From positions 3,648,001 to 3,712,000 of the forward strand of contig OY762721.1 in the NCBI GenBank assembly GCA_963666345.1: a stretch of 64,000 nt of DNA. The letters are read 5' to 3'. The stretch comes from Desulfatiglandales bacterium. Its GTDB lineage: Bacteria; Desulfobacterota; DSM-4660; Desulfatiglandales; Desulfatiglandaceae. The notes under the pieces are model-generated. The model was not told where the DNA came from. It searched no databases and saw only the letters and a list, made by a program, of their open reading frames with translations. Shown here piece after piece: positions 1-64,000 of the stretch (positions are counted from its first letter, which is position 1; each line of letters opens with the position of its first letter). The translations under genes were made by a program, and so were the position numbers.

Positions 1-2
1 GG

Positions 3-164
3 GAAGATGTCTTGATTTCAGGTTTTGGTAGGTTTGCAGTTAAGGAAAAGCGCCCTAGAAAGGGGAGAAACCCTGCCACAGGCAAATCCATAATGCTTGA
101 TGGCAGAAGAGTAGTTAGTTTTAAGTGCTCCAGTGTCTTGAAAGAAAAGCTTAATAGGCTATAA
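3..164 (+). CDS. ihfA: Integration host factor alpha-like protein, C-terminal part (5' end outside window)
   Basis: Manual translation from nt 3: EDVLISGFGRFAVKEKRPRKGRNPATGKSIMLDGRRVVSFKCSSVLKEKLNRL*. It has the HU/IHF signature GFGxF..GRNPxTG. Confidence 0.85.
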   Translation, partial: EDVLISGFGRFAVKEKRPRKGRNPATGKSIMLDGRRVVSFKCSSVLKEKLNRL

Positions 165-678
165 CTCGCTTAACATATCTTTATAGTTGATCCATATGCG
201 GGATAATGAGGTTTTGTCCCATATAAAACCACTCGATTTTTTCTTCTCGCAAGGCCTTTATTCATAATTTCAAGACTAAAAACATGCGACTGATGCTTTA
301 AAATACCAGTTTACGGTTAAAAATGTGATGATTCATGCATCTTTTTCACAGTTTCTCACTCAAAACCGCCTGATTGATCGTAAAAACACCCTTCTGTGAG
401 AAAACTTCAAAACTATTAATATCAGGGACCTGGACCTGCCTAAAGAATTACTGTTTTTTGTACTTGATAAGTCATTTTGTCAGGTCAACTGATCAATCTT
501 TCCCAACAACTCATGGATAAACCAATTGAAGCAGGTAGTTGAAGAAATATCAAAATAGTTTATCATTGGTTTTTGCAGTTTAAATTATATTTTATTTACT
601 ATAGCATGGGTATTAAGGCCTATAATTTACGCAGTTAAGAGCGCAGTTATGGCTGTCTAGTAAAAACGTTATTGGGAT

Positions 679-975
679 CTAATGTTTCAAAAGACCTTGT
701 AACTCCTTTATCCATTCCTTGAATGCCTGATCCTTCCCGTCCTTGTTCCAGCAGTTATGTTTCTTGATATTTACCTCTACCTTGGGCTCAAGGTCAGGGA
801 AGTGGCCTTTGACAGTCTGACACATCACTTTTTTGGTCAGTTTGGCTACTTTTTTCAAATTATCTATAGGGCACTCAAAGACGAATGAGTCATGGAGTGG
901 GACAATGATTGAAGCATTATATTTGGGGTACAACCGATATAATTTGTTCCCTGCCGATTTGAATATGGCCCCTAA
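679..975 (-). pseudogene. C-terminal fragment of a family A DNA polymerase
   Basis: Frame reads AIFKSAGNKLYRLYPKYNASIIVPLHDSFVFECP, which resembles PolA motif C (HDxxVFE). An in-frame stop lies just upstream and the rest of the gene is absent. Confidence 0.65.
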
Positions 976-1103
976 CCCCTACCGTACCTTTTGAAAACCC
1001 GATTCCTTTGAATTTCTTTTCTATTGATACATTGTGAAAAACCTCATATATATTACCCCCTATAATACATCTTTCAAATAAACCGACTTAAGTTGATATC
1101 TCT

Positions 1104-2561
1104 ATGAACTATCGTACTATCGCACATATATTAGGGACCCTGCTGATCGTAATCGGATGCTCAATGGTTTTTCCGGTGCTGTGTTCCATATATTACGATG
1201 AAGGAGATCTCAACTCGATCCTTTTTTCTGTGTTGATCTGCATTTCACTCGGTCTGGTTTTGCATCTGGTTTTTCAAAAAAGTCATGAGCTGGGGATCAA
1301 AGACGGGTTTTTTATTGCGTTTTTCGGATGGATTCTGGTCTCTTCAGTCTCCGGGCTTCCTTTTATGTTCCACGGTTCAATCCCTTCATTTACAGATGCG
1401 TTCTTTGAAATGATGTCCGGTTATACGACCAGCGGGGCCACAATACTGACCGACATCGAGATAGTACCCCACGGACTGATTTTTTGGCGCAGCCAGACGC
1501 ATCTGCTTGGAGGAATGGGATTTCTGACCCTGACCGTCATCTTCCTTCCCCATGGGATCGGCGGGCTTCACCTGTTTCGAGCCGAGTCCAGTCCGGGGCA
1601 GATCATCACGAAGGAAAAATTCAAGCCCCGCAATAAGGATACCATGGTCTGGCTGTGGGGGATCTATCTGTTCCTGAATCTTGCCGAGACAATTCTCCTG
1701 ATGCTTGGCGGGATGTCCCTTTTTGATTCATTGTGTCATTCGTTCGGAACCGTGTCCACTTCCGGGTATTCCCCTAAAAACGCAAGCATCGGTTTTTATG
1801 ACAGCGCCTACTTCGACTGGGTAATCATCCTGTTCATGTTCCTTGGCGGAATGACCTTCATGCTCTTTTATCACATCTGGAGGGGAGACTGGAAGACCCT
1901 GAAAAATAACACGGAATTCAGGTGGTATGTCGGTTTCCTGCTGTTTTTCTGCGGAGCTGTTTCATTGATCCTCTGGCAGAACAACACCTATGCCACTTTT
2001 GCCGATTCCTTGAGATACGGCACGTTCCAGGTCATGTCCCTTTTGACCACAACCGGTTTTACAAGCGCGGATTATGAGCTGTGGCCCCAGGCCGCCCAGA
2101 TGTTTCTGTTTGCAGTCTGCTTTGTAGGTGCGTGTGCCGGATCAACCACCAGCGGCATCAAGGTGGTCCACTATGTGTTGATCTGGAAATTCATGGTTGT
2201 GGCGGTAAAGAAGATCTTTTTGCAGCCCCTTTATGTGAAAGCGATAAAGCTGAACAAAAGACCTGTCAGTTCCTCAATCGTGGATCTTGCCATCTGTTAT
2301 TTTATCGTGAACATATTCATGGTGCTGGGCGGGGGCTGCTTCATGGTGCTTGTGGATAATATGGATTATCTTACGGCAATGAGCTCGGTAATAGCAACGC
2401 TCATGAATATCGGCCCCGGATTCGGTGCAGTGGGACCTTCTGAAAACTACGCATTCATATCTGACGCGGGCAAGTGGTTCCTGTCCTGGAACATGCTTGT
2501 GGGCAGGCTGGAAATGTTTTCCGCGTTAGTTATTTTTTATCCATCCTTTTGGAAGAGATAG
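1104..2561 (+). CDS. trkH: Trk potassium uptake membrane protein
   Basis: 485 aa polytopic protein with TrkH pore motifs SGYTTSGAT, TVSTSGYS, LTTTGF, NIGPGFG and GRLE. Confidence 0.95.
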   Translation: MNYRTIAHILGTLLIVIGCSMVFPVLCSIYYDEGDLNSILFSVLICISLGLVLHLVFQKSHELGIKDGFFIAFFGWILVSSVSGLPFMFHGSIPSFTDAFFEMMSGYTTSGATILTDIEIVPHGLIFWRSQTHLLGGMGFLTLTVIFLPHGIGGLHLFRAESSPGQIITKEKFKPRNKDTMVWLWGIYLFLNLAETILLMLGGMSLFDSLCHSFGTVSTSGYSPKNASIGFYDSAYFDWVIILFMFLGGMTFMLFYHIWRGDWKTLKNNTEFRWYVGFLLFFCGAVSLILWQNNTYATFADSLRYGTFQVMSLLTTTGFTSADYELWPQAAQMFLFAVCFVGACAGSTTSGIKVVHYVLIWKFMVVAVKKIFLQPLYVKAIKLNKRPVSSSIVDLAICYFIVNIFMVLGGGCFMVLVDNMDYLTAMSSVIATLMNIGPGFGAVGPSENYAFISDAGKWFLSWNMLVGRLEMFSALVIFYPSFWKR

Positions 2562-3977
2562 GCCTGTATCAGCCTCATAACCGGATCGGAAAAGCTCCCG
2601 AACCTTTTTCAGATAGGTGGAAGTGCAGACCGCGATAACCCGTTCACCTTCTTTGATATGGGTATCTCCCATTGCTATTTTCCAGTTCCCATCCCGAAAC
2701 AGGGCGCCGATAAGGATCTTCCCCATTGAAGAGATGTGCTGCCCGGAAAGAGGTGCGCCGGTAATCGGGGATTTCGGCTCAGCTACCAGCTCAACGACTT
2801 CCGTATCAAATCCATGGATGTGGGCCACGGAGATCAGTTCCCCCCGCTGGATGAATTTGAGTATCTGATCCCCTGCCAGGATCTTTTTGCTCAGGGCGAT
2901 ATCAGGGCCGATGGTTGAGGCCAGTACCAGATGGTCTTCCCGGTTAACCATGGCTATTGTCTTCGCTATATTGTGGTGGTCCTTTTTATTCATCCTTTTT
3001 TTTGCCAGCATGCAGATCAGGATATTGAATTGATTCTCCGCCGTGGTTGTCACAAAGGTATCCACATCCGCGAGTCCCGCCATGTCCAGGATATCCTCTT
3101 CCCTTCCGTCGCCATGAAGGATCTCTGTGTTTTCCAGCCTGTAGGAAAGCTCCTCGGCCCGCTTGAAATCTTTCTCAACCAGTTTCACCTCAACGGTTTT
3201 TTCCAGCAACTCAGCCACCCGGCTCCCAACCAGCCCTCCTCCCAGGATCATGACTCCACGGCGCCGGTTGTGCTTTTCTCCGGTAATTTCCATTAAAAGG
3301 GATTTATATTTATTGCGGGCCATTATGAGTACATGGTCCTGGGGAAGCAGTATGTCTTCTCCGCCTGGTACGATCGTATCGATCCCTCTGGTAACGGCAA
3401 CAACCCTGAAAGGCAGCCCCTCATGCATGCGGGAAATATCTTTCAGCTTTTTATGGGCAAGGGGGGAGTTTTCATGGATACGGGTAGCCATGACCTGAAG
3501 CTGTCCCTCGGCGATATCTATTATTTCATTTCCCGCCGTGCGTTTGATAAACCTTACAATCTCCTGGGCCGCCAGTTCTTCAGGGCGGATGATCAGATCG
3601 ATTTTTAAATCACTTGTGCTTAGTATGCCGGTGCCGTAGCCGAAATCCCGGGATCGAATACGGGCGATCTTGCGGGAAATGCCGAAGCGATCGGCGATCA
3701 TCGAAGATACTATGTTAACCGCGTCATTATCCGTCACGGCTATGAGGATGTCCACATCCCCTGCTTCGGCAGTCCTCCAGCAATCCACATCCATGGCGTC
3801 GCCCTTGATAAGCAGGGCATCGATATTTTCAGCCGCGTTGCTTAAGAGATCACCATCTGATTCTATGACGGTAATATTATATCCCTCATGGGACAGCCGC
3901 TTGGTCAGGTAGGAGCCTACTCCCCCAAGTCCCAGTATCAGGATATTCTCAGCCTTGTTGTCTTTTTTACCGAACAT
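2526..3977 (-). CDS. trkA: Trk system NAD-binding regulatory subunit
   Basis: Two RCK_N (GLGGVG, GGGLVG) plus RCK_C repeats; 483 aa. Confidence 0.95.
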   Translation of the reverse strand: MFGKKDNKAENILILGLGGVGSYLTKRLSHEGYNITVIESDGDLLSNAAENIDALLIKGDAMDVDCWRTAEAGDVDILIAVTDNDAVNIVSSMIADRFGISRKIARIRSRDFGYGTGILSTSDLKIDLIIRPEELAAQEIVRFIKRTAGNEIIDIAEGQLQVMATRIHENSPLAHKKLKDISRMHEGLPFRVVAVTRGIDTIVPGGEDILLPQDHVLIMARNKYKSLLMEITGEKHNRRRGVMILGGGLVGSRVAELLEKTVEVKLVEKDFKRAEELSYRLENTEILHGDGREEDILDMAGLADVDTFVTTTAENQFNILICMLAKKRMNKKDHHNIAKTIAMVNREDHLVLASTIGPDIALSKKILAGDQILKFIQRGELISVAHIHGFDTEVVELVAEPKSPITGAPLSGQHISSMGKILIGALFRDGNWKIAMGDTHIKEGERVIAVCTSTYLKKVRELFRSGYEADTGLSLPKGWIKNN

Positions 3978-4257
3978 GGAAACTCCCGATTATTTAATAT
4001 TTGATCAGCTTATATAATATATATTAAACCAAATAGCCAAAATTTCTTTGACCAGGTTCAAAAGGGGCTATCTTCTTTATCGGTCGGGAAAATATGTGCC
4101 GGTCAAAAGACATATATGTCTGCGGCAATACTTGTGTAAGCAAAAGGGCTTTTGTGTTAGGATACAATTTCATTTGATAAGACTTATCAAAGAAGTAAAA
4201 ATATTCCGATTATAATTTTGGCTGAACCGGCCTGAGCCTAGTGAAAAGGAGCAGCGA

Positions 4258-5082
4258 ATGGGCTTTATTGTTGTTGATCAGGAAAAATGCAACCGCGACG
4301 GTATCTGTGTGGCCGAGTGCCCGGCTCATGTAATCCTTATGAACTCAAGGGAAGATTATCCGACTCCGGTCTCGGATTTTGAAGAATACTGTCTGAGATG
4401 CGGTCACTGTGTTGCCGTCTGCCCCACCGGAGCCGTCAGACTGGACTGGCTCAGGCCTGAAGACTGTGAAAAAATAAAAGGGGACCTGACAATAACACCG
4501 GAACAGGCCGGGCAGTTTCTGCGCGCAAGGCGTTCCATTAGGACCTTCAAGAAAAAGACTGTTGCGCGATCAATCCTGCGAAATCTCCTGGAGGTGGCCT
4601 GTTCAGCCCCTTCGGCCAAAAACAGTCAACCCTGGCATTGGGTTGTGGTTCAGGACCCATCAAAAGTTCAAGGGTTTGCGAATATTGCCATTGAATGGAT
4701 GCGAACGGTTGCCCGGGACAACCCGGAAGAGGCTGTGAACAGAGGGTTTACCCGTGCTGTGGCATACTGGGATGAAGGATATGACAGTATCTGCCGGGGT
4801 GCGCCTCATATCATAGTGGTTCATGGTGAAAGGGACTGGCTGTTCGGCCCTGAAGACAGCGCCCTGGCCTTGAGCCTGCTTGATTTGTACGCAGCAGGCA
4901 TCGGGCTTGGGGCCTGCTGGGGAGGGTATTTTTACAAGGCAGTAAACGCCTGTCCCCCATTGTTTGAGGCACTGGGTCTGCCGGATGACCACCAGGCGTA
5001 CGGGGCTATGATGGTGGGTTACCCGAAATTCAAATACCACCGTATTCCCAATCGCAACCGGCTTGAGGTCAGGTGGAAGTAA
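4258..5082 (+). CDS. Nitroreductase family protein with N-terminal 4Fe-4S ferredoxin domain
   Basis: CNRDGICVAECP and CLRCGHCVAVCP motifs, then RRSIRTF and APSAKNSQPW nitroreductase motifs. Confidence 0.92.
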   Translation: MGFIVVDQEKCNRDGICVAECPAHVILMNSREDYPTPVSDFEEYCLRCGHCVAVCPTGAVRLDWLRPEDCEKIKGDLTITPEQAGQFLRARRSIRTFKKKTVARSILRNLLEVACSAPSAKNSQPWHWVVVQDPSKVQGFANIAIEWMRTVARDNPEEAVNRGFTRAVAYWDEGYDSICRGAPHIIVVHGERDWLFGPEDSALALSLLDLYAAGIGLGACWGGYFYKAVNACPPLFEALGLPDDHQAYGAMMVGYPKFKYHRIPNRNRLEVRWK

Positions 5083-5201
5083 TTGTGCTGTCTGTAAAAG
5101 CTGATATTTTCAGCACATCAGATGAAATAAGCGGATTATCCGCAACCGAGTAGTCGAGATCCAGGAGGATTTAAAGGGGTCGAGGAACCGTCGAAGGATT
5201 T

Positions 5202-5360
5202 ATGAATTTGAAGCTCTGGCGGAAGGCATGGAAACTCTGTTTAGAGATACATGGAATAACGGTAAAATTTCGAATAATAAAGGATAGGGCAGAGATGAAA
5301 AGGATTTCAAAAGCGGTGAAGTCTCAAGGAAAACAAACACCTGGTAAAATGAATCCTTGA
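5202..5360 (+). pseudogene. Degenerate, internally deleted four-helix-bundle (IVS-protein-like) gene
   Basis: MNLKLWRKAWKLCLEIHGITVKF resembles the N-terminus of the 21958-22359 copy. It is followed by GAATCCTTGAACCCTT...TTGGGAAAGAACC, the terminal motif shared with the other copies. Confidence 0.5.
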
Positions 5361-5467
5361 ACCCTTTCCTCCAGTTAAATTGGGAAAGAACCGATCTTCT
5401 TAATCTTTTCAGACAATTCAGATCCCTGTATAACATATCTCATTCACCGTGACCGGAGGCGCAAAAG

Positions 5468-6544
5468 ATGTATGCAGTTATAATGTCCGGGGGCTCAGGG
5501 ACCAGGTTCTGGCCCCTGAGCCGAAAGAAAACGCCCAAACAGTTTTTGAATATAACCGGCAAGGGCTCCCTGGTAGTGGAGACCTGTGACAGGCTCAAAG
5601 GCCTTTGCAGTGACACCGAAACTATCCTTGTCATGGGCAGGGGGCATCTTGATCAGGCGGAAAAGTTATTTAAAGACCGGGGCGTCCATATGATCGGTGA
5701 ACCGGTCGGACGGAATACCGGGCCCGCCATCGGGCTCGGGGCTATATACGCAAGACACCTCGGCCATGAAGGGGCGGTCGCCTTTCTGCCTGCAGATCAC
5801 TATATCGCCGATCCTTCCGCCTTTGTCGATGCGCTTAAAAGGGCGGGGGATATGGCCGAGTCAGGCGGAATAGTCACCCTGGGCATAGTGCCTGTGCGTC
5901 CTGAGACAGGCTACGGATATATCCGCAAAAAACGCGCTTCAGGCAGCCATGGAAAAGACGAGGCCTATCGGGTAGATAAATTTGTCGAAAAACCTGATCC
6001 TGGAACCGCACTCAGGTATCTTAAAAGCGGGGAATACTACTGGAACGCGGGGATCTTTGTTGCCACACCTGAGACGATACTGAAGGAAATAAGTGTTTGT
6101 ATCCCTGATCTTCACAAGGCGCTCATGCGCATCTGGGAGTTACTCGGTAGCCCCGGTTTTGAAGAGGAATTTCTCGAGATCTATGAGCGGATTGAGGCTG
6201 TCTCCTTTGACTACGGCGTCATGGAAAAGACAAAGGAGGATGTGTTTGTCATACCGTGTGAGTGCGGCTGGAGCGACGTGGGGTCCTGGAACTCCCTTTA
6301 TGAACTGAAGCAGGGGCATCATGACGCGGATAAAAACCTGGCCGATCAAGACACCCTGCTGATCGACTGCAGGGAAAATTTTATCTCGGCAAAGGGAGGC
6401 CGTTTCATAGCCTGCCTGGGGATAAAAAACTGCCTGGTGGTGGACACGGAAGATGTACTGCTGGTTGCCGATATAGATCGCAGCCAGGATATCAGGAAAG
6501 TCGTCGAGGAGCTTAAAAAGAGGGGCAGGGCCGAACTGCTGTGA
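5468..6544 (+). CDS. manC: Mannose-1-phosphate guanylyltransferase
   Basis: Motifs GGSGTRFWPLSR..PKQFL, EPVGRNTG, PETGYGYI, FVEKP and WSDVGSW. Confidence 0.95.
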   Translation: MYAVIMSGGSGTRFWPLSRKKTPKQFLNITGKGSLVVETCDRLKGLCSDTETILVMGRGHLDQAEKLFKDRGVHMIGEPVGRNTGPAIGLGAIYARHLGHEGAVAFLPADHYIADPSAFVDALKRAGDMAESGGIVTLGIVPVRPETGYGYIRKKRASGSHGKDEAYRVDKFVEKPDPGTALRYLKSGEYYWNAGIFVATPETILKEISVCIPDLHKALMRIWELLGSPGFEEEFLEIYERIEAVSFDYGVMEKTKEDVFVIPCECGWSDVGSWNSLYELKQGHHDADKNLADQDTLLIDCRENFISAKGGRFIACLGIKNCLVVDTEDVLLVADIDRSQDIRKVVEELKKRGRAELL

Positions 6545-6652
6545 AAGATAGCGGTAATTCAGACGCCAAATTAAACCTTGGGGTTAGGGGCGGAATCCGA
6601 CTGAGCGGATAAGAATAAACCGGTTTTAAGAGGCCAATTCGAGGAGAAACGT

Positions 6653-7858
6653 GTGATCGGCATAAGCCTGATGGAAAATAGTGTAATGGAGTACGGCTGG
6701 GGCTCTCAAAGGGAGATCCAGGAGTTCCTGGGAATGCCTGATGAGGTTGGAAGATCCATGGCGGAGCTCTGGATGGGGGCACATCCTAAAGCGCCTTCAA
6801 AGGTTATGGTGAACGGGAAATGGAGGTCTCTTGAGCGGGTCATAAGCGAAGACCCTGAGACAGTCCTTGGAAGCGCGGTATCAGAGGGCTTTGGTGCCGC
6901 ATTGCCCTTTCTTTTCAAACTGCTTGCAATTGAAAGTCCTCTGTCAATTCAGGTGCATCCGGAGATGGGCAGGGCGGAACTGGGATATATGAGAGAAAAC
7001 AGAACCGGGATACCGCTGGGCGCGCCAGAGAGAAATTACAGAGATAAAAACCACAAGCATGAGATTATCTGTGCCCTTACCGATTTTTGCGGATTGATCG
7101 GGTTTAGGGAGATCAAAGAGATTATCGAACTTTTTGAAGAGGCATTCGCTTCTGTTCTGGATGCGGAACTGGCCATGCTCCGGGATTTGAAGGAACCAAA
7201 GGGCCTTGAGAAGTTTTTTACCTCCCTTATAAAAATGAAAGGAAAAAGTAAGGCCGGTATTCTGGGTATGGCCGGCGAGATTTCCGCAAAAAGGGGCGGA
7301 ACCGACCCTGCCTTTTTCTGGGTCAGACAACTTTGTGAAAAATTCCCCGGTGATACGGCGGCCCTTTTTCCGCTCATGCTTAATGTTGTCGAGCTTAAGC
7401 CGGGTGAGGCCGTCTATATCGCGCCAGGTGAGCTTCACGCCTATCTTAACGGTATGGGAATCGAACTGATGTCAAATTCGGACAATGTATTAAGGGGCGG
7501 TCTGACGAATAAACATGTGGATGTCGAGGAACTCCTGAAGATCGTGGATTTCAGGGAGCGGCCTGTTGACCGTATCGTGCCCTCTGTATTAGGGAAAGGC
7601 GAAATCCGGTATTCAACACCTGCAAAGGAGTTCCTCCTTTCAATCCTTACCATAAAAGAAAAAGGGATTTTCAGGAGCAGGCCGAATCAAGGTCCGGAAA
7701 TACTTTTGTGCACCGGGGGAAGTGCTGATATAAGAGATTCGAAAAATGGAGAGTGCCTGTCTCTTAAAAAAGGACAGGCCGCTTTTGTGCCCGCTTCGGT
7801 GTCACAATACGAAGTAGGGGGCGCGACCATCCTTTTCAGGGCATCTGTTCCCATATAA
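6653..7858 (+). CDS. manA: Mannose-6-phosphate isomerase class I
   Basis: Motifs YGWGS, AELWMGAHP, PLSIQVHP, YRDKNHKHE, HAYL and SDNVLRGGLT. Confidence 0.95.
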   Translation: MIGISLMENSVMEYGWGSQREIQEFLGMPDEVGRSMAELWMGAHPKAPSKVMVNGKWRSLERVISEDPETVLGSAVSEGFGAALPFLFKLLAIESPLSIQVHPEMGRAELGYMRENRTGIPLGAPERNYRDKNHKHEIICALTDFCGLIGFREIKEIIELFEEAFASVLDAELAMLRDLKEPKGLEKFFTSLIKMKGKSKAGILGMAGEISAKRGGTDPAFFWVRQLCEKFPGDTAALFPLMLNVVELKPGEAVYIAPGELHAYLNGMGIELMSNSDNVLRGGLTNKHVDVEELLKIVDFRERPVDRIVPSVLGKGEIRYSTPAKEFLLSILTIKEKGIFRSRPNQGPEILLCTGGSADIRDSKNGECLSLKKGQAAFVPASVSQYEVGGATILFRASVPI

Positions 7859-8093
7859 GGCCCGTTTCATGAAGCGCCAGGGCATGGACTGAGTACCTTC
7901 CAGGGGTGAATCACTACCCGTTCAGCGGAGCCGGGTTTCTTTATCCCCTGAAGATGTCATTTAAACTTCCGGAAAATCCTGCAGGTCATTTTCGAAAACT
8001 TGAAAAAAATCTTTCAGTAATTATAAGTAATAGGGTGCTATTTTATAGCTGCTCCAACCTGTTTGATAAAATGATTGGCTGAATGAGCCGGGT

Positions 8094-8138
8094 AAGTGGT
8101 CAAAGTGACTAAAGTGACTAGAGTGACTAGAGTGACTA
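8094..8138. repeat. Tandem 9-mer (A/G)AGTGACTA x4 plus one degenerate unit
   Basis: Read directly: AAGTGGTCA AAGTGACTA AAGTGACTA GAGTGACTA GAGTGACTA. Confidence 0.9.
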
Positions 8139-8191
8139 AAATTGTGGGGTTATTTGCCTTTAGCTATTATATCTAATCCTGGGAGTCTTTA

Positions 8192-9133
8192 ATGAAGAAA
8201 TTTATGCTACCTATACTCATATGTCCATCCTGCCTGCCTGATGAAATCGAACCGGAATGCAGGGTCATTGAAGAGGAAGGTGATGATATAATTGAGGGGT
8301 CGCTTTACTGCCCCGGATGTAAAAGGTCTTACGAGATCAAGGAGGGAGTGGCGTTTCTGGATACTGCAAACCGTGAAGGAGAGACGGTTTCAGGTTCAAA
8401 ATATGAAGATGAATCAGTCCTTTCATCCTATCTCTGGAGTCACTATTGCGATATCCTGAAAGACCCTGATGAGTCCGAGGCCTACAGGCAGTGGTCGGAA
8501 CTTGTCAGGAGCGGTTCAGGAGTATCCCTTGACGCGGGATGCGCCGTGGGGCGCTTTACCTTTGAAATGGCCCTTAAAAGTGAATTTTCAATAGGCATTG
8601 ACAACTCGATGAGTTTTATCAGGGCATCACGGGAACTCATGAAAAAAAGACGCATGACCCTGAGGCTCAAGCAGGAGGGAATGATTGAAAAATATGAGGA
8701 GTTAGCCCTTCCGGAGACATGGAACTTTGATAATGTTGAATTCATTGTGGGAGATGCTCAGGCCCTTCCAATAAGGTCTGAAAGCATATCCAGTTTCGGT
8801 TGCCTCAACCTGGTTGACAAACTCCCTGCCCCTGTCAGGCATATCGAGGAGATGAACCGTATGACAAAGAAAAGGCAGGCCCAGTTTCTCCTGTCCGATC
8901 CTTTTTCCTGGTCAACGGATGTGGCGGAACAAAAGGCGTGGCTGGGGGGTACTGATAAGGGCCCTTATGCGGGCAGGGGGATGGAAAACATCGTGAAGCT
9001 CCTGAAGGGCGAAAAGGGCGACCTTTCACCTGTATGGGACATTGAAGAGCAGGGGCATGTCTGGTGGAAGATCAGGACCCATTCAAACCACTTCGAACTT
9101 ATCAGAAGCTGTTTTATAAAAGCCGCAAGATAA
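8192..9133 (+). CDS. SAM-dependent methyltransferase with N-terminal Trm112-like zinc ribbon; resembles the OvoA C-terminal (mercaptohistidine N-methyltransferase) domain
   Basis: CPSC...CPGC...YEIKEGV N-terminus, then YEDESVLSSYLWSHY, LDAGCAVGRFTFEMA, GIDNSMSFI, VEFIVGDA, NLVDKL and DPFSW..WLGG. Confidence 0.75.
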   Translation: MKKFMLPILICPSCLPDEIEPECRVIEEEGDDIIEGSLYCPGCKRSYEIKEGVAFLDTANREGETVSGSKYEDESVLSSYLWSHYCDILKDPDESEAYRQWSELVRSGSGVSLDAGCAVGRFTFEMALKSEFSIGIDNSMSFIRASRELMKKRRMTLRLKQEGMIEKYEELALPETWNFDNVEFIVGDAQALPIRSESISSFGCLNLVDKLPAPVRHIEEMNRMTKKRQAQFLLSDPFSWSTDVAEQKAWLGGTDKGPYAGRGMENIVKLLKGEKGDLSPVWDIEEQGHVWWKIRTHSNHFELIRSCFIKAAR

Positions 9134-9163
9134 TAACATTCCATTTAAAGACAAGAGGTTCCC

Positions 9164-11224
9164 ATGAAAACAAATACGGTCTGCCGGTTATGTTCATCCT
9201 GCTGTCCTGTGGAGGTGGAGATAGAGACCGAAAGGCTTATCGCCGGTGCCAGGCGCTCCCCCCTGCAGACTGCTGAACGTACCTTCTGCCCCAAGCTCAA
9301 GGCGGCACCAGATATAGTATATTCACCGGAAAGGCTCAAAAAGCCGCTGGTCAGGAAAAAGGGAAAAAGGGGAAATCCCTTTGTAGAATCCTCCTGGGAA
9401 GACGCCCTCGGTCTGGTGGCGGAAAAATTCTTGTCATTCAGGCAGAGATATGGAGCGGAATCGGTCTGCTGGCTGAGGGGCATGGCCTCCGACTGGGGGG
9501 CGCCCTGGGACTATGCAAACAGGCTTATGAGCGTTTTCGGATCACCCAACACCATAGGAAACGGCTCCGTATGTCATGTGGGAAGGGAAATGGCGCATAC
9601 CTACACATACGGGGCAATGACATTTCCCGATATAAAAAATTCGAGGTGTATTGTCGTCTGGGGGAAAAACGACAGCGATACCAACCCACAGGCCTTTGAG
9701 GCGATCCTTTATGCGAGAGGTAAGGGCGCAAAGCTGATCGTAATCGATCCGGTCAGGACAAAGCTTGCCGCAATGGCCGATATCTGGCTTCAGGTAAAGC
9801 CGGGTCACGACGGCCTGCTTGCAATGGCCGTTATAAACGAGATCATATCCTGCGGACTCTATGACCATGACATGGTCGAAAATTACTCAACCGGTTTTGA
9901 ACGGCTTAAGGAGGCGGCAGCCCGCTACAGGGCCGGGGATATTGCCCGGGCAATCTGGCTTGAACCTGAAAGGATCAAAGATGCGGCACGAATCTATGCG
10001 GAAACAAAGCCCGCCTGCATAATAGAGGGCAACGGGCTCGACATGCAGATAAACGCCTTTCAGCACACCAGGGCGGTATGTATCCTGAGGGCGCTTACCG
10101 GGAATCTGGATCAAAAAGGGGGGGACCTTATCCCCCAGCCCATACCGGTAAGAAATCTGCAGCTTAGGGAGCGTTTGCCTGAAGGGGTAAAACCTGTCAC
10201 CCATGAGTATCCGCTCTTTAATGAATTTCATGAGACCTGGGGGAAAAACGCCCAGTCCTGCATCATTGACGCTATCCTGGCTGAAAGGCCTTATCCTCTC
10301 AAGATGCTCATGGTTCAGTCGGCAAATCCGGTTGTGACCATGGCGGACTCAAACAGGGTGCTAAAGGCGCTTGAAAAACTGGAATTCCTGGCGGTAGTCG
10401 ATCTTTTCATGACACGCACCGCCCGGATGGCTGATGTCGTGCTTCCCGCGACCAGCTCGTTTGAAAAGACGCAGCTCAACCGGGCCTACATACGAAACAA
10501 CATGGTAATGATTCAAAATCAGGTCATAGACTGGATAGGGGAGAGCCGGCCCGACTGGAAGATCACATTCGAGCTTGCAAGACGGCTCGGCATGGAAAAG
10601 GAATTTCCATGGCAGACCGCGGAAGAGGCCATAGACTATCAGCTTGAGCCTGCAGGTATCACGGTCGAGATGCTGAGGGAAAAACCTGAGGGAATCAGGG
10701 TGGGCGAGACGATCTTTGAAAAATACAAGACGATCGGCGTGGCAACCCCTTCAGGCAGGGTGGAGCTTTATTCGAAGAGGCTTGAAGAACATGGACACTC
10801 CGGTGTGCCTGTCTTTGAGGGGAGGGCTAGAAATCCGATAAGCTTCAGTGACAGAAAAGATGAGTTTCCGCTGATAGGTATGAGCGGGGCACGTCAGAAC
10901 AGGTTTACCCATTCCCAGTTCAGAAACATCCCCTCTCTTTCAAGGAAAGGGGAGGAGTGCCATGTGGAAATCAATGAGAAAGACGCTGAAATTTACGGTA
11001 TCTCAGTCGGAGGCAGGGTAAAGGTTGAGACCCCGCGCGGGCATGTCATAATGAAGGCCAAGATCTCGGAGCTGGTCCATCCCGGATCTATAAGAATCGC
11101 CTGGGGGTGGGGAGATGTAAGCCCCGACTACAATCTCAACAACCTTACCGACGATAACATAAGAGACGAGGTCATCTGCACTCCATCGAGCAGAAACTTC
11201 ATGTGCAGGGTAAGCAGATGTTAG
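9164..11224 (+). CDS. Molybdopterin (Mo/W-bisPGD) oxidoreductase, cytoplasmic catalytic subunit
   Basis: CRLCSSCC..C Fe-S motif, PERLKKPL, SVCH (likely Cys metal ligand), ADVVLPA, TPSGRVEL and a C-terminal dinucleotide-binding domain. No Tat signal. Confidence 0.93.
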   Translation: MKTNTVCRLCSSCCPVEVEIETERLIAGARRSPLQTAERTFCPKLKAAPDIVYSPERLKKPLVRKKGKRGNPFVESSWEDALGLVAEKFLSFRQRYGAESVCWLRGMASDWGAPWDYANRLMSVFGSPNTIGNGSVCHVGREMAHTYTYGAMTFPDIKNSRCIVVWGKNDSDTNPQAFEAILYARGKGAKLIVIDPVRTKLAAMADIWLQVKPGHDGLLAMAVINEIISCGLYDHDMVENYSTGFERLKEAAARYRAGDIARAIWLEPERIKDAARIYAETKPACIIEGNGLDMQINAFQHTRAVCILRALTGNLDQKGGDLIPQPIPVRNLQLRERLPEGVKPVTHEYPLFNEFHETWGKNAQSCIIDAILAERPYPLKMLMVQSANPVVTMADSNRVLKALEKLEFLAVVDLFMTRTARMADVVLPATSSFEKTQLNRAYIRNNMVMIQNQVIDWIGESRPDWKITFELARRLGMEKEFPWQTAEEAIDYQLEPAGITVEMLREKPEGIRVGETIFEKYKTIGVATPSGRVELYSKRLEEHGHSGVPVFEGRARNPISFSDRKDEFPLIGMSGARQNRFTHSQFRNIPSLSRKGEECHVEINEKDAEIYGISVGGRVKVETPRGHVIMKAKISELVHPGSIRIAWGWGDVSPDYNLNNLTDDNIRDEVICTPSSRNFMCRVSRC

Positions 11225-11288
11225 TCAGATGAATTTTAAAATACCTGTTAAGATATTAATTATCTCAGAAACATCCCCTTTTATCCAC

Positions 11289-11322
11289 AAGCCTTGCCAT
11301 TTATTTGGTGGGGCTTTTTTTT
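11289..11322 (+). terminator. Probable intrinsic terminator after the Mo-enzyme gene
   Basis: AAGCCTTGCCA-TTTATT-TGGTGGGGCTT stem (with GU pairs) followed by a T run. Confidence 0.55.
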
Positions 11323-11639
11323 GATGTGAGTAAGTAACCACAGTAATTTCTTGAAATCAATAAATATGTTCATTGGGAATTGTCTCTAACTAGGAATCAT
11401 TTCACCATTATCCCTTGCGCCCATAAATTTATGAATTTGCCCTTATAAGAGTGAAAAAGATAGATATAAAAATTTACCATCTCTCCTTCCTATTTTTATC
11501 ATCAGTCTTGGGCAATGGGCGCCAAATATCATATGCCTAAATACATGAATAGAACAGTGATACTAGTAACATTAACATAACACTTCATAAATAGAGTAAT
11601 AACATATTTTATAATAATATAAGTCGGCTAAAAAAATAC

Positions 11640-11679
11640 TTGACAGGGCTTATGTCTTACTTTATTGTTACCGGTAACA
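11640..11679 (+). promoter_or_regulatory. Sigma70 promoter overlapped by a LacI-type operator
   Basis: TTGACA (11640-45)-N17-TATTGT (11663-68). A perfect palindrome TGTTACCGGTAACA (11666-79) with the central CG typical of LacI operators lies upstream of the LacI gene. Confidence 0.8.
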
Positions 11680-11737
11680 TTTCTCTGGCTCTCATTTTTG
11701 AGCCGAAACTTAGCAAATACTTTCAAAAAAGTATCCC

Positions 11738-12760
11738 ATGTCGAAAAAATTAACAATAAGAGATATTGCAAAACTCGCAAAAGTTTCTCATATGACCGTT
11801 TCTAGGGTTTTAAATAATGACCCAAAGGTTAAAGAGGAAACCAAAAATAGGGTTGTAGAAGTTATCCACAAATATAAATACCGTCCCGACCCTACCGCTC
11901 GAATGTTTGCAAACAGAAAGTCCTTTCTTCTCGGCATAATAGTAGCCGACATACGAAACCCATTCTACGCAGAACTTGCCAGAGGAATTGAGGACAGGAC
12001 ATTTGAAAACGGGTATAGCACAATATTTTGCAGCACCGATAATAAGCCTGAAAGGACAGCACGCTACGTTGAACACATGCTGGATGCTGGAGTAGAAGGA
12101 ATTGTTTTTGCTTCTGTGCGGTTAAATGAACCTGTTGTCGAAGAACTCATTAGAGATAAATTTCCTCTTGTTGTCGTAAATCGTAAACTCAGTGGAGAGT
12201 CATATAATTACGTAGTAGTTGACAATTTTAAGGGCGCTTATGAGATGACAAACTATTTGGTGGAATGCGGTTATAAGCGAATAGCAATAATATCCGGTCC
12301 TCCGATACTTTCGACAGGTTTGGATCGTTTGAAAGGATATGAAAAAGCGTTGGAAGATAACTCTGTTAAAATTTCCGATGATTACCTTTTGCAGGGATCT
12401 TTTACAAAAGAAACAGGTTATGAAGGAACGAAAAAATTATTAGAGTGTGCTGAAAGGCCTGACGTTATTTTTGCGGGAAATGACTTTATTGCCATGGGGG
12501 TTATCGATGCACTTGAGGAGGCTTGTTTGCGTATCCCGGAGGATATTGCAGTTGTAGGTTTTGACGACACTGAATTTGCTTCAAACAGAAGAATTAACCT
12601 GACAACGGTAAGCCAAAATCAATATGAAATGGGAAAATTAGGGGCAGACATCTTGGTGAATTGCATCGAGACAAAAGGTGCAGAATATTTTCATCGAATC
12701 ACTATGGAGCCAAAGTTAATTATCAGGGGTTCATCCACAATAAAACAACAAAATAACTAA
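11738..12760 (+). CDS. LacI family transcriptional regulator
   Basis: TIRDIAKLAKVSHMTVSRVLN HTH, sugar-binding fold, IPEDIAVVGFDD. Confidence 0.96.
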   Translation: MSKKLTIRDIAKLAKVSHMTVSRVLNNDPKVKEETKNRVVEVIHKYKYRPDPTARMFANRKSFLLGIIVADIRNPFYAELARGIEDRTFENGYSTIFCSTDNKPERTARYVEHMLDAGVEGIVFASVRLNEPVVEELIRDKFPLVVVNRKLSGESYNYVVVDNFKGAYEMTNYLVECGYKRIAIISGPPILSTGLDRLKGYEKALEDNSVKISDDYLLQGSFTKETGYEGTKKLLECAERPDVIFAGNDFIAMGVIDALEEACLRIPEDIAVVGFDDTEFASNRRINLTTVSQNQYEMGKLGADILVNCIETKGAEYFHRITMEPKLIIRGSSTIKQQNN

Positions 12761-12829
12761 ATATATCAAAAACATATAATTGCGCACCAATTTTACTTTA
12801 ATAAATAATTGATAACGAGGAGTAGATGA

Positions 12830-14101
12830 ATGGCCAAATATTTAAAAAATGCTGTTGTGAGAAAAGAAGAAGATACCAAATATGTTCAGGATGCAGTGAG
12901 AGAAATATTAGGTAAAGTTCGTAATGAAGGTGAATCAGCTGTTAGGTATTACTCTGAAAAATTTGATAATTGGAGCCCTAAGAGGTTCAAGATATCTGAA
13001 GAGGAAAAAAATGAAGCCAAAAAATCCCTTCCAACAAGTGAAATTGAAGATATCGACTTTTGCCAAAAGCAAGTCAAATATTTTGCGGAAGAGCAAATGA
13101 AGCGATTGGTGGATTTTGAGGTTGAATCAATTCCCGGAGTCCATCTTGGGCAAAAGATAATTCCAATAGCAGCAAGCGGGTCATATATCCCGGGTGGTCG
13201 TTATCCCATGTTGGGGTCTGCCCATATGACTATTATCACGCCAAAAGTTGCTGGTGTAAAGAGAATCGTTGCTTGTTCCCCACCTGTGAAGGGTCAAGGT
13301 ATGTGGCCAGCGACACTCTATTCAATGGTTGCAGCTGGAGCGGAAGAAATATACTGCATGGGAGGGGTTCACGCTCTTGCATCTATGGCTTATGGCATGG
13401 AAGGGCTCGAACCTGTCGATATGATAGTGGGAGCCGGAAACAAGTTTGTTGCTGAGGCCAAAAGGCAAATTTTTGGTGATGCCGGAATTGATCTGCTTGC
13501 CGGACCAACCGAAATCTTAATTATCGCAGATGATACCGCTGACCCTGTAATTGTCGCTGGAGATCTTCTAGGACAGGCAGAGCATGATCCTAATTCCAGA
13601 CAGGCCCTTATAGCTCTTTCCGAAAATATTGCTGAGGCAACCATCAAGGAGGTTGATTCTCAGTTGAAAGATTTGCCTACGCGAGATGTAGCCGGGATTG
13701 CTTGGAGAGACAACGGAGAGGTCATCGTAGTTGACAGCGCTGATGAAGCAATAGAAATATCAGATAAATGGGCGCCTGAACATCTGGAGGTTCAGACAGA
13801 GGATTGGAAGTATTATTTAGATAACCTGACTAATTATGGGTCACTATTTTTGGGGGAAGAAACAACCGTTGCCTATGGGGATAAAACGATCGGTACTAAT
13901 CATGTGCTGCCTACTATGCGATCGGCGCGCTATACCGGGGGGTTGTATGTTGGTAAGTTTGTTAAGACAGTTACATATCAGTATGCAAACAGGGAAGGTT
14001 CTGCAAAGATTGCAGATGTATGTGAAAGGGCCTGTAATTATGAAAATATGCTTGCTCATGGGATCACATGTAAAATGAGAAAGGAGAAGTATCTGGGATA
14101 A
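12830..14101 (+). CDS. Histidinol dehydrogenase homolog (HpsN/sulfopropanediol dehydrogenase-like catabolic clade)
   Basis: YIPGGRYP, GAGNKFVAEAKRQ, IDLLAGPTE, QAEHD, APEHLE and YGDKTIGTNHVLPT. Catabolic rather than his-operon context. Confidence 0.8.
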   Translation: MAKYLKNAVVRKEEDTKYVQDAVREILGKVRNEGESAVRYYSEKFDNWSPKRFKISEEEKNEAKKSLPTSEIEDIDFCQKQVKYFAEEQMKRLVDFEVESIPGVHLGQKIIPIAASGSYIPGGRYPMLGSAHMTIITPKVAGVKRIVACSPPVKGQGMWPATLYSMVAAGAEEIYCMGGVHALASMAYGMEGLEPVDMIVGAGNKFVAEAKRQIFGDAGIDLLAGPTEILIIADDTADPVIVAGDLLGQAEHDPNSRQALIALSENIAEATIKEVDSQLKDLPTRDVAGIAWRDNGEVIVVDSADEAIEISDKWAPEHLEVQTEDWKYYLDNLTNYGSLFLGEETTVAYGDKTIGTNHVLPTMRSARYTGGLYVGKFVKTVTYQYANREGSAKIADVCERACNYENMLAHGITCKMRKEKYLG

Positions 14102-14147
14102 AGCTGCTTTTAACAATAAATGCAAATTAGACAAGGAGGAATATTTC

Positions 14148-15131
14148 ATGAAACACATGGTTAATATCTTAGTGTTGGTGCTTGGAATTTCATTCGCCAT
14201 CGGTTCCTTTGGTACAGCAATGGCAGGATCGTCCTACCCGGAAAAACCGATAAAAGCAATTATTCCATTTGGTGCTGGAGGGTTTGTCGATTCGACAGCC
14301 AGAATCCTTCAGAAATCTCTCGAAAAAATTCTTCCTCAACCCGTGGTCATATTAAATGTTCCTGGTGGTGGTGCTGTTATCGGGAGTAGGCAAGGGAAGG
14401 ATGCTGATCCAAACGGCTATACATATTTGATGCAGATTGCTGCCATGATGACGGCGCAAACACTTGGTGTAGCAGATTTTGGTCCGGAAGACTTCGAGCC
14501 AGTAGCACAAACTGGAAGGGCTCCTTGTATGATATGTGTTAGATCAGATTCTCGCTTTAAAAATCTTGAGGATTTTGTTCAAGAAGTAAAAAAGAATCCA
14601 AATACTGTAAGAGAAGCAATCAACATTGGAGCAATAGTGCACTTTATCTCGCTATCTTTCTGTGACGCAGCAGGAGGACTGAAGATGAGATATGTTCAAA
14701 CTGGAGGTGGTGCGAAGAGGCTTGCTGCTATCCTAGGAGGCCACGCTGATGTTGCCATACTTGGTACAGCAGAAGCCAAAGCAACCTATGATTCTGGAGA
14801 CATTCGCATTCTTGGATATTTAGGATCAGAGCGCAATCGTTTTTATCCGAAGGTTGCAACGGCTGGAGAACAAGGATACCCAGGTAGCTTTCTAGCTATG
14901 AATCTTTGGTGGTTTGCTCCTAAGGGTACTCCAAAAGCGAAAATTGAAGTAATGGCTGATGCCCTTGAAAAGGCAATGAAAGATCCTGAAGTATTGAAAT
15001 CGCTTGAGGCTAGGACTACCGACGCAATATTTTATCGTGGTGAAGATGTCATAAAAAGCATTAAAGCTGACAAAGATGCAATAGACAGACTTGCTAAAAA
15101 ATACAATATCACCAAGCCAAAGAAAAAATAG
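14148..15131 (+). CDS. tctC: Tripartite tricarboxylate transporter substrate-binding protein
   Basis: Signal peptide, then YPEKPIKAIIPFGAGG..D..AR, NVPGGG..IG and GGHAD. Confidence 0.92.
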   Translation: MKHMVNILVLVLGISFAIGSFGTAMAGSSYPEKPIKAIIPFGAGGFVDSTARILQKSLEKILPQPVVILNVPGGGAVIGSRQGKDADPNGYTYLMQIAAMMTAQTLGVADFGPEDFEPVAQTGRAPCMICVRSDSRFKNLEDFVQEVKKNPNTVREAINIGAIVHFISLSFCDAAGGLKMRYVQTGGGAKRLAAILGGHADVAILGTAEAKATYDSGDIRILGYLGSERNRFYPKVATAGEQGYPGSFLAMNLWWFAPKGTPKAKIEVMADALEKAMKDPEVLKSLEARTTDAIFYRGEDVIKSIKADKDAIDRLAKKYNITKPKKK

Positions 15132-15148
15132 TTGTCTAATTCACAGAG

Positions 15149-15178
15149 CGCTTCTTGCTTTTGTTAAAGCAAGGAGCG
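15149..15178 (+). other. Intergenic stem-loop after tctC (mRNA stabiliser or partial terminator)
   Basis: CGCTTCTTGCTTT-TGTT-AAAGCAAGGAGCG. Confidence 0.6.
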
Positions 15179-15214
15179 TGACCTTAACCTATAAAATATT
15201 TAATCGGTGCCTCT

Positions 15215-15718
15215 ATGCTTAAAGAATATTCAAATATTATAAAGGATATAATTCTTTCTCTTTCTATCCTTTTTGTATGTGCCTTAGCATATATTGGCTG
15301 TATGAGCCTAAGTGAATCACCTTATGAGCCCCTCGGAGCAGGCTTTATTCCAAAAACAATCAGTATTGTTCTTGCATTACTTTCACTTATATTATTGGGG
15401 AAATCAGTCCGCAATGTATTTAAAAATCACCAAGGTAATGTCGAAGGCGTTAGTCAATCAGAGCCTTTGCCGGCGGTTTTTAAAAGGCGACCAGGACTTG
15501 CTGTTTTAGGCGTTATATTAACGATATTATATATCAATGTTCTTTACTTTAGAATAATGGGATTCAGAATATCAACCGTTCTATTTGGTGTTTTTCTAGG
15601 GACGCTGTTGTCAAGGTTCAATTATAAGAATAGTTTGATCTCTATTATAATAGCGGTGGTTATGGGGCTTGGCTTGCATTATATATTCACAAACGTATTC
15701 ATAATCGATCTTCCTTAG
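15215..15718 (+). CDS. tctB: Tripartite tricarboxylate transporter small membrane subunit
   Basis: 167 aa with about 4-5 TM segments, GAGFIP, C-terminal F..VF.IDLP; located between tctC and tctA. Confidence 0.88.
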   Translation: MLKEYSNIIKDIILSLSILFVCALAYIGCMSLSESPYEPLGAGFIPKTISIVLALLSLILLGKSVRNVFKNHQGNVEGVSQSEPLPAVFKRRPGLAVLGVILTILYINVLYFRIMGFRISTVLFGVFLGTLLSRFNYKNSLISIIIAVVMGLGLHYIFTNVFIIDLP

Positions 15719-15787
15719 GTACTTTCAAAATACAAACAAAAGCACTGGAAATATCTTAAGCAGTTAATATGAGGGGGTTGTCTATAA

Positions 15788-17263
15788 ATGCTTTTATCAT
15801 CGTTACTCAGTCTATTTGCTCCTGTTCCATTTTTTTACCTGGTTATTGGTGTCGTCTTAGGTTGCACGGTAGGCGCTATTCCTGGTCTTACAGGATCAAT
15901 GCTGATAGTTCTTACTTTGCCGATGACTTTTTACATGGACAGCACGCTTGCAATGATTCTACTGGTTGCGATGTATGTTGGAGCCATTAGTGGAGGACTA
16001 ATCACTGCAACATTACTTCGCATGCCTGGAACGCCTTCTTCAATAATGACCACTTTTGACGGTTATCCAATGGCCAAAAATGGAATGGCAGGAAGGGCTA
16101 TAGGGATAGGAATAACCGCATCTTTTGTGGGCGGATTAGTGTCATGGATATTCCTTGCTGTGCTCGCTCCTGTACTGGGTAGACTTGCTGTAAGATTTGG
16201 ACCTTTTGAATATTTTTCCATGGTTTTAATGGCGCTGGTGCTTATAGCATCTGTGAGTGAAGGGTCGTTATTAAAAGGTTTCATTGCTGGTCTTTTAGGC
16301 TTGCTTGTTGCTACGCCAGGAATAGATCCTGTAACTGCTATGCAAAGACTTGATTTCGGATTTCATGAGATGGCTGGAGGTTTTGACATTTTACCTGTGC
16401 TAATTGGGCTATTTGGTGTTAGCCAGATTATTTCGGATATGGTTAATATCGAACAAAGGCCTGAAAAAGTCCCATTTAGATTTAAAAGCATGTTTATGTC
16501 TTTCAAAGAATTGAAGAGTCAGGCAGTCAATATGATAAGATCTTCAGTTATTGGAACATGGATCGGCATTCTTCCCGGGATAGGTGCAAATATAGGCTCA
16601 ATAATCGCGTATGGGGCTGCTAAAAACACATCGAAGTCGCCGGAAAAATTTGGGACTGGTTCTGAAGAAGGCATCGTAGCATCTGAATCTGCCAATAATG
16701 CTACCGTTGGAGGCGCATTAATTCCGCTTATTACTCTCGGGATTCCAGGAAGTATTATTGATGCAGTTCTTCTTGGTGCCATGTTTATTCATAACGTTCA
16801 GCCAGGACCACTTTTATTCAAAACTCATCCCGAAATGGCATATGGTGTAATATCAGCCTGTCTAGTGGCTAATATAATAATGTTTATTGTAATGATTTTT
16901 GCCACTGTATTGATAGCCAAGATAATTGATGTGCCTAAAGAGTTCATTATTCCGGTTGTTATTGCTTTTTGTGTGGTAGGAGCTTTTGCTTTACATAACA
17001 GAATGTTTGATGTTTGGGTCATGTTCGGCTTTGGACTTGTGGGCTATTTATTGGAAAGGGCATCAGTTCCGCTTGCTCCTTTTATTATTGGTTTAATACT
17101 ATGTCCGCTTGCAGAATTACCGTTACGTCAGGGTTTGATGGCGTCTGCCGGTGATTATTCTCCTTTCATAACTAGACCGGTGTCTCTATTTTTCCTGATA
17201 GTAGCAGTGGGAACTTTTATCTTTAGTTTACGAAGAGAGCTTAAAGGGCAAAAAAACAACTAA
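15788..17263 (+). CDS. tctA: Tripartite tricarboxylate transporter large membrane subunit
   Basis: GAIPGL, PGTPSS..TTFDGYPMA, ESANNA..GALIPLITLGIPG. Confidence 0.95.
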   Translation: MLLSSLLSLFAPVPFFYLVIGVVLGCTVGAIPGLTGSMLIVLTLPMTFYMDSTLAMILLVAMYVGAISGGLITATLLRMPGTPSSIMTTFDGYPMAKNGMAGRAIGIGITASFVGGLVSWIFLAVLAPVLGRLAVRFGPFEYFSMVLMALVLIASVSEGSLLKGFIAGLLGLLVATPGIDPVTAMQRLDFGFHEMAGGFDILPVLIGLFGVSQIISDMVNIEQRPEKVPFRFKSMFMSFKELKSQAVNMIRSSVIGTWIGILPGIGANIGSIIAYGAAKNTSKSPEKFGTGSEEGIVASESANNATVGGALIPLITLGIPGSIIDAVLLGAMFIHNVQPGPLLFKTHPEMAYGVISACLVANIIMFIVMIFATVLIAKIIDVPKEFIIPVVIAFCVVGAFALHNRMFDVWVMFGFGLVGYLLERASVPLAPFIIGLILCPLAELPLRQGLMASAGDYSPFITRPVSLFFLIVAVGTFIFSLRRELKGQKNN

Positions 17264-17313
17264 TTTAATAACTTTATAATGTTATATTTAATACTTTTGT
17301 TAAGGAGTAAAAG

Positions 17314-18702
17314 ATGAAAAATGTAATTTTAATTGTGCTTGACAGTTTAAGGAAAGATCATGTCGGTAGCTATGGCAACGAATGGATAAAGACTCCGAAC
17401 CTCGACAAATTTTATTCTGAGAGCTTCAGCTTTTCACAAGCATACCCAGAGACTCTTGCGACGTTACCCGTAAGAAGAGGTATTATGACCGGTCGGAGGG
17501 TTTACCCATTCAAAGATTGGAAAGGCTCTGCTTTAGGGGATTTTATATCAGCGCCTGGATGGCAACCATTAGCTGATGATGATGTTACATTGTCAGAAGT
17601 ATTTTTTGAAGCTGGGTATCAAACTTCCTTCATTACAGATGTATATCATCTTTTTAAACCCTCAATGAATTTTCATAGAGGTTTTTGTGAATGGAGATTC
17701 ATCCGAGGACAGGAACTTGATCTCCTGGATTGCTCCCGTCCTGAGGTAAATTTGGATCATTATATAACTCCCAGGATGAAGGGCCTGGTATCTGAAAATC
17801 AAACAGCCCAATATCTCACAAATGTTAGACACAGAAAGGGAGAAGAAGATCATTTTGCGCCAACGGTGTTCCAGGAGGCCATAAATTGGATAGATAGGAA
17901 TAAAGATAACGGTCCTTTTTATCTACATTTAGATAGCTTTGATCCTCATGAACCTTGGGACCCACCAGCAAAGTATTGGGGTTTGTACCATGATCCAGAT
18001 TATAAAGGTCATCAGGTCATCTGCCCTGACTATGGCGATCCTCTCACATTTATGACTGAGGAGGAATTAACTCATACAAAAGCCCTTTATGCTGGAGAGG
18101 TTACCATGGTTGATACCTGGTTCGGCAAGTTCATGGAAAAGATGTCTGAATTGGGCTTAGATGAAAATACTCTTGTAGTTGTATTGTCTGACCATGGCCA
18201 TCCTCTAGGAGAGCACAATCTAATACGAAAAACTCCTGCTGCAATGTATCCCGAATTGTTGGATATCCCGCTCATGATTCGTCATCCTTCAGGCTTAAAA
18301 GCAGGTGAACAGACTGATGGTTATGTCTATAACCATGATTTGTTCACAACTATGCTTAATTTTGCAGATATACCGGTTAACTGGTCTGTGGATGGAATTG
18401 ATTTGATGAATATGACGAATAAGAGAGATTACGCTACCTGTGCATTTAAGGGAACTGTCTGGGCAAAGACGAATGATTATGCGTATTTTTCACTTATGGA
18501 TGGCGAAAATGCGAAACTATTTGATCTAAAAGAGGATCCGGGTCAATACGACAATATCGCTGATAAAAAGCCGAACGTGGTAAAAGAAATGTTTGGCCTC
18601 ACTCTGGCTGATGCCGACGGGGCTCTTCCCGATTTTTCCAGTCTTAAGGGGCAGCTTACGGCGCCTAGATTTAGCACGGCTTTGAGCATAAATAGAAAGT
18701 AA
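17314..18702 (+). CDS. Sulfatase-like hydrolase (alkaline phosphatase superfamily) with Thr at the nucleophile position
   Basis: NVILIVLDSLRKDH, TPNLD, TLPVRRGIMTG, FDPHEPWDPP, SDHG. Confidence 0.85.
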   Translation: MKNVILIVLDSLRKDHVGSYGNEWIKTPNLDKFYSESFSFSQAYPETLATLPVRRGIMTGRRVYPFKDWKGSALGDFISAPGWQPLADDDVTLSEVFFEAGYQTSFITDVYHLFKPSMNFHRGFCEWRFIRGQELDLLDCSRPEVNLDHYITPRMKGLVSENQTAQYLTNVRHRKGEEDHFAPTVFQEAINWIDRNKDNGPFYLHLDSFDPHEPWDPPAKYWGLYHDPDYKGHQVICPDYGDPLTFMTEEELTHTKALYAGEVTMVDTWFGKFMEKMSELGLDENTLVVVLSDHGHPLGEHNLIRKTPAAMYPELLDIPLMIRHPSGLKAGEQTDGYVYNHDLFTTMLNFADIPVNWSVDGIDLMNMTNKRDYATCAFKGTVWAKTNDYAYFSLMDGENAKLFDLKEDPGQYDNIADKKPNVVKEMFGLTLADADGALPDFSSLKGQLTAPRFSTALSINRK

Positions 18703-18767
18703 GCGAAAATTTGATATGTGCTCACTGATATTGTTTGTTAAGTGTGGTAAGAGAGCAGAGGTTCAAT

Positions 18768-19523
18768 ATGTTTGATTTAGACGGAAAAGTTGCATTGGTA
18801 ACCGGAGCCAATCGAGGGATAGGGCGGAAGATTGCCCTTACTCTTGCCGAGGCGGGCGCCAATATAGCTCTTGTGGCCAGAGATAAAGACAAACTCAATT
18901 TAGTCGCGGATGAAATACGGGCTTTAGGGAAAAGTGCTGAGGTGTTTTCAGCCGATTTGAATCTGATAGGGAGTTTAGCATCTTTGGCGCAAGATGTAGA
19001 TAGAATGATGGGCGGTATAGATATCCTTGTCAATAACGCCGGGATCAACATACCTCAGGAATCCATAGATGTTACTGAAGATGCATGGGATGCCATAATG
19101 GATCTTAACCTTAAATCTGCATTTTTTCTAGCTCAGGCAGTTGGAAAGCTGATGATTTTGCGCGAAGGTGGGGGAAGAATAATCAATATCAGTTCGCAGA
19201 CAGGATCTGTTGCACTCGCAAAAAGAGCTGTATATTGTGCCAGCAAGGCAGGAATGAATCTTATCACAAAGGTCCTGGCAGTTGATTGGGCACAATATGG
19301 GATTCTTGTCAATGCGGTGGCCCCCACCTTTATAGAAACTGATTTTACCAAGGATGCTTTGGCTGATCCAGACTTTCGGGAATATGCATTGTCAAAAAAT
19401 GTTTTAAAACGTTTGGGAAAACCCGAGGATGTAGCTGGCGCAGTTCTCTATCTTTCAACGGATGCTGCAAAATTGGTAACGGGGCATGTGCTTATGGTAG
19501 ATGGTGGCTGGACTGCACATTAA
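18768..19523 (+). CDS. Short-chain dehydrogenase/reductase (gluconate 5-dehydrogenase/KduD-like)
   Basis: TGANRGIG, NNAG, YCASK, VDGGW. Confidence 0.92.
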   Translation: MFDLDGKVALVTGANRGIGRKIALTLAEAGANIALVARDKDKLNLVADEIRALGKSAEVFSADLNLIGSLASLAQDVDRMMGGIDILVNNAGINIPQESIDVTEDAWDAIMDLNLKSAFFLAQAVGKLMILREGGGRIINISSQTGSVALAKRAVYCASKAGMNLITKVLAVDWAQYGILVNAVAPTFIETDFTKDALADPDFREYALSKNVLKRLGKPEDVAGAVLYLSTDAAKLVTGHVLMVDGGWTAH

Positions 19524-19587
19524 ACTTTGATTAAAGCATAGTTACTTCAAAAAAAATCGAGAGAACAAAAAATCTAAGGGATTTGGT

Positions 19588-20556
19588 ATGATCAATAGAA
19601 AAACTGAAAAGAAAATTCAGCAGGCAACTGTAATCGGTGCTGGAGTTATGGGGCATGGTATAGCTCAGTTCCTTGCCTATAATGGTTTGAAGGTAACATT
19701 AGTTGATAATAATGAGAAAAATTTAGAGCAGGCAAAAAAATGGATTGATGACAACTTAAAAGTAATGGTTGATCTCGGAGAGATCAAAGAAACCGAAATT
19801 TCAAGTTTGTTGTCTAGAATTGTTTTCGCTACAGAATTGAGTGAAAGCATAAAAGGTTCTAAATACGTTTTAGAAGCAATTACTGAAAATTTGGAAATAA
19901 AGAAAAAGATATGGAAAATAATGGGAGAATATTCAGATGGCGATGCCATTTTGGCTTCAAATACATCATCATATGATATAAATGAACTTGGCAAAGGGGT
20001 TCCCAATGAGGAACGGGTTATTGGCACACATTGGTTCCACCCCCCACCCATTACGCCTTGTGTCGAGGTCATTCCTTCCGAAAAGACAAATGATAGCACG
20101 ATTCACTTTGTAGTGGATTTTCTCAAGGATATAGGAAAAATTCCAACAAAATGCGAAAGCGCCCCAGGTTTTGTAGCTAATCGTCTCCAAATGGCACTAG
20201 CCGCAGAAGCAATCGCTTTGGTTGAAAATGGTCTTGCAACCCCAAATGAAGTAGATCAAATCGTAAAAACATCATTCGGCTTCCGTTTGAGTGCCTATGG
20301 CCCTTTTGAAATAATTGACCAAGCAGGAGCAGACACTTATCTAAGCATCTTTGAATATCTTTATGAAAAATTGGGGAAAAAGCACTTTAAACCTCCTCGC
20401 CTTTTAACTGATCAGGTTAAGGCTGGTTGCTTAGGACTTAAAGTTTCAAAGGGTTTTTATGACTATACAGAAGGGGCTGCCGATTCTGTTAGGCGCAACC
20501 GTGATCGTAAGCTGTATGCAAGGCTAAGACTCTTTAATAAAGAGGCCATAGATTGA
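19588..20556 (+). CDS. 3-hydroxyacyl-CoA dehydrogenase family protein
   Basis: GAGVMGHGIA, EAITE, LASNTSS, GTHWFHP, PGFVANRL, GPFE. Confidence 0.92.
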   Translation: MINRKTEKKIQQATVIGAGVMGHGIAQFLAYNGLKVTLVDNNEKNLEQAKKWIDDNLKVMVDLGEIKETEISSLLSRIVFATELSESIKGSKYVLEAITENLEIKKKIWKIMGEYSDGDAILASNTSSYDINELGKGVPNEERVIGTHWFHPPPITPCVEVIPSEKTNDSTIHFVVDFLKDIGKIPTKCESAPGFVANRLQMALAAEAIALVENGLATPNEVDQIVKTSFGFRLSAYGPFEIIDQAGADTYLSIFEYLYEKLGKKHFKPPRLLTDQVKAGCLGLKVSKGFYDYTEGAADSVRRNRDRKLYARLRLFNKEAID

Positions 20557-20891
20557 AACAAGCTCTCTCTTAATTGGTACCCGCTCATTCATTTGGATTG
20601 ATACTTTACTCCTATCATGGGAGGAATCAGGGGGAAATGAAATGCCTTTTCACCCTGATGATATTGGATGGCCTCTTCATTAAACTGTATGCTTTTTTCT
20701 CTTTTTGGTGTATTATGGGATTATTACGGCAGTGCTCTCCTTCCTGTGGCTCAATCGTTTTTTGTCAATTCAATTGATACCACATGGGGACACTGCCGTC
20801 CCTTTCAAAAAAAGCTAAACTTGATTATACGTTATCACCAGTTGGGTTTTTCCGCATTCTTTATCTATTCAATGTCAGGTGCCCGGCCTTC

Positions 20892-21842
20892 TCAGGCCCC
20901 CTTTACAGGCAGGGCCGGTTCCTCATTTACCGTGAGAGTGAATATGTCTGCCCTTGCGTAGTGGCCTGTTACGTCAAAATCGACCCTTGCCCTTACGACT
21001 TCGGCCATATCCAGTTCGGCATAGAGTATGCCATCCCTGTCATACAGGGGTCCTTCAATCACCTCCCCGAACGGGGATATGATAGCGCTTCCACCTCTGG
21101 TGATTATATCAGGCTGGTCTTTTAGTTCCTCAAGATTCCTTATCTCCTCAGGATACATATCCTTTGTCATGAACTGGTTACAGGAAAGCACAAAACAGCG
21201 GCTTTCGCACGCAATATGCCTCATGCTGGCGTGCCAGGAATCCCTTGAGTCGGCGGTGGGGGCAAGATATATGTCCAGTCCTTTGCCGTACATGGCCATT
21301 CTTGCAAGAGGCATGTAGTTTTCCCAGCATATGAGTCCGCCTACCCTTCCAAATGGGGTATCTATGACCGTCAGGGTGCTTCCGTCCCCCTCGCCCCATA
21401 TGAGTCTTTCGGAACCTGTGGGTTTGAGTTTCCTGTGTTTTCCGAGCAGTTCTCCATGGGGCCCGAAATAGACAAGGGTACAGTAAAGTGTCCCGCGGCT
21501 GAAGGTCGAATCGCGCTCAATGACCCCGATAGCAGCAAACACGCCTGCTTCCCTTGCCGCCTTTCCGATCAGCTCGGTCTGCCTGCCCGGTACGTCAACC
21601 GCTGTTTCCCAGTAACGCTGCCACACCTTTCTTCCTTCAGGACTCCTGCTTCCCACAACCATCCCGAAATTGAGTCCCCTCGGGTAGGCGGGTATGAGCG
21701 CCTCGGGAAAGAGTATGAATTTGGCCCCTTCAGATGCGGCCTCATGAATGAGTTCGCACACCCTATCCGTTATGGCGTCCCTGTCAAAGGGAACAGGAGC
21801 TGCCTGTACCACCGCGACCTTCACAGGAGATGGTGATGTCAT
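20892..21842 (-). CDS. Nitrilase (carbon-nitrogen hydrolase)
   Basis: Catalytic E-K-C motifs FPEA, HRKLKPT..ER and ICWENYMPL; ends D..GHYAR. Confidence 0.94.
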   Translation of the reverse strand: MTSPSPVKVAVVQAAPVPFDRDAITDRVCELIHEAASEGAKFILFPEALIPAYPRGLNFGMVVGSRSPEGRKVWQRYWETAVDVPGRQTELIGKAAREAGVFAAIGVIERDSTFSRGTLYCTLVYFGPHGELLGKHRKLKPTGSERLIWGEGDGSTLTVIDTPFGRVGGLICWENYMPLARMAMYGKGLDIYLAPTADSRDSWHASMRHIACESRCFVLSCNQFMTKDMYPEEIRNLEELKDQPDIITRGGSAIISPFGEVIEGPLYDRDGILYAELDMAEVVRARVDFDVTGHYARADIFTLTVNEEPALPVKGA

Positions 21843-21957
21843 ATTTTTTATTACCTCCTCGGCCCGGTCCTTAAGACCGGGATTTTTTTACTCAGTATCT
21901 CTTTAAAAAGATTTCGCATGACTTTTGCAGGGGCTTCAACTCTTTTGGGTTCTTCTC

Positions 21958-22359
21958 TCAATTAGTTGGGAGAAAGGGTCCAAGGGTTCCAGGATTCAAG
22001 AGTTTGGTTTCCAGGGATTTGATCATTGCTTTCAGCATTGTCTCGACATCCCCGATTTTCCCCCTTAATTCCTGAAGCCTCTGTTTTTTCAAATAACCCA
22101 AGTCACCTGATATCCTGGCCTGGGTTTCCAATTCACAGACTGAACCATATGCAATATAGAGAAATCTCACATACTCTATAGTCGTTTTTCTCCCATACCC
22201 TTAGGCGATATTCGATGGTATGGAAACAGCGGATCTTCTGATTCGGGAGGTCAAAGCGTACCGCTCATCTTTTGAAAAACGTTTTGTTTCCTTATAAATA
22301 TGAAAACAAAGCGTATACGATTTTTGCCGAATGTTTAACTCTTTATGATTTTTAAGCAT
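21958..22359 (-). pseudogene. Four-helix-bundle (23S rRNA IVS-protein family) gene with a premature stop
   Basis: MLKNHKELNIRQKSYTLCFHIYKETKRFSKDERYALTSRIRRSAVSIPSNIA*GYGR...FLYIAYGSVCELETQ. TAA at 22201-03 replaces the Glu of the NIAEG motif. Confidence 0.88.
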
Positions 22360-22567
22360 TTCACTTGACCCCTTGACCCCTTGAATCCTATTTGATCACA
22401 ATTAATCAAATGATGTTCCCTGAAGCTTAACAGAGCAATCCTGGATTATCAAGACCGGTCGGAAAGAGATACCGATTTGGCATTTTTCCTTTTTGATGGT
22501 ACATTTATGTCTGATTTTTTTACAGGCTTACGGATCGATCCTTCATACTTCACATCAGGGGAGGACA

Positions 22568-23767
22568 ATGAACCGGATGAAGACCATAGCCGTGGTAGGC
22601 ACCTTTGACTCGAAGGGGGAGGAGCATCTCTTTTTAAAGGAGCGGATAGAGAAAAGAGGCTTTTCAGCCCTCACCATAAACGTGGGCACAAAAGGACCCG
22701 GGACCTTCAAGGCGGATATCGATCTGTTCATCCGGCTTGAAAAAGTGGACGGGCTTGACCATGAAAGCAGAGACAGAGCCATCGCAGCCATGCTTCAAAG
22801 GGCAAAGGAGCTTGTAAGACAACTCCATGAAAGAAAGGAAATCTGTGGAATAATCTCCGCCGGCGGGGGCACCGGCACGCATCTGGGCACCGGCATAATG
22901 AGGGCGGTTCCGATGGGTGTTCCCAAGGTAATGGTATCTACTGTGGCATCAAGGGATATGTCGAAGGTGGTGGGTACCAGGGATATCACCATGATGCACA
23001 GTGTGGCTGACCTTCTGGGGGTAAACAGCATATCAGGAGCCGTGCTTGACAGGGCCGCGGCCGCGGTCTGCGCAATGACGGGTAACGGCTGGAGTCCGGG
23101 GATTGAAAAGAAAAGGATCGCGCTCACGTTTTTCGGTTTTATCACTCCGGCGGCTGAAATGATAAAGGAGCGGCTTGAGCGGCTTGACTACGAGGTGATC
23201 GCCTTTCATGCCAACGGCACGGGCGGCATGGCAATGGAGGAGCTTGCGTCCGAAGGCTATTTCAGCGGCATTCTCGATCTTGGGACACATGAACTGGCCG
23301 ATGAACTGAAAGGGGGATACTGCTCCGGCATAGGGCCTGAAAGGCTTGTCCTCCCGCCGGGCATTGTTTTGCCGAGGCTCGTGGTTCCGGGGGGTCTTGA
23401 CTGCGCGGTCCTTGAGTTTACAAGAGAAAAGATCCCTGAAAAATACAGGGGCAGGAAGATATTTTTCTATGATTTCCGTTCGGCCGTCCGTTTGAATGAA
23501 AAGGAGAGTCTTTTCATTGCCGCGCAGCTTTCGGAAAAATTGAACAAGTCACCTGCCGGGACAAGGGTTCTTGTCCCCCTGGATGGATGGTCAGAGGCGG
23601 ACAGGCAGGGAGGTCCTCTTTACGACCCGGCATTGAGTGGGCTTTTCCTTGATAGATTGAAGCGGACCCTTGATCCTGAAATAGAGGTCATGGAGGTCGG
23701 GATGCATATTAATGATCCTGCGTTTGCGCGGCTTGCCGCCCGAATCATGCATAAGATGATCGGATGA
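22568..23767 (+). CDS. Tm-1-like ATP-binding domain protein (UPF0261)
   Basis: GTFDSKGEE, GGGTGT, P.GVPKVMVST, HSVADL.G.N, FHANGTGG.AME, HINDPAFA. Confidence 0.9.
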   Translation: MNRMKTIAVVGTFDSKGEEHLFLKERIEKRGFSALTINVGTKGPGTFKADIDLFIRLEKVDGLDHESRDRAIAAMLQRAKELVRQLHERKEICGIISAGGGTGTHLGTGIMRAVPMGVPKVMVSTVASRDMSKVVGTRDITMMHSVADLLGVNSISGAVLDRAAAAVCAMTGNGWSPGIEKKRIALTFFGFITPAAEMIKERLERLDYEVIAFHANGTGGMAMEELASEGYFSGILDLGTHELADELKGGYCSGIGPERLVLPPGIVLPRLVVPGGLDCAVLEFTREKIPEKYRGRKIFFYDFRSAVRLNEKESLFIAAQLSEKLNKSPAGTRVLVPLDGWSEADRQGGPLYDPALSGLFLDRLKRTLDPEIEVMEVGMHINDPAFARLAARIMHKMIG

Positions 23768-23786
23768 TCGAACGGCGGCAGGCGAG

Positions 23787-24308
23787 TCAGGCATCATGCG
23801 CTTTCCCCTTGGATTTTAAGCCCTGTTTGAAACTTTCCCAGAACTCCTTGTCATTGTCCTGCCACGCAGCCCCGAATCTTCTTTCAAAATAGGATGAAGG
23901 CAGTTTCTCCTGCCATTTTCCCCAGGGGTCTTCCCCCTTTTTCTTGGCCTCGATAATGTCATTTATAAAAGAGGCGATATCCGCGATCTCATCTTTCGGT
24001 ATATAGGAGTCTGCACCCTGTTTTATCGATTTTACCAGGTTGTCGGGCGTAAACGCATGGGCTGTGAGCATGACGGCCGTTGTGCCTTTACTGTTGCAGA
24101 TTTCAAGAAGTCGGTAACCGTTGACCCCCATGATATCAAGCACTGCTACGTCGAATTCCTCTTTTTCAAGCAGTTCCCGCGCCTCCTCAAACGTGGAGGC
24201 ACTGACCACGTCACACATGAATAAAAGTTCTTCCAGTACCTGCAGAATGTCAGGTTCATCATCGACTATCAAGACCCTTTTACCGTCAAGCAAAGCGGTT
24301 TCAGACAT
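23787..24308 (-). CDS. Single-domain response regulator with C-terminal extension
   Basis: LIVDDEPD, VLDIMG, MLTAHA, YIPK. Confidence 0.9.
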   Translation of the reverse strand: MSETALLDGKRVLIVDDEPDILQVLEELLFMCDVVSASTFEEARELLEKEEFDVAVLDIMGVNGYRLLEICNSKGTTAVMLTAHAFTPDNLVKSIKQGADSYIPKDEIADIASFINDIIEAKKKGEDPWGKWQEKLPSSYFERRFGAAWQDNDKEFWESFKQGLKSKGKAHDA

Positions 24309-24453
24309 GAATTATCCTCCTTTTATAAAATGACGCCCGATCAGTAAACAGTCAAGCGGTCGACTCAAGAACCTATCACATGATCCGGGAATATTCCACT
24401 GAATAGATAAGCAGTCCCATGCCTGATCGTGGATGACGAACCTGTTGCCCGCC

Positions 24454-25401
24454 TTACCTCCTTCTTGCAAGTATCCTGTTCATGAGCGCCCCTATCCCCT
24501 GGGGCGTCATGTCTTTCGGGGTCAGCTTGAGGAGTATGTCCACAAATGCCCGGGCCGCCATTGAAAGATACTGCCCCTCCAAAAAGGCGATGCTCACGTC
24601 AAGAAATATCCTGCCTCCTTCAAGGGGCACGGTTGAAAGGCTTTTCCCCTTGAGCTCAAGGGCGACCGCCTCCTTTACCAGAAAGGAGATCCCTTCTCCC
24701 CTTTGAACCAGCTGTTTGATAAATTCCGTGTTGCTGGTATCCATGAGTATGTCGGGTGTGCAGCCGTTTCGAGTGAAAAGCTCGTTTACCAGCCTCCTAG
24801 TGCCTGATCCGGTCTCCTTCATGATGACCGGCTCTCTGGCCAGATCCCTTATGGAGACGGTCTTTTCTGCGGCCAGCGGGTGATCAGGTGCGAGTATCAC
24901 GACCAGCTCTTCCTCGCTGAAGGGAATGAAACGGACATCGGGGTTTTCCTCCGCCTTGGCGATGATGGCCACTTCGTTTTTGAAGTCCAGCAGGCTGTGA
25001 ATCATGTCAAGGGAGCTTCCCTCATCCAGGTAGATCCTAACCTGAGGGTAGGTTTCATGAAAACCGGTAAGAAGATAAGGCATGAAGTAGCGGGCATAGG
25101 TCTTTGTCGTTCCAAGCCTCAGGACTCCCCTTTTGAGTTCCTTCATCTCCTCTATCAGGTGCTCAAGGTCCCTTTCATAATCAAATACCTTTACGGCGTA
25201 TTCAAAAAGTGTCTTACCCTCGTCCGTAAGATATATGCTGCGGCCCTTTCTCTTAAAGAGCTTGAAGCTGCAGTGTTCTTCAAGGAGCCTTATCTGGGCG
25301 GTAACGGCCGGCTGGGTGATGTATAGACTTTTGGCTGCAAGGGTAAAACTGAGGTGCCTTGCTGTGTGGTAAAAGACCCTGAGTTGATTGAAATTGATCA
25401 T
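24454..25401 (-). CDS. LysR family transcriptional regulator
   Basis: NFNQLRVF..SFTLAAKSLYITQPAVTAQIR.LEE HTH followed by a substrate-binding domain. Confidence 0.96.
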   Translation of the reverse strand: MINFNQLRVFYHTARHLSFTLAAKSLYITQPAVTAQIRLLEEHCSFKLFKRKGRSIYLTDEGKTLFEYAVKVFDYERDLEHLIEEMKELKRGVLRLGTTKTYARYFMPYLLTGFHETYPQVRIYLDEGSSLDMIHSLLDFKNEVAIIAKAEENPDVRFIPFSEEELVVILAPDHPLAAEKTVSIRDLAREPVIMKETGSGTRRLVNELFTRNGCTPDILMDTSNTEFIKQLVQRGEGISFLVKEAVALELKGKSLSTVPLEGGRIFLDVSIAFLEGQYLSMAARAFVDILLKLTPKDMTPQGIGALMNRILARRR

Positions 25402-25424
25402 GTGCCTGTCCTTTAAAAATAAAG

Positions 25425-25498
25425 CCTAAGCAAAATTTATGGATCAGGGTGATGCATAAGTAAAATTTATGTATATCATAAATATTATGAAGTTGACA
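25425..25498. promoter_or_regulatory. LysR-type binding boxes and a -35 element in the divergent lysR/ppsA region
   Basis: CATAA-N7-TTATG (25455-71; fits T-N11-A), a near copy CCTAAGCAAAATTTATG (25425-41), and TTGACA at 25493-98. Confidence 0.6.
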
Positions 25499-25730
25499 GA
25501 CACTTTTCAGTAATAAATTATAAGACTTATTTCCATAACAAGAACCTGGTACCGATCCCTCCACCAGTCCTGAGACCTTATCAAAAAGGATTCCTCATTA
25601 AGCGAAAACGCAGGTCGCTTCCTGAAAGCCTTATCTGAACGTGTTTTTTCTGTCCTGACGTAACGGAATTCCCGGCTCTGTGGGCCTCAAAAAAACAGCA
25701 GTGCCTTAATGGAACGGGAAAAGTGAGCTG

Positions 25731-25796
25731 AAGTGACTAAAGTGACTAAAGTTGGAAGTGACTAAAGTGACTAAAGTTATGGAGTCGCTTCGCTCC
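25731..25796. repeat. AAGTGACTA tandem 9-mers followed by a GGAGTCGCTTCGCTCC mini-hairpin
   Basis: Four exact AAGTGACTA units interrupted by AAGTTGG; same unit as 8094-8138. Confidence 0.85.
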
Positions 25797-26087
25797 GCTT
25801 TCTTAGAGGTTCCATAGCCCTTTGAATCTGGGTTTTTTAGGCATTGCAAAGTCCGGAAGAGCAGGGTGTTTATTTTTCCCGTCCAATTGCAGAATGCAGT
25901 TTTCCTTAAACGTAAGAACCGGAATCAAGAAAGATAAAAAGAAAAAAACAGGAAAGAGGAGCCCCTCCACCTGACCCCCCGGCCCCTCAAATCCCTGTCC
26001 CCTATTTAAGATTTATTTCCCCGGTTTGGGAGTGCATCGACGCTCCACGCAACCATTCCAACCAACAACATCACAGGAGGGGGAAAA

Positions 26088-27947
26088 ATGGCAGATCAAA
26101 AGGCAGGAAGATTTCCGGATCCTCACGATTTCAAGGTGCCTCCCGGCCTGGAGGGCTGGGAAGAGATGTATCCATCGCACTATCTTTTTTCAAAGGAGAG
26201 GGGGGAATGGGAAAAGCAGCAGTTCTGGTATCAGGACAAGATTCATGCCCCTGAACCGGTGCCCCCCCTGGACCTGATCTTCCAGGAGGCCTGGCAGATC
26301 TCCCTTTCACAGTACACCACAAGGGTGTTCTGCATCCCCCCTGCCCAGGGAATCGCCCAGAGGATGGTCGGGTGCTACATGTACATCTGTGCCATCGCGC
26401 CGCCGCCCGATAAGGTTATCGGAGAAAAGGCGGCCCATTTCGAAAAGCGCGTTTTCTACGTGTTCGAGCACTATGACGAACTGTGGGACAAGTGGCTCAA
26501 CAAATTCAAGGCCCTCGGCAACGAGATGTCCGCGGTTGAGATCCCGGAGCAGATGCCCAAATTCGTGCCTGAAGATCAGGTGCTTCCCGCGCCCAGGGGC
26601 TACTACATATCCTATGACGTGATGGAGGCATTCGACAGGCTCGTAAACATGATGTTCAAGGGATGGCAGTACCACTTCGAGATGCTTAACCTCACTTATC
26701 TTGCCTACCTCATGTTCGGCGACGTATCAAGAAAGCTCTTTCCGGGAATCAGCGAGAGTGCCATCGGCAAGATGGTGGCAGGCGCCTATGTGTCGATGTT
26801 CAGGCCGGAGGAGGAGCTGTGCAGACTCGCAAGGCTAGCCTCTTCATCCCGCGGCGTTGCGGATATTCTGAAGACCGATATGTCGGTAGGGCAGAAGGTC
26901 TCCAAGCTTAACAAGATAACCGACGGCAAACACTGGCTGGAGGAGTTTGAGAAATCAAAGGACCCCTGGTTCTACGTGTCCTGCGGAAGCGGGTGGCTGC
27001 ATCATGAGGGAAGCTGGATTACCAACCTTGAAATACCCTACAGCTATATAAAGGGCTATGTGGAAAGCCTTGAAAGGGGCGAGAAGATCGAGCGCTCCCT
27101 TGACCAGATAGACAAAGAAAGGGACCAGATAGTAGAAGAGTACCGCAAACTGATCAAAACCGATGAAGACCGAAAATCGTTTGACGACGCCTACAAGACC
27201 ATCCGGACCATATACCGGTACGCGGAGGATCATCTGTTCTGGGTGGAGCACTGGTTTCACACCATCTGGTATGAAAAGATAAGGAGATTCGGAAGCCTTC
27301 TCAAAGGAAACGGAATGCTCAACGAGGTGGACGATATATTCATGTTCACCCGCTATGAGATCCCGGAGATGCTGACCGAGCTTTCCACCGGCTGGGCCCT
27401 GGGAGTGGACATACCTTTAAGGGGCGATTTTTACAAGGCAAAGGCAAAAAAGAGGAGGAAGATCCTGGATGCTGCATCCGAATGGGCACCCACCCCCGCG
27501 CTCGGCGTACCACCCGAGGAGGTGGCGGAACCCTTCACGATCATGCTCTGGGGCGTGACGACCGATAAGGTAAAGGAATGGCTCAAGGGTGTGGAGGTCC
27601 CGAAAGGAACTGAGATCAGCGAGATAAAGGGATTTGCGGCTTCGGCAGGGGCCGCGGAAGGTCCGGCCAGGGTGCTCAAGCTCTTAAAGGAGATCGTCGA
27701 CATAAAACCGGGTGAGATTATCGTGTGCCCGTCGACCAATCCCTCGTGGGCGCCGGTGTTTACCAAGATCAAGGCGGCTGTCACGGACATCGGCGGGCTT
27801 ACAAGTCATGCGGCCATAGTCTGCCGGGAATACGGAGTACCATCGGTCACGGGAACGGGAGTGGCCACATCCGTGATTAAAACCGGAGACATAATCAGGG
27901 TCGACGGAGACACAGGGCTGGTAACCATAGTGAAGCGGGCGCAGTGA
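26088..27947 (+). CDS. ppsA: Phenylphosphate synthase subunit A-like protein (PEP-utilising phospho-His domain)
   Basis: FPDPHD..PPGLEGWEEMYP, WQYHFEMLNL, HLFWVEHWFH, EPFTIMLWGVT, TDIGGLTSHAAIVCRE. Collinear with Thauera PpsA as recalled. Confidence 0.88.
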   Translation: MADQKAGRFPDPHDFKVPPGLEGWEEMYPSHYLFSKERGEWEKQQFWYQDKIHAPEPVPPLDLIFQEAWQISLSQYTTRVFCIPPAQGIAQRMVGCYMYICAIAPPPDKVIGEKAAHFEKRVFYVFEHYDELWDKWLNKFKALGNEMSAVEIPEQMPKFVPEDQVLPAPRGYYISYDVMEAFDRLVNMMFKGWQYHFEMLNLTYLAYLMFGDVSRKLFPGISESAIGKMVAGAYVSMFRPEEELCRLARLASSSRGVADILKTDMSVGQKVSKLNKITDGKHWLEEFEKSKDPWFYVSCGSGWLHHEGSWITNLEIPYSYIKGYVESLERGEKIERSLDQIDKERDQIVEEYRKLIKTDEDRKSFDDAYKTIRTIYRYAEDHLFWVEHWFHTIWYEKIRRFGSLLKGNGMLNEVDDIFMFTRYEIPEMLTELSTGWALGVDIPLRGDFYKAKAKKRRKILDAASEWAPTPALGVPPEEVAEPFTIMLWGVTTDKVKEWLKGVEVPKGTEISEIKGFAASAGAAEGPARVLKLLKEIVDIKPGEIIVCPSTNPSWAPVFTKIKAAVTDIGGLTSHAAIVCREYGVPSVTGTGVATSVIKTGDIIRVDGDTGLVTIVKRAQ

Positions 27948-28035
27948 TACGAATTTAACCGGAAAGCCCCTTTCCCATTCAGGTCACTTTTTCGCTTCCT
28001 GTCTGTTGAAAGGGGCTTCTAGGTGAAAAGAGATC

Positions 28036-29106
28036 ATGGAACATATACTCGGTTTTGAAAGACTTGACAGGGGTTCCCTCGCCCTTGTGGGGGGAAAGAA
28101 CGCGAGCCTGGGTGAGATGATAAAAAGCGGGGTCCGCGTGCCTCCCGGTTTTGCCGTTACAACCGACAGTTATCTTGGTTTTATAACAAAGACCGGTATA
28201 AAGGAGAAGATCTATGAGGCCCTCGCAGGTCTTGATCCTGAGGATGTGGAATCGCTCGACCGGGCAAGCGGCAAGGCGCGCGGGCTTATCATGGATTCAT
28301 CCATGACAAGGGAGGGGAGGGATGCAATCGCAGGCGGTTATAAAACACTGTGCCGGGATTGCAATAAAGATTACCTGCCTGTGGCGGTCAGATCAAGCGC
28401 AACGGCCGAGGACCTCCCGACCGCCAGTTTCGCCGGCCAGCAGGATACATTCCTCTGGGTCCTTGGGGCGGATAAGGTCATAGGCAATGTCCAGGCCTGC
28501 TGGGCAAGCCTGTTTACCCCCCGTGCCGTCAGCTACAGGATTAGGAACAAGTTTTCCCATGAAAAGGTACTCATAAGCGTCGGTGTCCAGAAGATGGTCA
28601 ATTCGAGGAGCGCCGGTGTCATGTTTACCCTCAATCCGACCAACGGGGACCCTTCAAAGGTGGTCATAGAGGCAAGCTGGGGGCTGGGCGAGACGGTTGT
28701 TTCAGGTTCGGTTAATCCGGACAAGTTCGTGGTGGACAAGGTGATGCTGGAGATCAATGAAAGGGACATATCCAAAAAGCATATAGAATGCCTGTATGAC
28801 CCGGATGAAAAAAAGGTGGTCAACATCGAGGTGGAGCCGGAAAGACAGCAGAAATGCTGCCTGGAGGGCCGTGAGGTAAGGGAACTGGCCAGACTGGCAA
28901 AGGAAATAGAGGTCCATTACGGATGCCCCATGGACATCGAGTGGGCCATAGAAGAAGACGCGTCCTTTCCCGAGAACATATTTATCGTTCAGGCACGGCC
29001 CGAGACCGTCTGGAGCCGGAAGGAGTCAAAGCCCGTCATAGGGGCGAAGAGCGGCTATCAGCTTTTGATGGAAAAGGCGATGACAAGGATAAAGCTGAGG
29101 ACATGA
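28036..29106 (+). CDS. ppsB: Phenylphosphate synthase subunit B-like protein (ATP-binding PEP-synthase N-terminal domain)
   Basis: VGGKNASLGEM, VAVRSSATAEDLP.ASFAGQQDT, GLGETVVSG, DIEWA, VQARPETV. Stand-alone domain next to ppsA. Confidence 0.88.
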   Translation: MEHILGFERLDRGSLALVGGKNASLGEMIKSGVRVPPGFAVTTDSYLGFITKTGIKEKIYEALAGLDPEDVESLDRASGKARGLIMDSSMTREGRDAIAGGYKTLCRDCNKDYLPVAVRSSATAEDLPTASFAGQQDTFLWVLGADKVIGNVQACWASLFTPRAVSYRIRNKFSHEKVLISVGVQKMVNSRSAGVMFTLNPTNGDPSKVVIEASWGLGETVVSGSVNPDKFVVDKVMLEINERDISKKHIECLYDPDEKKVVNIEVEPERQQKCCLEGREVRELARLAKEIEVHYGCPMDIEWAIEEDASFPENIFIVQARPETVWSRKESKPVIGAKSGYQLLMEKAMTRIKLRT

Positions 29107-29270
29107 ATGAGATAAAATCCCCTTGTCCGATTAAGCTGGAGAAGAACCTTTTCAATAATCCGGCATTCAGGGAAAACCAGGATAGAAGGATTTTGCATTT
29201 AAGGGTCATCTCCAAAAGAGTTGATTTAAATGAAGGAGTCTTTGCTCTTCTTATTCCTCGCTCAGTCCCA

Positions 29271-29290
29271 CCCTTCGACAAGCTCAGGGC
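29271..29290. repeat. REP-like short element CCCTTCGACAAGCTCAGGGC
   Basis: Recalled as a widespread REP-like motif; single copy in this window. Confidence 0.45.
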
Positions 29291-29318
29291 GGGTTCCCGG
29301 AAGGGGCCAAGGGTTCTA

Positions 29319-29578
29319 GGTATGGGAGGAAAACGAGTATAGAGTATGTGAGATTTCTCTATATTGCATATGGTTCAGTCTGTGAATCGGAAATTCGGGC
29401 CATGATATCAGCTGAATTGGGTTATTTGAAAGAAGTAAGGCTTCAGGAATTAAGGGGGAAAATCGGGGATGTCGAGACAATGCTCAAAGCGTTGATCAAA
29501 TCCCCGGAAAGAAAACCCTCGAATCCTTGACTCCTGGAACCCTTGGACCCTTTCTCCCAACTAATTGGGAGAAGAACC
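29319..29578 (+). pseudogene. 5'-truncated four-helix-bundle gene with its 3' repeat array
   Basis: Near-identical to the 3' half of 21958-22359 (RFLYIAYGSVCE...RLQELRGKIGDVETMLKA), in the opposite orientation. Confidence 0.85.
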
Positions 29579-29616
29579 GCATTTTTAACCGGCAGAAAGG
29601 GAGGTAAACAGGATCG

Positions 29617-31017
29617 ATGAAAGACATGAGAGATTTTATCCAAGAGGCGGAAGCCCGGGGCCTGCTCCACAGGATAAAGGCCGAGGTGGACTGGAACCTT
29701 GAGCTGTCCCATATCGCAAAACTTAACGAGGAAAACCAGGGACCGGCACTGCTTTTCGAAAACGTCAAGGATTACGACTCCCCAGTCATCACGAGCGTGT
29801 GCACCACCACCGAAAGACTTGCCCTCATAATGGGCATGCCGGGGGAATCGTCCTTGGTGGACATCATGAGGATGTGGGTGGAGAAAAATGAAGACAGGAT
29901 TCCCCCCAGATATGTGGACAATGCGCCGTGCAAGGAAAACATCATGATGGGTGATGATGTGGATCTTTTCAGGTTTCCCGCGCCCAAGTTTTATCCGATG
30001 GACGGCGGGCGTTTTTTCGGTACCGCCCATTTCGTGGTCACAAAAGACCCTGATACCGGGTGGGTCAACCTTGGCACATACAGGCTCCAGCTCCTGGACA
30101 AAAATCATCTCGGAACCCAGTTCATAAAGGGAAAGCATGCGGATATCATGCTCAAGAAATACCAGAAGCTGAAGGAGCCGATGCCTGTTGCGGTAGTGGT
30201 GGGATGCGACCCGATACTCTTTCTGATGGGGGCCTCAAGGCTCTCGGCCTTTGAAAGTGAATATGATTTCGCAGGCTCCATAAGGGGTGAGGCAATAGAT
30301 GTAATAAAGGCTGAGACAAACGACCTGCCGGTTCCGGCCACGGCCGAGATCGTGGTGGAAGGGGAGGTGGACGCGGACACATTCATGGACGAAGGCCCGT
30401 TCGGCGAGTACACAGGCTACTATTCAGGTGTGGGGACCGACCCGAGAAATTTCATAGACGTAAAGTGCGTGACCCACAGGACAAATCCCGTGTTCTGGTC
30501 CACCACGGTGGGACGCGCGGTGACGGACACCCACATGACCATGGCGCTTACCTACGGCGCGACCCTGTGGCAGCAGCTTGTCGCCATGAAAATCCCCGGC
30601 ATAAAGGCGGTCTACTGCCCGCCCGAGGGCTCGGGACGCTTTCTTGCCATAATTTCCATGACCCAGATGTATCCGGGACACGCGGATCAGGTCCTTACCG
30701 CCGCCATATCGACCGAGATGGGCGCCTACGGCCTCAAGACCGTTATCGTGGTGGATGATGATATCGACCCGTGGGATATATCAAGGGTCATGTATGCGCT
30801 CAGCTTCAGGTTTCAGCCTAACAGGAGTCAGGTAATAAAAAGAGGGAGGTCCACCCCGCTTGATCCTTCTCTTCCCTTAAACGCAAGGGAGATCACAGGC
30901 AGGCTCCTGCTGGACGCCACCATACCGTATGACTGGAAGGAAAAGCCGATCCCTATTGAGCTTGATCCGGAGCTGGTGGAAAAGATAAAGGGCCGATGGT
31001 CTGAACTGGGGTTTTAG
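29617..31017 (+). CDS. ppcB: UbiD-family (prFMN) carboxylase, phenylphosphate carboxylase beta subunit-like
   Basis: EVDWNLELSH, GPALLFE, NLGTYR, EGPFGEYTGYY, YPGH, IKRGRSTPLDP, DATIPYDWK. Collinear with PpcB as recalled. Confidence 0.88.
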   Translation: MKDMRDFIQEAEARGLLHRIKAEVDWNLELSHIAKLNEENQGPALLFENVKDYDSPVITSVCTTTERLALIMGMPGESSLVDIMRMWVEKNEDRIPPRYVDNAPCKENIMMGDDVDLFRFPAPKFYPMDGGRFFGTAHFVVTKDPDTGWVNLGTYRLQLLDKNHLGTQFIKGKHADIMLKKYQKLKEPMPVAVVVGCDPILFLMGASRLSAFESEYDFAGSIRGEAIDVIKAETNDLPVPATAEIVVEGEVDADTFMDEGPFGEYTGYYSGVGTDPRNFIDVKCVTHRTNPVFWSTTVGRAVTDTHMTMALTYGATLWQQLVAMKIPGIKAVYCPPEGSGRFLAIISMTQMYPGHADQVLTAAISTEMGAYGLKTVIVVDDDIDPWDISRVMYALSFRFQPNRSQVIKRGRSTPLDPSLPLNAREITGRLLLDATIPYDWKEKPIPIELDPELVEKIKGRWSELGF

Positions 31018-31034
31018 ACAGGGGGAGAATCGAT

Positions 31035-32696
31035 ATGAAGCCTATCCGCTATGATCCGGAAGAGATAGAGAAAAATTTGAGGGAGGGTTTCTGGGATAAG
31101 ACCATCCTGCCCGACTTTTGGGAGAAAAACGCCAGGCTGTGGCCTGACAGGGAGGCCCTTGTCGATTCCCTCGGATCCAGGCTGACCTGGGCCGAGGCCG
31201 CGCAGAGGATCGACAGGATCGCGTTCGGGCTTATAAAGGAGGCGGGTGTTAAGAGGGATGACAGGCTCATGGTGCAGCTTCCTAACTGCGTGGAGCAGGT
31301 CCTTGTTCGCCTTGCCTGTGAAAAGGCGGGGGTCCTTTCCATACCCGAGATGACCACCTTCAGGCAGACGGAGCTTGCGGACATCGCAAAAAGGACGGAC
31401 GCGGCGGGCATGGTAATTGCCAGGAGCTACAGAAACTTCGACCACCATGAAATGGCAAGGGAACTTCAGGCTCAGCTGCCGGGACTCAGGCACATCATAG
31501 TGGCGGGGGACGACGTGCCTCAAGGCTGCATCTCGTTGAACGAGATCATGGCTCACCCATATGAGAAGGAGTTCGACATCCTGGAGCTTATCGCCAGGAA
31601 GCTTGACGCGGTGGAAGAGGTGGGCTTTCTTATCACGACCACCGGCACCACAGGCCTTCCGAAGCTTATCGAGCACAGGATAGCGGCGCGCGAGATCTGG
31701 ACCGCAAGATCGCATGTGAAAAACTGGAAGCTCGGCCCTGATGACTGCGTGATCGCCATCGCCCCGCTCGCAGGGGCCGCCGGGGGCACGCCCGCCTATG
31801 TTACGGCACCGGTGGGGGGAGCCAAAATCGCCCTTGAATACCAGTACAGGGGAGAGGAAACGCTCGCCTTCATGGAACAGGAGCGGGTCACGGTGATCGC
31901 CCTTGTGCCGACCCAGCTCGCAAGGCTGCTGGAACTTCCCACCGGCAAATATGACCTTTCATCTTTAAGGATAATAAAGACCGCCGGAGGGTACCTGCCG
32001 CCCCCGCTTGCAAAGGAGGCCCAGGAGAGGTTCAACTGCCCCATCCTCGGGACATACGGCACGCAGGATACAGGTTCCATATCAGGGGTGCCGATCGACG
32101 CACCCGAGGACCTGAGAAACTTCACCGTTGGAAGGCTTCATCCGGGAATAGAGATAAAGATACTGGATGATGAGGGAAACCGGGTTGAAAAAGGGGGCGT
32201 GGGCACCCTATGGTTCAAGGGGCCGGGAAATTCGATCGGTTATTACAGGGATATAGATAAAACCATGAACGAGGCCTTTGACAGGGACGGTTTTGCCACG
32301 CCCGGAGACCTTGTGGAGCTTATGGATGACGGTTATATCAAGATCATGGGCAGGAAGAAGAACATCATCATAAGGGGCGGGCAGAACATATATCCAAGGG
32401 AGATAGAGGACTATCTGCTGGCGCACGAAAAGGTCACTAACGCGGCCGTCGTTCCCATGCCTGATCCTCAGATGGGTGAGAGGGCGTGCGCCTTTGTCAC
32501 GGTCAAAAAGGGAGAGATGTTCCAATTCGAGGAGATGATCGCATATCTCAAGGAAAAGAAGATCGCTCCCTTTAAGCTGCCTGAAAGGCTCGAGGTACTC
32601 GACGCCCTTCCCCTGGTCGGGGAAAGCGGCAAGATAAACAACAAGGAAATGGTCAGGATCATAACCGAGAAGCTTAAGGAGGAGGGGAAGATCTAA
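31035..32696 (+). CDS. Aryl/acyl-CoA ligase (AMP-binding)
   Basis: TTTGTTGLPK, YGTQD, GDL, GRKKNIIIRGGQNI, KLPERL, GKI. Confidence 0.92.
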   Translation: MKPIRYDPEEIEKNLREGFWDKTILPDFWEKNARLWPDREALVDSLGSRLTWAEAAQRIDRIAFGLIKEAGVKRDDRLMVQLPNCVEQVLVRLACEKAGVLSIPEMTTFRQTELADIAKRTDAAGMVIARSYRNFDHHEMARELQAQLPGLRHIIVAGDDVPQGCISLNEIMAHPYEKEFDILELIARKLDAVEEVGFLITTTGTTGLPKLIEHRIAAREIWTARSHVKNWKLGPDDCVIAIAPLAGAAGGTPAYVTAPVGGAKIALEYQYRGEETLAFMEQERVTVIALVPTQLARLLELPTGKYDLSSLRIIKTAGGYLPPPLAKEAQERFNCPILGTYGTQDTGSISGVPIDAPEDLRNFTVGRLHPGIEIKILDDEGNRVEKGGVGTLWFKGPGNSIGYYRDIDKTMNEAFDRDGFATPGDLVELMDDGYIKIMGRKKNIIIRGGQNIYPREIEDYLLAHEKVTNAAVVPMPDPQMGERACAFVTVKKGEMFQFEEMIAYLKEKKIAPFKLPERLEVLDALPLVGESGKINNKEMVRIITEKLKEEGKI

Positions 32697-32732
32697 CGGC
32701 CTCCCCGGTTCGGGAATATAGCCGTGGTGTAG

Positions 32733-32835
32733 GGTTATATGTTATAGGTTATTTGAAAATGAGTGAACAGAAGCCTTGTCTTCGGCTGCGTACTCTAGTT
32801 TTCCGGCAATCTTTCTAACCAATAACGAACAACCA
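32733..32835. repeat. Opposed 7-mer arrays (GTTATAT GTTATAG GTTATTT ... CTAACCA ATAACGA ACAACCA)
   Basis: Three 7-nt units on each side, roughly reverse-complementary, around a ~60 nt spacer. Confidence 0.5.
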
Positions 32836-32912
32836 GATGCCTAACCAGTGTGCCATTTTAAGGAAACGTGGGCAAACGAGTGGTTGCTCCATGCCAGGAA
32901 GGAATCCCCCCC

Positions 32913-33509
32913 ATGACCCATGACGGCAAAAGGCCCCTGATCCTCTTTGTATGCTGCGGAAACAGGGAAAGGAGCGTGATAGCGGAAAACCTTTTTAAAA
33001 AGATGCTGAAAAAGGGATATCCTGATTTATCAGACCGGGTGGATGCGGCCTCAGCCGGCATATTCCCCAGGTCATATTTAGAGCATGCAGGGGAAAACGG
33101 GGTCTTTTTCGAAGAACCTTTTTTTTCAAAAAAGGCCAATACCTATGCCGTGGATTACCTCCTGAAAAAGGGGATAGACGTAGCATCATACAGGTCAAGG
33201 CGGATTAACTCAGGTCTTGTCACAGATGCCCTTCTCATACTTGCCGTAGATCGGGTGATAAGGGATGAGATCCTTTTCTTTTATCCGGAGGTCCAAGGCA
33301 GGGTCCATACCCTCAGGGAGTTCGTGTTCGGCCCGGAAGGGGACCTCGATATAGGTGATCCCATGAAACTGCCCGTTGTTGATAAGGACACCGGCGCCTG
33401 GATATGGCCTGACGAATACCCCGTGAGGTATATAAAGGAGATCGAGGAGAGCCTTGAAAAGGGAATGGTCAAGATAGTGGCTTACATAATGAGCGAGGGG
33501 ATGGATTAG
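32913..33509 (+). CDS. Low-molecular-weight phosphatase (LMW-PTP/ArsC fold)
   Basis: ILFVCCGNRERS (CX5R P-loop), SAG, DIGDP general-acid motif. Confidence 0.85.
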   Translation: MTHDGKRPLILFVCCGNRERSVIAENLFKKMLKKGYPDLSDRVDAASAGIFPRSYLEHAGENGVFFEEPFFSKKANTYAVDYLLKKGIDVASYRSRRINSGLVTDALLILAVDRVIRDEILFFYPEVQGRVHTLREFVFGPEGDLDIGDPMKLPVVDKDTGAWIWPDEYPVRYIKEIEESLEKGMVKIVAYIMSEGMD

Positions 33510-33510
33510 A

Positions 33511-34749
33511 TTGAATAGAACAAAGGGTGCGATCATAGTTCTGGTAATGGCTGAGGAAAAATGGGTGGAGGCGAATTTTTTCCGTGCTCAAATTACCTCT
33601 CTCGGCCACAGGGCCGAGATCCTTGATATGGGCCTTACCGGAGGGCCTGCCGGGCCCTGCGCTATCGGACGGGAGGAGGTGATAGCGGCAGGCGGCACAG
33701 GCGTGGACGAGGCCTCTCTTATAACGGACAGGGGCAAGAGGATGCCCCTTATGATAAAGGGGGGGAGAAAAAAGGTAAAAGAGCTTTACGAACAGGGAAT
33801 GCTCACAGGGGTCGTGAGCCTTGGGGGGACCACGGGGACCCAGATGGGGACCTCCATCATGAAGGCGCTTCCATTCGGCGTTCCCAAGCTCGCGGTGTCA
33901 AGCACGGCATCGCTTAAGGGGTTCGCCTCAAGATACCTCGGTACATCGGATGTCTCGCTCATGCACACGGTGGTCGAGATCGCGGGGCTTAACCGGTTCA
34001 TGAAAAACGCGCTTGCACGCGCGGCAGGGGCCGTGTGCGGCATGGTGGAGGGGGGGCTCAGGGAGCCTGTCGCGCCGGAACAGGGGGGTGTGAGTCCGGT
34101 TGTAGCCATGACCCACTTCGGGCCGTGCGAACATTGCGCGGTAAGGGTTCGAAATCTACTTGAGGAGCGCGGTTACCAGGTGGTGGGTTTTTCCGCTGCC
34201 GGTATCGGGGATCGGGCCATGGAGGAGATAATCGAATCGGGCGGCGTCTTTTCTGCGGTCATAGATCTTGCCACGGGCGGGGTGGGTGAGGAACTGCTGG
34301 GATTTGCCAGGGCAGCGGGGGCCTCAAGGCTTGAGGCGGCGGGAAAAAAGGGGATACCGCAGGTGATTGCCACAAGCGGGGTCAATTTCGGCTCCCCCTG
34401 GAAGTACAGGTACAAGCCTGAATATGAGTCAAGAAAAAAAATTGAGTATGACAGAGCCCGCACCTTTATAAGGCTCTCGCAAGACGAGTTGGTCCGGGTG
34501 GCGACCGTCATGGCGGAAAAGTTGAACCGCGCAGCGGGTCCGGTGAGGGTGGTAATCCCGCTTGGCGGGTGGTCATCCGTTGATAAGAAGGGAAGCTTCT
34601 TTTATGATGGTGAGGCGGATCAGGTATTTGTCGAGACGCTGGAAAGGGAATTGCGGGACGATATCGAGGTCAGGGAAGTGGACGCGGACCTTGAGACGGA
34701 TGAATTCGCAAAGGTTATCGTGGATTCGTTTCTGGAAATTATTTCGTAG
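33511..34749 (+). CDS. Second Tm-1-like ATP-binding domain protein (UPF0261)
   Basis: GGTTGT, LPFGVPKL.VSS, HTVVEIAGLN, GIGDRAME, PLGGWS. Confidence 0.88.
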   Translation: MNRTKGAIIVLVMAEEKWVEANFFRAQITSLGHRAEILDMGLTGGPAGPCAIGREEVIAAGGTGVDEASLITDRGKRMPLMIKGGRKKVKELYEQGMLTGVVSLGGTTGTQMGTSIMKALPFGVPKLAVSSTASLKGFASRYLGTSDVSLMHTVVEIAGLNRFMKNALARAAGAVCGMVEGGLREPVAPEQGGVSPVVAMTHFGPCEHCAVRVRNLLEERGYQVVGFSAAGIGDRAMEEIIESGGVFSAVIDLATGGVGEELLGFARAAGASRLEAAGKKGIPQVIATSGVNFGSPWKYRYKPEYESRKKIEYDRARTFIRLSQDELVRVATVMAEKLNRAAGPVRVVIPLGGWSSVDKKGSFFYDGEADQVFVETLERELRDDIEVREVDADLETDEFAKVIVDSFLEIIS

Positions 34750-34794
34750 AGAGAATCAGGTGCCGGTTGCCTGATAAACGCGCGGGGGCCTTAC

Positions 34795-35178
34795 ATGGAA
34801 TACAGGTTCATGACGCATGAGGGGTGCTATGATCTTGTGGCGAACGCAAGACTGGTGGGAGACGATCTGCTGGTTGCCATATGGGGCGGAGACAGGCCCC
34901 ATATCGGCGCTGTATCCATGGCCCAGCCCAGGGCAAGCCTCAGGGACCCTTCAAAGCTGAGTGCTACTGCTTCCGTGTTCACGTATGTGGGGCACAAGGA
35001 GGACATTCTCGCAAAACCCGCTTCAGAGACCCTGGCCTCCGCCCTGAACAAGAAGGTGGTGGTAACGGCAGGTATCCACTGGGATGATATGGAAGAAAAG
35101 GGCATTAAAAGGGTGATAAAAAACTGTGAGATTCTGATCGGGATGATTGTAAAGGAGTTTTCATCTTCAAAAAGCTGA
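34795..35178 (+). CDS. lpdD: Prenylated-FMN chaperone LpdD-like protein
   Basis: GDDLLV.I.GG..PHIGAV, GHKED, VVVTAGIH; directly upstream of ubiX. Confidence 0.7.
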   Translation: MEYRFMTHEGCYDLVANARLVGDDLLVAIWGGDRPHIGAVSMAQPRASLRDPSKLSATASVFTYVGHKEDILAKPASETLASALNKKVVVTAGIHWDDMEEKGIKRVIKNCEILIGMIVKEFSSSKS

Positions 35179-35207
35179 CTCTGTCAGGCGTGGGGGATGG
35201 TTCTAAA

Positions 35208-35780
35208 ATGAAAAAAAGACTCATTATCGCGATAACCGGCGCAAGCGGTGTGATTTACGGTGTGAGGATGCTCGAACTGATAAGGGAACACGGCTTTGAG
35301 ACGCATCTTATAATATCAGAGGCGGGCAAGAAGAATATCGAGATCGAGACAGGCTTTAAGCTCAGGGATATAAAGGCGCTTGCCGATTACAGCCATGAAA
35401 ACATGGACGTGGGGGCCCCGCTTGCAAGCGGCTCGTTTCTGACGGGGGGTATGGTGGTGGTGCCCTGTACCATCAAGACCCTGTCAGGGATTACCAATTC
35501 CTACAACGACAACCTGATCGTGAGGGCGGCAGACGTCACGTTAAAGGAGGGGCGCAAGCTGGTGCTGGTTGTAAGGGAGACCCCTCTTCACAAGGGGCAT
35601 CTGAGACTCATGACCATGGCGGCCGATGTGGGCGCCCACATACTTCCCCCGGTCCCATCCTTTTATAACAAGCCTGAAACCATCGACGACATAATCAATC
35701 AGACCATAGGAAAGATCTTCGACTACCTGGGCGTGGAGCACGATCTGTTTGCCCGCTGGGGAAGATATGACTCATGCTGA
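35208..35780 (+). CDS. ubiX: Flavin prenyltransferase
   Basis: ITGASG, ASGSF, RAADVTLKEGRKLVLVVRETP, PPVPSFY. Confidence 0.96.
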   Translation: MKKRLIIAITGASGVIYGVRMLELIREHGFETHLIISEAGKKNIEIETGFKLRDIKALADYSHENMDVGAPLASGSFLTGGMVVVPCTIKTLSGITNSYNDNLIVRAADVTLKEGRKLVLVVRETPLHKGHLRLMTMAADVGAHILPPVPSFYNKPETIDDIINQTIGKIFDYLGVEHDLFARWGRYDSC

Positions 35781-35794
35781 ATAAATGCTGATAG

Positions 35795-36106
35795 TCATAA
35801 AAACAGACTTGCAATGGATGGGACCCGCTCGGCAATTTTGACCGCTATTTGACCGAGCTTTTCTATCTGCGCCTTGAGTTGTGCCTGAGACAGGTTGACC
35901 CTTGAGGCCTCCTTTACAACGGTGATGAGTTCATCATATTTTTCAAGGTCCGTGGTATCCGGCGTGATTGTGTCCACCTCGGCACGCGAGAGACCTTCCA
36001 GTTCGTTAAGCTGATCCTTGTATATCCCCTTAAATACCTCCCGTCCCTTTTCAAGGGTTTCTTCAAGGTCCGCCTCAAATCCTTCAAGATCAAAATCATC
36101 CGACAT
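35795..36106 (-). CDS. Hypothetical acidic alpha-helical protein
   Basis: 103 aa ORF starting 3 nt after the upstream lipoprotein gene; RBS GGAGG. Confidence 0.7.
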   Translation of the reverse strand: MSDDFDLEGFEADLEETLEKGREVFKGIYKDQLNELEGLSRAEVDTITPDTTDLEKYDELITVVKEASRVNLSQAQLKAQIEKLGQIAVKIAERVPSIASLFL

Positions 36107-36109
36107 CTC

Positions 36110-36859
36110 TTATCCCTCCTTATTGCCTTTGCCGATATTATCCTTAAGTTCGTTTATTGCCGACTTTAGATCAATGGCAAACTCCTCCGCCTTTTTGATC
36201 TTGTCATCGGCCTTCTCGGCCGTCTCAACAAGGGTTCCGATCCTCTCGGATGCCCGGGCCAGCGTGTCGCCGATATCCTTTCCGAGGTCTCGTTCAACCC
36301 CGATCTTATCCAGCAGTTCTGCCTGTGTCTCATGCACCTTTGCAACAGAGGAAAGATGACCGGTCACAATCGAATTGGCATAATGAATCTGCTGGTAGGC
36401 CCGGTCTATGGAGCCTGTCACCTCTTTTTCCTGCGCCTTGAGCGGGTCGAGCAGCTCACTGCGCATCGCCTCCACATCTTGTCTGATCTTGCCCACCATT
36501 ATAGCCATGCCCTTTAGGACATTTTCCTGAAGTTTCGGGGAGGCATCCGGCTTGAATGCAGCGTTTATCGCAAGAAGTAGAGACCTCTTCCTTTCCTTTT
36601 CCTTCGAACTTCTTGCCAGTTCCCACTGGCGGTTCATGGCGTTTCCGATCTGAAAGGGTGCGTAAACGTCGTCTATGAAGCGGTTCACGTCACGCCTCAT
36701 CCTTGTGAAAAATAACTGTGCAAGCTCTCGATGTGCCTTGTAAACCACCGTAAGGTCCCGGCCGACCGTTGCTGAAAGCTCAACCGACTCCTTGGGAACC
36801 TGGGCGCATGAGCAGAAAATGAGGAAGGATATAAAAATGAATATCGACCTGCGTGGCAT
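36110..36859 (-). CDS. Putative coiled-coil lipoprotein
   Basis: Signal peptide with lipobox-like FCSC, helical body, RBS GGAGG. Confidence 0.7.
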   Translation of the reverse strand: MPRRSIFIFISFLIFCSCAQVPKESVELSATVGRDLTVVYKAHRELAQLFFTRMRRDVNRFIDDVYAPFQIGNAMNRQWELARSSKEKERKRSLLLAINAAFKPDASPKLQENVLKGMAIMVGKIRQDVEAMRSELLDPLKAQEKEVTGSIDRAYQQIHYANSIVTGHLSSVAKVHETQAELLDKIGVERDLGKDIGDTLARASERIGTLVETAEKADDKIKKAEEFAIDLKSAINELKDNIGKGNKEG

Positions 36860-36925
36860 CTCAATTCCTCCTTTTGTGGTGCTTCAAAAGTTGTGTTCAA
36901 CTGTTAGGCATGATCGGGTAAAATC

Positions 36926-37336
36926 CTATTTGTGCGCGAATGCCCATGAAAAAGAGATGCCGAATTCTTCCTTTCCGCCCACCCTGACCGCCGTTAGAAA
37001 GGCGGAGGCCAACCACTTTTTCATGCCCGCCTTGGTGACAAGGTCGCTGTAGAACTTGGCGTCCACACGCTTTTTTTCAGGGTCATTGCCCGGGTCCCCG
37101 TAGGCGTAACAGAGGTCATGGGGCAGGCAGCATTTATAGGTGATATCCTTCCAGTCACAGCCGGTAAAAAGACCCATTACCCTGTCGGGAAGCATGGAGC
37201 AGCCATCAAAGGTCCAGTCTTTGTAGTCGTCCGGTTTCGATTCGATCCTGTCAACCAGGTAATCGAGATCAAAATGGCGGCACAGCTCAAGTGCCGCGCG
37301 AGCGTTCATGACCTCTCCTATTTCAGGCAGATCCAT
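36926..37336 (-). CDS. Phospholipase A2-like protein
   Basis: DGCS..CCLPHDLCYAYG..D matches the PLA2 CCxxHDxCY signature. Confidence 0.65.
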   Translation of the reverse strand: MDLPEIGEVMNARAALELCRHFDLDYLVDRIESKPDDYKDWTFDGCSMLPDRVMGLFTGCDWKDITYKCCLPHDLCYAYGDPGNDPEKKRVDAKFYSDLVTKAGMKKWLASAFLTAVRVGGKEEFGISFSWAFAHK

Positions 37337-37561
37337 TTTCCCTCCTCTTGTTTCAATAGCTTTTCAGCATGTCCGTTACCAGAACCAGGTTTGCCCTGGC
37401 AGCCATCTGAAATCGGTAACGGTCTGTCTTTTCAAACCCTGTTTCAGACTCAAGGTGGCGGCTTTCATTATCCCTGCTCGCTGCGGTCTGTTTGCAATGG
37501 CGTATGTCACATAAAAGTGAAAGTCCTTTTCCATCTCCAGCTCATTTCCGCCTCAGGGCCT

Positions 37562-38788
37562 TTATATGGTGTGAAGACTGTCCTTTGCCTTTTTAAGCCT
37601 TTCTATGGCAAGGCTTCCACTTATGATGCAGTATGCGTTTTCAAGATACGCGGCATTAAGCCCGGTTGTCTCGGCAAGCCTTCCAAGCCTTTCCTCTTGT
37701 CCCAGGATCTTGAAACCGAGGATGGTCCTTACCCCTGCCGCCCTCAGCTTTGCCGCGTCCGAGCCGAACTGGAGGCAGAGCCTTCCCTGAAGCATCCAGT
37801 CGACAAGTTCCCTCGGCTTGAACGGGGTGTTGAGTATCAGCTCAATGAGGCTTGCCTTTACAAGGTTCTGCACGTTGTCGATCCCCTGCTCAAAGAACCT
37901 CTCCTTGTGGTAGGAGGTTATGCCCTCGAGCAGGTCGAGGGGAAGCCTTGAGGCCCTCTGCTCCGGCCTGCTTGCCGAGAATTTGAAGCGCTCCGCCATG
38001 TAGGTAAGGGCGCGCTGGGGGAAAAAGCCTATAAGAAACGAGATCACAGGGAGCATATCCGTCAATGTATCGTCAGGCACCAGGTCCACCCTGATTTCGC
38101 CCGACATGAGCTCACCTGATGGTAGGGCCGAGATAAAGTAGTAGAATATGAGCGAGACAAAGGTGCTCAGCACCATCCTGACACCCACCCCGTAATAGGC
38201 GGCAGGAGGAAGATCTATGGTGATAAGGCGTCTCAGGATGTAGCGTATCGACCATATGTAGGCGCCGAGGAATGCTATGAGCATGGAAAGAAGCGCCGGC
38301 GAACAGGTAAGATCCGATCCGTCATGCTCGAGCACGAGCTTCGGCACGGAAAGGAGCCTTTTCCCTCCCTCGCAGAACATGAGGCAGAAGGCCATTAGGC
38401 TGAATATGGTCACAAACAGGAGGGGCAGGGCATAGTCCCACTGGCTGTACCTTCTGTCCGACACGATCAGGGTATGGGCATCTTCAATGTCCACGTTCTT
38501 AAGATTCTCTATTATCCTTTCGTGCTCGATCTCTTTTCTTGGAAGTCGAAGTGTGCGGTATGATACGAATGTAAAGGGTAGAAAAGAGATGAGAAGGACA
38601 ATTCCCGCGTAGAAATACCAGCTCTCGGTAAAGGCCGCCACATTGGATGTCTTGACGTTGAGATAAACGATTAAAACAAGGGTTGCAAGGGTGAGCCCGA
38701 GCAGAAAGGCGAATGTCTTCCCACGCCTTTTTATGATCCCGGGCCGGTCTTTTTCCTTTTTCTGGCTCTCTTCAGGTAAGCTGTCCAT
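37562..38788 (-). CDS. Membrane protein of unknown function with a C-terminal HhH-like soluble domain
   Basis: About 6 hydrophobic segments (FLGAYIW, FLIGFFP), then LEGITSYHKERFFEQGIDNVQNL..LRAAGVRT. Confidence 0.75.
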   Translation of the reverse strand: MDSLPEESQKKEKDRPGIIKRRGKTFAFLLGLTLATLVLIVYLNVKTSNVAAFTESWYFYAGIVLLISFLPFTFVSYRTLRLPRKEIEHERIIENLKNVDIEDAHTLIVSDRRYSQWDYALPLLFVTIFSLMAFCLMFCEGGKRLLSVPKLVLEHDGSDLTCSPALLSMLIAFLGAYIWSIRYILRRLITIDLPPAAYYGVGVRMVLSTFVSLIFYYFISALPSGELMSGEIRVDLVPDDTLTDMLPVISFLIGFFPQRALTYMAERFKFSASRPEQRASRLPLDLLEGITSYHKERFFEQGIDNVQNLVKASLIELILNTPFKPRELVDWMLQGRLCLQFGSDAAKLRAAGVRTILGFKILGQEERLGRLAETTGLNAAYLENAYCIISGSLAIERLKKAKDSLHTI

Positions 38789-38896
38789 TCCGGATACCTC
38801 CTTTTACGATATAAGGATGGTTTTGTTTACCAGGACAACTTCGTATCCCTCCCTACAGGGCGGCGGAGTGTTTAAGTGAGGGCGTTATTGAGACAC

Positions 38897-38922
38897 ATGA
38901 TGCACATAAATTTGTGCATCAT
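38897..38922. promoter_or_regulatory. Perfect palindrome ATGATGCACA-N6-TGTGCATCAT
   Basis: Read directly; core TGCACA-N6-TGTGCA. Confidence 0.7.
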
Positions 38923-39217
38923 TAGGATAAGGTCCTGCCTGAAAGTTTAAAAAATCACAAAAGCCAAATATTAAACATAATATCAATAGGTTGAATTTGT
39001 AAAAAGAACACTTACGCATGATATATGAAGCAAGTAGCGTGCCCCTTATTGTGTGCCGTGGAAAACCCAAATGGAAAAAGATGAATGAATCAGGCAGGTG
39101 CCTGTGGAAGACAGATATGGTAAGGGAATCAGTGGGTTTTGGAAAATTTTCTTATCTTGGGAGAGGGCATGAAAAATGAAGGAGGGTAAAGGGGCGATTT
39201 TGATTTTTTCGTTTTTT

Positions 39218-39257
39218 TGCACATTTTTTTGTGCATGAGTGCACATGATTATGTGCA
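39218..39257. promoter_or_regulatory. Two tandem TGCACA-N6-TGTGCA palindromes
   Basis: Sites at 39218-35 and 39240-57. Confidence 0.7.
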
Positions 39258-39319
39258 AAAATCTCTGATAGTGGTGGTTACTCCCTGAAATGATATTGAA
39301 AAATGATTCAGGGCATGAT

Positions 39320-39342
39320 AGACTAGTCTGAAACTAGTCTGA
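39320..39342. promoter_or_regulatory. Probable TA autorepression operator
   Basis: Palindrome AGACTAGTCT and direct repeat ACTAGTCTGA x2 immediately before the antitoxin RBS. Confidence 0.6.
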
Positions 39343-39352
39343 GGAGTGAACC

Positions 39353-39592
39353 ATGGAAAAAGTAGGAGCATATGAGGCCAAGACGCACCTGCCCAAGTTG
39401 CTTGAACGGGTGATGAAAGGGGAACGCATCACAATCACAAAACATGGTATCCCTGTCGCGGTACTCCAGTCGCCTGATCCTGAAAAAATGGTGAATACCG
39501 AATCGGTTATCGCCGAAATCCGTGAATTGCGGGACATGCATCGGCTTGACGGCGTCTCAATCCGTGAGATGATTGATGAAGGAAGAAGATGA
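39353..39592 (+). CDS. Phd/YefM family antitoxin
   Basis: VGAYEAKTHLPKLLERV..GERITITKHG.PVA. Confidence 0.92.
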   Translation: MEKVGAYEAKTHLPKLLERVMKGERITITKHGIPVAVLQSPDPEKMVNTESVIAEIRELRDMHRLDGVSIREMIDEGRR

Positions 39593-40011
39593 TAATGGGC
39601 TCCTTTGTGGTGGATAATTCAATTGTGATGTCATGGTGTTTTAAAGATGAGGCAAATCAATATGCCGATGCGGTGCTGGATTTTCTTTCCGAGGCAACCG
39701 CCTTTGTCCCGTCGATCTGGCCGTTTGAAGTAGTAAATGTATTGCTGGTGGCGGAGCGTCGAAAACGCCTCAGCGAAGCGGACAGCGTCCGGTTTATGAC
39801 ACTGTTGTCGCATCTGCCGATAGTTGTGGAATATGAACGTCCGGAAAGGACGATGAAGGATCTCCTGGCACTTGCAAGATCCAATAACCTTTCAAGCTAT
39901 GACGCCTCCTATCTCGATCTTTCCATGAGAAAGGGCATTCCCATTGCCACATCGGACAGACGGCTGATAGAGGCCTCAAAAAGGATCGATGTCCCGATTC
40001 TTGAAATTTGA
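39589..40011 (+). CDS. vapC: VapC family PIN-domain toxin
   Basis: VVDNS, P.IWPFEV, LSSYDASYL, ATSD; 4-nt overlap with the antitoxin. Confidence 0.92.
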   Translation: MIMGSFVVDNSIVMSWCFKDEANQYADAVLDFLSEATAFVPSIWPFEVVNVLLVAERRKRLSEADSVRFMTLLSHLPIVVEYERPERTMKDLLALARSNNLSSYDASYLDLSMRKGIPIATSDRRLIEASKRIDVPILEI

Positions 40012-40080
40012 AATCTCTCTTCGATACCCATGTTTCAACTCTGTGATATTCAAAGTGAATTCAGGCCTTTGGTAAGCTAA

Positions 40081-40161
40081 TGCATGTTTTTTTTGTGCTC
40101 GGATAATTTTATGCACATAAAACTGTGCATCCTTGCTTCTCATTGCACATGTTTATGTGCA
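40081..40161. repeat. Array of TGCACA-N6-TGTGCA palindromes (two exact, one degenerate)
   Basis: Exact sites at 40112-29 and 40144-61. The linkers CGGATAATTTTA and TCCTTG are shared with 43364-43443. Confidence 0.8.
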
Positions 40162-40317
40162 TTTAGTAAAATTAACTATATGGTGCATCTTTTTATGATT
40201 CCAGTATCGGTTACGCTTTTATGGATGCGCAAAAAAAATAGTTTCTACTGTCAAATCTCTGATATTTTTGCTAAAAATCAGAGCATCATTTATGAGTTTC
40301 AATGTCAGTGAGGTAAA

Positions 40318-41199
40318 ATGAAAACTTCAGAATCCCTGCTCATAGGAGCATTCGATATCCACATACATGCGGGACCCGACATAGTTCCCAGGAAAATGGA
40401 TGCTGTCGATCTGGTCTCAGAGGCCAGGGATGTCGGAATGGCCGGAATTCTCATAAAAGATCATGTTAAACCTACTTCTGATCGGGCATATATGTTGAGT
40501 CGTTTATTTCCGGACATTCAGGTCTTTGGAGCCCTTGCTCTCAACTATACGGTGGGTGGGATAAACCTCCATGCGGTACGTGCGGCCGTTCGTAGCGATG
40601 TCAAGCAAATCTACATGCCTACCTTCTCTGCTGCCCATGATATAAGGCAGGGGGGAGGTGTCAGGGAGTCATACAGAGATCTTGTCCCGCAAAATGAAGA
40701 TGTTGGAATTAAAATCGTGGATAATGAGGGAAACTTTATGAGAGCTTTGAATGAAATCCTGAAAACTGTTGCCGAAAGTGACACGATTCTGGGGACCGGT
40801 CATATTTCCCCTCATGAATCTTTAGGTTTAATAAAAAGAGCCAGGGCGCTTGGTGTCGATAAAATACTGGTAACTCACCCTATGAGTCACTCGGTTGACA
40901 TGCCTTTGAAAGACCAGAAAGAGGCTGTCTCAATGGGTGCAATCATAGAACACTGTTATTTTGCCTGCACACCGCTTGCGTGCAGCGAACCTTTAGAGGC
41001 TCTAAGAAAGATGGCTGCACAAATCCAAGCGGTTGGACCTGGAAATTGTATTATGTCCACCGATTTGGGCCAATCCCAAAACATTTCTCCTGTTGAGGGC
41101 ATGAAGGAATTCATTGAGAAAATGCTCTCTTGCGGTATCTCAGAAGAACAAATTGATATAATGATAAGGAAAAATCCGAAAAAGATCCTTGGGCTGTAA
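40318..41199 (+). CDS. Metal-dependent TIM-barrel hydrolase (DUF6282-like amidohydrolase superfamily)
   Basis: DIHIHAGPD, IKDH, MPT, GTGH, VTHP, STDLGQ, NP. Confidence 0.8.
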   Translation: MKTSESLLIGAFDIHIHAGPDIVPRKMDAVDLVSEARDVGMAGILIKDHVKPTSDRAYMLSRLFPDIQVFGALALNYTVGGINLHAVRAAVRSDVKQIYMPTFSAAHDIRQGGGVRESYRDLVPQNEDVGIKIVDNEGNFMRALNEILKTVAESDTILGTGHISPHESLGLIKRARALGVDKILVTHPMSHSVDMPLKDQKEAVSMGAIIEHCYFACTPLACSEPLEALRKMAAQIQAVGPGNCIMSTDLGQSQNISPVEGMKEFIEKMLSCGISEEQIDIMIRKNPKKILGL

Positions 41200-41299
41200 A
41201 CGTCATTGAACGGGTTATTCCCTTAAAAGTCTTTATTGAAACGACAGACATACCCGGCGAATTAACCAATTGACAAATAATCAGGGGAGATATCAGCAA

Positions 41300-42262
41300 A
41301 TGTATGAACTCGAATTAATAGAATCGGCAGAAAAACTGGTAAGGGAAGTAATAAGGGTAAAAAAGGAAGACAGCGTGCTTGTGGTTACTGACGCTGATAA
41401 ATTGAACGTTGCCAAGGCGCTTTCGCTCTCCTGCCGGGGACTTGGCTCTGAAACAGTCATCACAATTGTTCCCTTAACAGGTGAACACGGCCAGGAACCT
41501 CCGGCAACAGTTGCAGCAGCTATGAAGGCTGCCGATGTGGTATTTGCTCCTACAACCCATGCCCTTACACATACCCGGGCGAGACTGGATGCCTTTAAAG
41601 CCGGGGCCCGCGTAATAATACTGAGAGGCGTGACCGAAGACATGATGGTAAGAGGGGCGATGACCGTAGATTTTAATGAACTTAAGGAAAGGACCGGGAC
41701 CATTTCAGAAAAACTTGGTAAGGCGAACAATATTTCAGTGACTTCCCATGAGGGTACAAATGTCACTTTCAGTATTGCAGGCCGTAATGCCTTTTCGCTT
41801 GACGGTTTTTTTCATGAAGAATACGGATTTGCCACACTGCCGCCGGGAGAGGCGCCGACCTGTCCGGTGGAAGGAACAATGGAAGGGACATTGGTTTTTG
41901 ATTATTCCATGGATGGCATCGGAAAACTGAGCCAGCCCCTTAGGCTTGAAATCAGACAGGGTGAAGTCGTTTCTGTTTCAGGCGGAATAGAAGAGGTAAG
42001 CTTTCTTGAGCAGATATTTGAAAAAGACCCGACAGCGCGAAATATAGCTGAATTTGCCGTCGGAACAAATCCCAACGCGCGACTTATCGGGAATCTTGCG
42101 GAAGACAAAAAACTGGCCGGTACGGTCCACTTTGCCGTAGGGGACAATAAGTCTCTTGGGGGAGTTGTTGAAAGCAGTGTGCATCTCGACGGACTGATGC
42201 TAAAGCCGACCGTTATTGCAGATTATGCCACCCTGGTCAGCGAAGGCAAGTTGGTTTTATAA
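41300..42262 (+). CDS. Peptidase M29 (aminopeptidase T-like) family protein
   Basis: GQEPP..VAAAM, LTHT, LPPGEA, IAEFAVGTNP, EDKK..GTVHFAVGDN, HLDG. Confidence 0.85.
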   Translation: MYELELIESAEKLVREVIRVKKEDSVLVVTDADKLNVAKALSLSCRGLGSETVITIVPLTGEHGQEPPATVAAAMKAADVVFAPTTHALTHTRARLDAFKAGARVIILRGVTEDMMVRGAMTVDFNELKERTGTISEKLGKANNISVTSHEGTNVTFSIAGRNAFSLDGFFHEEYGFATLPPGEAPTCPVEGTMEGTLVFDYSMDGIGKLSQPLRLEIRQGEVVSVSGGIEEVSFLEQIFEKDPTARNIAEFAVGTNPNARLIGNLAEDKKLAGTVHFAVGDNKSLGGVVESSVHLDGLMLKPTVIADYATLVSEGKLVL

Positions 42263-42636
42263 ATACAGGGTCTTGAGTGGAGCAGATGATTAAAAGCGGT
42301 ATAAGTCCTAGTCATAACTATTAAAAACAAGTACTCAAAACGCTCCAAAATTTCAGGGAAAAAACCTAGTGAAATTTTAAGATATTTTTCCATTGATCTG
42401 AATGCCTCTGGAGTTGCCCGACTCCAAGTCTCTGCAAAATCTTATAATAGTCGTTAGCTAGGCTAGAATATCCTTTTCCGCTTGACATGCCGCCTTTTTC
42501 TTCTATCGTATTAGCCGTCTTTTCATAAGGTTATTGGGGAAATGGGGACCTGAGGTAATTCCTTGCGTCTGCTTCGGCAGCATACAGGCGGGGCGACCGC
42601 TTACACAAACAGATGTCATTTTTCAGGAGATTTCCA

Positions 42637-43332
42637 ATGTCAGTATTTTTTACCGATTACAGCGAGTTTCTGATCAGGATACTTATAGCATCGTTGCTGG
42701 GCGGATTGATCGGTCTGGAAAGAGATATTCACGGACGCGCGGCCGGTCTCAGGACTCATCTGCTGGTCAGCCTGGGAGCGGCGGTTTTTACGATCCTGTC
42801 CGGGGTCATTGCCGGCAGTGTCGGACCATCGGGGTTTCAAGGCGACCCGGGTCGGATCGCGGCTCAGGTCGTGACAGGCATCGGGTTTTTGGGAGCCGGT
42901 GTGATTATAAAGGAAGGCATCAATGTCCGCGGTTTGACGACCGCCGCGTGCCTGTGGACAGTGGCTGCAATCGGAATGGCGGCCGGAAGCGGTTGTTACC
43001 TGCTTGCCGTTTCTACTACCGGTATTGCCTTAATCGGCCTTGTAATCATTAAATATTTCGAGAGCTTGTACTCCAAGGATTCTTACAGAATCTTGTGTAT
43101 CAGCACTCCGATCGAAGTTAATACCTCCCGGATAATAGATATCGTCAAGAGCAGCAGGTTAAGGGTCCTTACCTGTGACATAGAGAAAAACTATGAAACC
43201 GGCATTTCCCTTACGAGATTGTACATCCGGCTCTTTCACCGCGGCATTACAGACAAGCTTGCTCACGGCGTTATCAGTTCGCTTGAGAGTTCTTCCCTCA
43301 AGCTTAAAGAGGTTAAATGGGAGCACGCATAG
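42637..43332 (+). CDS. MgtC/SapB family protein
   Basis: GLIGLER..AAGLRTH, DPGRIAAQVVTGIGFLGAG, GLTTAA. Confidence 0.93.
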   Translation: MSVFFTDYSEFLIRILIASLLGGLIGLERDIHGRAAGLRTHLLVSLGAAVFTILSGVIAGSVGPSGFQGDPGRIAAQVVTGIGFLGAGVIIKEGINVRGLTTAACLWTVAAIGMAAGSGCYLLAVSTTGIALIGLVIIKYFESLYSKDSYRILCISTPIEVNTSRIIDIVKSSRLRVLTCDIEKNYETGISLTRLYIRLFHRGITDKLAHGVISSLESSSLKLKEVKWEHA

Positions 43333-43363
43333 AAGCAGGCCTGCTACGGCTCCGATATATTTA

Positions 43364-43443
43364 TGCACATAAAAATGTGCACGGATAATTTTATGCACAT
43401 GTTTTTGTGCATCCTTGTTTCACAATGCACATGTTTATGTGCA
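43364..43443. repeat. Array of three exact TGCACA-N6-TGTGCA palindromes
   Basis: Sites at 43364-81, 43394-411 and 43426-43; spacing 30 and 32 nt. Confidence 0.85.
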
Positions 43444-44125
43444 TTCAATAAAAAATTGCAATAAATCGGCTAAAAACATGTTTTCTTCTTGACATAACCT
43501 GTCATTCCACTAACCTACCTTTCGTACCATTGCTTCAAACAGCCTTTTTATTAAAAAAGGGCCCTGACCATGACGCTTCACCTGAAATTTTGCCTATCCC
43601 CCTCCTGACGGAAGATTTCTTTTCTGCCGGGGGGTGCTTGAAAGAATCAAATATATTTTTAGAAGCTTATTTTTCGGCTCACTCGAAAAGCGGCAGGCTT
43701 TTGACTGGTAGAGTTTCAGACTGTTTGTTGAGGGTGCTTCTTTTGATTCATCTGGAGCATTTGAAGCATGCGCTAGGGAGTAAAGAGCCCCTTGGACGAG
43801 TTGTGAAGGTGAAACAATGGTCTCTTATATATAAACCATATATCACTCCTCGCTAAGGGTTGAAAACTGCTTAATTGCTTGTAATGATAAGGTTTATGCC
43901 AGTTCAGAGAAGGGATATTATGACGCGATTTTGCAGCATATAGGGTTAGGGGTCGAGCCGCGGTAACGTAATGAAATAACTTGGAAAGAATACTAAAAAG
44001 GGTCAAGAATATTGAAAAGGGCGGTATATGACTCAATAACAGGTATTTTTGGAATGATTCTTATCCACGATCAATAGATTGTTGAGGTCCAACCGCAAGA
44101 CAAACGTAGGGTCGAGGTCGAGACT

Positions 44126-44455
44126 ATGCTGATTAACGTGGAATTCTTACAGAATGAGTTAGTGAAGCCCTTCTTTGAAGTCAAAATGGTCTTCAATGAG
44201 AATGGTGCCATATTCTTCTCTGTGGACAAACATCACAGAGACATGAAAGGTCCGGGTATCTCTTACGAAGACGATTACAAGGGCAATGCCCTGGCTGCAA
44301 TGCTGGCTTTTGGGAAAGTTGAAATACGGTTTCATGGATCGTTCTCTGATGTCCGCGTCGCCTCCATTGTTTCATCCCTCATTAAAAATGAAGGTCTTAT
44401 CTTTCTCGATGGCTGGCAGGTAACCTATCAAGGCAGGGTTCTTAAAATCGAATAA
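44126..44455 (+). CDS. Hypothetical protein
   Basis: 109 aa ATG ORF with a GAGG upstream; no family recognised. Confidence 0.55.
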   Translation: MLINVEFLQNELVKPFFEVKMVFNENGAIFFSVDKHHRDMKGPGISYEDDYKGNALAAMLAFGKVEIRFHGSFSDVRVASIVSSLIKNEGLIFLDGWQVTYQGRVLKIE

Positions 44456-44502
44456 CTGTGGATTGTACATATAGACATTCTGCCGAAGGTAATGAGCCGA
44501 AG

Positions 44503-44748
44503 CTACCGTGGTGAAGGTCTCCTCAGGGAGAAACGGGAAACCATCGGATCAAAATCGCGATCATCATGGAGCAGGGGCAATCCTTCCATGATGCAGAAGG
44601 TTCCGATAATTACATCAATTGGTTTTCGAACCGTAACCGCGGATTTTCGGAGTGCCCGGTAATTTTGGGCACTTTGAATAGCGATATTATATCCACCGAT
44701 CTGGCGAAACGGGAGAGCGCTGAGCAAGCCCCTGGCAGTTTTATAATG
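44503..44748 (-). pseudogene. 5'-truncated VapC/PIN nuclease
   Basis: AQNYRALRK..TVRKPIDVIIGTFC..LLHDDRDFD. The reading frame is cut near the left inverted repeat of the RAYT element. Confidence 0.8.
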
Positions 44749-44754
44749 GGTCTG

Positions 44755-45702
44755 GGGTCGGACCGAGATAACTAGCTAAAATAACATCTAAAAGCTTGGA
44801 AATTAAGTGTTTTTCAATGCTCAAACCATCAATTTTGATGCCAAAATTGGCTGATTAAGCAAATGGTAATAATATGCCAAGGGCAAATCGTCATTATATA
44901 CCTGGATATGTATGGCATATAACCCATAGGTGCCACAAGAAAGAGTTTCTCCTTAAGTTTGCCCGGGACCGTCGGCGTTGGATAGAGTGGCTCTTCGAAG
45001 CGAAAAAGAGATATGGTTTAAGCATTCTCAACTACATGGTTACATCAAACCATATTCATTTGTTGGTCTCAGACAGTGGTAAAAGGGACACAATACCTAA
45101 ATCAATTCAACTGATAGCCGGTAGAACAGGTCAGGAATATAATCACAGGAAGGGAAGGAAGGGTGCCTTTTGGGAAGACCGTTATCATGCCACTGCAGTT
45201 GCGTTGGATGAACATCTGTTCAAATGCATGGTATACATTGATATGAATATGGTAAGGGCTGGAGTTGTAAATCATCCTTCAGAGTGGCCATTTTGCGGCT
45301 ATAATGAAATACAGAAACCGAGGCAAAGATATTCTTTGATCGACTACGGGAGATTGATCCCCTTGCTTCAAATGAGAAGCATGGAAGCCCTTCAGGGGGT
45401 TTGCAGAAAGATGGTTGAGGAAAGGTCTACTGAAACAGATCGATCAACGGATTTAAGAGAAAGTAGGTGGACAGAGAGCATTGCTGTTGGAAACAAGAAG
45501 TTTATTGAGGGTACATTTAAAAGGCTTGGTGTTAAGGCAAAGGGGCGGAAGATTGTCGGTAGTGAAAGGAGTTCCGAGATAAGAGACCCGGCGATTCCTT
45601 ATATTGCTAATTTTGACCCTGAAATTAGCCTTTTAAGGTCTGAAAATACTTATTTTTGGAACGATAGTGCATAAAAATCAGTATATTGGCTTGGTCCGAC
45701 CC
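44755..45702 (+). mobile_element. RAYT-type element bounded by 13-bp imperfect inverted repeats
   Basis: GGGTCGGACCGAG (44755-67) and CTTGGTCCGACCC (45690-702) match at 12/13 positions as reverse complements. Confidence 0.65.
44874..45674 (+). CDS. REP-associated tyrosine (Y1 HUH) transposase
   Basis: MPRANR..WHITHR, YMVTSNHIHLL (HUH), GAFWEDRY, YIDMNMVRAG.V..P..W. Confidence 0.9.
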   Translation: MPRANRHYIPGYVWHITHRCHKKEFLLKFARDRRRWIEWLFEAKKRYGLSILNYMVTSNHIHLLVSDSGKRDTIPKSIQLIAGRTGQEYNHRKGRKGAFWEDRYHATAVALDEHLFKCMVYIDMNMVRAGVVNHPSEWPFCGYNEIQKPRQRYSLIDYGRLIPLLQMRSMEALQGVCRKMVEERSTETDRSTDLRESRWTESIAVGNKKFIEGTFKRLGVKAKGRKIVGSERSSEIRDPAIPYIANFDPEISLLRSENTYFWNDSA

Positions 45703-45711
45703 GAATTCTTA

Positions 45712-45791
45712 CGGAATAAGGTGTCGCAATGGTTCGGAACAGGGTGTCGGAATCAATCGGAATGGGGTGCCGGAATCGCTCGGAATACTCA
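45712..45791. mobile_element. Orphan IS21-family terminal end (23-nt repeats ending CGGAATACTCA)
   Basis: CGGAATAAGGTGTCGCAATGGTT / CGGAACAGGGTGTCGGAATCAAT / CGGAATGGGGTGCCGGAATCGCT / CGGAATACTCA; terminal CA. Confidence 0.7.
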
Positions 45792-45953
45792 GCCGTGGCA
45801 TAATCATAATAATAACAAGATAAATTGATTACATGTGAGATGTGCAATAGGATTCTTAATGAATGGTGATCTAAAATGAATTGTGATACGTGGTAAAAGG
45901 GAGAATGAAAGAAATTGAATATCCATTAAGATTTAATCAAGGAGACTGTACTT

Positions 45954-46157
45954 ATGGAAAAGCCAAGCAAGTCAGCTTCAAACCTCAAAGAACTTATCAA
46001 TCATGCCATCCAAGACCTTGAAGTAACACTGGACGAGTATAATAAAATCATGGACTGTGCTCACGAGGATGGTCATATTGACAAAGAGGAAAAGGCCTTG
46101 CTATCTCAATTTCAGCAAATGTTAAGTAATGGGACAATCAAGCGGGTAAAGGGCTGA
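45954..46157 (+). CDS. Small hypothetical protein
   Basis: 67 aa ORF with RBS AAGGAG and a DGHIDKEE motif. Confidence 0.65.
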   Translation: MEKPSKSASNLKELINHAIQDLEVTLDEYNKIMDCAHEDGHIDKEEKALLSQFQQMLSNGTIKRVKG

Positions 46158-47150
46158 CAAAGTTAAACATGTTCTAAGATAAAGACTAACCTTCTGTTCT
46201 CTAATAGAGAATGCCGTCTCCATACAGCCGTGCCTCCGGTTACGGCTGTATGGCAAAAGAGATCCTTGCAATGAGTGTAGGGGCAGGATTAAGTCTCCAA
46301 AAAATTCAAAAAACTGGAACATGAAAATAGTCAGCATTTCTATAGGTCTTAGATTGGGGACGGGCCACGGTAACATAATGAAATAACTTAGTAAGAAGTC
46401 TGAAAAGCGGCAGAAATAAGGGCTATATCGCCATTTTTGATTGCGAAAAGGGCACTATAGGTTTTTGTTGATGGATATGAGGCAGGCAGCCTTGCCGAAC
46501 CAAAGGTCCGGCAAGTCATAAATTCTGAATTACCTTATAAAATTAGTTAATGTTTTTGCAACCGGCTCAGGGGCGGGAAACTGCTTTTTCCCGTGCTCGA
46601 TAATTTTCATGATCCATGCCATGTTTCTGCCTAAAACCTCCATGATCTGTCTGCCTTCACCATCCTGCTCCATTTCACCCGGCTTTAGCCCGTGGGCCAC
46701 ATTCCAGTAGTTTGAAGAGGGCATGATCATCTCGGAGTAGTTGATATAATGATTAAGTGTGTCAACAGTGGGAATTCCTCCGGATCGCCTGACAGCAGCA
46801 ACAGCGGCGCCGACTTTGTGCCGGAACAGCCCACCGTTGGCTGAAGAAACAAAAAAGGCTCTGTCAAGAAAAGACTTCATTGTTCCAGCAACACCGGAAA
46901 AGTGGACCGGAGAGCCGAGCAGAATGCCGTCGGCTTCTTTTATCTTCTGAATCCATTCATTAACCGGATCGTCCGTAAAGGTACAGGCTTCATCCTGATT
47001 CTTAAGACAGCCGTGACAGGCAATGCATCCCCGGACCTTTTCTTTGCCGACATGGATCATCTCAGTCTCAATACCGGCCTTTTCCAATTCAGCGAAAACC
47101 ATGTTCAAAGAACAGGCTGTATTCCCTTTTTTCCTGGGGCTCCCGTTAAA

Positions 47151-47760
47151 TAACCCCTTAATCCACCAGTTTTACTGGTGGGTCCCAGCTATGCTAAGCG
47201 GGTAGCGTGGTGGTGACAAAAAAAGAATACCTCCATAATATCGGGGTAGGTGACCCTGAAGATAAAAGGAGGTATTCAATGAATGATTTTAGAAAATTAG
47301 CACATGCGATCTGGGATTGCAAATACCACATAGTTTGGTGCCCGAAATATCGATTCAGGATTCTGAAAGGTGCAGTAAGAAAATCAGTCTGTGAAATTAT
47401 AAAGCAGCTGTGCGAATGGAAGAAGCTTGAAATTCTGGAAATGAATGTCCAGAAAGACCATGTGCATCTTGTGATATCAATACCACCGAAGTTATCGGTT
47501 TCGGAAGTAACAGGTTTTTTGAAAGGCAAATGCGCCATAAAGATCTTTGATAGGCATCTGGAGTTGAAAAGGCGGTACTGGGGAAGGCATTTTTGGGCGA
47601 AGGGATACTGTGTCAGTACCATAGGACTGGATGAGGAGAAGATCAGAAAGTATGTCAAATGGCAGTTGGAAAAAGATAAGCGCATGTAATTGCCTAGTAT
47701 AAGGATGTAAATGTTACCCTTTTAGGGTCACCTTTTAGTCCACCCCTTTTAGGGGTGGTT
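47151..47760 (+). mobile_element. IS200-type insertion sequence (tnpA only)
   Basis: Subterminal hairpins CCACCAG-TTTA-CTGGTGG and CCACCCCT-TTT-AGGGGTGG; GTTAAA on both flanks. Confidence 0.88.
47279..47689 (+). CDS. tnpA: IS200/IS605 Y1 transposase
   Basis: CKYHIVWCPKYR, DHVHL, LKGK, FWAKGY, IRKYV. Confidence 0.95.
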   Translation: MNDFRKLAHAIWDCKYHIVWCPKYRFRILKGAVRKSVCEIIKQLCEWKKLEILEMNVQKDHVHLVISIPPKLSVSEVTGFLKGKCAIKIFDRHLELKRRYWGRHFWAKGYCVSTIGLDEEKIRKYVKWQLEKDKRM

Positions 47761-47990
47761 GTTAAATCCAACAACTTTCGTGTTTATACTCCTCTTTTCG
47801 TGATTATTTTCATGGGTCAATTAATAGGTCTGAAAAAGCTATTCTTTCAAGGATAATCAATTTTTTTTGGAAAACAAATTTTGACACTGCTTACATATAT
47901 TCAAAATAAAAATTTTCTGATATTTTATATAGATAAGTTACGAGATCAAGAAAGGCAGAATCGATTCTGGCGCCGATAAAGGAGTAAATC

Positions 47991-48830
47991 GTGTTGAATA
48001 GTAGCTTCTCACATATCCCTTCCGTGGGGAAAGTGACTGAAAGGAAAATATGGGGCAGTGGGGTAAGAACAATGGATGATTTTCTGAAATCCCCTCCAGA
48101 ATGTTTTCCATTGAAGAAACAAAAGAAAATCGTGCGCCATATTCATTTATCAAAAGAAAAAATACGAACCAAAGATGCACGCTATTTTTATGATAATTTG
48201 CCGTCAAAAGAGCATTGGCGACTTTTCAAGGAATATCAAGACGCAACCGCCTACATCGATATTGAAACAACGGGGCTGGGCGCAACGGAAGATATAATCA
48301 CAACGATTGCACTCTATGATGGAAGGAATATCAAATACTACATAAACGGGAAGAATTTAGATGATTTCAAAAAGGACATTAAAAAATACAAAGTGATAGT
48401 TACATACAATGGGAAAACATTCGATGTCCCATTTATCAGAAGCTTTTTTGGAATCAATATGCCCCATGCCCACCTTGATTTAAGATATATTCTGCATAGC
48501 CTTGGTTATTCAGGGGGGCTGAAATCATGTGAAAGGCAGTTTGGGATTGGAAGAACCGGCAGCCTTGCAGATGTTGACGGCTTTTTTGCTGTCTTATTGT
48601 GGGATGATTATAAGAGCAAAGGAAATAATAAATCACTGGAAACCCTTCTTTCATACAATATCGAGGATGTTTTAAATCTCGAATACCTGATGATAGAAGC
48701 ATACAACCGCAAGCTAAAAGATATTCCCTTTAAATTAGAGTGCCTTGGTAATAGAGCAAAACCTGAAAATCCATTTGAAATAAATGCTTCTATTGTTCAG
48801 CGAATAAAGAATCGATATTACCCATACTAA
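47991..48830 (+). CDS. RNase H-like (YprB-type) exonuclease
   Basis: YIDIETTG, TYNGKTFDVPF, GGLK..E, YNIEDV. Confidence 0.88.
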   Translation: MLNSSFSHIPSVGKVTERKIWGSGVRTMDDFLKSPPECFPLKKQKKIVRHIHLSKEKIRTKDARYFYDNLPSKEHWRLFKEYQDATAYIDIETTGLGATEDIITTIALYDGRNIKYYINGKNLDDFKKDIKKYKVIVTYNGKTFDVPFIRSFFGINMPHAHLDLRYILHSLGYSGGLKSCERQFGIGRTGSLADVDGFFAVLLWDDYKSKGNNKSLETLLSYNIEDVLNLEYLMIEAYNRKLKDIPFKLECLGNRAKPENPFEINASIVQRIKNRYYPY

Positions 48831-48883
48831 GTATTGGATAAAGGACATATGGCGGATTGTAGGAATAGGGAGAGGAGAAAAAA

Positions 48884-49216
48884 ATGAAAACCTTTGCCCA
48901 TAAGGCGTACGATCTTTTAAGGAAGGTGCCTGACGGACGCGTAACGATCTATAAAGAAATTGCCCATGCCATGGGAACCAGAGCATATCAGGTGCTCGGG
49001 CAGGCCATGTGAAAGAACCCCTATGCGCCCGAGGTTCCCTGACACCGGGTTGTTGCCACATCCGGTCGGATTGGGGGATTTCAAGGAAAGACATCGGGGA
49101 CTGCTATAGAGAATAAAAAAATGGAATACCGGCGAAAGGCATTATCAAAGCTTCCTCAATATGTGTCACATATGATTGCTCACGGAAATGCGGAAAGGCT
49201 GTGGAATTTGAAGTAA
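48884..49216 (+). pseudogene. Decayed MGMT/Ogt methylated-DNA cysteine methyltransferase with TGA at the catalytic Cys
   Basis: MKTFAHKAYDLLRKVPDGRVTIYKEIAHAMG..GQAM*KNPYAPEVP*HRVV. TGA at 49010 and 49040; the normal C-terminus is replaced. Confidence 0.8.
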
Positions 49217-49372
49217 ATCGTTACAAAAGGGTCAACTCCGCCCCAGACGCCATGTATAATGGCTTCAAGCAGACTTTTTTTCTGGAAAAGGCGTAAAAAA
49301 AGCAGGAGAGGTAAATCAGGATCAGATTCATCAGAGTAACTCTTTAATATATAAATAATTTTAGAGGCATGC

Positions 49373-50371
49373 ATGGACTGGAATAAGAGAACTCTTTTTG
49401 AGACATCCGGCAGTTACTGGAAGTCCTGTACACTTCATACCGGTGTTAAACTCGATATCTTTACAATTATCGGAGCCGGCAATAAATCTTCAGCGAAGAT
49501 CGCTGAAAAGATCAAGGGCGATCTGCGCGGGGTATCGGCATTGCTGAATGCCCTCACGGCAATGGAGCTGCTCAAAAAAAATAAAGGCGGATTTTCCAAC
49601 ACAGAGTTTTCAAAACAATTTCTTTCAAAAGACTCTCCCGATTATACTGGATTCATTATTATGCATCATCATCACTTGGTGGCGTCCTGGGCTGAGATGT
49701 CCGAGTCCGTATTAAGCGGGAATCCAAATCGCTCAAGTATGTCCGATACGGATAAAGAGATCGAGCGTGAAAGCTTTTTGATGGGGATGTTTAATATAGC
49801 CAGTGGAAACGCCCCGATCTATTCCGAAATCATAGATTTGAGTGATCGAACACACCTGCTTGATCTGGGGGGCGGGCCTGGAACATACGCCATCCATTTC
49901 TGCCTGAAGAACCCAGGATTAAAGGCAACGGTCTTTGATTATCACACTACCAGGAAATTCGCTGAAAAAACCATCGCCTGTTTTGATCTTTCAGGAAGAA
50001 TCCGATTTAAAGAGGGAAGTTATCTGGATGAAAACAGTGATCTTGGACAGGGATATGATGCGGTATGGCTTTCTCAAATTCTGCACGGAGAAGGGCCGGA
50101 GGATGCGGAAGCAATCGTGGCCAAAGCCGTTAAAGCACTTAAACCGGGCGGGAAGATCCTCATACATGATTTCATACTTGATAACACAATGGACGGCCCA
50201 TTGTTTCCGGCACTGTTTGCCCTGAACATGCTGATTGGTACCGATAAGGGACAGGCCTATTCAGAAGCTCAGCTGCGAAAAATGCTCGAAAGATGCGGCA
50301 TCTCGAATATTCACAGGCTTGATATAAGTTCTCCTAATGATGCCGGGATAATGAGCGGGGTCAAGCCGTGA
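49373..50371 (+). CDS. O-methyltransferase (dimerisation domain + Methyltransf_2)
   Basis: GVKLDIFT, LLDLGGGPG, LSQILH, LKPGG..IHDF. Confidence 0.9.
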   Translation: MDWNKRTLFETSGSYWKSCTLHTGVKLDIFTIIGAGNKSSAKIAEKIKGDLRGVSALLNALTAMELLKKNKGGFSNTEFSKQFLSKDSPDYTGFIIMHHHHLVASWAEMSESVLSGNPNRSSMSDTDKEIERESFLMGMFNIASGNAPIYSEIIDLSDRTHLLDLGGGPGTYAIHFCLKNPGLKATVFDYHTTRKFAEKTIACFDLSGRIRFKEGSYLDENSDLGQGYDAVWLSQILHGEGPEDAEAIVAKAVKALKPGGKILIHDFILDNTMDGPLFPALFALNMLIGTDKGQAYSEAQLRKMLERCGISNIHRLDISSPNDAGIMSGVKP

Positions 50372-50543
50372 GAACATTGTAAAATTGGGCGCGGTGTTGT
50401 AATAGGGAGAGGGGACATGCCTTGAAACCTGAATGGGGGATCGAATTGTAAAAACAGGCCCTGTTATTGTAATCCAATCACGGAAAACGGTCGCGGTAAT
50501 AAATCCGCGCCCCTCAGCTAAGCCGTTCGGCTAGGAGAATAAT

Positions 50544-51878
50544 ATGAAATCCCGGTACCCTGTATTCGGCCTCCTGATTTTCATTATAACAGGATGTGGC
50601 GGCATAAATTATTCTGAGCAACCAGGCGAGATAGTTGAGCTCTCCCAATATCGTCAAGGAATTTCAAGCACCAGGGTGCTCGCTAAAGCGGAAGAATGGC
50701 GAAATTCCGGGATCAAGGTAATGAAAGGCTCTTCGTACCGAATAACGGCAAAAGGAAAGTGGAAGGGAGGTGCAGCGTGTAACTGGACAGGCCCGGACGG
50801 GGTAGGTGCCCATACTCTTATCTGTCCCAAGAGTTTCCCTGTTGTTGAAGGCTGGACAATGTCAACGCTTATTGCCAAAGTAGGCGAAGATGGTGCACCC
50901 TTTGCCATCGGCGACGAATATATCCTTGAACCCAAAAAAGATGGTGCCCTCCTTTTTCGTATTAATGAATTGTCACGTTTTTGTTATGATAATGAAGGTT
51001 ACATGACGGCTACGACTTCTATGATAGAATATTCAGATTTGCCTCTTCAAAAACAGAATCAAAATTTATCGTCAAATGCGGCAAATAACTGGGCTGTTAT
51101 TATCGGTATTTCCAAATATGAACATTCCGGCGACAATGGCCTGACCGACCTCATTTTCGCGGACGATGACGCAAAGGCCTTTGCCGGTTCTCTCCGTAAT
51201 CTCGGCTGGAATGAAAGCCATATCAAACTTCTGACAAACAAAGAAGCAACCCAAAGAAACATAATGATAGCCCTTGAATCATGGCTGTCAAAAGCCGGAC
51301 CTGATGACCAGATAGTCCTTTTCTGGGCCGGTCACGGCTTTCCTGATCCGGAAGATCCCGAGAAAGTATATTTTGCCTGTTATGATACGGATATGAAAAT
51401 TCCAGCAACCGGTTACCGAATGGATCAGGTAAGAAGAGCACTGGAAGAGAGAAAATCAAAGAATGTCGTCTTGCTTGCCGACACCTGCCACGCCGGGAAA
51501 CTAATCACAAGGGGAGATCAAAGTCGAGGAATATCAATCGTGCCGAATATCAACAAGATGGCCCGTGAACAAAAGATCCCCAAAGGCTGGGTATTCATGG
51601 TAGGTGCCGACACCGACCGGCAGTCAATTGAACACTCATCGTGGGCAAATGGTGCCTTTACTCACTCTCTCATCAAAGGTCTGAACGGTGAAGCAGACGG
51701 TTATCAAAGCATGGGGCCGAAAGACAGTGTTGTTACAATGGGAGAGCTTCGTGCCTATATGAACACCGCAATGCCGGACGAAACACAAAAAGTGCTTGGT
51801 GTGGCCAAACGGCCTGTGATTACCACCAGCACAGGCGATCCGGACATATGGAATCTTACTTTACAAGTGGCGCAATAA
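50544..51878 (+). CDS. Lipoprotein with a lectin-like N-domain and a caspase (peptidase C14) domain
   Basis: Lipobox ITGC; WAVIIGISKY, FWAGHG (catalytic His), ADTCHAG (catalytic Cys). Confidence 0.85.
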   Translation: MKSRYPVFGLLIFIITGCGGINYSEQPGEIVELSQYRQGISSTRVLAKAEEWRNSGIKVMKGSSYRITAKGKWKGGAACNWTGPDGVGAHTLICPKSFPVVEGWTMSTLIAKVGEDGAPFAIGDEYILEPKKDGALLFRINELSRFCYDNEGYMTATTSMIEYSDLPLQKQNQNLSSNAANNWAVIIGISKYEHSGDNGLTDLIFADDDAKAFAGSLRNLGWNESHIKLLTNKEATQRNIMIALESWLSKAGPDDQIVLFWAGHGFPDPEDPEKVYFACYDTDMKIPATGYRMDQVRRALEERKSKNVVLLADTCHAGKLITRGDQSRGISIVPNINKMAREQKIPKGWVFMVGADTDRQSIEHSSWANGAFTHSLIKGLNGEADGYQSMGPKDSVVTMGELRAYMNTAMPDETQKVLGVAKRPVITTSTGDPDIWNLTLQVAQ

Positions 51879-51975
51879 AACCAACGGATTTCTTCATGTG
51901 GCCCTGTTTAACACCAACAAATCGGGAGATGATCCCTTAATTTAAATCTATTTAGCCTATGGAGTCACAAAGATT

Positions 51976-52731
51976 ATGACAGCCAAAATGATAGAAGATG
52001 CGTTTGTTGAAAAAAAACCGCTCCCTCTTGCCTCACAAGGCATAAAGGGGCTTACCCTTGAGCAGGCATACGGGGTCCAGGACGAACTTATCCGGCTTAG
52101 ACAAGGCAAGGGCGAAATTGTCATGGGGTACAAGGCGGGCCTTACCACTACCCCTGCGCAGAAGAAGTTCGGGATAAATGAGGCGGTCCGGGGAACCCTT
52201 TTTGAGTCGATGATCAGGCAGCCCGGAACGGTTTACAAAAGGGACTTCTCCCGCATGTTTATTGAAACAGAGATAGGCTTCCGGTTTGAAAAGGAGGTCA
52301 CCGAGCCGGTTAAGGATATTAAATCACTCAAAAGCGCGGTTGTTTCTGTTTTCCCGGCCATAGAGCTTCCGGATCTGTCCTACACGGACATGAATCTGGC
52401 CAAGGGCTGCGACATTATCGCAAGCAATGTGGCGGCGCGCACTGTGCTGATCGGTAAGGAGGTGGCGAAAGGGGCAAAAGAGCTTAATGAAGTAAACGTA
52501 ACACTCTTTCATAACGGCAGGGAGGTCGGAAGCGGCATAGGCTCAAACGCCCTGGGTGATCAATGGGGCGCGCTTAAATGGACGGTTAACTCGGCGGTTT
52601 CAGGGGGTGGAAAGATCAAAAGCGGCTATATCGTCATTACAGGTTCTCTTACCCAGCCTATGCCGGCCGAAGCAGGCATGTATCTGGCCGATTACGGGGA
52701 TTTCGGCACCATAGAGTTTGAATTCAAATAA
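51976..52731 (+). CDS. 2-keto-4-pentenoate hydratase-like (FAA hydrolase family)
   Basis: AYGVQ, GYKAGLT, IETEIGF, PAIEL, VITGS. Confidence 0.85.
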   Translation: MTAKMIEDAFVEKKPLPLASQGIKGLTLEQAYGVQDELIRLRQGKGEIVMGYKAGLTTTPAQKKFGINEAVRGTLFESMIRQPGTVYKRDFSRMFIETEIGFRFEKEVTEPVKDIKSLKSAVVSVFPAIELPDLSYTDMNLAKGCDIIASNVAARTVLIGKEVAKGAKELNEVNVTLFHNGREVGSGIGSNALGDQWGALKWTVNSAVSGGGKIKSGYIVITGSLTQPMPAEAGMYLADYGDFGTIEFEFK

Positions 52732-52893
52732 GAGGATCAGACCTCTTCCTGGAAGATATAACGGCCTGATTTAGTGTTTGTACTGCAACTCCCATGGAGG
52801 CGGCCTGTGAGTATAGAGCGGCATAAGGCCTGAAACATGCCTTATGCCGCTGATTGCAGGTTAAACCCCATGATCCGGTGTGACAGGAGGGTG

Positions 52894-53595
52894 CTATCCT
52901 GCCAGAAGATCGGCCAGCTCCGTGAAGTCCTTTACCGTGGCATCCGGTTTGAGCGGCGAGGGCTCGTAGGGCAATCCGGAGCGGTTCACGTACACGGCCC
53001 TGAATCCGCAATGACGGGCCCCAAGTACGTCGAAGGAATTGGAGGAGATCATGCAGCAATTCGCAGGTTCAAGGTCCATCTCCTTCATTGCTGCGCGATA
53101 GACCGAAGGGTGAGGCTTGAAACGGCCCACCTTGGTTACGGAAAATATATAATCGAAATCCCACTGTATCCGGCTTTTGGCCAGGTGTTCGAGAAACGCG
53201 GGATCTCCGTTTGATAGTGCCATGAGCGTGAATTTCCCGGCAAGACGCGGGAGCGCTTCCTTTACCTCGGGGAAGGGGGAAAGCTGCTGCCATGCGGCCA
53301 TCAGTTCGTCGATTTCTTCCGTGGATGAATCAATCGCTTCAAGCGCGAGCGTGTATTCAAGCGCCCTGCGGGAGGTGGCCAGATAGCCGCTGTGACCTAC
53401 CATGAACATGCTGTCCTGGTACTGTTCCAGTCGCTGTCTTGCTCGCCATTTGCCCCAGAATTGATCGGGTGTGAGCGGACTGCCCTTTTTTTTGAGGACT
53501 GCTCCGATTGCAGGGGCGAGACTTCCCCCCAGGTCCAGTACGGTCCCGAAAAGATCAAAGGTAAGTGCCTTTACGTCCTTCGTAAAACTATCCAC
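52894..53595 (-). CDS. Haloacid dehalogenase type II (HAD)
   Basis: FDLFGTVLD, W..RQ.LE, LSNG, FKPHP.VY, SSNSFDV.GA. Confidence 0.9.
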   Translation of the reverse strand: MDSFTKDVKALTFDLFGTVLDLGGSLAPAIGAVLKKKGSPLTPDQFWGKWRARQRLEQYQDSMFMVGHSGYLATSRRALEYTLALEAIDSSTEEIDELMAAWQQLSPFPEVKEALPRLAGKFTLMALSNGDPAFLEHLAKSRIQWDFDYIFSVTKVGRFKPHPSVYRAAMKEMDLEPANCCMISSNSFDVLGARHCGFRAVYVNRSGLPYEPSPLKPDATVKDFTELADLLAG

Positions 53596-53631
53596 AATTC
53601 ACTCCTTAAACAAGTAGGTTAGAGAACTTCT

Positions 53632-55038
53632 TTACCTTTTAACATCAAATAAAGGTACGATAATATTATAATATGGTATCTCTCCTCCTGCATCCTCTTC
53701 CAGAATCTTCCAGAATTTATCAATCAGGGCAGGATTTGATTCGGCTATGTTATTATTATAATCGGGATCCACTGCCAGGTCGTACAACTCTGTTTCAGTC
53801 CTGTTTATTCGTGAGACCATTGCATGATGTTCATCACGGATCCACACATAGTCCTTAAAGATCGTATCTACGTGATCACGGATACCCGAGCGACTGCCTT
53901 CCACCAACGGCCAGAGGTCTTCACCCTCCGCCCACGGGGGTACATCCTCTCCCAGTAGATTACATACCGTGGGAAGGATATCATGGTTATAGACAAATTC
54001 ATCCACCGAGTGGCCTGCACCTTTACCTTCCGGATGCCTGATAAAGAGGGCAAGGTCCAGTATGCAAGGCATGAGTCCGAAGGCGAGTTTTCCTGTGAAA
54101 TCCTTTTCTCCAAGCTGATGCCCATGGTCAGACATCACGACGATAACGCTGTTTTTATCAAGTCCCAGCTGTATAATCTTATTCATAAAGTGACCAAACC
54201 AGAAGTCAACCATGGTCACCTCACCTGCATAAAGCGCCCTCATATGTGCAAGTTCCTCCTTGCTAAGATAGCTGGAGGCACGATTTGTATAGATCGGAAT
54301 CAGCGCTTCAGTTCCCTCATAGCCAGGGTCGTACATATCTCGGTAGTATTGAGGAGGGTCCCATGGCTCGTGTGGATCAAAGCAGTCAACACACATGAAA
54401 AAATTGTCTCTTTTATAGTTCTGCTCCAGCCATGACATTGCAGCTCTGAATACCCTAGGTGCGAAATAATCCTCTTCCGATTGGCGTGAATCCACATTCA
54501 GAAGATATCTCTGAAGTTCCCAAATTTTTTGATGGCTCCTATCTACCCCTTCGGTGCAGTGCAAGGTTTCATCAACTTGATGCTGGATAAGCCCGGTCAT
54601 AACTGGGTCCCACTCCTGACCTCTTATCCAGTTCCAGGAGGAATAACCTCTATGAAAATTCATTCCAGGATAAAATTGATGAAATACATCGGTAAAAAGA
54701 GCTGTTTCATAGCCGTATGATCCAAACAATTCGGCCATGGAGGTATCCTCAGGAAGCAAAGGAGTCCACCCTGGAACACCGGCCAGACCTATCGTGTTAA
54801 GCTTAGTATATGGATAACTACTAAACATTGGTTCCCAATCCCTAATTGGGAAGACGCGTTTGCCGGTCAGAAGAGACCGTCGAAAAGGTATCGTTGGCAT
54901 AATTTCCGGGTACGCTCTGTCGAATCGTACACTTTCCTGTGCGAAATTGTCCAAAAAAGGAGTCCTTATCCATTGGTTTCCATACGCTCCAAGGTGATCT
55001 TTTCTTAGGCTGTCAATAATGACTAGAATGAAATTCAT
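53632..55038 (-). CDS. Sulfatase-like hydrolase with Thr at the nucleophile position
   Basis: IIDSLRKDH, TPFLD, TIPFRRSLLTG, FDPHEPWDPP, SDHG. Confidence 0.85.
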   Translation of the reverse strand: MNFILVIIDSLRKDHLGAYGNQWIRTPFLDNFAQESVRFDRAYPEIMPTIPFRRSLLTGKRVFPIRDWEPMFSSYPYTKLNTIGLAGVPGWTPLLPEDTSMAELFGSYGYETALFTDVFHQFYPGMNFHRGYSSWNWIRGQEWDPVMTGLIQHQVDETLHCTEGVDRSHQKIWELQRYLLNVDSRQSEEDYFAPRVFRAAMSWLEQNYKRDNFFMCVDCFDPHEPWDPPQYYRDMYDPGYEGTEALIPIYTNRASSYLSKEELAHMRALYAGEVTMVDFWFGHFMNKIIQLGLDKNSVIVVMSDHGHQLGEKDFTGKLAFGLMPCILDLALFIRHPEGKGAGHSVDEFVYNHDILPTVCNLLGEDVPPWAEGEDLWPLVEGSRSGIRDHVDTIFKDYVWIRDEHHAMVSRINRTETELYDLAVDPDYNNNIAESNPALIDKFWKILEEDAGGEIPYYNIIVPLFDVKR

Positions 55039-55115
55039 CTATTTCCTCCGGTGAATTTTTTTGGAATTGCGATCATAAGATAGAAAACTTGTATGCCAGT
55101 CAAATTTATACCATT

Positions 55116-56648
55116 TTAATTCTTATCGGAAGTGGTTACGTCGACATCGCATTCCTGAGGTGACTTCAGTTTCTGAAAGCTCCTTATAGAGGTGAATATC
55201 ACAGCGGCAAGTAGGAAAAACAGGACAACGGATATAGGCCTTGCTATAACGTAGGTTAGAAGACTGATTTCCCTTGCATGCGTAATTACCAGGGTCTGTC
55301 TGAGACCCTCCTCTCCGATAGGTCCCAGTATTATGCCAAGAACAATAGGTGCCACCGGCATATTCAACCATTTCAGAGCAACTCCAAGTATTCCAAAACA
55401 TACAGCGAGCAAAATATCAAAAGAACTGTTTCTAATGGAATAGGCTCCCATGAAGCATAGAAGCAAGACAATAGGTACAAGATACTTGAAGTTCAGCTTC
55501 ATAACTTTTGAAAAATATTCTGCCCCAAGAGCCCCAATTATTCCCATGAATATAACAGTGAGAAGCATGCCGAACATAAAGTTGTAAACCACATCAGGAT
55601 TCGACATGAAAAGACGGGGTCCGGGTATAAGTCCATGGATGGTAAGGGCTCCGTATAAAATGGCAGTTGTACATGACCCTGGAATCCCCAGAGCCAGTAG
55701 GGGCACTAGTGCTCCTCCTACCGATGCGTTATTAGCACTTTCAGCGGCAATGATCCCCTCAGGGTTCCCTTTCCCGAACAGTTCAGGGTGGCTTGAGCTT
55801 CGCTTCGCTTCACCGTATGCTATAAAGGAGGCCACTGCGGCACCTGCCCCAGGCATGATACCGATTATTGTACCGAGCGCAGAAGTTTTCGCCAGGAGAA
55901 CAGCCCCTTTGCGAAAAATATCTCTTATGACCCTAGCAAGGGACGTGCGCTTCATTGGGACTTCGACAAGAGACATGCCGTGGGTGCGCATGGACTGGCT
56001 TATCATCTCGCTTATGGCAAATAGACCAACGAGAGCAGGGATAAGAGGTATACCTGATTCGAGGTTTTCAATTCCGAAGGTAAGTCTGACATCACCGGTC
56101 ATGATGTCCGGGCCAACCATACTTATTAGAACTCCCAGCGCACCTGCGGCAATTCCCTTGAACATATTTTCACCGGCGAGTACGCCTATAATTGCCAGTC
56201 CCGCTGCTGCAAGAAGAAACATTTCAGGCGGGCCGAACTTGAGAGCGAACCTTGCCAGCATGGGAGCGAACAGGATGAGAGTCACTACCCCTATTACGCC
56301 ACCAAAAACGCTTGATACAAGTGATACATAAAGAGCCTCTTTACTTCTTCCCTGTTGAGCAAGAGGGAATCCGTCCAGTGCAGTTGCCGCAGCGTAGGAC
56401 GTCCCCGGCGCATTAAGGAGAATGGCCGATACAGACCCACCGAAGGAGGATCCCATGTAAATGCCCCCAAGCATGAGAAGCCCCCCGGCTGGGTCCAGGT
56501 TAAAAGTAAAGGGCAACAGAAGTGCGACCCCAGTGGGCCCGCTGAGTCCGGGAAGAATTCCGATAAAAACGCCTCCAAGAGTCCCCAAAAAGATGAGGAT
56601 TAATTCTCGAACCCCTAACACATAGGATAAAATACCAAGGATATCCAT
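55116..56648 (-). CDS. tctA: Tripartite tricarboxylate transporter large subunit
   Basis: GILPGL, PGT..AATALDGFPLA, ESANNA..GALVPLLALGIPG. Confidence 0.94.
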   Translation of the reverse strand: MDILGILSYVLGVRELILIFLGTLGGVFIGILPGLSGPTGVALLLPFTFNLDPAGGLLMLGGIYMGSSFGGSVSAILLNAPGTSYAAATALDGFPLAQQGRSKEALYVSLVSSVFGGVIGVVTLILFAPMLARFALKFGPPEMFLLAAAGLAIIGVLAGENMFKGIAAGALGVLISMVGPDIMTGDVRLTFGIENLESGIPLIPALVGLFAISEMISQSMRTHGMSLVEVPMKRTSLARVIRDIFRKGAVLLAKTSALGTIIGIMPGAGAAVASFIAYGEAKRSSSHPELFGKGNPEGIIAAESANNASVGGALVPLLALGIPGSCTTAILYGALTIHGLIPGPRLFMSNPDVVYNFMFGMLLTVIFMGIIGALGAEYFSKVMKLNFKYLVPIVLLLCFMGAYSIRNSSFDILLAVCFGILGVALKWLNMPVAPIVLGIILGPIGEEGLRQTLVITHAREISLLTYVIARPISVVLFFLLAAVIFTSIRSFQKLKSPQECDVDVTTSDKN

Positions 56649-56678
56649 ACTGATTGCCCCTTGAAAATTAATTACAGC

Positions 56679-57659
56679 TTACTTCTTCTTTCGTAGAAAA
56701 TTGCCCTTATTCTCCTTAACTGCCTTGGTAACTTGCGCATTGGTATCATTGACATAGGAAACAAGAGCGTCTTCGCTCAGGAAATGGTATACCTCACCCA
56801 GATTTTCAATTTTGGCTCTGAGTTCTTTTTCTTCGGCTGCTTTGTTACATGCCTCGGTCAGGACTTTGACCACATCCTCTGGAGTGCCTTTCGGGGCCAC
56901 AAGAATCCTGGACTGCATTACTTTCAAGTTGTAACCTTTTTCTTTGAAGGTTGGGCTGTTAGGAAGCTTTGGAACACGTTCATCTCCAGCCACTCCTATT
57001 ACGGGGAAGCCTTGACTCTCCGCAACCACTCCGAATTGAGTTGCAATCATTGCCGCGTCAACGTGCCCTCCCAGAAGTCCATTCAATGCCTTCGAGCCTG
57101 ATTTGTAGAACACCGGAGTTACCTTGATTCCTGCTTCGTTTTGGAGAAAAACGGTTGCCAATGTATGAGAGTCGGCCGCCATTGATACGGTAATTTTACC
57201 AGGATTTTTTTTGGCATATGCTATAAATCCTTCAAGGTCCTTGAGTGGTCCGTCCTTCTTCGCGATGAGAACAACAGGGGATTTGGTGTAGCTCGCTATA
57301 TATATGAATTCCGAGGCGTTATATTTTACCTCTTTGTATACTTCCAAGGCAGTAGAGTCAGGATAGGCGAGCACACCGAGCATGTACCCTTCCGGCTTCG
57401 CATTAAATATTGCTGTGTTTCCAATCTCACCGCGAGCACCTGGTTTGTTGACGATAATTACAGGTTTTCCTATTGTTTTTTCAACAAAACTGAGAAAAAG
57501 TCTCGCCTGGGTATCTGTACCTCCGCCTGCCCCATAAGGCACTATAACGGAAATATTCTTTCTGGGATAATCTGTAGCCGTTGCTGACTGCAGACCGCAA
57601 ATAAAAACAATACAAGCTACGCAGGCAAAAACTAAGAGTTTCATCAAACCATTTTTCAT
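56679..57659 (-). CDS. tctC: Tripartite tricarboxylate transporter substrate-binding protein
   Basis: Signal peptide; YPRKNI..IVPYGAGGGTD..AR, NKPGA.G, GGHVDA. Confidence 0.92.
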   Translation of the reverse strand: MKNGLMKLLVFACVACIVFICGLQSATATDYPRKNISVIVPYGAGGGTDTQARLFLSFVEKTIGKPVIIVNKPGARGEIGNTAIFNAKPEGYMLGVLAYPDSTALEVYKEVKYNASEFIYIASYTKSPVVLIAKKDGPLKDLEGFIAYAKKNPGKITVSMAADSHTLATVFLQNEAGIKVTPVFYKSGSKALNGLLGGHVDAAMIATQFGVVAESQGFPVIGVAGDERVPKLPNSPTFKEKGYNLKVMQSRILVAPKGTPEDVVKVLTEACNKAAEEKELRAKIENLGEVYHFLSEDALVSYVNDTNAQVTKAVKENKGNFLRKKK

Positions 57660-57936
57660 TTTTCATCTCCTTTGTTTAGGGGTCATGCCAATAGGCCATC
57701 GGGTGTCATCAGCCTAAGGGCTCGATAAAATAAAACATACAGCAGAAGATTCAGTATTAGACTGAAAATGACTGCCTTTATAACGGTTTTTATCTGAACA
57801 GGACGATCAAAAAAAAGAAAGAATGCAATAGCATGTCAATAGGCGTTGAAAATTGACCCATCATCGGCGTCCAAAATTGACCCACCCCTGAGAAAAAAAT
57901 ATGGTTAAATAGTTGAGTAGTTGATCCCTTCTTTAT

Positions 57937-58668
57937 CTATGAAGCTGCGTGTTTCATTCTCCAGCTTTCGTTACCTGTTTCTATAATTTCACAATGATGA
58001 GTCAATCGATCAAGCATGGCCGTAGTCATCTTTTTATCTCCAAAGACTTGGGGCCATTCACCGAAGGTCAAGTTGGTGGTAATCACTATGGATGTCTGTT
58101 CGTAGAGTTTTGATATAAGATGAAAGAGCAGTTGACTGCCGTTTTTGGAAAAAGGCAGATAACCCAGTTCATCGAGGACCACAAGATCAAATCGAAGTAG
58201 TCTTGCTGTGATTTTGCCGGCCAATCCAATCATTTTTTCCTGCTCAAGCTCATTTGCCAGATCCACCAGGTTATAAAACTTGCACTTCCTGCCATTCCTT
58301 ATGGCCTGGGCCGCTATAGTTATGGCTAAATGGGTTTTGCCCGTACCGGTGCCACCTACAAAAATCAGGTTGATATGTTCGGCTATAAAATCACCCTGAT
58401 AAATAGACCTAATCTGGGCTTCATCAACACAGGCCCCGTTAAAATCAAAGCCATCGATATCTTTAAGGACAGGAAACCTGGCCTGTCCCATACGATATCG
58501 GATACTCCTTATATATCTTTCGGCAGCTTCAGCCTTGAGCAGTTCCAGGATTACCTTTTCAGGAGTTGAATGGGTCTTGCGTCCATTGGAGACAACTTCA
58601 TCATAAATGGACTGCATACCCCGCAACTTTAGTTTTTCCATATGGTCCATGATATCATTGCGCAGCAT
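57937..58668 (-). CDS. istB: IS21 helper ATPase
   Basis: [29 protein letters not shown]. Confidence 0.96.
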
Positions 58669-60172
58669 GGTATCCCTCCCTTACCAAACGTTCATAGCGG
58701 TGGCAGTCTGCTATGGGCTCTTGCTTGAGAATCAGATGGGAGGGGATACCCAAATCAGGCGTGCAATCCTGATCCTGATCCCTGTTTAAAAGATTGAGAA
58801 CCACCTCTTTACTTACGGCCCTGATCTCTAGGGCCTCCTTACAGGCTTTACTTACAGCCTCAAGTCCGTAGAAAGGGACAGCATTTAGAATGGCCACAAA
58901 CTGACGGTCCCAGTCGGAAAAACGGTTTTGAAGCCCATTAAGGACGCCTTGCACAGGATGAGGAAGTTGCCAGTCTTTAAAGGGTGCTCCATTACGGAGA
59001 GCCCCGGGCTTACGTTCAAGGACCGGGACATAATGCCAGGGATTAAAAATAGTCTTGTTCTTTCCAAAATGCCTATCATGCTCTCCTACGATACAACCGT
59101 TATTTACTATCACTATCCGATCGGCATATACTCTCATATAGACCGCTTTACCCACCTGGCTGCAATTAACGCTGTATCGGTTCCGGTCATAGGTTACAAG
59201 TGAGCTGGGGGTAACCCTGGCTGGACGTTGTGCATATCCATCAAAGGGAGGTGGTAGATTTATCAGATAGGGTCTCTCTTCACTGTAGACCTGCCAAACC
59301 GTCTTATCAGATATTGTTGGATGCTTACGGGTCTTTGCCCAGGTGATGCATTGTTCTCTAAGCAGCTCGTTTAGGTGTGTGAAATCCCTGGCCTTGATTC
59401 GGGGAGTGAAAAATCTCCTTCTGACCACACCTACCTGGTTTTCCACCTGACCCTTTTCCCAGCCTGCAGCAGGGGTGCAGCTTACCGGTTCAAATAAATA
59501 ATGGGAACACAGTTGGCTGAAGCGGCTGTTGAACTGTCTTTCCCTTCCTCCCAGGATCTTGTTAACCACTGTTTTGAGATTGTCATATATGCCTTTACGG
59601 CAAACTCCTCCAAAAAACTCAAAGGCCCTGATATGGGCATCAAACACCATCTCCTGGGTCTCTCTGGGGTAGGCAATACAAAGGAAGTAGCGGCTGTGAC
59701 ATAACCTTATATGTGCGACCTTTGCCTTTACTCTGCTTCCGTCCAGATCTACCCACTCATGACTCCAGTCAAACTGAAAGGCTTCTGCAGGATCAAATAC
59801 CAAAGGTATAAATACCTCCTTTGGCAAGCTCCTTTGATCCTGGTGCCATCTTTGAACATATCTCCTTACGCTGTCATAGCCACCTTCGTAGCCGTTGAGT
59901 TGCAGCTCTTCAAAAAGTATCTGGGCTGTCCTGCGCAGTTTTCTGGGCAGTTTCTCATCTTCTTCCAGAAAGCCTTTCAGCATGTCTATAAACGGTCCTA
60001 GCTTGGGTCTCGGCTGGTTGCTTCGTTCGTACTGAAAAGATGTTTCTCCGCTCCTTATCGCCTTTTTTACTGTATTTTTGCTAAGGCGCAGATCCTTCGC
60101 TGTCTGACGTATGGATTTGCCATCTCTGAGAACAGCTAATCGTATCTTACGGATTGTTTCCACTGTGAGCAT
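58655..60172 (-). CDS. istA: IS21 transposase
   Basis: N-terminal HTH; QFDW, YDN and WEKGQVE DDE motifs. Confidence 0.96.
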
Positions 60173-60917
60173 CCCTTTCCGCCTCCTTCTACCATAGTCA
60201 CAGCAGAATAGAAGGCTTTCAGGGGTGGGTCAATTTTGGACGCCGATTCGCCCTATAGGTGGGTCATTTTTGCATGCCGATTCACACAATAGCAAAAAGA
60301 AAGGAAGAAGCGTAAAAACCCAAAGTCTGATGAAGCCCCCAGAAACAGAGTAGAGTTATGGTTGCAACAAGTCCCCTGCTCAGCACCGTATCAGATGAGG
60401 CCTTCTGTTTTGTCATTAATCCCGCAGGCATTCCAATCGCATTGTAAAGGAGCACACATCCTACAAAAGCTATGATAGCCGCCATGGTCCTGGGAAAGAG
60501 TGCGGCATCCCAGGTTAGTGGTGATGTGAAAAGAAATATTATGCCTGAAAAAAGTAGGAATCCAAGGCCTTCAAGAAAATCCCTGCGGAGAATAACGAAA
60601 AATAAACCAGAGCGTCGAGTCATCAATTTTCTCCTCGATAAGAGGTCTATGAAAAAAAAACGATAACAAGTGTAAAATACTTTAAGAGATATATAGCTCT
60701 AAAGCAAGTAGTTTTTTTTAAAAAAATATTATACAGTTTTTTCAATATCATAGTATTGATAAAGCATCTTTAAGGAAAAACAAAATCAATTTTTTTTGAA
60801 ATATTTTTCAGATTGTATTATGCTTGCTATATTTCAAATATAAGAGTGCCGACAAAAACATGAGAAAATTTCCTCGTCGCGGAAGGACTTGATTAAGATT
60901 AGAATAAGGAAGGGCGA

Positions 60918-61691
60918 ATGAAAAAAGATAATTTTTACCAAAAGTACAGAGGGGCCGCGCTCAGGGGAGCCACTAAATATGCGCAGCTTCGGGAAATCAT
61001 CCTTGCCGCAGTGGAAAACGGGCATTTCCCCCCTGGTTCAAAGCTTCCCGGAGAAAAGGAAATTACAATGTGTACTCCTTACAGCCTCGGAACCGTTCAA
61101 AGGGCGCTCGGGGATCTGGCCAGGCAGGGAGTGGTGGAACGCCGCCACGGGCTCGGTACATTCGTGATCGACAAGGTGGTGGTTCCTCTCCATTGTCGCT
61201 TCCTGAGTGATGAAGAGGGAGTGTTTCTTTCAATATACCCGAGGTTGCTAAAGCGAAAACGTGTCTCAGGAAAAACGCCGTGGGGGCAGCTGCTTGCCGC
61301 CCAGGGCAAGAATATAGTTATGATCGAGCGCAGTATCGATATAGGGCATGAATTTACGGTATATACTGTTTTTTACGTGAACAGCGCGGCTTTCCCCCTT
61401 TTCTGGACCCTGCCGGTCGGTGAGCTTGACGGCGCAAATTTAAAAAATATCCTGCGGCACCAGTACGATATCGAAATCGAGGACATATCGTACAAGATGA
61501 AGATAGTTAAACTGCCTAAAAGGGCCTGTGAGGTAACAGGTATGAAGGCAGGCGGTAAGGGCCTTTGGGTGGGGATCGTAACTAGCGGGGCAAATCAGAT
61601 TCCCCTCTATTATCACGAACTCTTTATTCCGCCCAACGCCCGCGAGTTTCATATCTCAAGTTATTCAAGCATGTCCTCTGATGTCACATGA
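60918..61691 (+). CDS. GntR family (HutC/UTRA) regulator
   Basis: KYAQLRE..PGSKLPGE..SLGTVQRAL..L..G..R.HG.GTFV; divergent from the tctB operon. Confidence 0.9.
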   Translation: MKKDNFYQKYRGAALRGATKYAQLREIILAAVENGHFPPGSKLPGEKEITMCTPYSLGTVQRALGDLARQGVVERRHGLGTFVIDKVVVPLHCRFLSDEEGVFLSIYPRLLKRKRVSGKTPWGQLLAAQGKNIVMIERSIDIGHEFTVYTVFYVNSAAFPLFWTLPVGELDGANLKNILRHQYDIEIEDISYKMKIVKLPKRACEVTGMKAGGKGLWVGIVTSGANQIPLYYHELFIPPNAREFHISSYSSMSSDVT

Positions 61692-61854
61692 ATTTGATTA
61701 AACAGCTCGTCTCCGGTAAAATGCGGGTTGAATGAGAACTTCAGCTGTAGAACAAAAAAGTAAGGTAATCGTTCAAAGTTTTTTCCTCATAAATTGAAAT
61801 TTTTCCGCTATTCGCATATGTGAACATATCTGGAAGGCAAAGGAGATCTTGATC

Positions 61855-62301
61855 ATGACAAAAGATGAAAGGATCAGATTGGTTGCTCCCTGCGGTATTG
61901 ATTGCGGCACCTGCGAGTTATACAGGTGTAAGGATAATCAGCAGTTGCTCTATTATCTTATCTCAAAGGGGATCCCTAAGGAAAAGCTGCCCTGTGCCGG
62001 ATGCCGGGATATAGAGGGAAATTGTCCCGTTATCGGCAGCCAATGCGCCACGTATGCGTGTGTGTCTGAAAAAGATGTTGATTTCTGTTTTGACTGCGGA
62101 GAGTTTCCATGTTCGAAACTGAATCCTTCGGCGGACGGGGCGGATGTCCTTCCTCATAATCTGAAGGTTTTTAACTTATGCACGATCAAAAGAGACGGCC
62201 TGGAAGGCTTCATAGAGGAATCATGTGAGTTCAAGAAGAGGTATTACAAGGGAAAGATGGAGATCGGAAACGGCCCTCAACTGAAGGTCGAACAGGACTG
62301 A
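61855..62301 (+). CDS. DUF3795-like Cys-rich protein
   Basis: APCGIDCGTC, CAGCR, C..Y.C, FCFDCGEFPC. Confidence 0.8.
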   Translation: MTKDERIRLVAPCGIDCGTCELYRCKDNQQLLYYLISKGIPKEKLPCAGCRDIEGNCPVIGSQCATYACVSEKDVDFCFDCGEFPCSKLNPSADGADVLPHNLKVFNLCTIKRDGLEGFIEESCEFKKRYYKGKMEIGNGPQLKVEQD

Positions 62302-62406
62302 ACGTAAAGACCTGCCAAACAATGTCTGGTCCAGGCGGATGGACTATTGTCCCAGGTTGATATTCTACTTTGATACAAAAGTGAATCAAAAAAAAGAGGG
62401 CTGAAA

Positions 62407-62874
62407 ATGCATTTAGAAATACCGGGGCGTAAACCGATAGAAATAGAAAATGTCGTATTTGATTACAACGGTACCATCGCGGTTGACGGGCGGTTGATCG
62501 AGGGTGTGGCAGAAGTAATCAATGAACTGGCAGAGGCTTTTGATTTCCACGTTATTACGGCCGATACCTTCGGATCCGTTCAAAAGGAACTTGCGGGTGT
62601 CAACTGTAAAGTCGTCAGGATTCCGGAAGCAAGTCAGGACGCAAGCAAACTTGATTACCTCCTGAGTCTTGGAAAAGATACCACCCTTTGCGTCGGAAAC
62701 GGCAGAAACGATATGCTGATGCTGAAGGAATCAGCCATTGGTATCGCGCTAATCCTGGATGAAGGCGTGTGTGTGGAATCTTTTCTGGCCGCGGATATCG
62801 CCTGCAAATCGATCATGGATGTCTTTGCCTATCTCAAGATCCCGGACAGGATCAGGGCAACCCTGAGAAATTAG
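62407..62874 (+). CDS. Soluble P-type ATPase-like HAD hydrolase
   Basis: FDYNGTIA.DG, ITADTFG, VGNGRND, ATLR. Confidence 0.88.
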   Translation: MHLEIPGRKPIEIENVVFDYNGTIAVDGRLIEGVAEVINELAEAFDFHVITADTFGSVQKELAGVNCKVVRIPEASQDASKLDYLLSLGKDTTLCVGNGRNDMLMLKESAIGIALILDEGVCVESFLAADIACKSIMDVFAYLKIPDRIRATLRN

Positions 62875-63450
62875 CAAGGCGGCAGGTTCTAATTTTCTTT
62901 TCGCGACCGGGCGATAGGAATGAGGCGCTTGACCACATCTGAATCCAGCTTGCCCTGTTAAGCCTCTTTTGTCTTGCAGCCCTTGTCCTTGAGGTCCCGT
63001 TTGAAGCGGGATAAGCACTCATCATTACTCAAGACCTGCAAGCCTTGTTTCTCCTTGGCTTGATAACTTCCTGCTGTGCCGTCCAATTTATGAGTTTCTT
63101 TGAACGCATCAATTTAGATATCAAAGTGAGCATTTGAGTAAATGACTTTGATATGTTGGAAGAGATTATGGACTCAAGTTGGATACGTTCAGTAAAAGGG
63201 CTGAAAACCCAAGCCCTTCAGGACTCTCCGATCCATTTTACCTTACTCCGACAGCTCTCCAAAGAGGCGTGAAAAAAACGCTTATTGACTGCATCTGTCT
63301 GAAATTGTATGAACACAGTCCGGAGGTAAGTTCAACAGGGAAGCTGAATCTGTCCGTGCGGCATGCTTTGAAAAGGCCCCTGCAACGGGCAGGTCTTTCA
63401 TGAGGCGGTTTGAGACGGATTCCGTGTACGTTTTTTGAGGGAGGGCTTGG

Positions 63451-64000
63451 ATGTTTTTCGGTCTGATTGGGAAGATAGGACCTGTCAAGACAATCGAAGG
63501 CAGTGAGCACGCAAGGATGGCGATCCTTGCGTTAATCGTCGGAATTACCGCGGGTTTCGGTGCGGTAGGGTTCCGTTACCTCATAATGTCGGTTCAATCG
63601 ATTGCCTTCGGCTCGGGTGGGAATCTGCTGGAGGCTGTCGGAGGTATCCCATGGTACTGGGTAATCGTGATCCCAGCGGCAGGAGGAGCCGTGGTCGGTC
63701 CTCTCGTATATTTTTTCGCGCGTGAGGCAAAGGGGCACGGAGTACCGGAGGTGATGGAGGCGGTAGCCCTTAGAAGAGGAGTGATCAGAAAGAGGGTCGT
63801 GCTGGTCAAATCCCTTGCCTCAGCCATCTGCATAGGAACGGGCGGATCGGTCGGAAGGGAAGGCCCCATAGTCCAGATAGGCTCAGCCATCGGGTCCGCT
63901 GTCGGACAGCTGCTCAGGTGTTCGGACGACAGGATGAGGGCTCTCGTGGGCTGCGGCGCGGCGGCCGGAATAGCCGCTACCTTCAATGCCCCGATTTCCG
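63451..64000 (+). CDS. ClC chloride channel/transporter (runs off window)
   Basis: Manual translation from ATG 63451: EAKGHGVPEV, GGSVGREGP, GAAAGIAATFNAP. Confidence 0.92.
   Translation, partial: MFFGLIGKIGPVKTIEGSEHARMAILALIVGITAGFGAVGFRYLIMSVQSIAFGSGGNLLEAVGGIPWYWVIVIPAAGGAVVGPLVYFFAREAKGHGVPEVMEAVALRRGVIRKRVVLVKSLASAICIGTGGSVGREGPIVQIGSAIGSAVGQLLRCSDDRMRALVGCGAAAGIAATFNAPIS

Follow-up and report, generated by a model that had tools for sequence, protein, structure and literature searches.

Adjacent genes in a 64,000-nucleotide stretch of a Desulfatiglandales genome (hereafter, the window) encode a zinc-ribbon methyltransferase with specific sequence and fold kinship to OvoM, OvsM, and OvoA, and a cytoplasmic bis-pyranopterin (Mo or W) enzyme, referred to here as type A. 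We propose, with about even confidence, that the pair is an operon through which a thiohistidine methylated on a ring nitrogen is made without oxygen; the product would be ovothiol A or one of its regioisomers, perhaps in the seleno form. Directly observed are the arrangement of the genes, their cofactor and SAM motifs, the kinship of the methyltransferase, the recurrence of the pair across genomes, and, in genomes free of EgtD, the association of this methyltransferase family with a stand-alone sister of MES, the metallopterin-dependent ergothioneine synthase. A first-pass annotation of the window had read the pair as doing for ovothiol what MES does for ergothioneine; what it observed is confirmed here, and its interpretation is supported in part.

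To our knowledge, all described routes to ovothiol and ovoselenol require O2 because they rely on an iron sulfoxide or selenoxide synthase, and the published oxygen-free routes, those of EanB and MES, lead to ergothioneine only. No oxygen-free route to ovothiol was found in the literature searched, in which coverage of subscription journals was incomplete. If the proposal is correct, this gene pair, conserved in sulfate reducers, supplies an anaerobic counterpart that the ovothiol class has lacked, and metallopterin-dependent C-S bond formation extends past the single known enzyme. The role of thiohistidines in anoxic, sulfidic cells, and whether thiohistidines predate oxygen, would become directly testable.

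The two-gene unit and its methyltransferase

The methyltransferase gene (8192-9133, + strand, 313 aa) and the type A gene (9164-11224, + strand, 686 aa), both defined by ORF calls and their translations, are separated by a 30-nt gap (9134-9163, + strand) that contains a ribosome-binding site, AAGAGG, at 9153-9158, 5 nt ahead of the type A ATG. An intrinsic-terminator-like hairpin (11289-11323, + strand), consisting of an 11-pair stem (11289-11316) with 5 G-C pairs and then a T-run, starts 65 nt past the type A stop codon and closes the unit. The flanking genes encode phosphomannose isomerase (PMI) upstream and a LacI regulator downstream, and neither a ferredoxin nor a membrane-anchor subunit gene occurs in the flanks. 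The two genes are a stand-alone unit, and the ORFs, gap, and hairpin were all located where the first-pass annotation had described a tight gene pair followed by a terminator. Within the 333-nt upstream intergenic region (7859..8191, + strand) lies a sigma-70-like site (8114-8142, + strand; 9/12 consensus matches, and a consensus match only), overlapped by 4.3 tandem copies of the 9-bp unit AAAGTGACT (8102-8140, + strand). From its sequence, this array is a possible candidate for a regulator-binding array.

The methyltransferase opens with a Trm112p-type zinc ribbon (residues 1-52; C11, C14, C40, and C43) that had been overlooked in the first pass. The ribbon matches Pfam PF03966 over residues 2-52 (31.4 bits against a cut-off of 22), and its four cysteines are invariant across the methyltransferase family; the archaeal Trm112 equivalog model scores the protein below its cut-off (36.6 versus 77). 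By sequence and fold matches, residues from about 71 to 274 form a class I methyltransferase domain like those of OvoM, OvsM, and OvoA's C-terminal domain (OvoC). OvoM, OvsM, and OvoC are N-pi-methyltransferases of 5-thiohistidine and 5-selenohistidine.

Resemblance to the OvoA C-terminal domain, earlier recognized from motifs, is borne out by NCBIfam, PDB sequence, and fold searches, all of which rank OvoA/OvoM/OvsM first. The top NCBIfam match is TIGR04345 (ovoA_Cterm; E 1.6e-22, model positions 1-208 of 242), about 20 orders of magnitude ahead of the runner-up methyltransferase family (E 0.008), and this model is the best family for all 20 of 20 aligned family members (best E 7.8e-33). The score of 80.2 bits, however, falls under the curated cut-off of 170, and the protein therefore belongs to a sister family and is not a member of TIGR04345 itself. 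At E<0.01, the sole methyltransferases matched by sequence in the PDB were OvsM (9bxh, 62.9 bits), OvoA (8khq, 59 bits), and OvoM (9bxl, 58.6 bits), found together with a Trm112-like chain. When the AlphaFold model of the methyltransferase (pLDDT 92.1) was searched with Foldseek, ranks 1 to 10 were all OvoA, OvoM, or OvsM (E 1.5e-22 to 2.9e-20), with TM values on target of 0.79-0.87 for OvoM/OvsM; the first non-Ovo match was RlmA(I), an rRNA methyltransferase (E 1.2e-10). Identity to OvoM/OvsM in the structural alignments is only 20-24%, and because of this and the shortfall against the TIGR04345 cut-off, the acceptor may differ from that of OvoM/OvsM.

All of the motifs listed in the first pass are present in the translation (KYEDESVLSSYLWSHY, LDAGCAVGRFTFEMA, GIDNSMSFI, EG, VEFIVGDA, NLVDKLPAP, and DPFSW...WLGG), except that the halves of the last are 9 residues apart, not 2. 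Y71, Y80, GCAVGR, EG, NLxD+L..P, P[YF][ST]W, and W[IL]GG are common to OvsM and OvoA and invariant in the family. The likeness to OvoM, OvsM, and OvoC (PDB 9bxl-9bxn, 9bxh-9bxk, and 8khq) accordingly includes family-specific motifs beyond the SAM site, and 43 columns are invariant in the family irrespective of the type of partner. Of these structures, 9bxk and 9bxn are complexes that show the contacts to 5-thio- or 5-selenohistidine; the likeness seen here is at the level of shared motifs. OvoM and OvsM are encoded by stand-alone genes adjoining a chalcogen-inserting enzyme, according to the ovoselenol preprint; the methyltransferase of the window is likewise a stand-alone gene beside a predicted chalcogen-inserting enzyme. 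It differs from OvoM, OvsM, and OvoA in its N-terminal zinc ribbon, which is not found in the matching chains, and in the occurrence of its family in strict-anaerobe genomes, where a search of six gave no OvoA/OvsA-type iron sulfoxide synthase above cut-off. Specifically, the best match to the OvoA sulfoxide synthase model (TIGR04344) in the genome that contains the window scored 35 bits against a cut-off of 400, in agreement with the earlier remark that the O2-dependent domain is absent, and the OvoA N-terminal module was above cut-off in 0/5 other pair-bearing genomes. EgtD (TIGR03438) had no match in the window's own genome.

Conservation of the pair and alternative partners

We surveyed 401 genomes of the phylum Desulfobacterota and, in a separate species-wide scan, the best 80 loci; genes in the retrieved loci were called by crude longest-ORF picking, which missed the methyltransferase of two loci (L036 and L055), placed instead from search coordinates. 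The methyltransferase is patchily distributed and occurs in 38 of the 401 genomes. Orthologs of type A (at least 876 bits and 56-68% identity, with the next tier at 469 bits or less) were found in 14 genomes, each time directly downstream of the methyltransferase on the same strand. In the species-wide scan, an intact type A gene lay downstream in 58 of the best 80 loci, with a gap of 10-245 nt, and 6 more of these loci held an inverted, frameshifted, or decayed copy. The methyltransferase tree is congruent with the type A tree. Pairing of the two genes is far above chance, although the counts overstate the number of independent events because related genomes are not independent. The first pass had named co-occurrence of the two genes across anaerobes as a check on its reading, and both samples bear this out.

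Different partners accompany the methyltransferase elsewhere. Six of the 38 genomes have a second, distinct Mo enzyme (type B) after it, 9 have a B12-radical SAM enzyme and/or an M19 dipeptidase, and in 9, one of them at a contig end, the partner was not identified. At no methyltransferase locus did type A, type B, and the radical-SAM set occur together. Furthermore, type A-carrying genomes of the 401-genome set gave no type B/MES match at E<=1e-150, which fits mutual replacement. The coupling is not obligate, given the genomes with no identified partner and the intact methyltransferase genes beside decayed type A genes at four loci (L105, L108, L133, and L142). Where the methyltransferase stands alone, 5/5 genomes encode an unlinked partner, which is type A (67% identity) in one and type B (72-74% identity) in four, NaphS2 included. 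Two named strains with the genes are delta proteobacterium NaphS2 and Desulfuromonas sp. CSMB_57.

From these patterns we suggest, tentatively and at somewhat less than even confidence, that the zinc-ribbon OvoM-like methyltransferase family marks undescribed oxygen-free ovothiol-type routes of strict anaerobes and that the enzyme forming the C-S bond was replaced three or more times among them. Three sets of partners may be involved, with similar reserve: a stand-alone MES sister (type B), an independently recruited Mo/W-pterin clade (type A, as in the window), and a set of B12-radical SAM enzyme, M19 dipeptidase, and class-V PLP enzyme. On this reading, metallopterin-dependent sulfuration of imidazole would have arisen a second time in evolution with type A, and ovothiol-like compounds, as is the case for ergothioneine, would be made anaerobically and serve a purpose that has nothing to do with oxygen stress. 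The B12-radical SAM and M19 partners would fit a thiol pathway only by analogy.

No desulfurase, rhodanese, or sulfur-carrier gene recurs beside the type A or type B loci, a point against the proposal. An HdrD-like CCG protein is encoded near two loci and hisG/hisI near one, too few for use.

The Mo/W enzyme in relation to MES

Type A contains PF00384 and PF01568, an N-terminal [4Fe-4S] motif (C7, C10, C14, and C42), and a predicted metal ligand, Cys137, in the motif G-N-G-S-V-C. All five cysteines are invariant in type A and align with their MES counterparts. The protein begins directly at the Fe-S motif MKTNTVCRLCSSCC and is therefore without a twin-arginine leader; this N-terminus and the PMI and LacI flanks agree with the first-pass description of a cytoplasmic enzyme without Tat signal, ferredoxin, or anchor subunits.

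The closest solved relative by sequence is acetylene hydratase (2e7z; 283.7 bits, E 2.8e-83), which is likewise a cytoplasmic monomer that has an FeS cluster and a Cys ligand. Type A differs in having Ser11 directly after the second FeS cysteine, invariant in 14/14 type A sequences, at the position of the catalytic Asp13 in acetylene hydratase, and in having no acetylene-related gene context. The second solved relative is polysulfide/thiosulfate reductase (2vpw, 204.6 bits). PsrA/PhsA, the catalytic subunit, is a Mo enzyme that handles sulfur and has a Cys ligand as well, but type A has none of the features of respiratory Psr/Phs/DMSO-type enzymes, namely, a Tat leader, a gene for an FeS subunit (PsrB-type ferredoxin), and a membrane-anchor gene. 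Its score against the PhsA model NF012032 is 288 bits versus a cut-off of 694, and all respiratory-reductase models are far below cut-off, with weak matches to arsenate, selenate, and DMSO reductase models.

Type A resembles MES as a cytoplasmic bisPGD enzyme that has a four-cysteine FeS motif at its N-terminus, a Cys ligand, and acetylene hydratase as its closest solved fold, and it is encoded beside a methyltransferase of what we presume here to be a thiohistidine pathway. Unlike MES, it has no fused PLP desulfurase (no Aminotran_5 domain was found in its 686 aa, set against MES genes of 1125-1169 aa reached through EgtD), it occurs in a genome without an EgtD match, and its pocket invariants differ.

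MES sequences were located through the partner gene EgtD; fused MES occurs in 25/401 genomes, EgtD is also present in 25/25, and the MES open frames are 1125-1192 aa in 24/25 (962 aa in the remaining genome, G191). Type B enzymes are 740-754 aa long, stand-alone, and without a desulfurase, yet they share 49.7-51.5% identity over their full length with the Mo module of EgtD-adjacent MES (729-770 bits) and are sister to MES in the tree with a support of 100. Stand-alone type B is limited to exactly 6 of the 401 genomes, the same six in which it adjoins the methyltransferase, and EgtD is present in 0/6.

Type A, in contrast, is 29-33% identical to MES and forms a separate clade (support of 100) nested among uncharacterized enzymes of ~690 aa, neither in nor beside the MES clade. 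The four FeS cysteines, the ligand cysteine, and the motif G-x-G-[SA]-x-C are common to type A, type B, and MES, whereas Y138, E111, Y294, E293, and S388 are common to type B and MES. The invariant residues that type A has of its own are C13, D110, W111, W115, M294, N439, and W647. At 47 positions the residue conserved in type A differs from the one conserved in type B and MES, and only 3 positions are specific to the three jointly, for which reason we dropped the reading of type A as a cryptic MES. The two long matches considered as candidate MES sequences among the 150 representatives nearest to type A, P0221 and P0261, are fused to a ferredoxin reductase rather than to a desulfurase. The MES-like task proposed for the pair in the first pass accordingly gains from the methyltransferase orthologs that adjoin the MES-sister type B in 6/401 genomes and loses from the phylogeny and pocket residues of type A. 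The position of type A outside the MES clade and its differing pocket residues leave its sulfur-inserting role an inference.

Proposed pathway and competing explanations

In the first step of the proposed route, type A, with its Cys-ligated metal and one [4Fe-4S] cluster, would bear a sulfido group on its metal, with a persulfide donor, or the sulfide and polysulfide that abound in sulfate reducers, as the source, and would pass this group to an imidazole C-H (C5 or C2) of histidine. Sulfido transfer to an imidazole C-H is the chemistry proposed for MES, the substrate of which is N-alpha-trimethylhistidine, attacked at C2. In the second step, the zinc-ribbon-fused methyltransferase would transfer a methyl group from SAM to a nitrogen of the thiohistidine ring. 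This order, sulfuration before methylation, is suggested by analogy with OvsM, which does not take plain histidine.

The strongest competing explanation, which we consider unlikely but well worth weighing, is that the pair modifies another small molecule: the Mo/W enzyme would sulfurate, hydroxylate, or hydrate a heterocycle or metabolite, the methyltransferase would cap the new group or a ring N, and the product would not be a thiohistidine. The sub-cut-off TIGR04345 score and the distinct invariant pocket of type A, outside the MES clade, are consistent with such a product, as is the suggestion by the MES authors, in their conclusions (PMC9516567), that many orphan Mo enzymes could have other heterocycles as substrates for sulfuration. 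Against it, the 43 invariant methyltransferase columns hold across all partner types, the family is paired with the clade sister to MES in genomes free of EgtD, and its methyltransferase relatives in the PDB all act on 5-thio- or 5-selenohistidine.

Less probable still is that the methyltransferase makes an ovothiol-type compound and type A is not the C-S bond former; type A would then reduce a product disulfide or S-oxide or supply activated sulfur, and an unlinked enzyme (e.g., an EanB-like rhodanese) would insert the sulfur. The residues that type B and MES have in common are missing from type A, polysulfide/thiosulfate reductase is among its bisPGD relatives, and some genomes have the methyltransferase without any Mo partner, all of which would suit this division of labor. 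Against this, type A, type B, and the radical-SAM set do not share a methyltransferase locus, and the lack of type B/MES matches at E<=1e-150 in genomes with type A fits mutual replacement; moreover, OvoA was not found in the window's own genome and the 5 other pair-bearing genomes, nor EgtD in the former.

Metalloid detoxification is very improbable; here a cytoplasmic bisPGD reductase would act on an oxyanion (arsenate, selenate, or tellurate), whose reduced form would be methylated by the methyltransferase. The weak reductase-model matches of type A noted above, an ArsM-type model weakly matched by 2/20 family members (best E 1.8e-8), and the appearance of TehB far down the fold list all point that way, but the scores are far under cut-off and do not approach those of OvoM/OvsM. 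The pair neighborhoods show no recurring ars, efflux, or regulator genes, and the sisterhood of type B and MES argues for imidazole chemistry.

Least probable, with only the slightest chance of being correct, is that the protein is a Trm112-activated RNA or protein methyltransferase with a metabolically meaningless Mo adjacency: the zinc ribbon and the rank of RlmA(I) as first non-Ovo fold match would fit, but about ten orders of magnitude separate that match from the Ovo matches, tight adjacency recurs with two unrelated Mo clades, the trees are congruent, and a distribution confined to 38/401 genomes is unlike that of a housekeeping modification enzyme.

A conserved two-gene unit

The methyltransferase ORF (8192-9133, + strand, 313 aa) and the Mo/W-bisPGD enzyme ORF (9164-11224, + strand, 686 aa) form a two-gene unit that is real, conserved, and so far undescribed. 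They are separated by 30 nt that include AAGAGG 5 nt ahead of the second ATG, and an 11-pair hairpin with a T-run lies 65 nt beyond the stop of the Mo enzyme; the two-gene unit with a 30-nt gap and a terminator after it, as described in the first-pass annotation, is confirmed, and the coordinates stated for its ORFs, which lie on the same strand, are exact.

Every methyltransferase motif quoted in that annotation was found in the window translation, and its assignment of the protein to OvoA's C-terminal domain stood in part. TIGR04345, the model for the OvoA C-terminal 4-mercaptohistidine N-methyltransferase domain, is the top NCBIfam model (E 1.6e-22; the second-ranked methyltransferase model reaches E 0.008) and the best model in 20 of 20 aligned family members, but the score of 80.2 bits falls well below the curated 170-bit cut-off. 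Pfam returned generic class I methyltransferase domains and Trm112p, nothing more; residues 1 to 52 form a Trm112p-type four-cysteine zinc ribbon, which the earlier account lacked. A sequence search of every PDB chain gave methyltransferase matches at E<0.01 to OvsM (a 5-selenohistidine N-methyltransferase), OvoA, and OvoM (a 5-thiohistidine N-methyltransferase) only. The same three fill Foldseek ranks 1 to 10 for the AlphaFold model (pLDDT 92.1) at E 1.5e-22 to 2.9e-20, with TM on target of 0.79 to 0.87 and rmsd of 3.0 to 4.3 Å for OvoM/OvsM, and the next match is about ten orders of magnitude weaker. The family comprises 1427 proteins at E≤0.001, with 441 relatives in the species collection, and has 43 invariant columns, including motifs common to OvsM and OvoA. 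We read it as a sister family to the ovothiol/ovoselenol N-methyltransferases, outside the curated equivalog.

The Mo enzyme, which with its orthologs we call type A, matches Molybdopterin and Molydop_binding in Pfam and, weakly, Fe4S4, and no NCBIfam model came near its cut-off. As the first-pass annotation had it, the enzyme carries no Tat leader. The best solved relative is acetylene hydratase (283.7 bits), followed by a PsrA-type thiosulfate reductase (204.6 bits) and formate dehydrogenases. Among the matches listed when 1.84 billion representatives were searched exhaustively, the nearest relatives are one cluster at 51% identity, and beyond it are only uncharacterised enzymes of ~690 aa at ≤39% identity.

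The methyltransferase is present in 38 of 401 genomes sampled from the phylum. Type A orthologs (at least 876 bits, 56 to 68% identity; next tier at most 469 bits) were found in 14 of the 38, always directly downstream on the same strand, in genome searches for this and the second partner type that scored two candidates per genome, so that a lower-ranked ortholog could be missed. All 14 share the four FeS cysteines, Cys137, and many further invariant residues. Desulfuromonas sp. CSMB_57 is a named strain in which type A adjoins the methyltransferase. Among the 80 best methyltransferase loci of a species-wide scan, intact type A lies 10 to 245 nt downstream in 58, is convergent in 1, frameshifted in 1, and in fragments in 4; a radical SAM gene lies upstream instead in 5, neither partner is present in 6, and the flank is too short to judge in 5. 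The co-occurrence check suggested in the first-pass annotation thus has the pair adjacent in 14 of 401 genomes and 58 of 80 best loci. In the methyltransferase tree, sequences cluster by partner in a pattern that parallels the type A tree, which indicates that the two genes travel together. At five loci (L105, L108, L133, L142, and L159), an intact methyltransferase sits beside a fragmented or frameshifted type A gene, which could mean that the Mo partner has recently decayed or that the MAGs were misassembled there.

Alternative partners of the methyltransferase

Another 6 of the 38 genomes have, after the methyltransferase, a different bisPGD enzyme of ~736 aa (type B) with only ~30% identity to type A. 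Type B resembles the Mo module of metallopterin-dependent ergothioneine synthase (MES), at 49.7 to 51.5% identity over the full length (729 to 770 bits); type A reaches 29 to 33% (270 to 334 bits). The Mo module of MES, its cysteines, fused desulfurase, link to EgtD (the histidine N-alpha-trimethylase), and sulfido-transfer mechanism are set out in PMC9516567. EgtD was found in 36 of the 401 genomes, and fused Mo-desulfurase genes of 1125 to 1169 aa lie beside it in 15 of 20 EgtD loci examined, matching the MES architecture in print.

A FastTree phylogeny of 113 sequences, with Fdh-like paralogs as the root, places type B as the sister of MES (support 100) and type A in a separate clade (support 100) amid uncharacterised enzymes. 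The first-pass annotation had proposed for the window's pair a job analogous to that of MES; it is type B that holds the sister position, and type A falls outside the MES clade.

Stand-alone type B (740 to 754 aa, 66 to 100% identity) occurs in exactly the 6 of 401 genomes where it adjoins the methyltransferase, and EgtD was found in none of these 6. Fused MES (48 to 52% identity to the type B query) occurs in 25 of 401, all with EgtD; its open frames are 1125 to 1192 aa in 24 and 962 aa in G191. A third stand-alone MES-like group (42 to 45% identity to type B, about 700 to 743 aa) has six loci in the 401 genomes: G169:C54:44924-47041, G246:C138:2340-4454, G025:C296:3095-5161, G028:C86:18391-20532, G315:C29:9270-11432, and G338:C1:1442515-1444536. 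Five of five genomes examined with a lone methyltransferase encode a partner elsewhere, type A in one (67% identity) and type B in four (72 to 74%), among them strain NaphS2.

The methyltransferase has a third kind of neighbourhood in 9 of the 38 genomes and in 5 of the 80 best loci: a radical SAM enzyme that binds B12 (its best model, ApyD, scores 245 bits, with the cut-off at 750) and/or an M19 dipeptidase, and in some loci a SufS/CsdA-like class-V PLP enzyme. The methyltransferase follows a gene for a 686-aa protein of this radical SAM type at L033, L044, L047, L053, L057, L058, L060, L163, L165, L167, L169, and L171, often with the dipeptidase present. In sulfoxide-synthase routes an amidohydrolase or peptidase acts first and a PLP C-S lyase follows, and by analogy this set could be a third, oxygen-free way to install the thiol. 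No partner was identified beside the methyltransferase in the remaining 9 of 38 genomes, where one locus ends 190 nt past the gene.

Function of the pair

The pairing of EgtD with fused MES, and of an OvoM-like methyltransferase with a stand-alone sister of MES, is strong comparative evidence that this methyltransferase family would act on an imidazole that has been sulfurated in an oxygen-free way. No OvoA N-terminal sulfoxide synthase scored over cut-off in the window's own genome or in 5 other pair-bearing genomes; EgtD was not found in the own genome.

The same reading extends to the window's pair only if, as we infer, type A stands in for type B. In favour of replacement, both follow the same methyltransferase family in the same place, are mutually exclusive, and have the same cofactor architecture. 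Against it, type A, type B, and MES have only 3 specific positions in common, and 47 conserved positions differ between type A and type B/MES; type A has its own invariant set (C13, D110, W111, W115, M294, N439, and W647), and Y138, E111, Y294, E293, and S388 are instead common to type B and MES. Type A could, given these differences, target a different ring position or substrate, or catalyse a different step. We consider it most likely, with about even confidence, that the pair makes an N-methylated, ovothiol-type thiohistidine without needing oxygen. Action of the pair on a different substrate is a main rival that we judge unlikely. A non-sulfurating role for type A, the other main rival, appears improbable.

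No sulfur-donor gene was linked to type A or type B in the examined loci, and we speculate that sulfide, polysulfide, or a housekeeping desulfurase could serve as donor in these sulfidogenic cells. No oxygen-free ovothiol route was found in the literature searched, whose incomplete coverage makes this no proof of absence. In the available portions of these sources, the MES laboratory still counted only OvoA, OvoB, and OvoC as ovothiol enzymes in 2025 (PMC12631010), an ovoselenol preprint named as anaerobic enzymes only EanB and MES, both for ergothioneine, and reported that OvsM does not methylate histidine, and reviews from 2023 (PMC10903977) and 2026 (PMC13603875) agreed. The MES authors speculated that other heterocycles may be substrates for sulfuration by orphan Mo enzymes (PMC9516567).

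Genomic surroundings

A 333-nt intergenic region containing a promoter-like site precedes the pair. Directly 5' of the methyltransferase, at 8102-8140, the 9-bp unit AAAGTGACT is repeated in 4.3 tandem copies (93% matches) that overlap the -35 region of this site and, judged from sequence, may be a binding array for some regulator.

The flanking genes are unrelated to the pair: mannose-1-phosphate guanylyltransferase and phosphomannose isomerase upstream, and downstream a low-GC (about 0.40 to 0.41) cluster at 11738-17263 that encodes a LacI-family regulator, a histidinol dehydrogenase (HisD) paralog, and TctC/TctB/TctA. The genome also has a hisD copy at G000:C1:1373982-1375196, to which this second, HisD-like gene is 36% identical; the HisD-like gene did not recur beside the pair in 37 other loci examined, so the cluster is probably an unrelated catabolic island.

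Elsewhere, type B has as neighbours an HdrD-like Fer4/CCG protein (two loci) and an MvhD/FlpD protein (one locus), and hisI and hisG adjoin the type B-methyltransferase pair in one locus (L064:5217-6509, L174:5618-6778, L172:6203-6634, and L063:4820-6069); these hint at a redox partner and a histidine link, respectively, and are too few to count. In L046 and L050 (genomes G080 and G114), the methyltransferase-type A pair is directly downstream of an enzyme of Fdh-alpha type, which scores 754 bits on TIGR01591 (over cut-off) and has two ferredoxin-like genes with it; a small 4Fe-4S protein is encoded right before the methyltransferase. The window also encodes a 2x[4Fe-4S] ferredoxin domain fused to a nitroreductase (4258-5082), and L044 has a homolog of this fusion close to its methyltransferase (cluster 16, 2 loci only).

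Follow-up and report, generated by a model that had tools for sequence, protein, structure and literature searches.

A widespread single-UbiD operon, probably for anaerobic activation of phenol-like compounds, with a conserved ligase, phosphatase and kinase-like module, in a Desulfatiglandales bacterium

Gene content and spread of the operon

The gene cluster described here, found in a 64,000-nucleotide window of a Desulfatiglandales genome (contig OY762721.1), is of a known kind, serving the anaerobic activation of phenol-like compounds in strict anaerobes, and is not a one-off; what sets it apart is a conserved trio of aromatic-acid ligase, small phosphatase and kinase-like protein that is so far undescribed. 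With moderate confidence, we read it as a LysR-controlled "single-UbiD" operon through which phenol or a close phenolic would be phosphorylated, carboxylated by a prFMN-dependent enzyme and then ligated to CoA. Its gene content, the family memberships, the conservation of the module and the absences reported below are established directly.

Profile matches recovered every gene named in a preliminary description of this DNA, from the ppsA-like gene to ubiX, on the + strand throughout, so that the co-orientation claimed there is borne out. The upstream UPF0261 gene (UPF0261a, 22568..23767, + strand) is separated from ppsA by two genes on the - strand: one for a receiver-only response-regulator protein of 173 aa (23787..24308; PF00072, 51.5 bits), the other for a LysR-type regulator (24454..25401; PF00126 and PF03466) that is divergent from ppsA. 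Many related loci have a homologue of the receiver-only protein (57-72% identity) encoded between the UbiD and ligase genes, and a LysR gene (31-74% identity) adjoins ppsA in most of them, mostly in divergent orientation. The combination of LysR, PpsA, PpsB, one beta-type UbiD, an aryl-acid ligase, UPF0261, LpdD and UbiX is a widespread operon in Desulfobacterota. Downstream of 50 distinct UbiD genes (at least 70% identity, each followed by 5 kb of sequence or more), UPF0261 was present in 47 cases, the ligase in 38 and UbiX in 34; relatives of the UbiD number 278 in species-representative genomes, and 401 Desulfobacterota genomes together hold 36 places with a PpsA of the window's type (clade A, see below).

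Synthase subunits and the single UbiD

The PpsA-like aryl-phosphate synthase alpha subunit (26088..27947, + strand) has the PF00391 mobile domain and scores 861.6 bits against NF006153 (cut-off 578), and the PpsB-like ATP-binding subunit (28036..29106, + strand) matches PF01326 with 396.9 bits. As canonical anchor we used the ppsABC-ppcBDAG cluster of Azoarcus sp. KH32C (plasmid pAZKH, AZKH_RS23470-23525), whose homologues in the window are PpsA (42.5% identity), PpsB (50.7%), PpcB (47.6%) and UbiX (53.6%). In the alignment, the window PpsA reads QDKIHAPEP at residue 49, while the Azoarcus protein has YDGLHYPEP at the same position; the motif given for the phenol enzyme in the preliminary description is thus right for the PpsA of this canonical cluster. 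Trees place the window PpsA in clade A, a lineage apart from the Azoarcus/Thauera-type clade B that includes the Azoarcus anchor; identities to Azoarcus PpsA fall in a band of 39-45% for clade A and of 51-70% for clade B. The tree distance from clade A to canonical clade B equals that of a Rhodococcus P450-context kinase, which counts against the reading given above.

The single beta-type UbiD (29617..31017, + strand), a predicted prFMN carboxylase, passes the NCBI equivalog cut-off for PpcB (TIGR02724 phenyl_P_beta, 502.3 bits against 468.95), is less similar to Azoarcus PpcA (32.9%) than to PpcB, and falls in subclade II of the PpcB superclade; its EGPFGEYTGYY stretch is invariant in 45/45 relatives. 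At the end of the operon lie genes for a predicted LpdD-like prFMNH2 chaperone (34795..35178, + strand; PF21758, 122.2 bits) and for the UbiX flavin prenyltransferase (35190..35780, + strand; NF004685, 255.5 bits against 188). By genome-wide search, UbiD, UbiX and LpdD are single copies confined to this cluster. The three could instead form a hydroxyarylic-acid decarboxylase of the Vdc/Lpd type with the kinase genes as unrelated neighbours. The UbiD does match VdcC (333 bits) and the UbiX VdcB (238.9 bits), and LpdD, a known prFMN chaperone (PMC10865409), serves decarboxylases of this kind as chaperone or third subunit. However, both scores lie below their cut-offs (650 and 290), the UbiD passes the PpcB cut-off and not the VdcC one, it is linked to PpsAB across many loci, and the benzoyl-CoA route in this organism needs the acid, not the phenol; we regard a decarboxylase as the least probable of the explanations weighed here, and as very improbable in itself.

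Missing subunits

The preliminary description had found no PpsC, second UbiD or small Ppc subunit in the window, and this holds beyond it: a search of the complete contig that makes up the genome (4.16 Mb; completeness 96.7%), also suggested there, gave no PpsC, PpcA, PpcC or PpcD. The UbiD family has one match in the entire genome, on which Azoarcus PpcB, PpcA and third-UbiD queries all land. A tblastn search of the genome with Azoarcus PpcG found nothing, and PpcC/gamma had no genome match, although its profile matched in no control genome either and the search is weak in this respect. The best matches for PpsC, at 26% identity, are generic CBS proteins. The sole PpcD-like match, which scores 140 bits where the cut-off is 282, is KdsC; its gene adjoins that of KDO-8-P synthase, just before lptC, lptB and rpoN.

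Compared with the Azoarcus cluster, the window cluster thus lacks the sigma-54 regulator, the CBS-domain PpsC, PpcD, PpcA, PpcG and the third UbiD. The Azoarcus cluster also encodes a PaaK-type ligase and, right after UbiX, a DUF120 and a NUDIX protein, the last two missing in the window; conversely, it is without UPF0261, LpdD and LMW-PTP, all three of which the window has.

Comparison with Desulfatiglans anilini and Geobacter

The studied example of such a cluster is the phenol-induced "phe" cluster of D. anilini (H567DRAFT_02049-02061; Xie & Muller 2018, PMC6114531; PMC7500099). By annotation, it comprises pps-alpha (615 aa), pps-beta (358 aa), one ppc-beta (468 aa), UbiX, a 2,3-dihydroxybenzoate-AMP-type ligase (552 aa), a phenol-induced UPF0261 protein (403 aa), a second UPF0261 protein (02061) and a phenol-induced CheY-like receiver of 175 aa (H567DRAFT_02050); it is without PpcC and without a true PpcD (PMC6114531; PMC7500099). 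The annotated gene types are as in the window, a comparison made by annotation and identity bands. The accessory proteins, earlier thought to be new, are therefore mostly regular members of this operon type: two UPF0261 proteins, the DHB-AMP-type ligase, the receiver-only protein and UbiX are all in phe, UPF0261 is also part of the aniline-induced cluster of D. anilini and has a published kinase activity, and LpdD is, as cited above, a known chaperone.

Extracts of phenol-grown D. anilini form phenylphosphate (PMC6114531; PMC7500099), but phenylphosphate carboxylase activity could not be demonstrated (PMC6114531). The identities of D. anilini to T. aromatica proteins (Pps-alpha 42%, Ppc-beta 49%, UbiX 56%; PMC6114531; PMC7500099) parallel those of the window to Azoarcus (42.5, 47.6 and 53.6%). 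By these published identities, the D. anilini phenol enzyme, with its 42%, falls in the clade-A band and not in that of clade B; a clade-A PpsA need not imply a substrate other than phenol.

There are also differences. In phe, the space from 02058 to 02057 leaves no room for an LMW-PTP gene. Unlike the window cluster, phe includes HCR genes and a gene for a phenylacetate-CoA-type ligase. D. anilini also encodes other beta-type UbiDs outside phe (03563, 03872), whereas the window genome has one UbiD. Two UbiD subunits were needed in the D. anilini aniline assay (PMC7500099), and the single UbiD here counts against the phenol reading. Aniline itself, a candidate substrate in the preliminary description, is unlikely. 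The "ani" cluster of D. anilini encodes a phenylphosphoamidate synthase, Pas-alpha/beta (PMC7500099), along with ppc-beta, an acyl-CoA synthetase and a UPF0261 protein (03869) that was detected on aniline or 4-aminobenzoate and on no other substrate; its Pas-alpha has 554 aa and is 26.7% identical to the organism's own Pps-alpha, and Pas-like alpha subunits form a far outgroup of the window PpsA at 23-29% identity. In Geobacter metallireducens, the pps-ppc operon Gmet_2100-2102 has, like the window, ppsA, ppsB and only a ppcB homologue (Butler 2007, PMC1924859).

A proposed route

From sequence and gene context we infer all of the reactions, which substrate is used, and what the phosphatase and the two UPF0261 proteins do. 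We suggest that PpsA and PpsB would act as a dikinase, in which ATP would pyrophosphorylate the His of the PpsA mobile domain (GGLTSH, at residue 569) and the phenolic OH would then be phosphorylated. UbiX would supply prFMN, delivered by LpdD to the single beta-type UbiD; the latter would carboxylate the aryl phosphate, and the resulting acid would be trapped as CoA thioester by the DHB-AMP-type ligase. Enzymes encoded elsewhere could complete the route: the genome has two HCR-like sets (XDH-family reductases resembling 4-hydroxybenzoyl-CoA reductase), BamA (539.7 bits, cut-off 464) and Had (468 bits, cut-off 339). Of the subunits of the Thauera enzyme, alpha, gamma and the HAD-type delta are absent. 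The LMW-PTP-like protein may be the aryl-phosphate hydrolase of this variant, acting on the carboxylase substrate or on a still-phosphorylated product. Phenol or a close phenolic as the predicted substrate is supported by the annotation, induction and identity bands of D. anilini, by BamA, Had and the HCR-like sets, and by precedents for the kinase (MarK) and the phosphatase that are discussed below.

UPF0261 proteins

UPF0261 is now known as a phenol-kinase family: the multiple aromatic kinase MarK of Novosphingobium aromaticivorans (Saro_1862, PDB 9MPY) phosphorylates phenols while converting ATP to ADP, and shows that a PpsAB-like dikinase can be replaced by a UPF0261 kinase (PMC12624787). 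Both window proteins, of this Tm-1-like family, share the two UPF0261 domains of MarK (PF06792 and PF23189) at modest similarity (151-164 bits); MarK is partnered by a biotin carboxylase, while the window proteins sit with UbiD. The UPF0261a reading frame (22493-23767) opens at TTG 22493, with ATG 22568 as the likely start, and its product scores 364.7 bits against NF002674 (cut-off 335). Aligned with MarK, it keeps the ATP- and phenol-binding residues, with D-S-K at D14/T15/K16 and with G195 and H219, while H304 is replaced by Tyr; a-type relatives in related loci are 44-64% identical. UPF0261a, with its kinase motif intact, is most likely a MarK-like ATP-to-ADP phenol kinase. UPF0261b (33511..34749, + strand) is a divergent member of the MarK family with E-E-K at D14/T15/K16; it retains G195 but carries Ser in place of H219 and Tyr in place of H304, and its EEKGSYV pattern is also found in 6 relatives (65-68% identity). 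Because two ATP-motif residues and the phenol-binding His are lost, the role of UPF0261b is probably a derived one, linked with the ligase step; the loss of H219 and of D-T in the ATP motif also counts against our reading of the operon.

The ligase-phosphatase-UPF0261b module

The ligase gene (31035..32696, + strand; PF00501 and PF13193) encodes an aryl-acid AMP/CoA ligase that we call type 2 (ligase-2), a relative of DHB-AMP and salicylate-AMP ligases whose closest solved structures are salicylate-AMP ligase 5wm2 and DhbE 1md9. It is followed by the gene for the LMW-PTP-like putative aryl-phosphatase (32913..33509, + strand; PF01451, 56.2 bits against 23.2), and UPF0261b starts 1 nt past the stop of the latter. 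These three genes form a distinct conserved variant module, seen in 45 metagenome loci, of which our literature search found no description. Among LMW-PTP loci, ligase-2 lies upstream in 21 of the 23 evaluable and UPF0261 downstream in 22 of 24; the ligase of such loci is 76-85% identical to that of the window, the commoner type 1 only 43-50%. Ligase-2 clusters at 76% identity or more number at least 120, and LMW-PTP relatives 125.

The phosphatase keeps the catalytic Cys, Arg, Ser and Asp, with a C-X5-R-S P-loop (VCCGNRERS) and a GDP loop. Its AF2 model (pLDDT 90.5) has YwlE arginine phosphatases and LMW-PTPs as best Foldseek matches (PDB 4pic, 4kk3, 4egs; TM 0.78-0.84 on the target), with which it shares the fold, the C-X5-R-S P-loop and the Asp loop. 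In contrast to these, to which it is no more than 22-28% identical, the window protein has the P-loop sequence CCGNRERS and ~45 extra residues, among them a conserved W-x-W-P stretch, and its gene is part of a catabolic operon instead of a signalling context.

The module bears on whether the cluster serves a substrate other than phenol, as the preliminary description proposed. The same chemistry could act on another phenolic (cresol, catechol, hydroquinone or aminophenol), with the phosphate serving as a handle during carboxylation and ligation until the LMW-PTP cleaves it off, as in the Hpe/Acv and Cre pathways, and with UPF0261b handling a second hydroxyl or the acid; we consider this possible but rather unlikely. 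The tight linkage of the three genes and the co-variation of UPF0261b subtypes with ligase type speak for it, as does the separate lineage of clade A, given that PpsAB-like kinases form substrate-specific clades (PMC9618137). In two genomes (G199 and G258), moreover, the ligase-2/LMW-PTP module shares a contig with a second cluster that has ligase-1 and HCR genes, an arrangement that speaks for distinct functions. HCR-like genes occur in 12/56 ligase-1 loci, and at ligase-2 loci only where a ligase-1 cluster co-occurs; together, the side-by-side clusters and the HCR distribution hint that ligase-2 handles a different acid. On the other hand, the window has the types of PpsA and UbiD that we infer for phe, which phenol induces; the module is found alongside both PpsA clades and two subclades of UbiD, so that no single kinase or carboxylase is specific to it, the phosphatase is missing in 5/8 ligase-2 genomes (UbiD- or PpsA-anchored sets), and the sequence names no substrate. 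Of the earlier proposal, the minimal subunit set, the separate PpsA lineage and the distinct ligase module thus stand, while a substrate different from phenol is only possible and the accessories are mostly known.

A further explanation is that the LMW-PTP and UPF0261 serve the cofactor supply of UbiX and UbiD (dimethylallyl phosphate or FMN), not the aromatic substrate, in place of the DUF120 and NUDIX proteins, which in Azoarcus may have that function. The latter two are missing here, where the only prFMN system of the genome resides, and in loci L186 and L191 the phosphatase directly follows LpdD-UbiX. We nevertheless think it very unlikely: the phosphatase is tied to ligase-2 and not to UbiX in those 21 of 23 loci, UPF0261b types track ligase type, and the sole UPF0261 activity on record is on phenols.

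Our preferred reading, with the phosphatase as an aryl-phosphate hydrolase, has precedents. Dedicated phosphatases are found in PpsAB-like pathways, namely HpeD (Hpe pathway) and AcvF (acetovanillone operon); in the Hpe pathway, the carboxylase does not accept its substrate unless this is phosphorylated, and the phosphate is taken off the product by HpeD (PMC9618137), which fits the use of phosphate as a handle on another phenolic as well. The Hpe/Acv (acetovanillone) and Cre (4-cresol) pathways combine a PpsAB-type dikinase with a separate phosphohydrolase, as proposed for the window; unlike the window, they use biotin carboxylases or P450 oxidation and HAD- or HD-type phosphatases, in aerobic hosts. 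The Rhodococcus plasmid locus carries P450, SDR and ALDH genes and one for an annotated HD-domain protein; we take this locus to be "Cre-type", with CreD as the HD enzyme.

Gene content and composition of the cluster

The host genome consists of one contig of 4.16 Mb and is 96.7% complete; in it, eight plus-strand genes run from PpsA to UbiX (26088-35780). The PpsA-like protein has the mobile His domain (PF00391), the motif GGLTSH at residue 569 and a match of 861.6 bits to NF006153, and the adjoining gene encodes a PpsB-like protein with a PPDK_N ATP-binding domain (PF01326). The UbiD protein reaches 502.3 bits against the phenylphosphate carboxylase beta model TIGR02724, over the NCBI equivalog cut-off of 468.95. 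The adenylate-forming ligase (31035-32696) has salicylate-AMP and 2,3-dihydroxybenzoate-AMP ligases as its nearest solved relatives, and the protein related to low-molecular-weight protein tyrosine phosphatases (LMW-PTP) matches PF01451 at 56.2 bits. UPF0261b (33511-34749; PF06792 and PF23189) has its start codon one base past the phosphatase stop, and is found together with an LpdD-like gene (PF21758) and UbiX, the last of the eight, which ends at 35780. Next to ppsA on its 5' side is a LysR gene in divergent orientation, with the receiver-only gene and then another UPF0261 gene further out, UPF0261a (22568-23767, plus strand; PF06792 and PF23189), whose ATG at 22568 is the start of the feature as initially delimited. 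The profile searches thus located every gene named in the preliminary description.

The G+C content of the cluster (22493-35780) is 52.7-53.8%, compared to 48.0% for the genome and 41-44% for the flanks, and the cluster genes are single-copy in the genome, with the exception of the receiver. IS200-like and IS21-type transposase genes are found less than 25 kb from the cluster, at 44874-45674 and 57937-60172; together with the G+C content, this is compatible with horizontal acquisition.

The receiver-only protein (173 aa; 23787-24308, minus strand) has six paralogues in the genome at 44-61% identity, and in many relatives (loci L034-L036 and L090-L130) a homologue is located between the UbiD and ligase genes. 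In Desulfatiglans anilini, a CheY-like protein of 175 aa (H567DRAFT_02050) is reported to be abundant on phenol (PMC7500099). Such abundance is unusual for a regulator, and it is conceivable that the protein is a phospho-carrier acting beside the phospho-His of PpsA.

Subunits of the canonical enzymes

Thauera-type PpsABC phosphorylates phenol, converting ATP to AMP and Pi. Compared to that enzyme, the window encodes an alpha/beta pair without the CBS-domain PpsC, and the alpha protein falls outside the canonical clade; compared to Thauera-type PpcABCD, it encodes the beta-type UbiD, while the alpha and the HAD-type delta subunits are absent. PpsC, a second UbiD and a small Ppc subunit had already been noted as missing from the window, and they were not found genome-wide either. 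The whole genome has one member of the UbiD family, to which the Azoarcus PpcB, PpcA and third-UbiD queries all map, and no second (alpha) UbiD subunit. An Azoarcus PpsC query retrieved only generic CBS proteins at 26% identity genome-wide; a PpsC homologue (28-43% identity) is present in 20 related loci. A tblastn search of the genome with Azoarcus PpcG gave no match. The gamma subunit model TIGR02725 had no match genome-wide, a search without a positive control, as the family matched no control genome either and short proteins are easily missed. The genome-wide result for ppsC and ppcACD is thus negative throughout, with this reservation for gamma.

For the delta subunit PpcD, the sole match in the genome reached 140 bits, where the cut-off is 282. 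Because a KDO-8-P synthase gene adjoins it, followed by lptC, lptB and rpoN, we assign this gene to KdsC. The 'ppc-delta' candidate of D. anilini is likewise described as a KDO-8-P phosphatase, and was not seen in the proteome (PMC6114531).

A small Ppc subunit was also looked for in the 510 bp that separate PpsB from UbiD, but the sole content there is a fragmentary gene for a 23S rRNA-intervening-sequence protein. The 60-aa ORF in question (29348-29530, plus strand) covers profile positions 60-105/106, i.e. the C-terminal half, at 27.2 bits against a gathering score of 33.8, and is probably a truncated remnant.

Phylogeny of PpsA and UbiD

A search with the window's PpsA against 401 Desulfobacterota genomes gave three tiers of matches: 36 places at 61-100% identity, approximately 43 full-length proteins at 38-47%, and a far group at 23-29%. 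As canonical anchor we used the PGAP-annotated ppsA-ppsB-CBS-ppcB-ppcD-ppcA-ppcG cluster of Azoarcus sp. KH32C. In a FastTree phylogeny of 85 PpsA sequences, the window falls into a clade of 52 rows (clade A, support 100), while the Azoarcus anchor lies inside a clade of 27 rows (clade B). A mixture-model IQ-TREE analysis of 39 PpsA rows left an unresolved three-way split between clade B, a group with a Rhodococcus plasmid kinase (whose setting is of P450, HD and ALDH genes), and clade A, joined by a protein from a haloarchaeal plasmid. The motif contrast noted for PpsA turned out to be diagnostic: the window reads DKIHAPEP and Azoarcus DGLHYPEP, with DKIH[A/D]PE[P/A] in 52/52 clade-A rows and D[G/A]LHYP[E/I]P in 27/27 clade-B rows. 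The window's UbiD belongs to subclade II of the PpcB superclade, whose sister group comprises canonical PpcB and another single-UbiD group.

From the separate clade, a substrate other than phenol need not follow. Identity to Azoarcus PpsA is 39-45% in clade A and 51-70% in clade B, and Pps-alpha of D. anilini is 42% identical to that of T. aromatica (PMC6114531), which is in the clade-A band. Assuming that the Azoarcus and T. aromatica enzymes are close, a clade-A PpsA would be compatible with phenol. Aniline, one of the suggested substrates, is unlikely: alpha proteins resembling the phenylphosphoamidate synthase (Pas) of D. anilini are an outgroup with 23-29% identity to the window's PpsA, and Pas-alpha itself has 554 aa vs 619 aa in the window.

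Haloarchaeal PpsA/PpsB-like pairs, one on a plasmid of Natrinema sp. DC36 (L217) and three further search matches (H1, H3 and H5), group with clade A with support 100. Instead of UbiD, they have metallophosphoesterase, aldehyde dehydrogenase and dioxygenase genes as neighbours.

A large operon family and the similarly annotated cluster of D. anilini

We mapped the window's proteins onto 40 loci found by PpsA and 80 loci found by UbiD (the best 80 of 278 UbiD relatives), which come almost entirely from metagenome-assembled genomes and include no studied strain. The recurring order is LysR, PpsA, PpsB, UbiD, in some cases a receiver, ligase, UPF0261, LpdD and UbiX, with UbiD identity to the window of 76-88% across the mapped loci. 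Downstream of 50 distinct UbiD genes (at least 70% identity, with 5 kb or more of sequence beyond the gene), UPF0261 is found in 47/50, the ligase in 38/50, UbiX in 34/50 and LpdD in 22/50; in the five canonical loci where a second UbiD of the PpcA type is present, no UPF0261 gene lies within the operon. Modularity is seen at the ligase slot, which is occupied by a type 1 ligase in the majority (43-50% identity to the window's), a type 2 ligase such as that of the window (76-85%), or a PaaK-type ligase.

The phenol-induced cluster of D. anilini encodes Pps-alpha (615 aa), Pps-beta (358 aa), Ppc-beta (468 aa), a '2,3-dihydroxybenzoate-AMP ligase' of 552 aa to which the authors assign no function, UbiX and two UPF0261 proteins, 02057 (phenol-induced) and 02061 (PMC6114531, PMC7500099); the aniline-induced cluster includes another UPF0261 protein, 03869 (PMC7500099). 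By annotation, the window and the phenol-induced cluster share ppsA-ppsB, one beta-type UbiD, a DHB-AMP-type ligase, UPF0261 and UbiX. The accessory proteins, thought to be new in the preliminary description, are therefore mostly usual constituents of a cluster that has already been studied in part, as D. anilini has UPF0261, ligase, receiver and UbiX annotated there (and, for UPF0261, in the aniline-induced cluster as well). It had also been considered that the genes might match a studied cluster while the missing subunits are encoded elsewhere; the gene set is similar by annotation, and the missing subunits were not found elsewhere in this genome. The comparison with D. anilini is one of identity bands and lengths only, and lengths overlap, 615 aa occurring in both PpsA clades; its UPF0261 (403 aa) and ligase (552 aa) lean weakly to the type 1 arrangement, to which we give little weight.

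The best-supported reading is that the window holds a phenol-type operon for phosphorylation, carboxylation and CoA ligation, of the D. anilini/Geobacter kind. The substrate may be phenol or a close phenolic, and the phosphate may leave in the course of carboxylation or only afterwards. The D. anilini study itself raises the question of how carboxylation proceeds with one UbiD and without the Thauera phosphatase and partner subunits, and activity of the carboxylase could not be measured there (PMC6114531). The cluster bears on this question of how energy-limited strict anaerobes with one UbiD subunit carboxylate phenol, and the window is a compact case: the one prFMN system of the genome is located here, and no subunits were found elsewhere. 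The window also holds three candidates for phosphoryl handling, namely two MarK-family proteins and the LMW-PTP.

UPF0261 proteins

MarK of Novosphingobium, a UPF0261 protein, phosphorylates phenolics with conversion of ATP to ADP and replaces the PpsAB-like dikinase AcvAB/HpeHI; D14-T15-K16 of the ATP motif and G195, H219 and H304 of the phenol site are each more than 90% conserved among MarK homologues (PMC12624787). Aligned to MarK, UPF0261a has D-S-K, keeps G195 and H219 and has Y for H304, while UPF0261b has E-E-K, keeps the G, and has S for H219 and Y for H304. Among 105 UPF0261 proteins of related loci, the in-operon subtypes track the ligase type: DTK..S occurs with ligase type 1, EEK..S with type 2, and DER..H or DTR..H in loci that lack a DHB-type ligase. 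Exceptions to the type 2 rule are L114 and L117, which have a type 1 ligase, and L058, with DTK..ST.

A module of ligase, phosphatase and UPF0261

The LMW-PTP-like protein has the Cys-X5-Arg-Ser loop VCCGNRERS and an Asp loop, DIGDP; its AF2 model (pLDDT 90.5) has YwlE arginine phosphatases and LMW-PTPs as top structural matches (E ~1e-10). By P-loop, Asp loop and predicted fold it is a member of the LMW-PTP/arsenate-reductase superfamily. It has 125 relatives at E <=1e-5, of about 200 aa and 50-90% identity, almost all of them metagenomic. Of the 121 loci anchored on UbiD or PpsA, it is present only in the window and in loci of two other genomes; scanning metagenomes with its alignment yielded 45 loci. 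Immediately 5' of the phosphatase gene, 21 of 23 evaluable loci have a type 2 ligase gene, and immediately 3' of it 22 of 24 have a UPF0261 gene; L186 and L191 are the two exceptions in each count. This module of type 2 ligase, LMW-PTP and UPF0261b is found in combination with each of the PpsA clades and each of the single-UbiD groups. Beyond the core, the longer LMW-PTP loci contain unrelated genes for housekeeping or transport and so offer no hint of the substrate. Since at least 45 metagenome loci, as well as DNA from marine sediment, have kept the module, it likely matters for phenolic turnover in sediments.

A route with a different substrate, or one in which the phosphate is retained, is possible, and the comparison of loci offers an argument for it in that the module coexists with a type 1 cluster on the same contig. 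Genomes G199 (L056/L057) and G258 (L058) have two complete aryl-phosphate clusters in tandem on one contig, the first with a clade-A PpsA and a type 1 ligase, followed by genes resembling 4-hydroxybenzoyl-CoA reductase (HCR), the second with a clade-B PpsA, a HAD hydrolase, a type 2 ligase and the LMW-PTP. HCR-alpha-like genes are present in 12/56 loci with a type 1 ligase, and in type 2 loci only where a type 1 cluster is also present, many type 2 contigs being short.

In the best-supported reading, hydrolysis of the aryl phosphate would fall to the LMW-PTP. Dedicated phosphatases are reported for pathways built on related kinases, i.e. HpeD with a PpsAB-like kinase (PMC9618137) and AcvF with a PpsAB-like or MarK kinase (PMC12624787), and an HD-domain protein is annotated at the Rhodococcus plasmid kinase locus. 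The proposal of a retained phosphate, in its full form, is that the module represents a distinct, undescribed route, in which the single prFMN enzyme would carboxylate an aryl phosphate with retention of the phosphate, the phospho-acid would be converted to its CoA ester, and the LMW-PTP would dephosphorylate last, possibly with a phenolic other than phenol; we consider this improbable. If true, it would be a third pathway using phosphate as a handle, beside Hpe/Acv and Cre, and the first that is anaerobic and UbiD-based; it would also explain carboxylases that work without alpha, gamma and delta subunits. Among the papers covered by our literature search, none joined phenylphosphate/UbiD carboxylation with an LMW-PTP, a tyrosine or arginine phosphatase, or an arsenate reductase. 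Two reports on benzene degradation (PMC13101534, PMC13416013) proved to have no bearing on this system.

Between UPF0261b and LpdD, locus L172 encodes a 200-aa HD-domain protein (L172:5777-6379), a further phosphohydrolase candidate. Homologues occur in L173, L174, L176, L179, L183, L185, L114 and L117, and weaker ones (29-47%) in type 1 loci.

Surroundings and downstream route

Directly 3' of ubiX, on the minus strand, are four ORFs of 103, 249, 136 and 408 aa (35795-38788) that match no Pfam family at E <=1e-5, one of them having a weak AAA_13 match. TctC/TctB/TctA genes (14148-17263) with an adjoining sulfatase gene (span 14148-18702) lie on one side of the cluster; on the other side are TctC/TctA genes (55116-57659), again with an adjoining sulfatase gene (span 53632-57659), and no TctB was found there. 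An Rfam search over 21800-37000 gave no match at E up to 0.1, and scans for promoter-like sites (20 vs 11.5 +/- 3.8 expected) and terminator-like sites (20 vs 16.9 +/- 4.7 expected) were uninformative.

The window's flanks contain no benzoyl-CoA genes. Elsewhere in the genome, BamA and Had exceed their cut-offs, and there are six AOR-family genes. Two three-subunit sets of the XDH family have HCR as best model at 759 and 575 bits, below the cut-off of 994.55, and one of these sets adjoins a PaaK-type ligase and a TRAP transporter. Caprolactamase/acetophenone-carboxylase-like alpha and beta genes (G000:C1:1737256-1741082 in genome coordinates; L220:1256-5082) are neighbours of an XDH-family reductase gene, together with genes for a PaaK-type ligase and a TRAP transporter.
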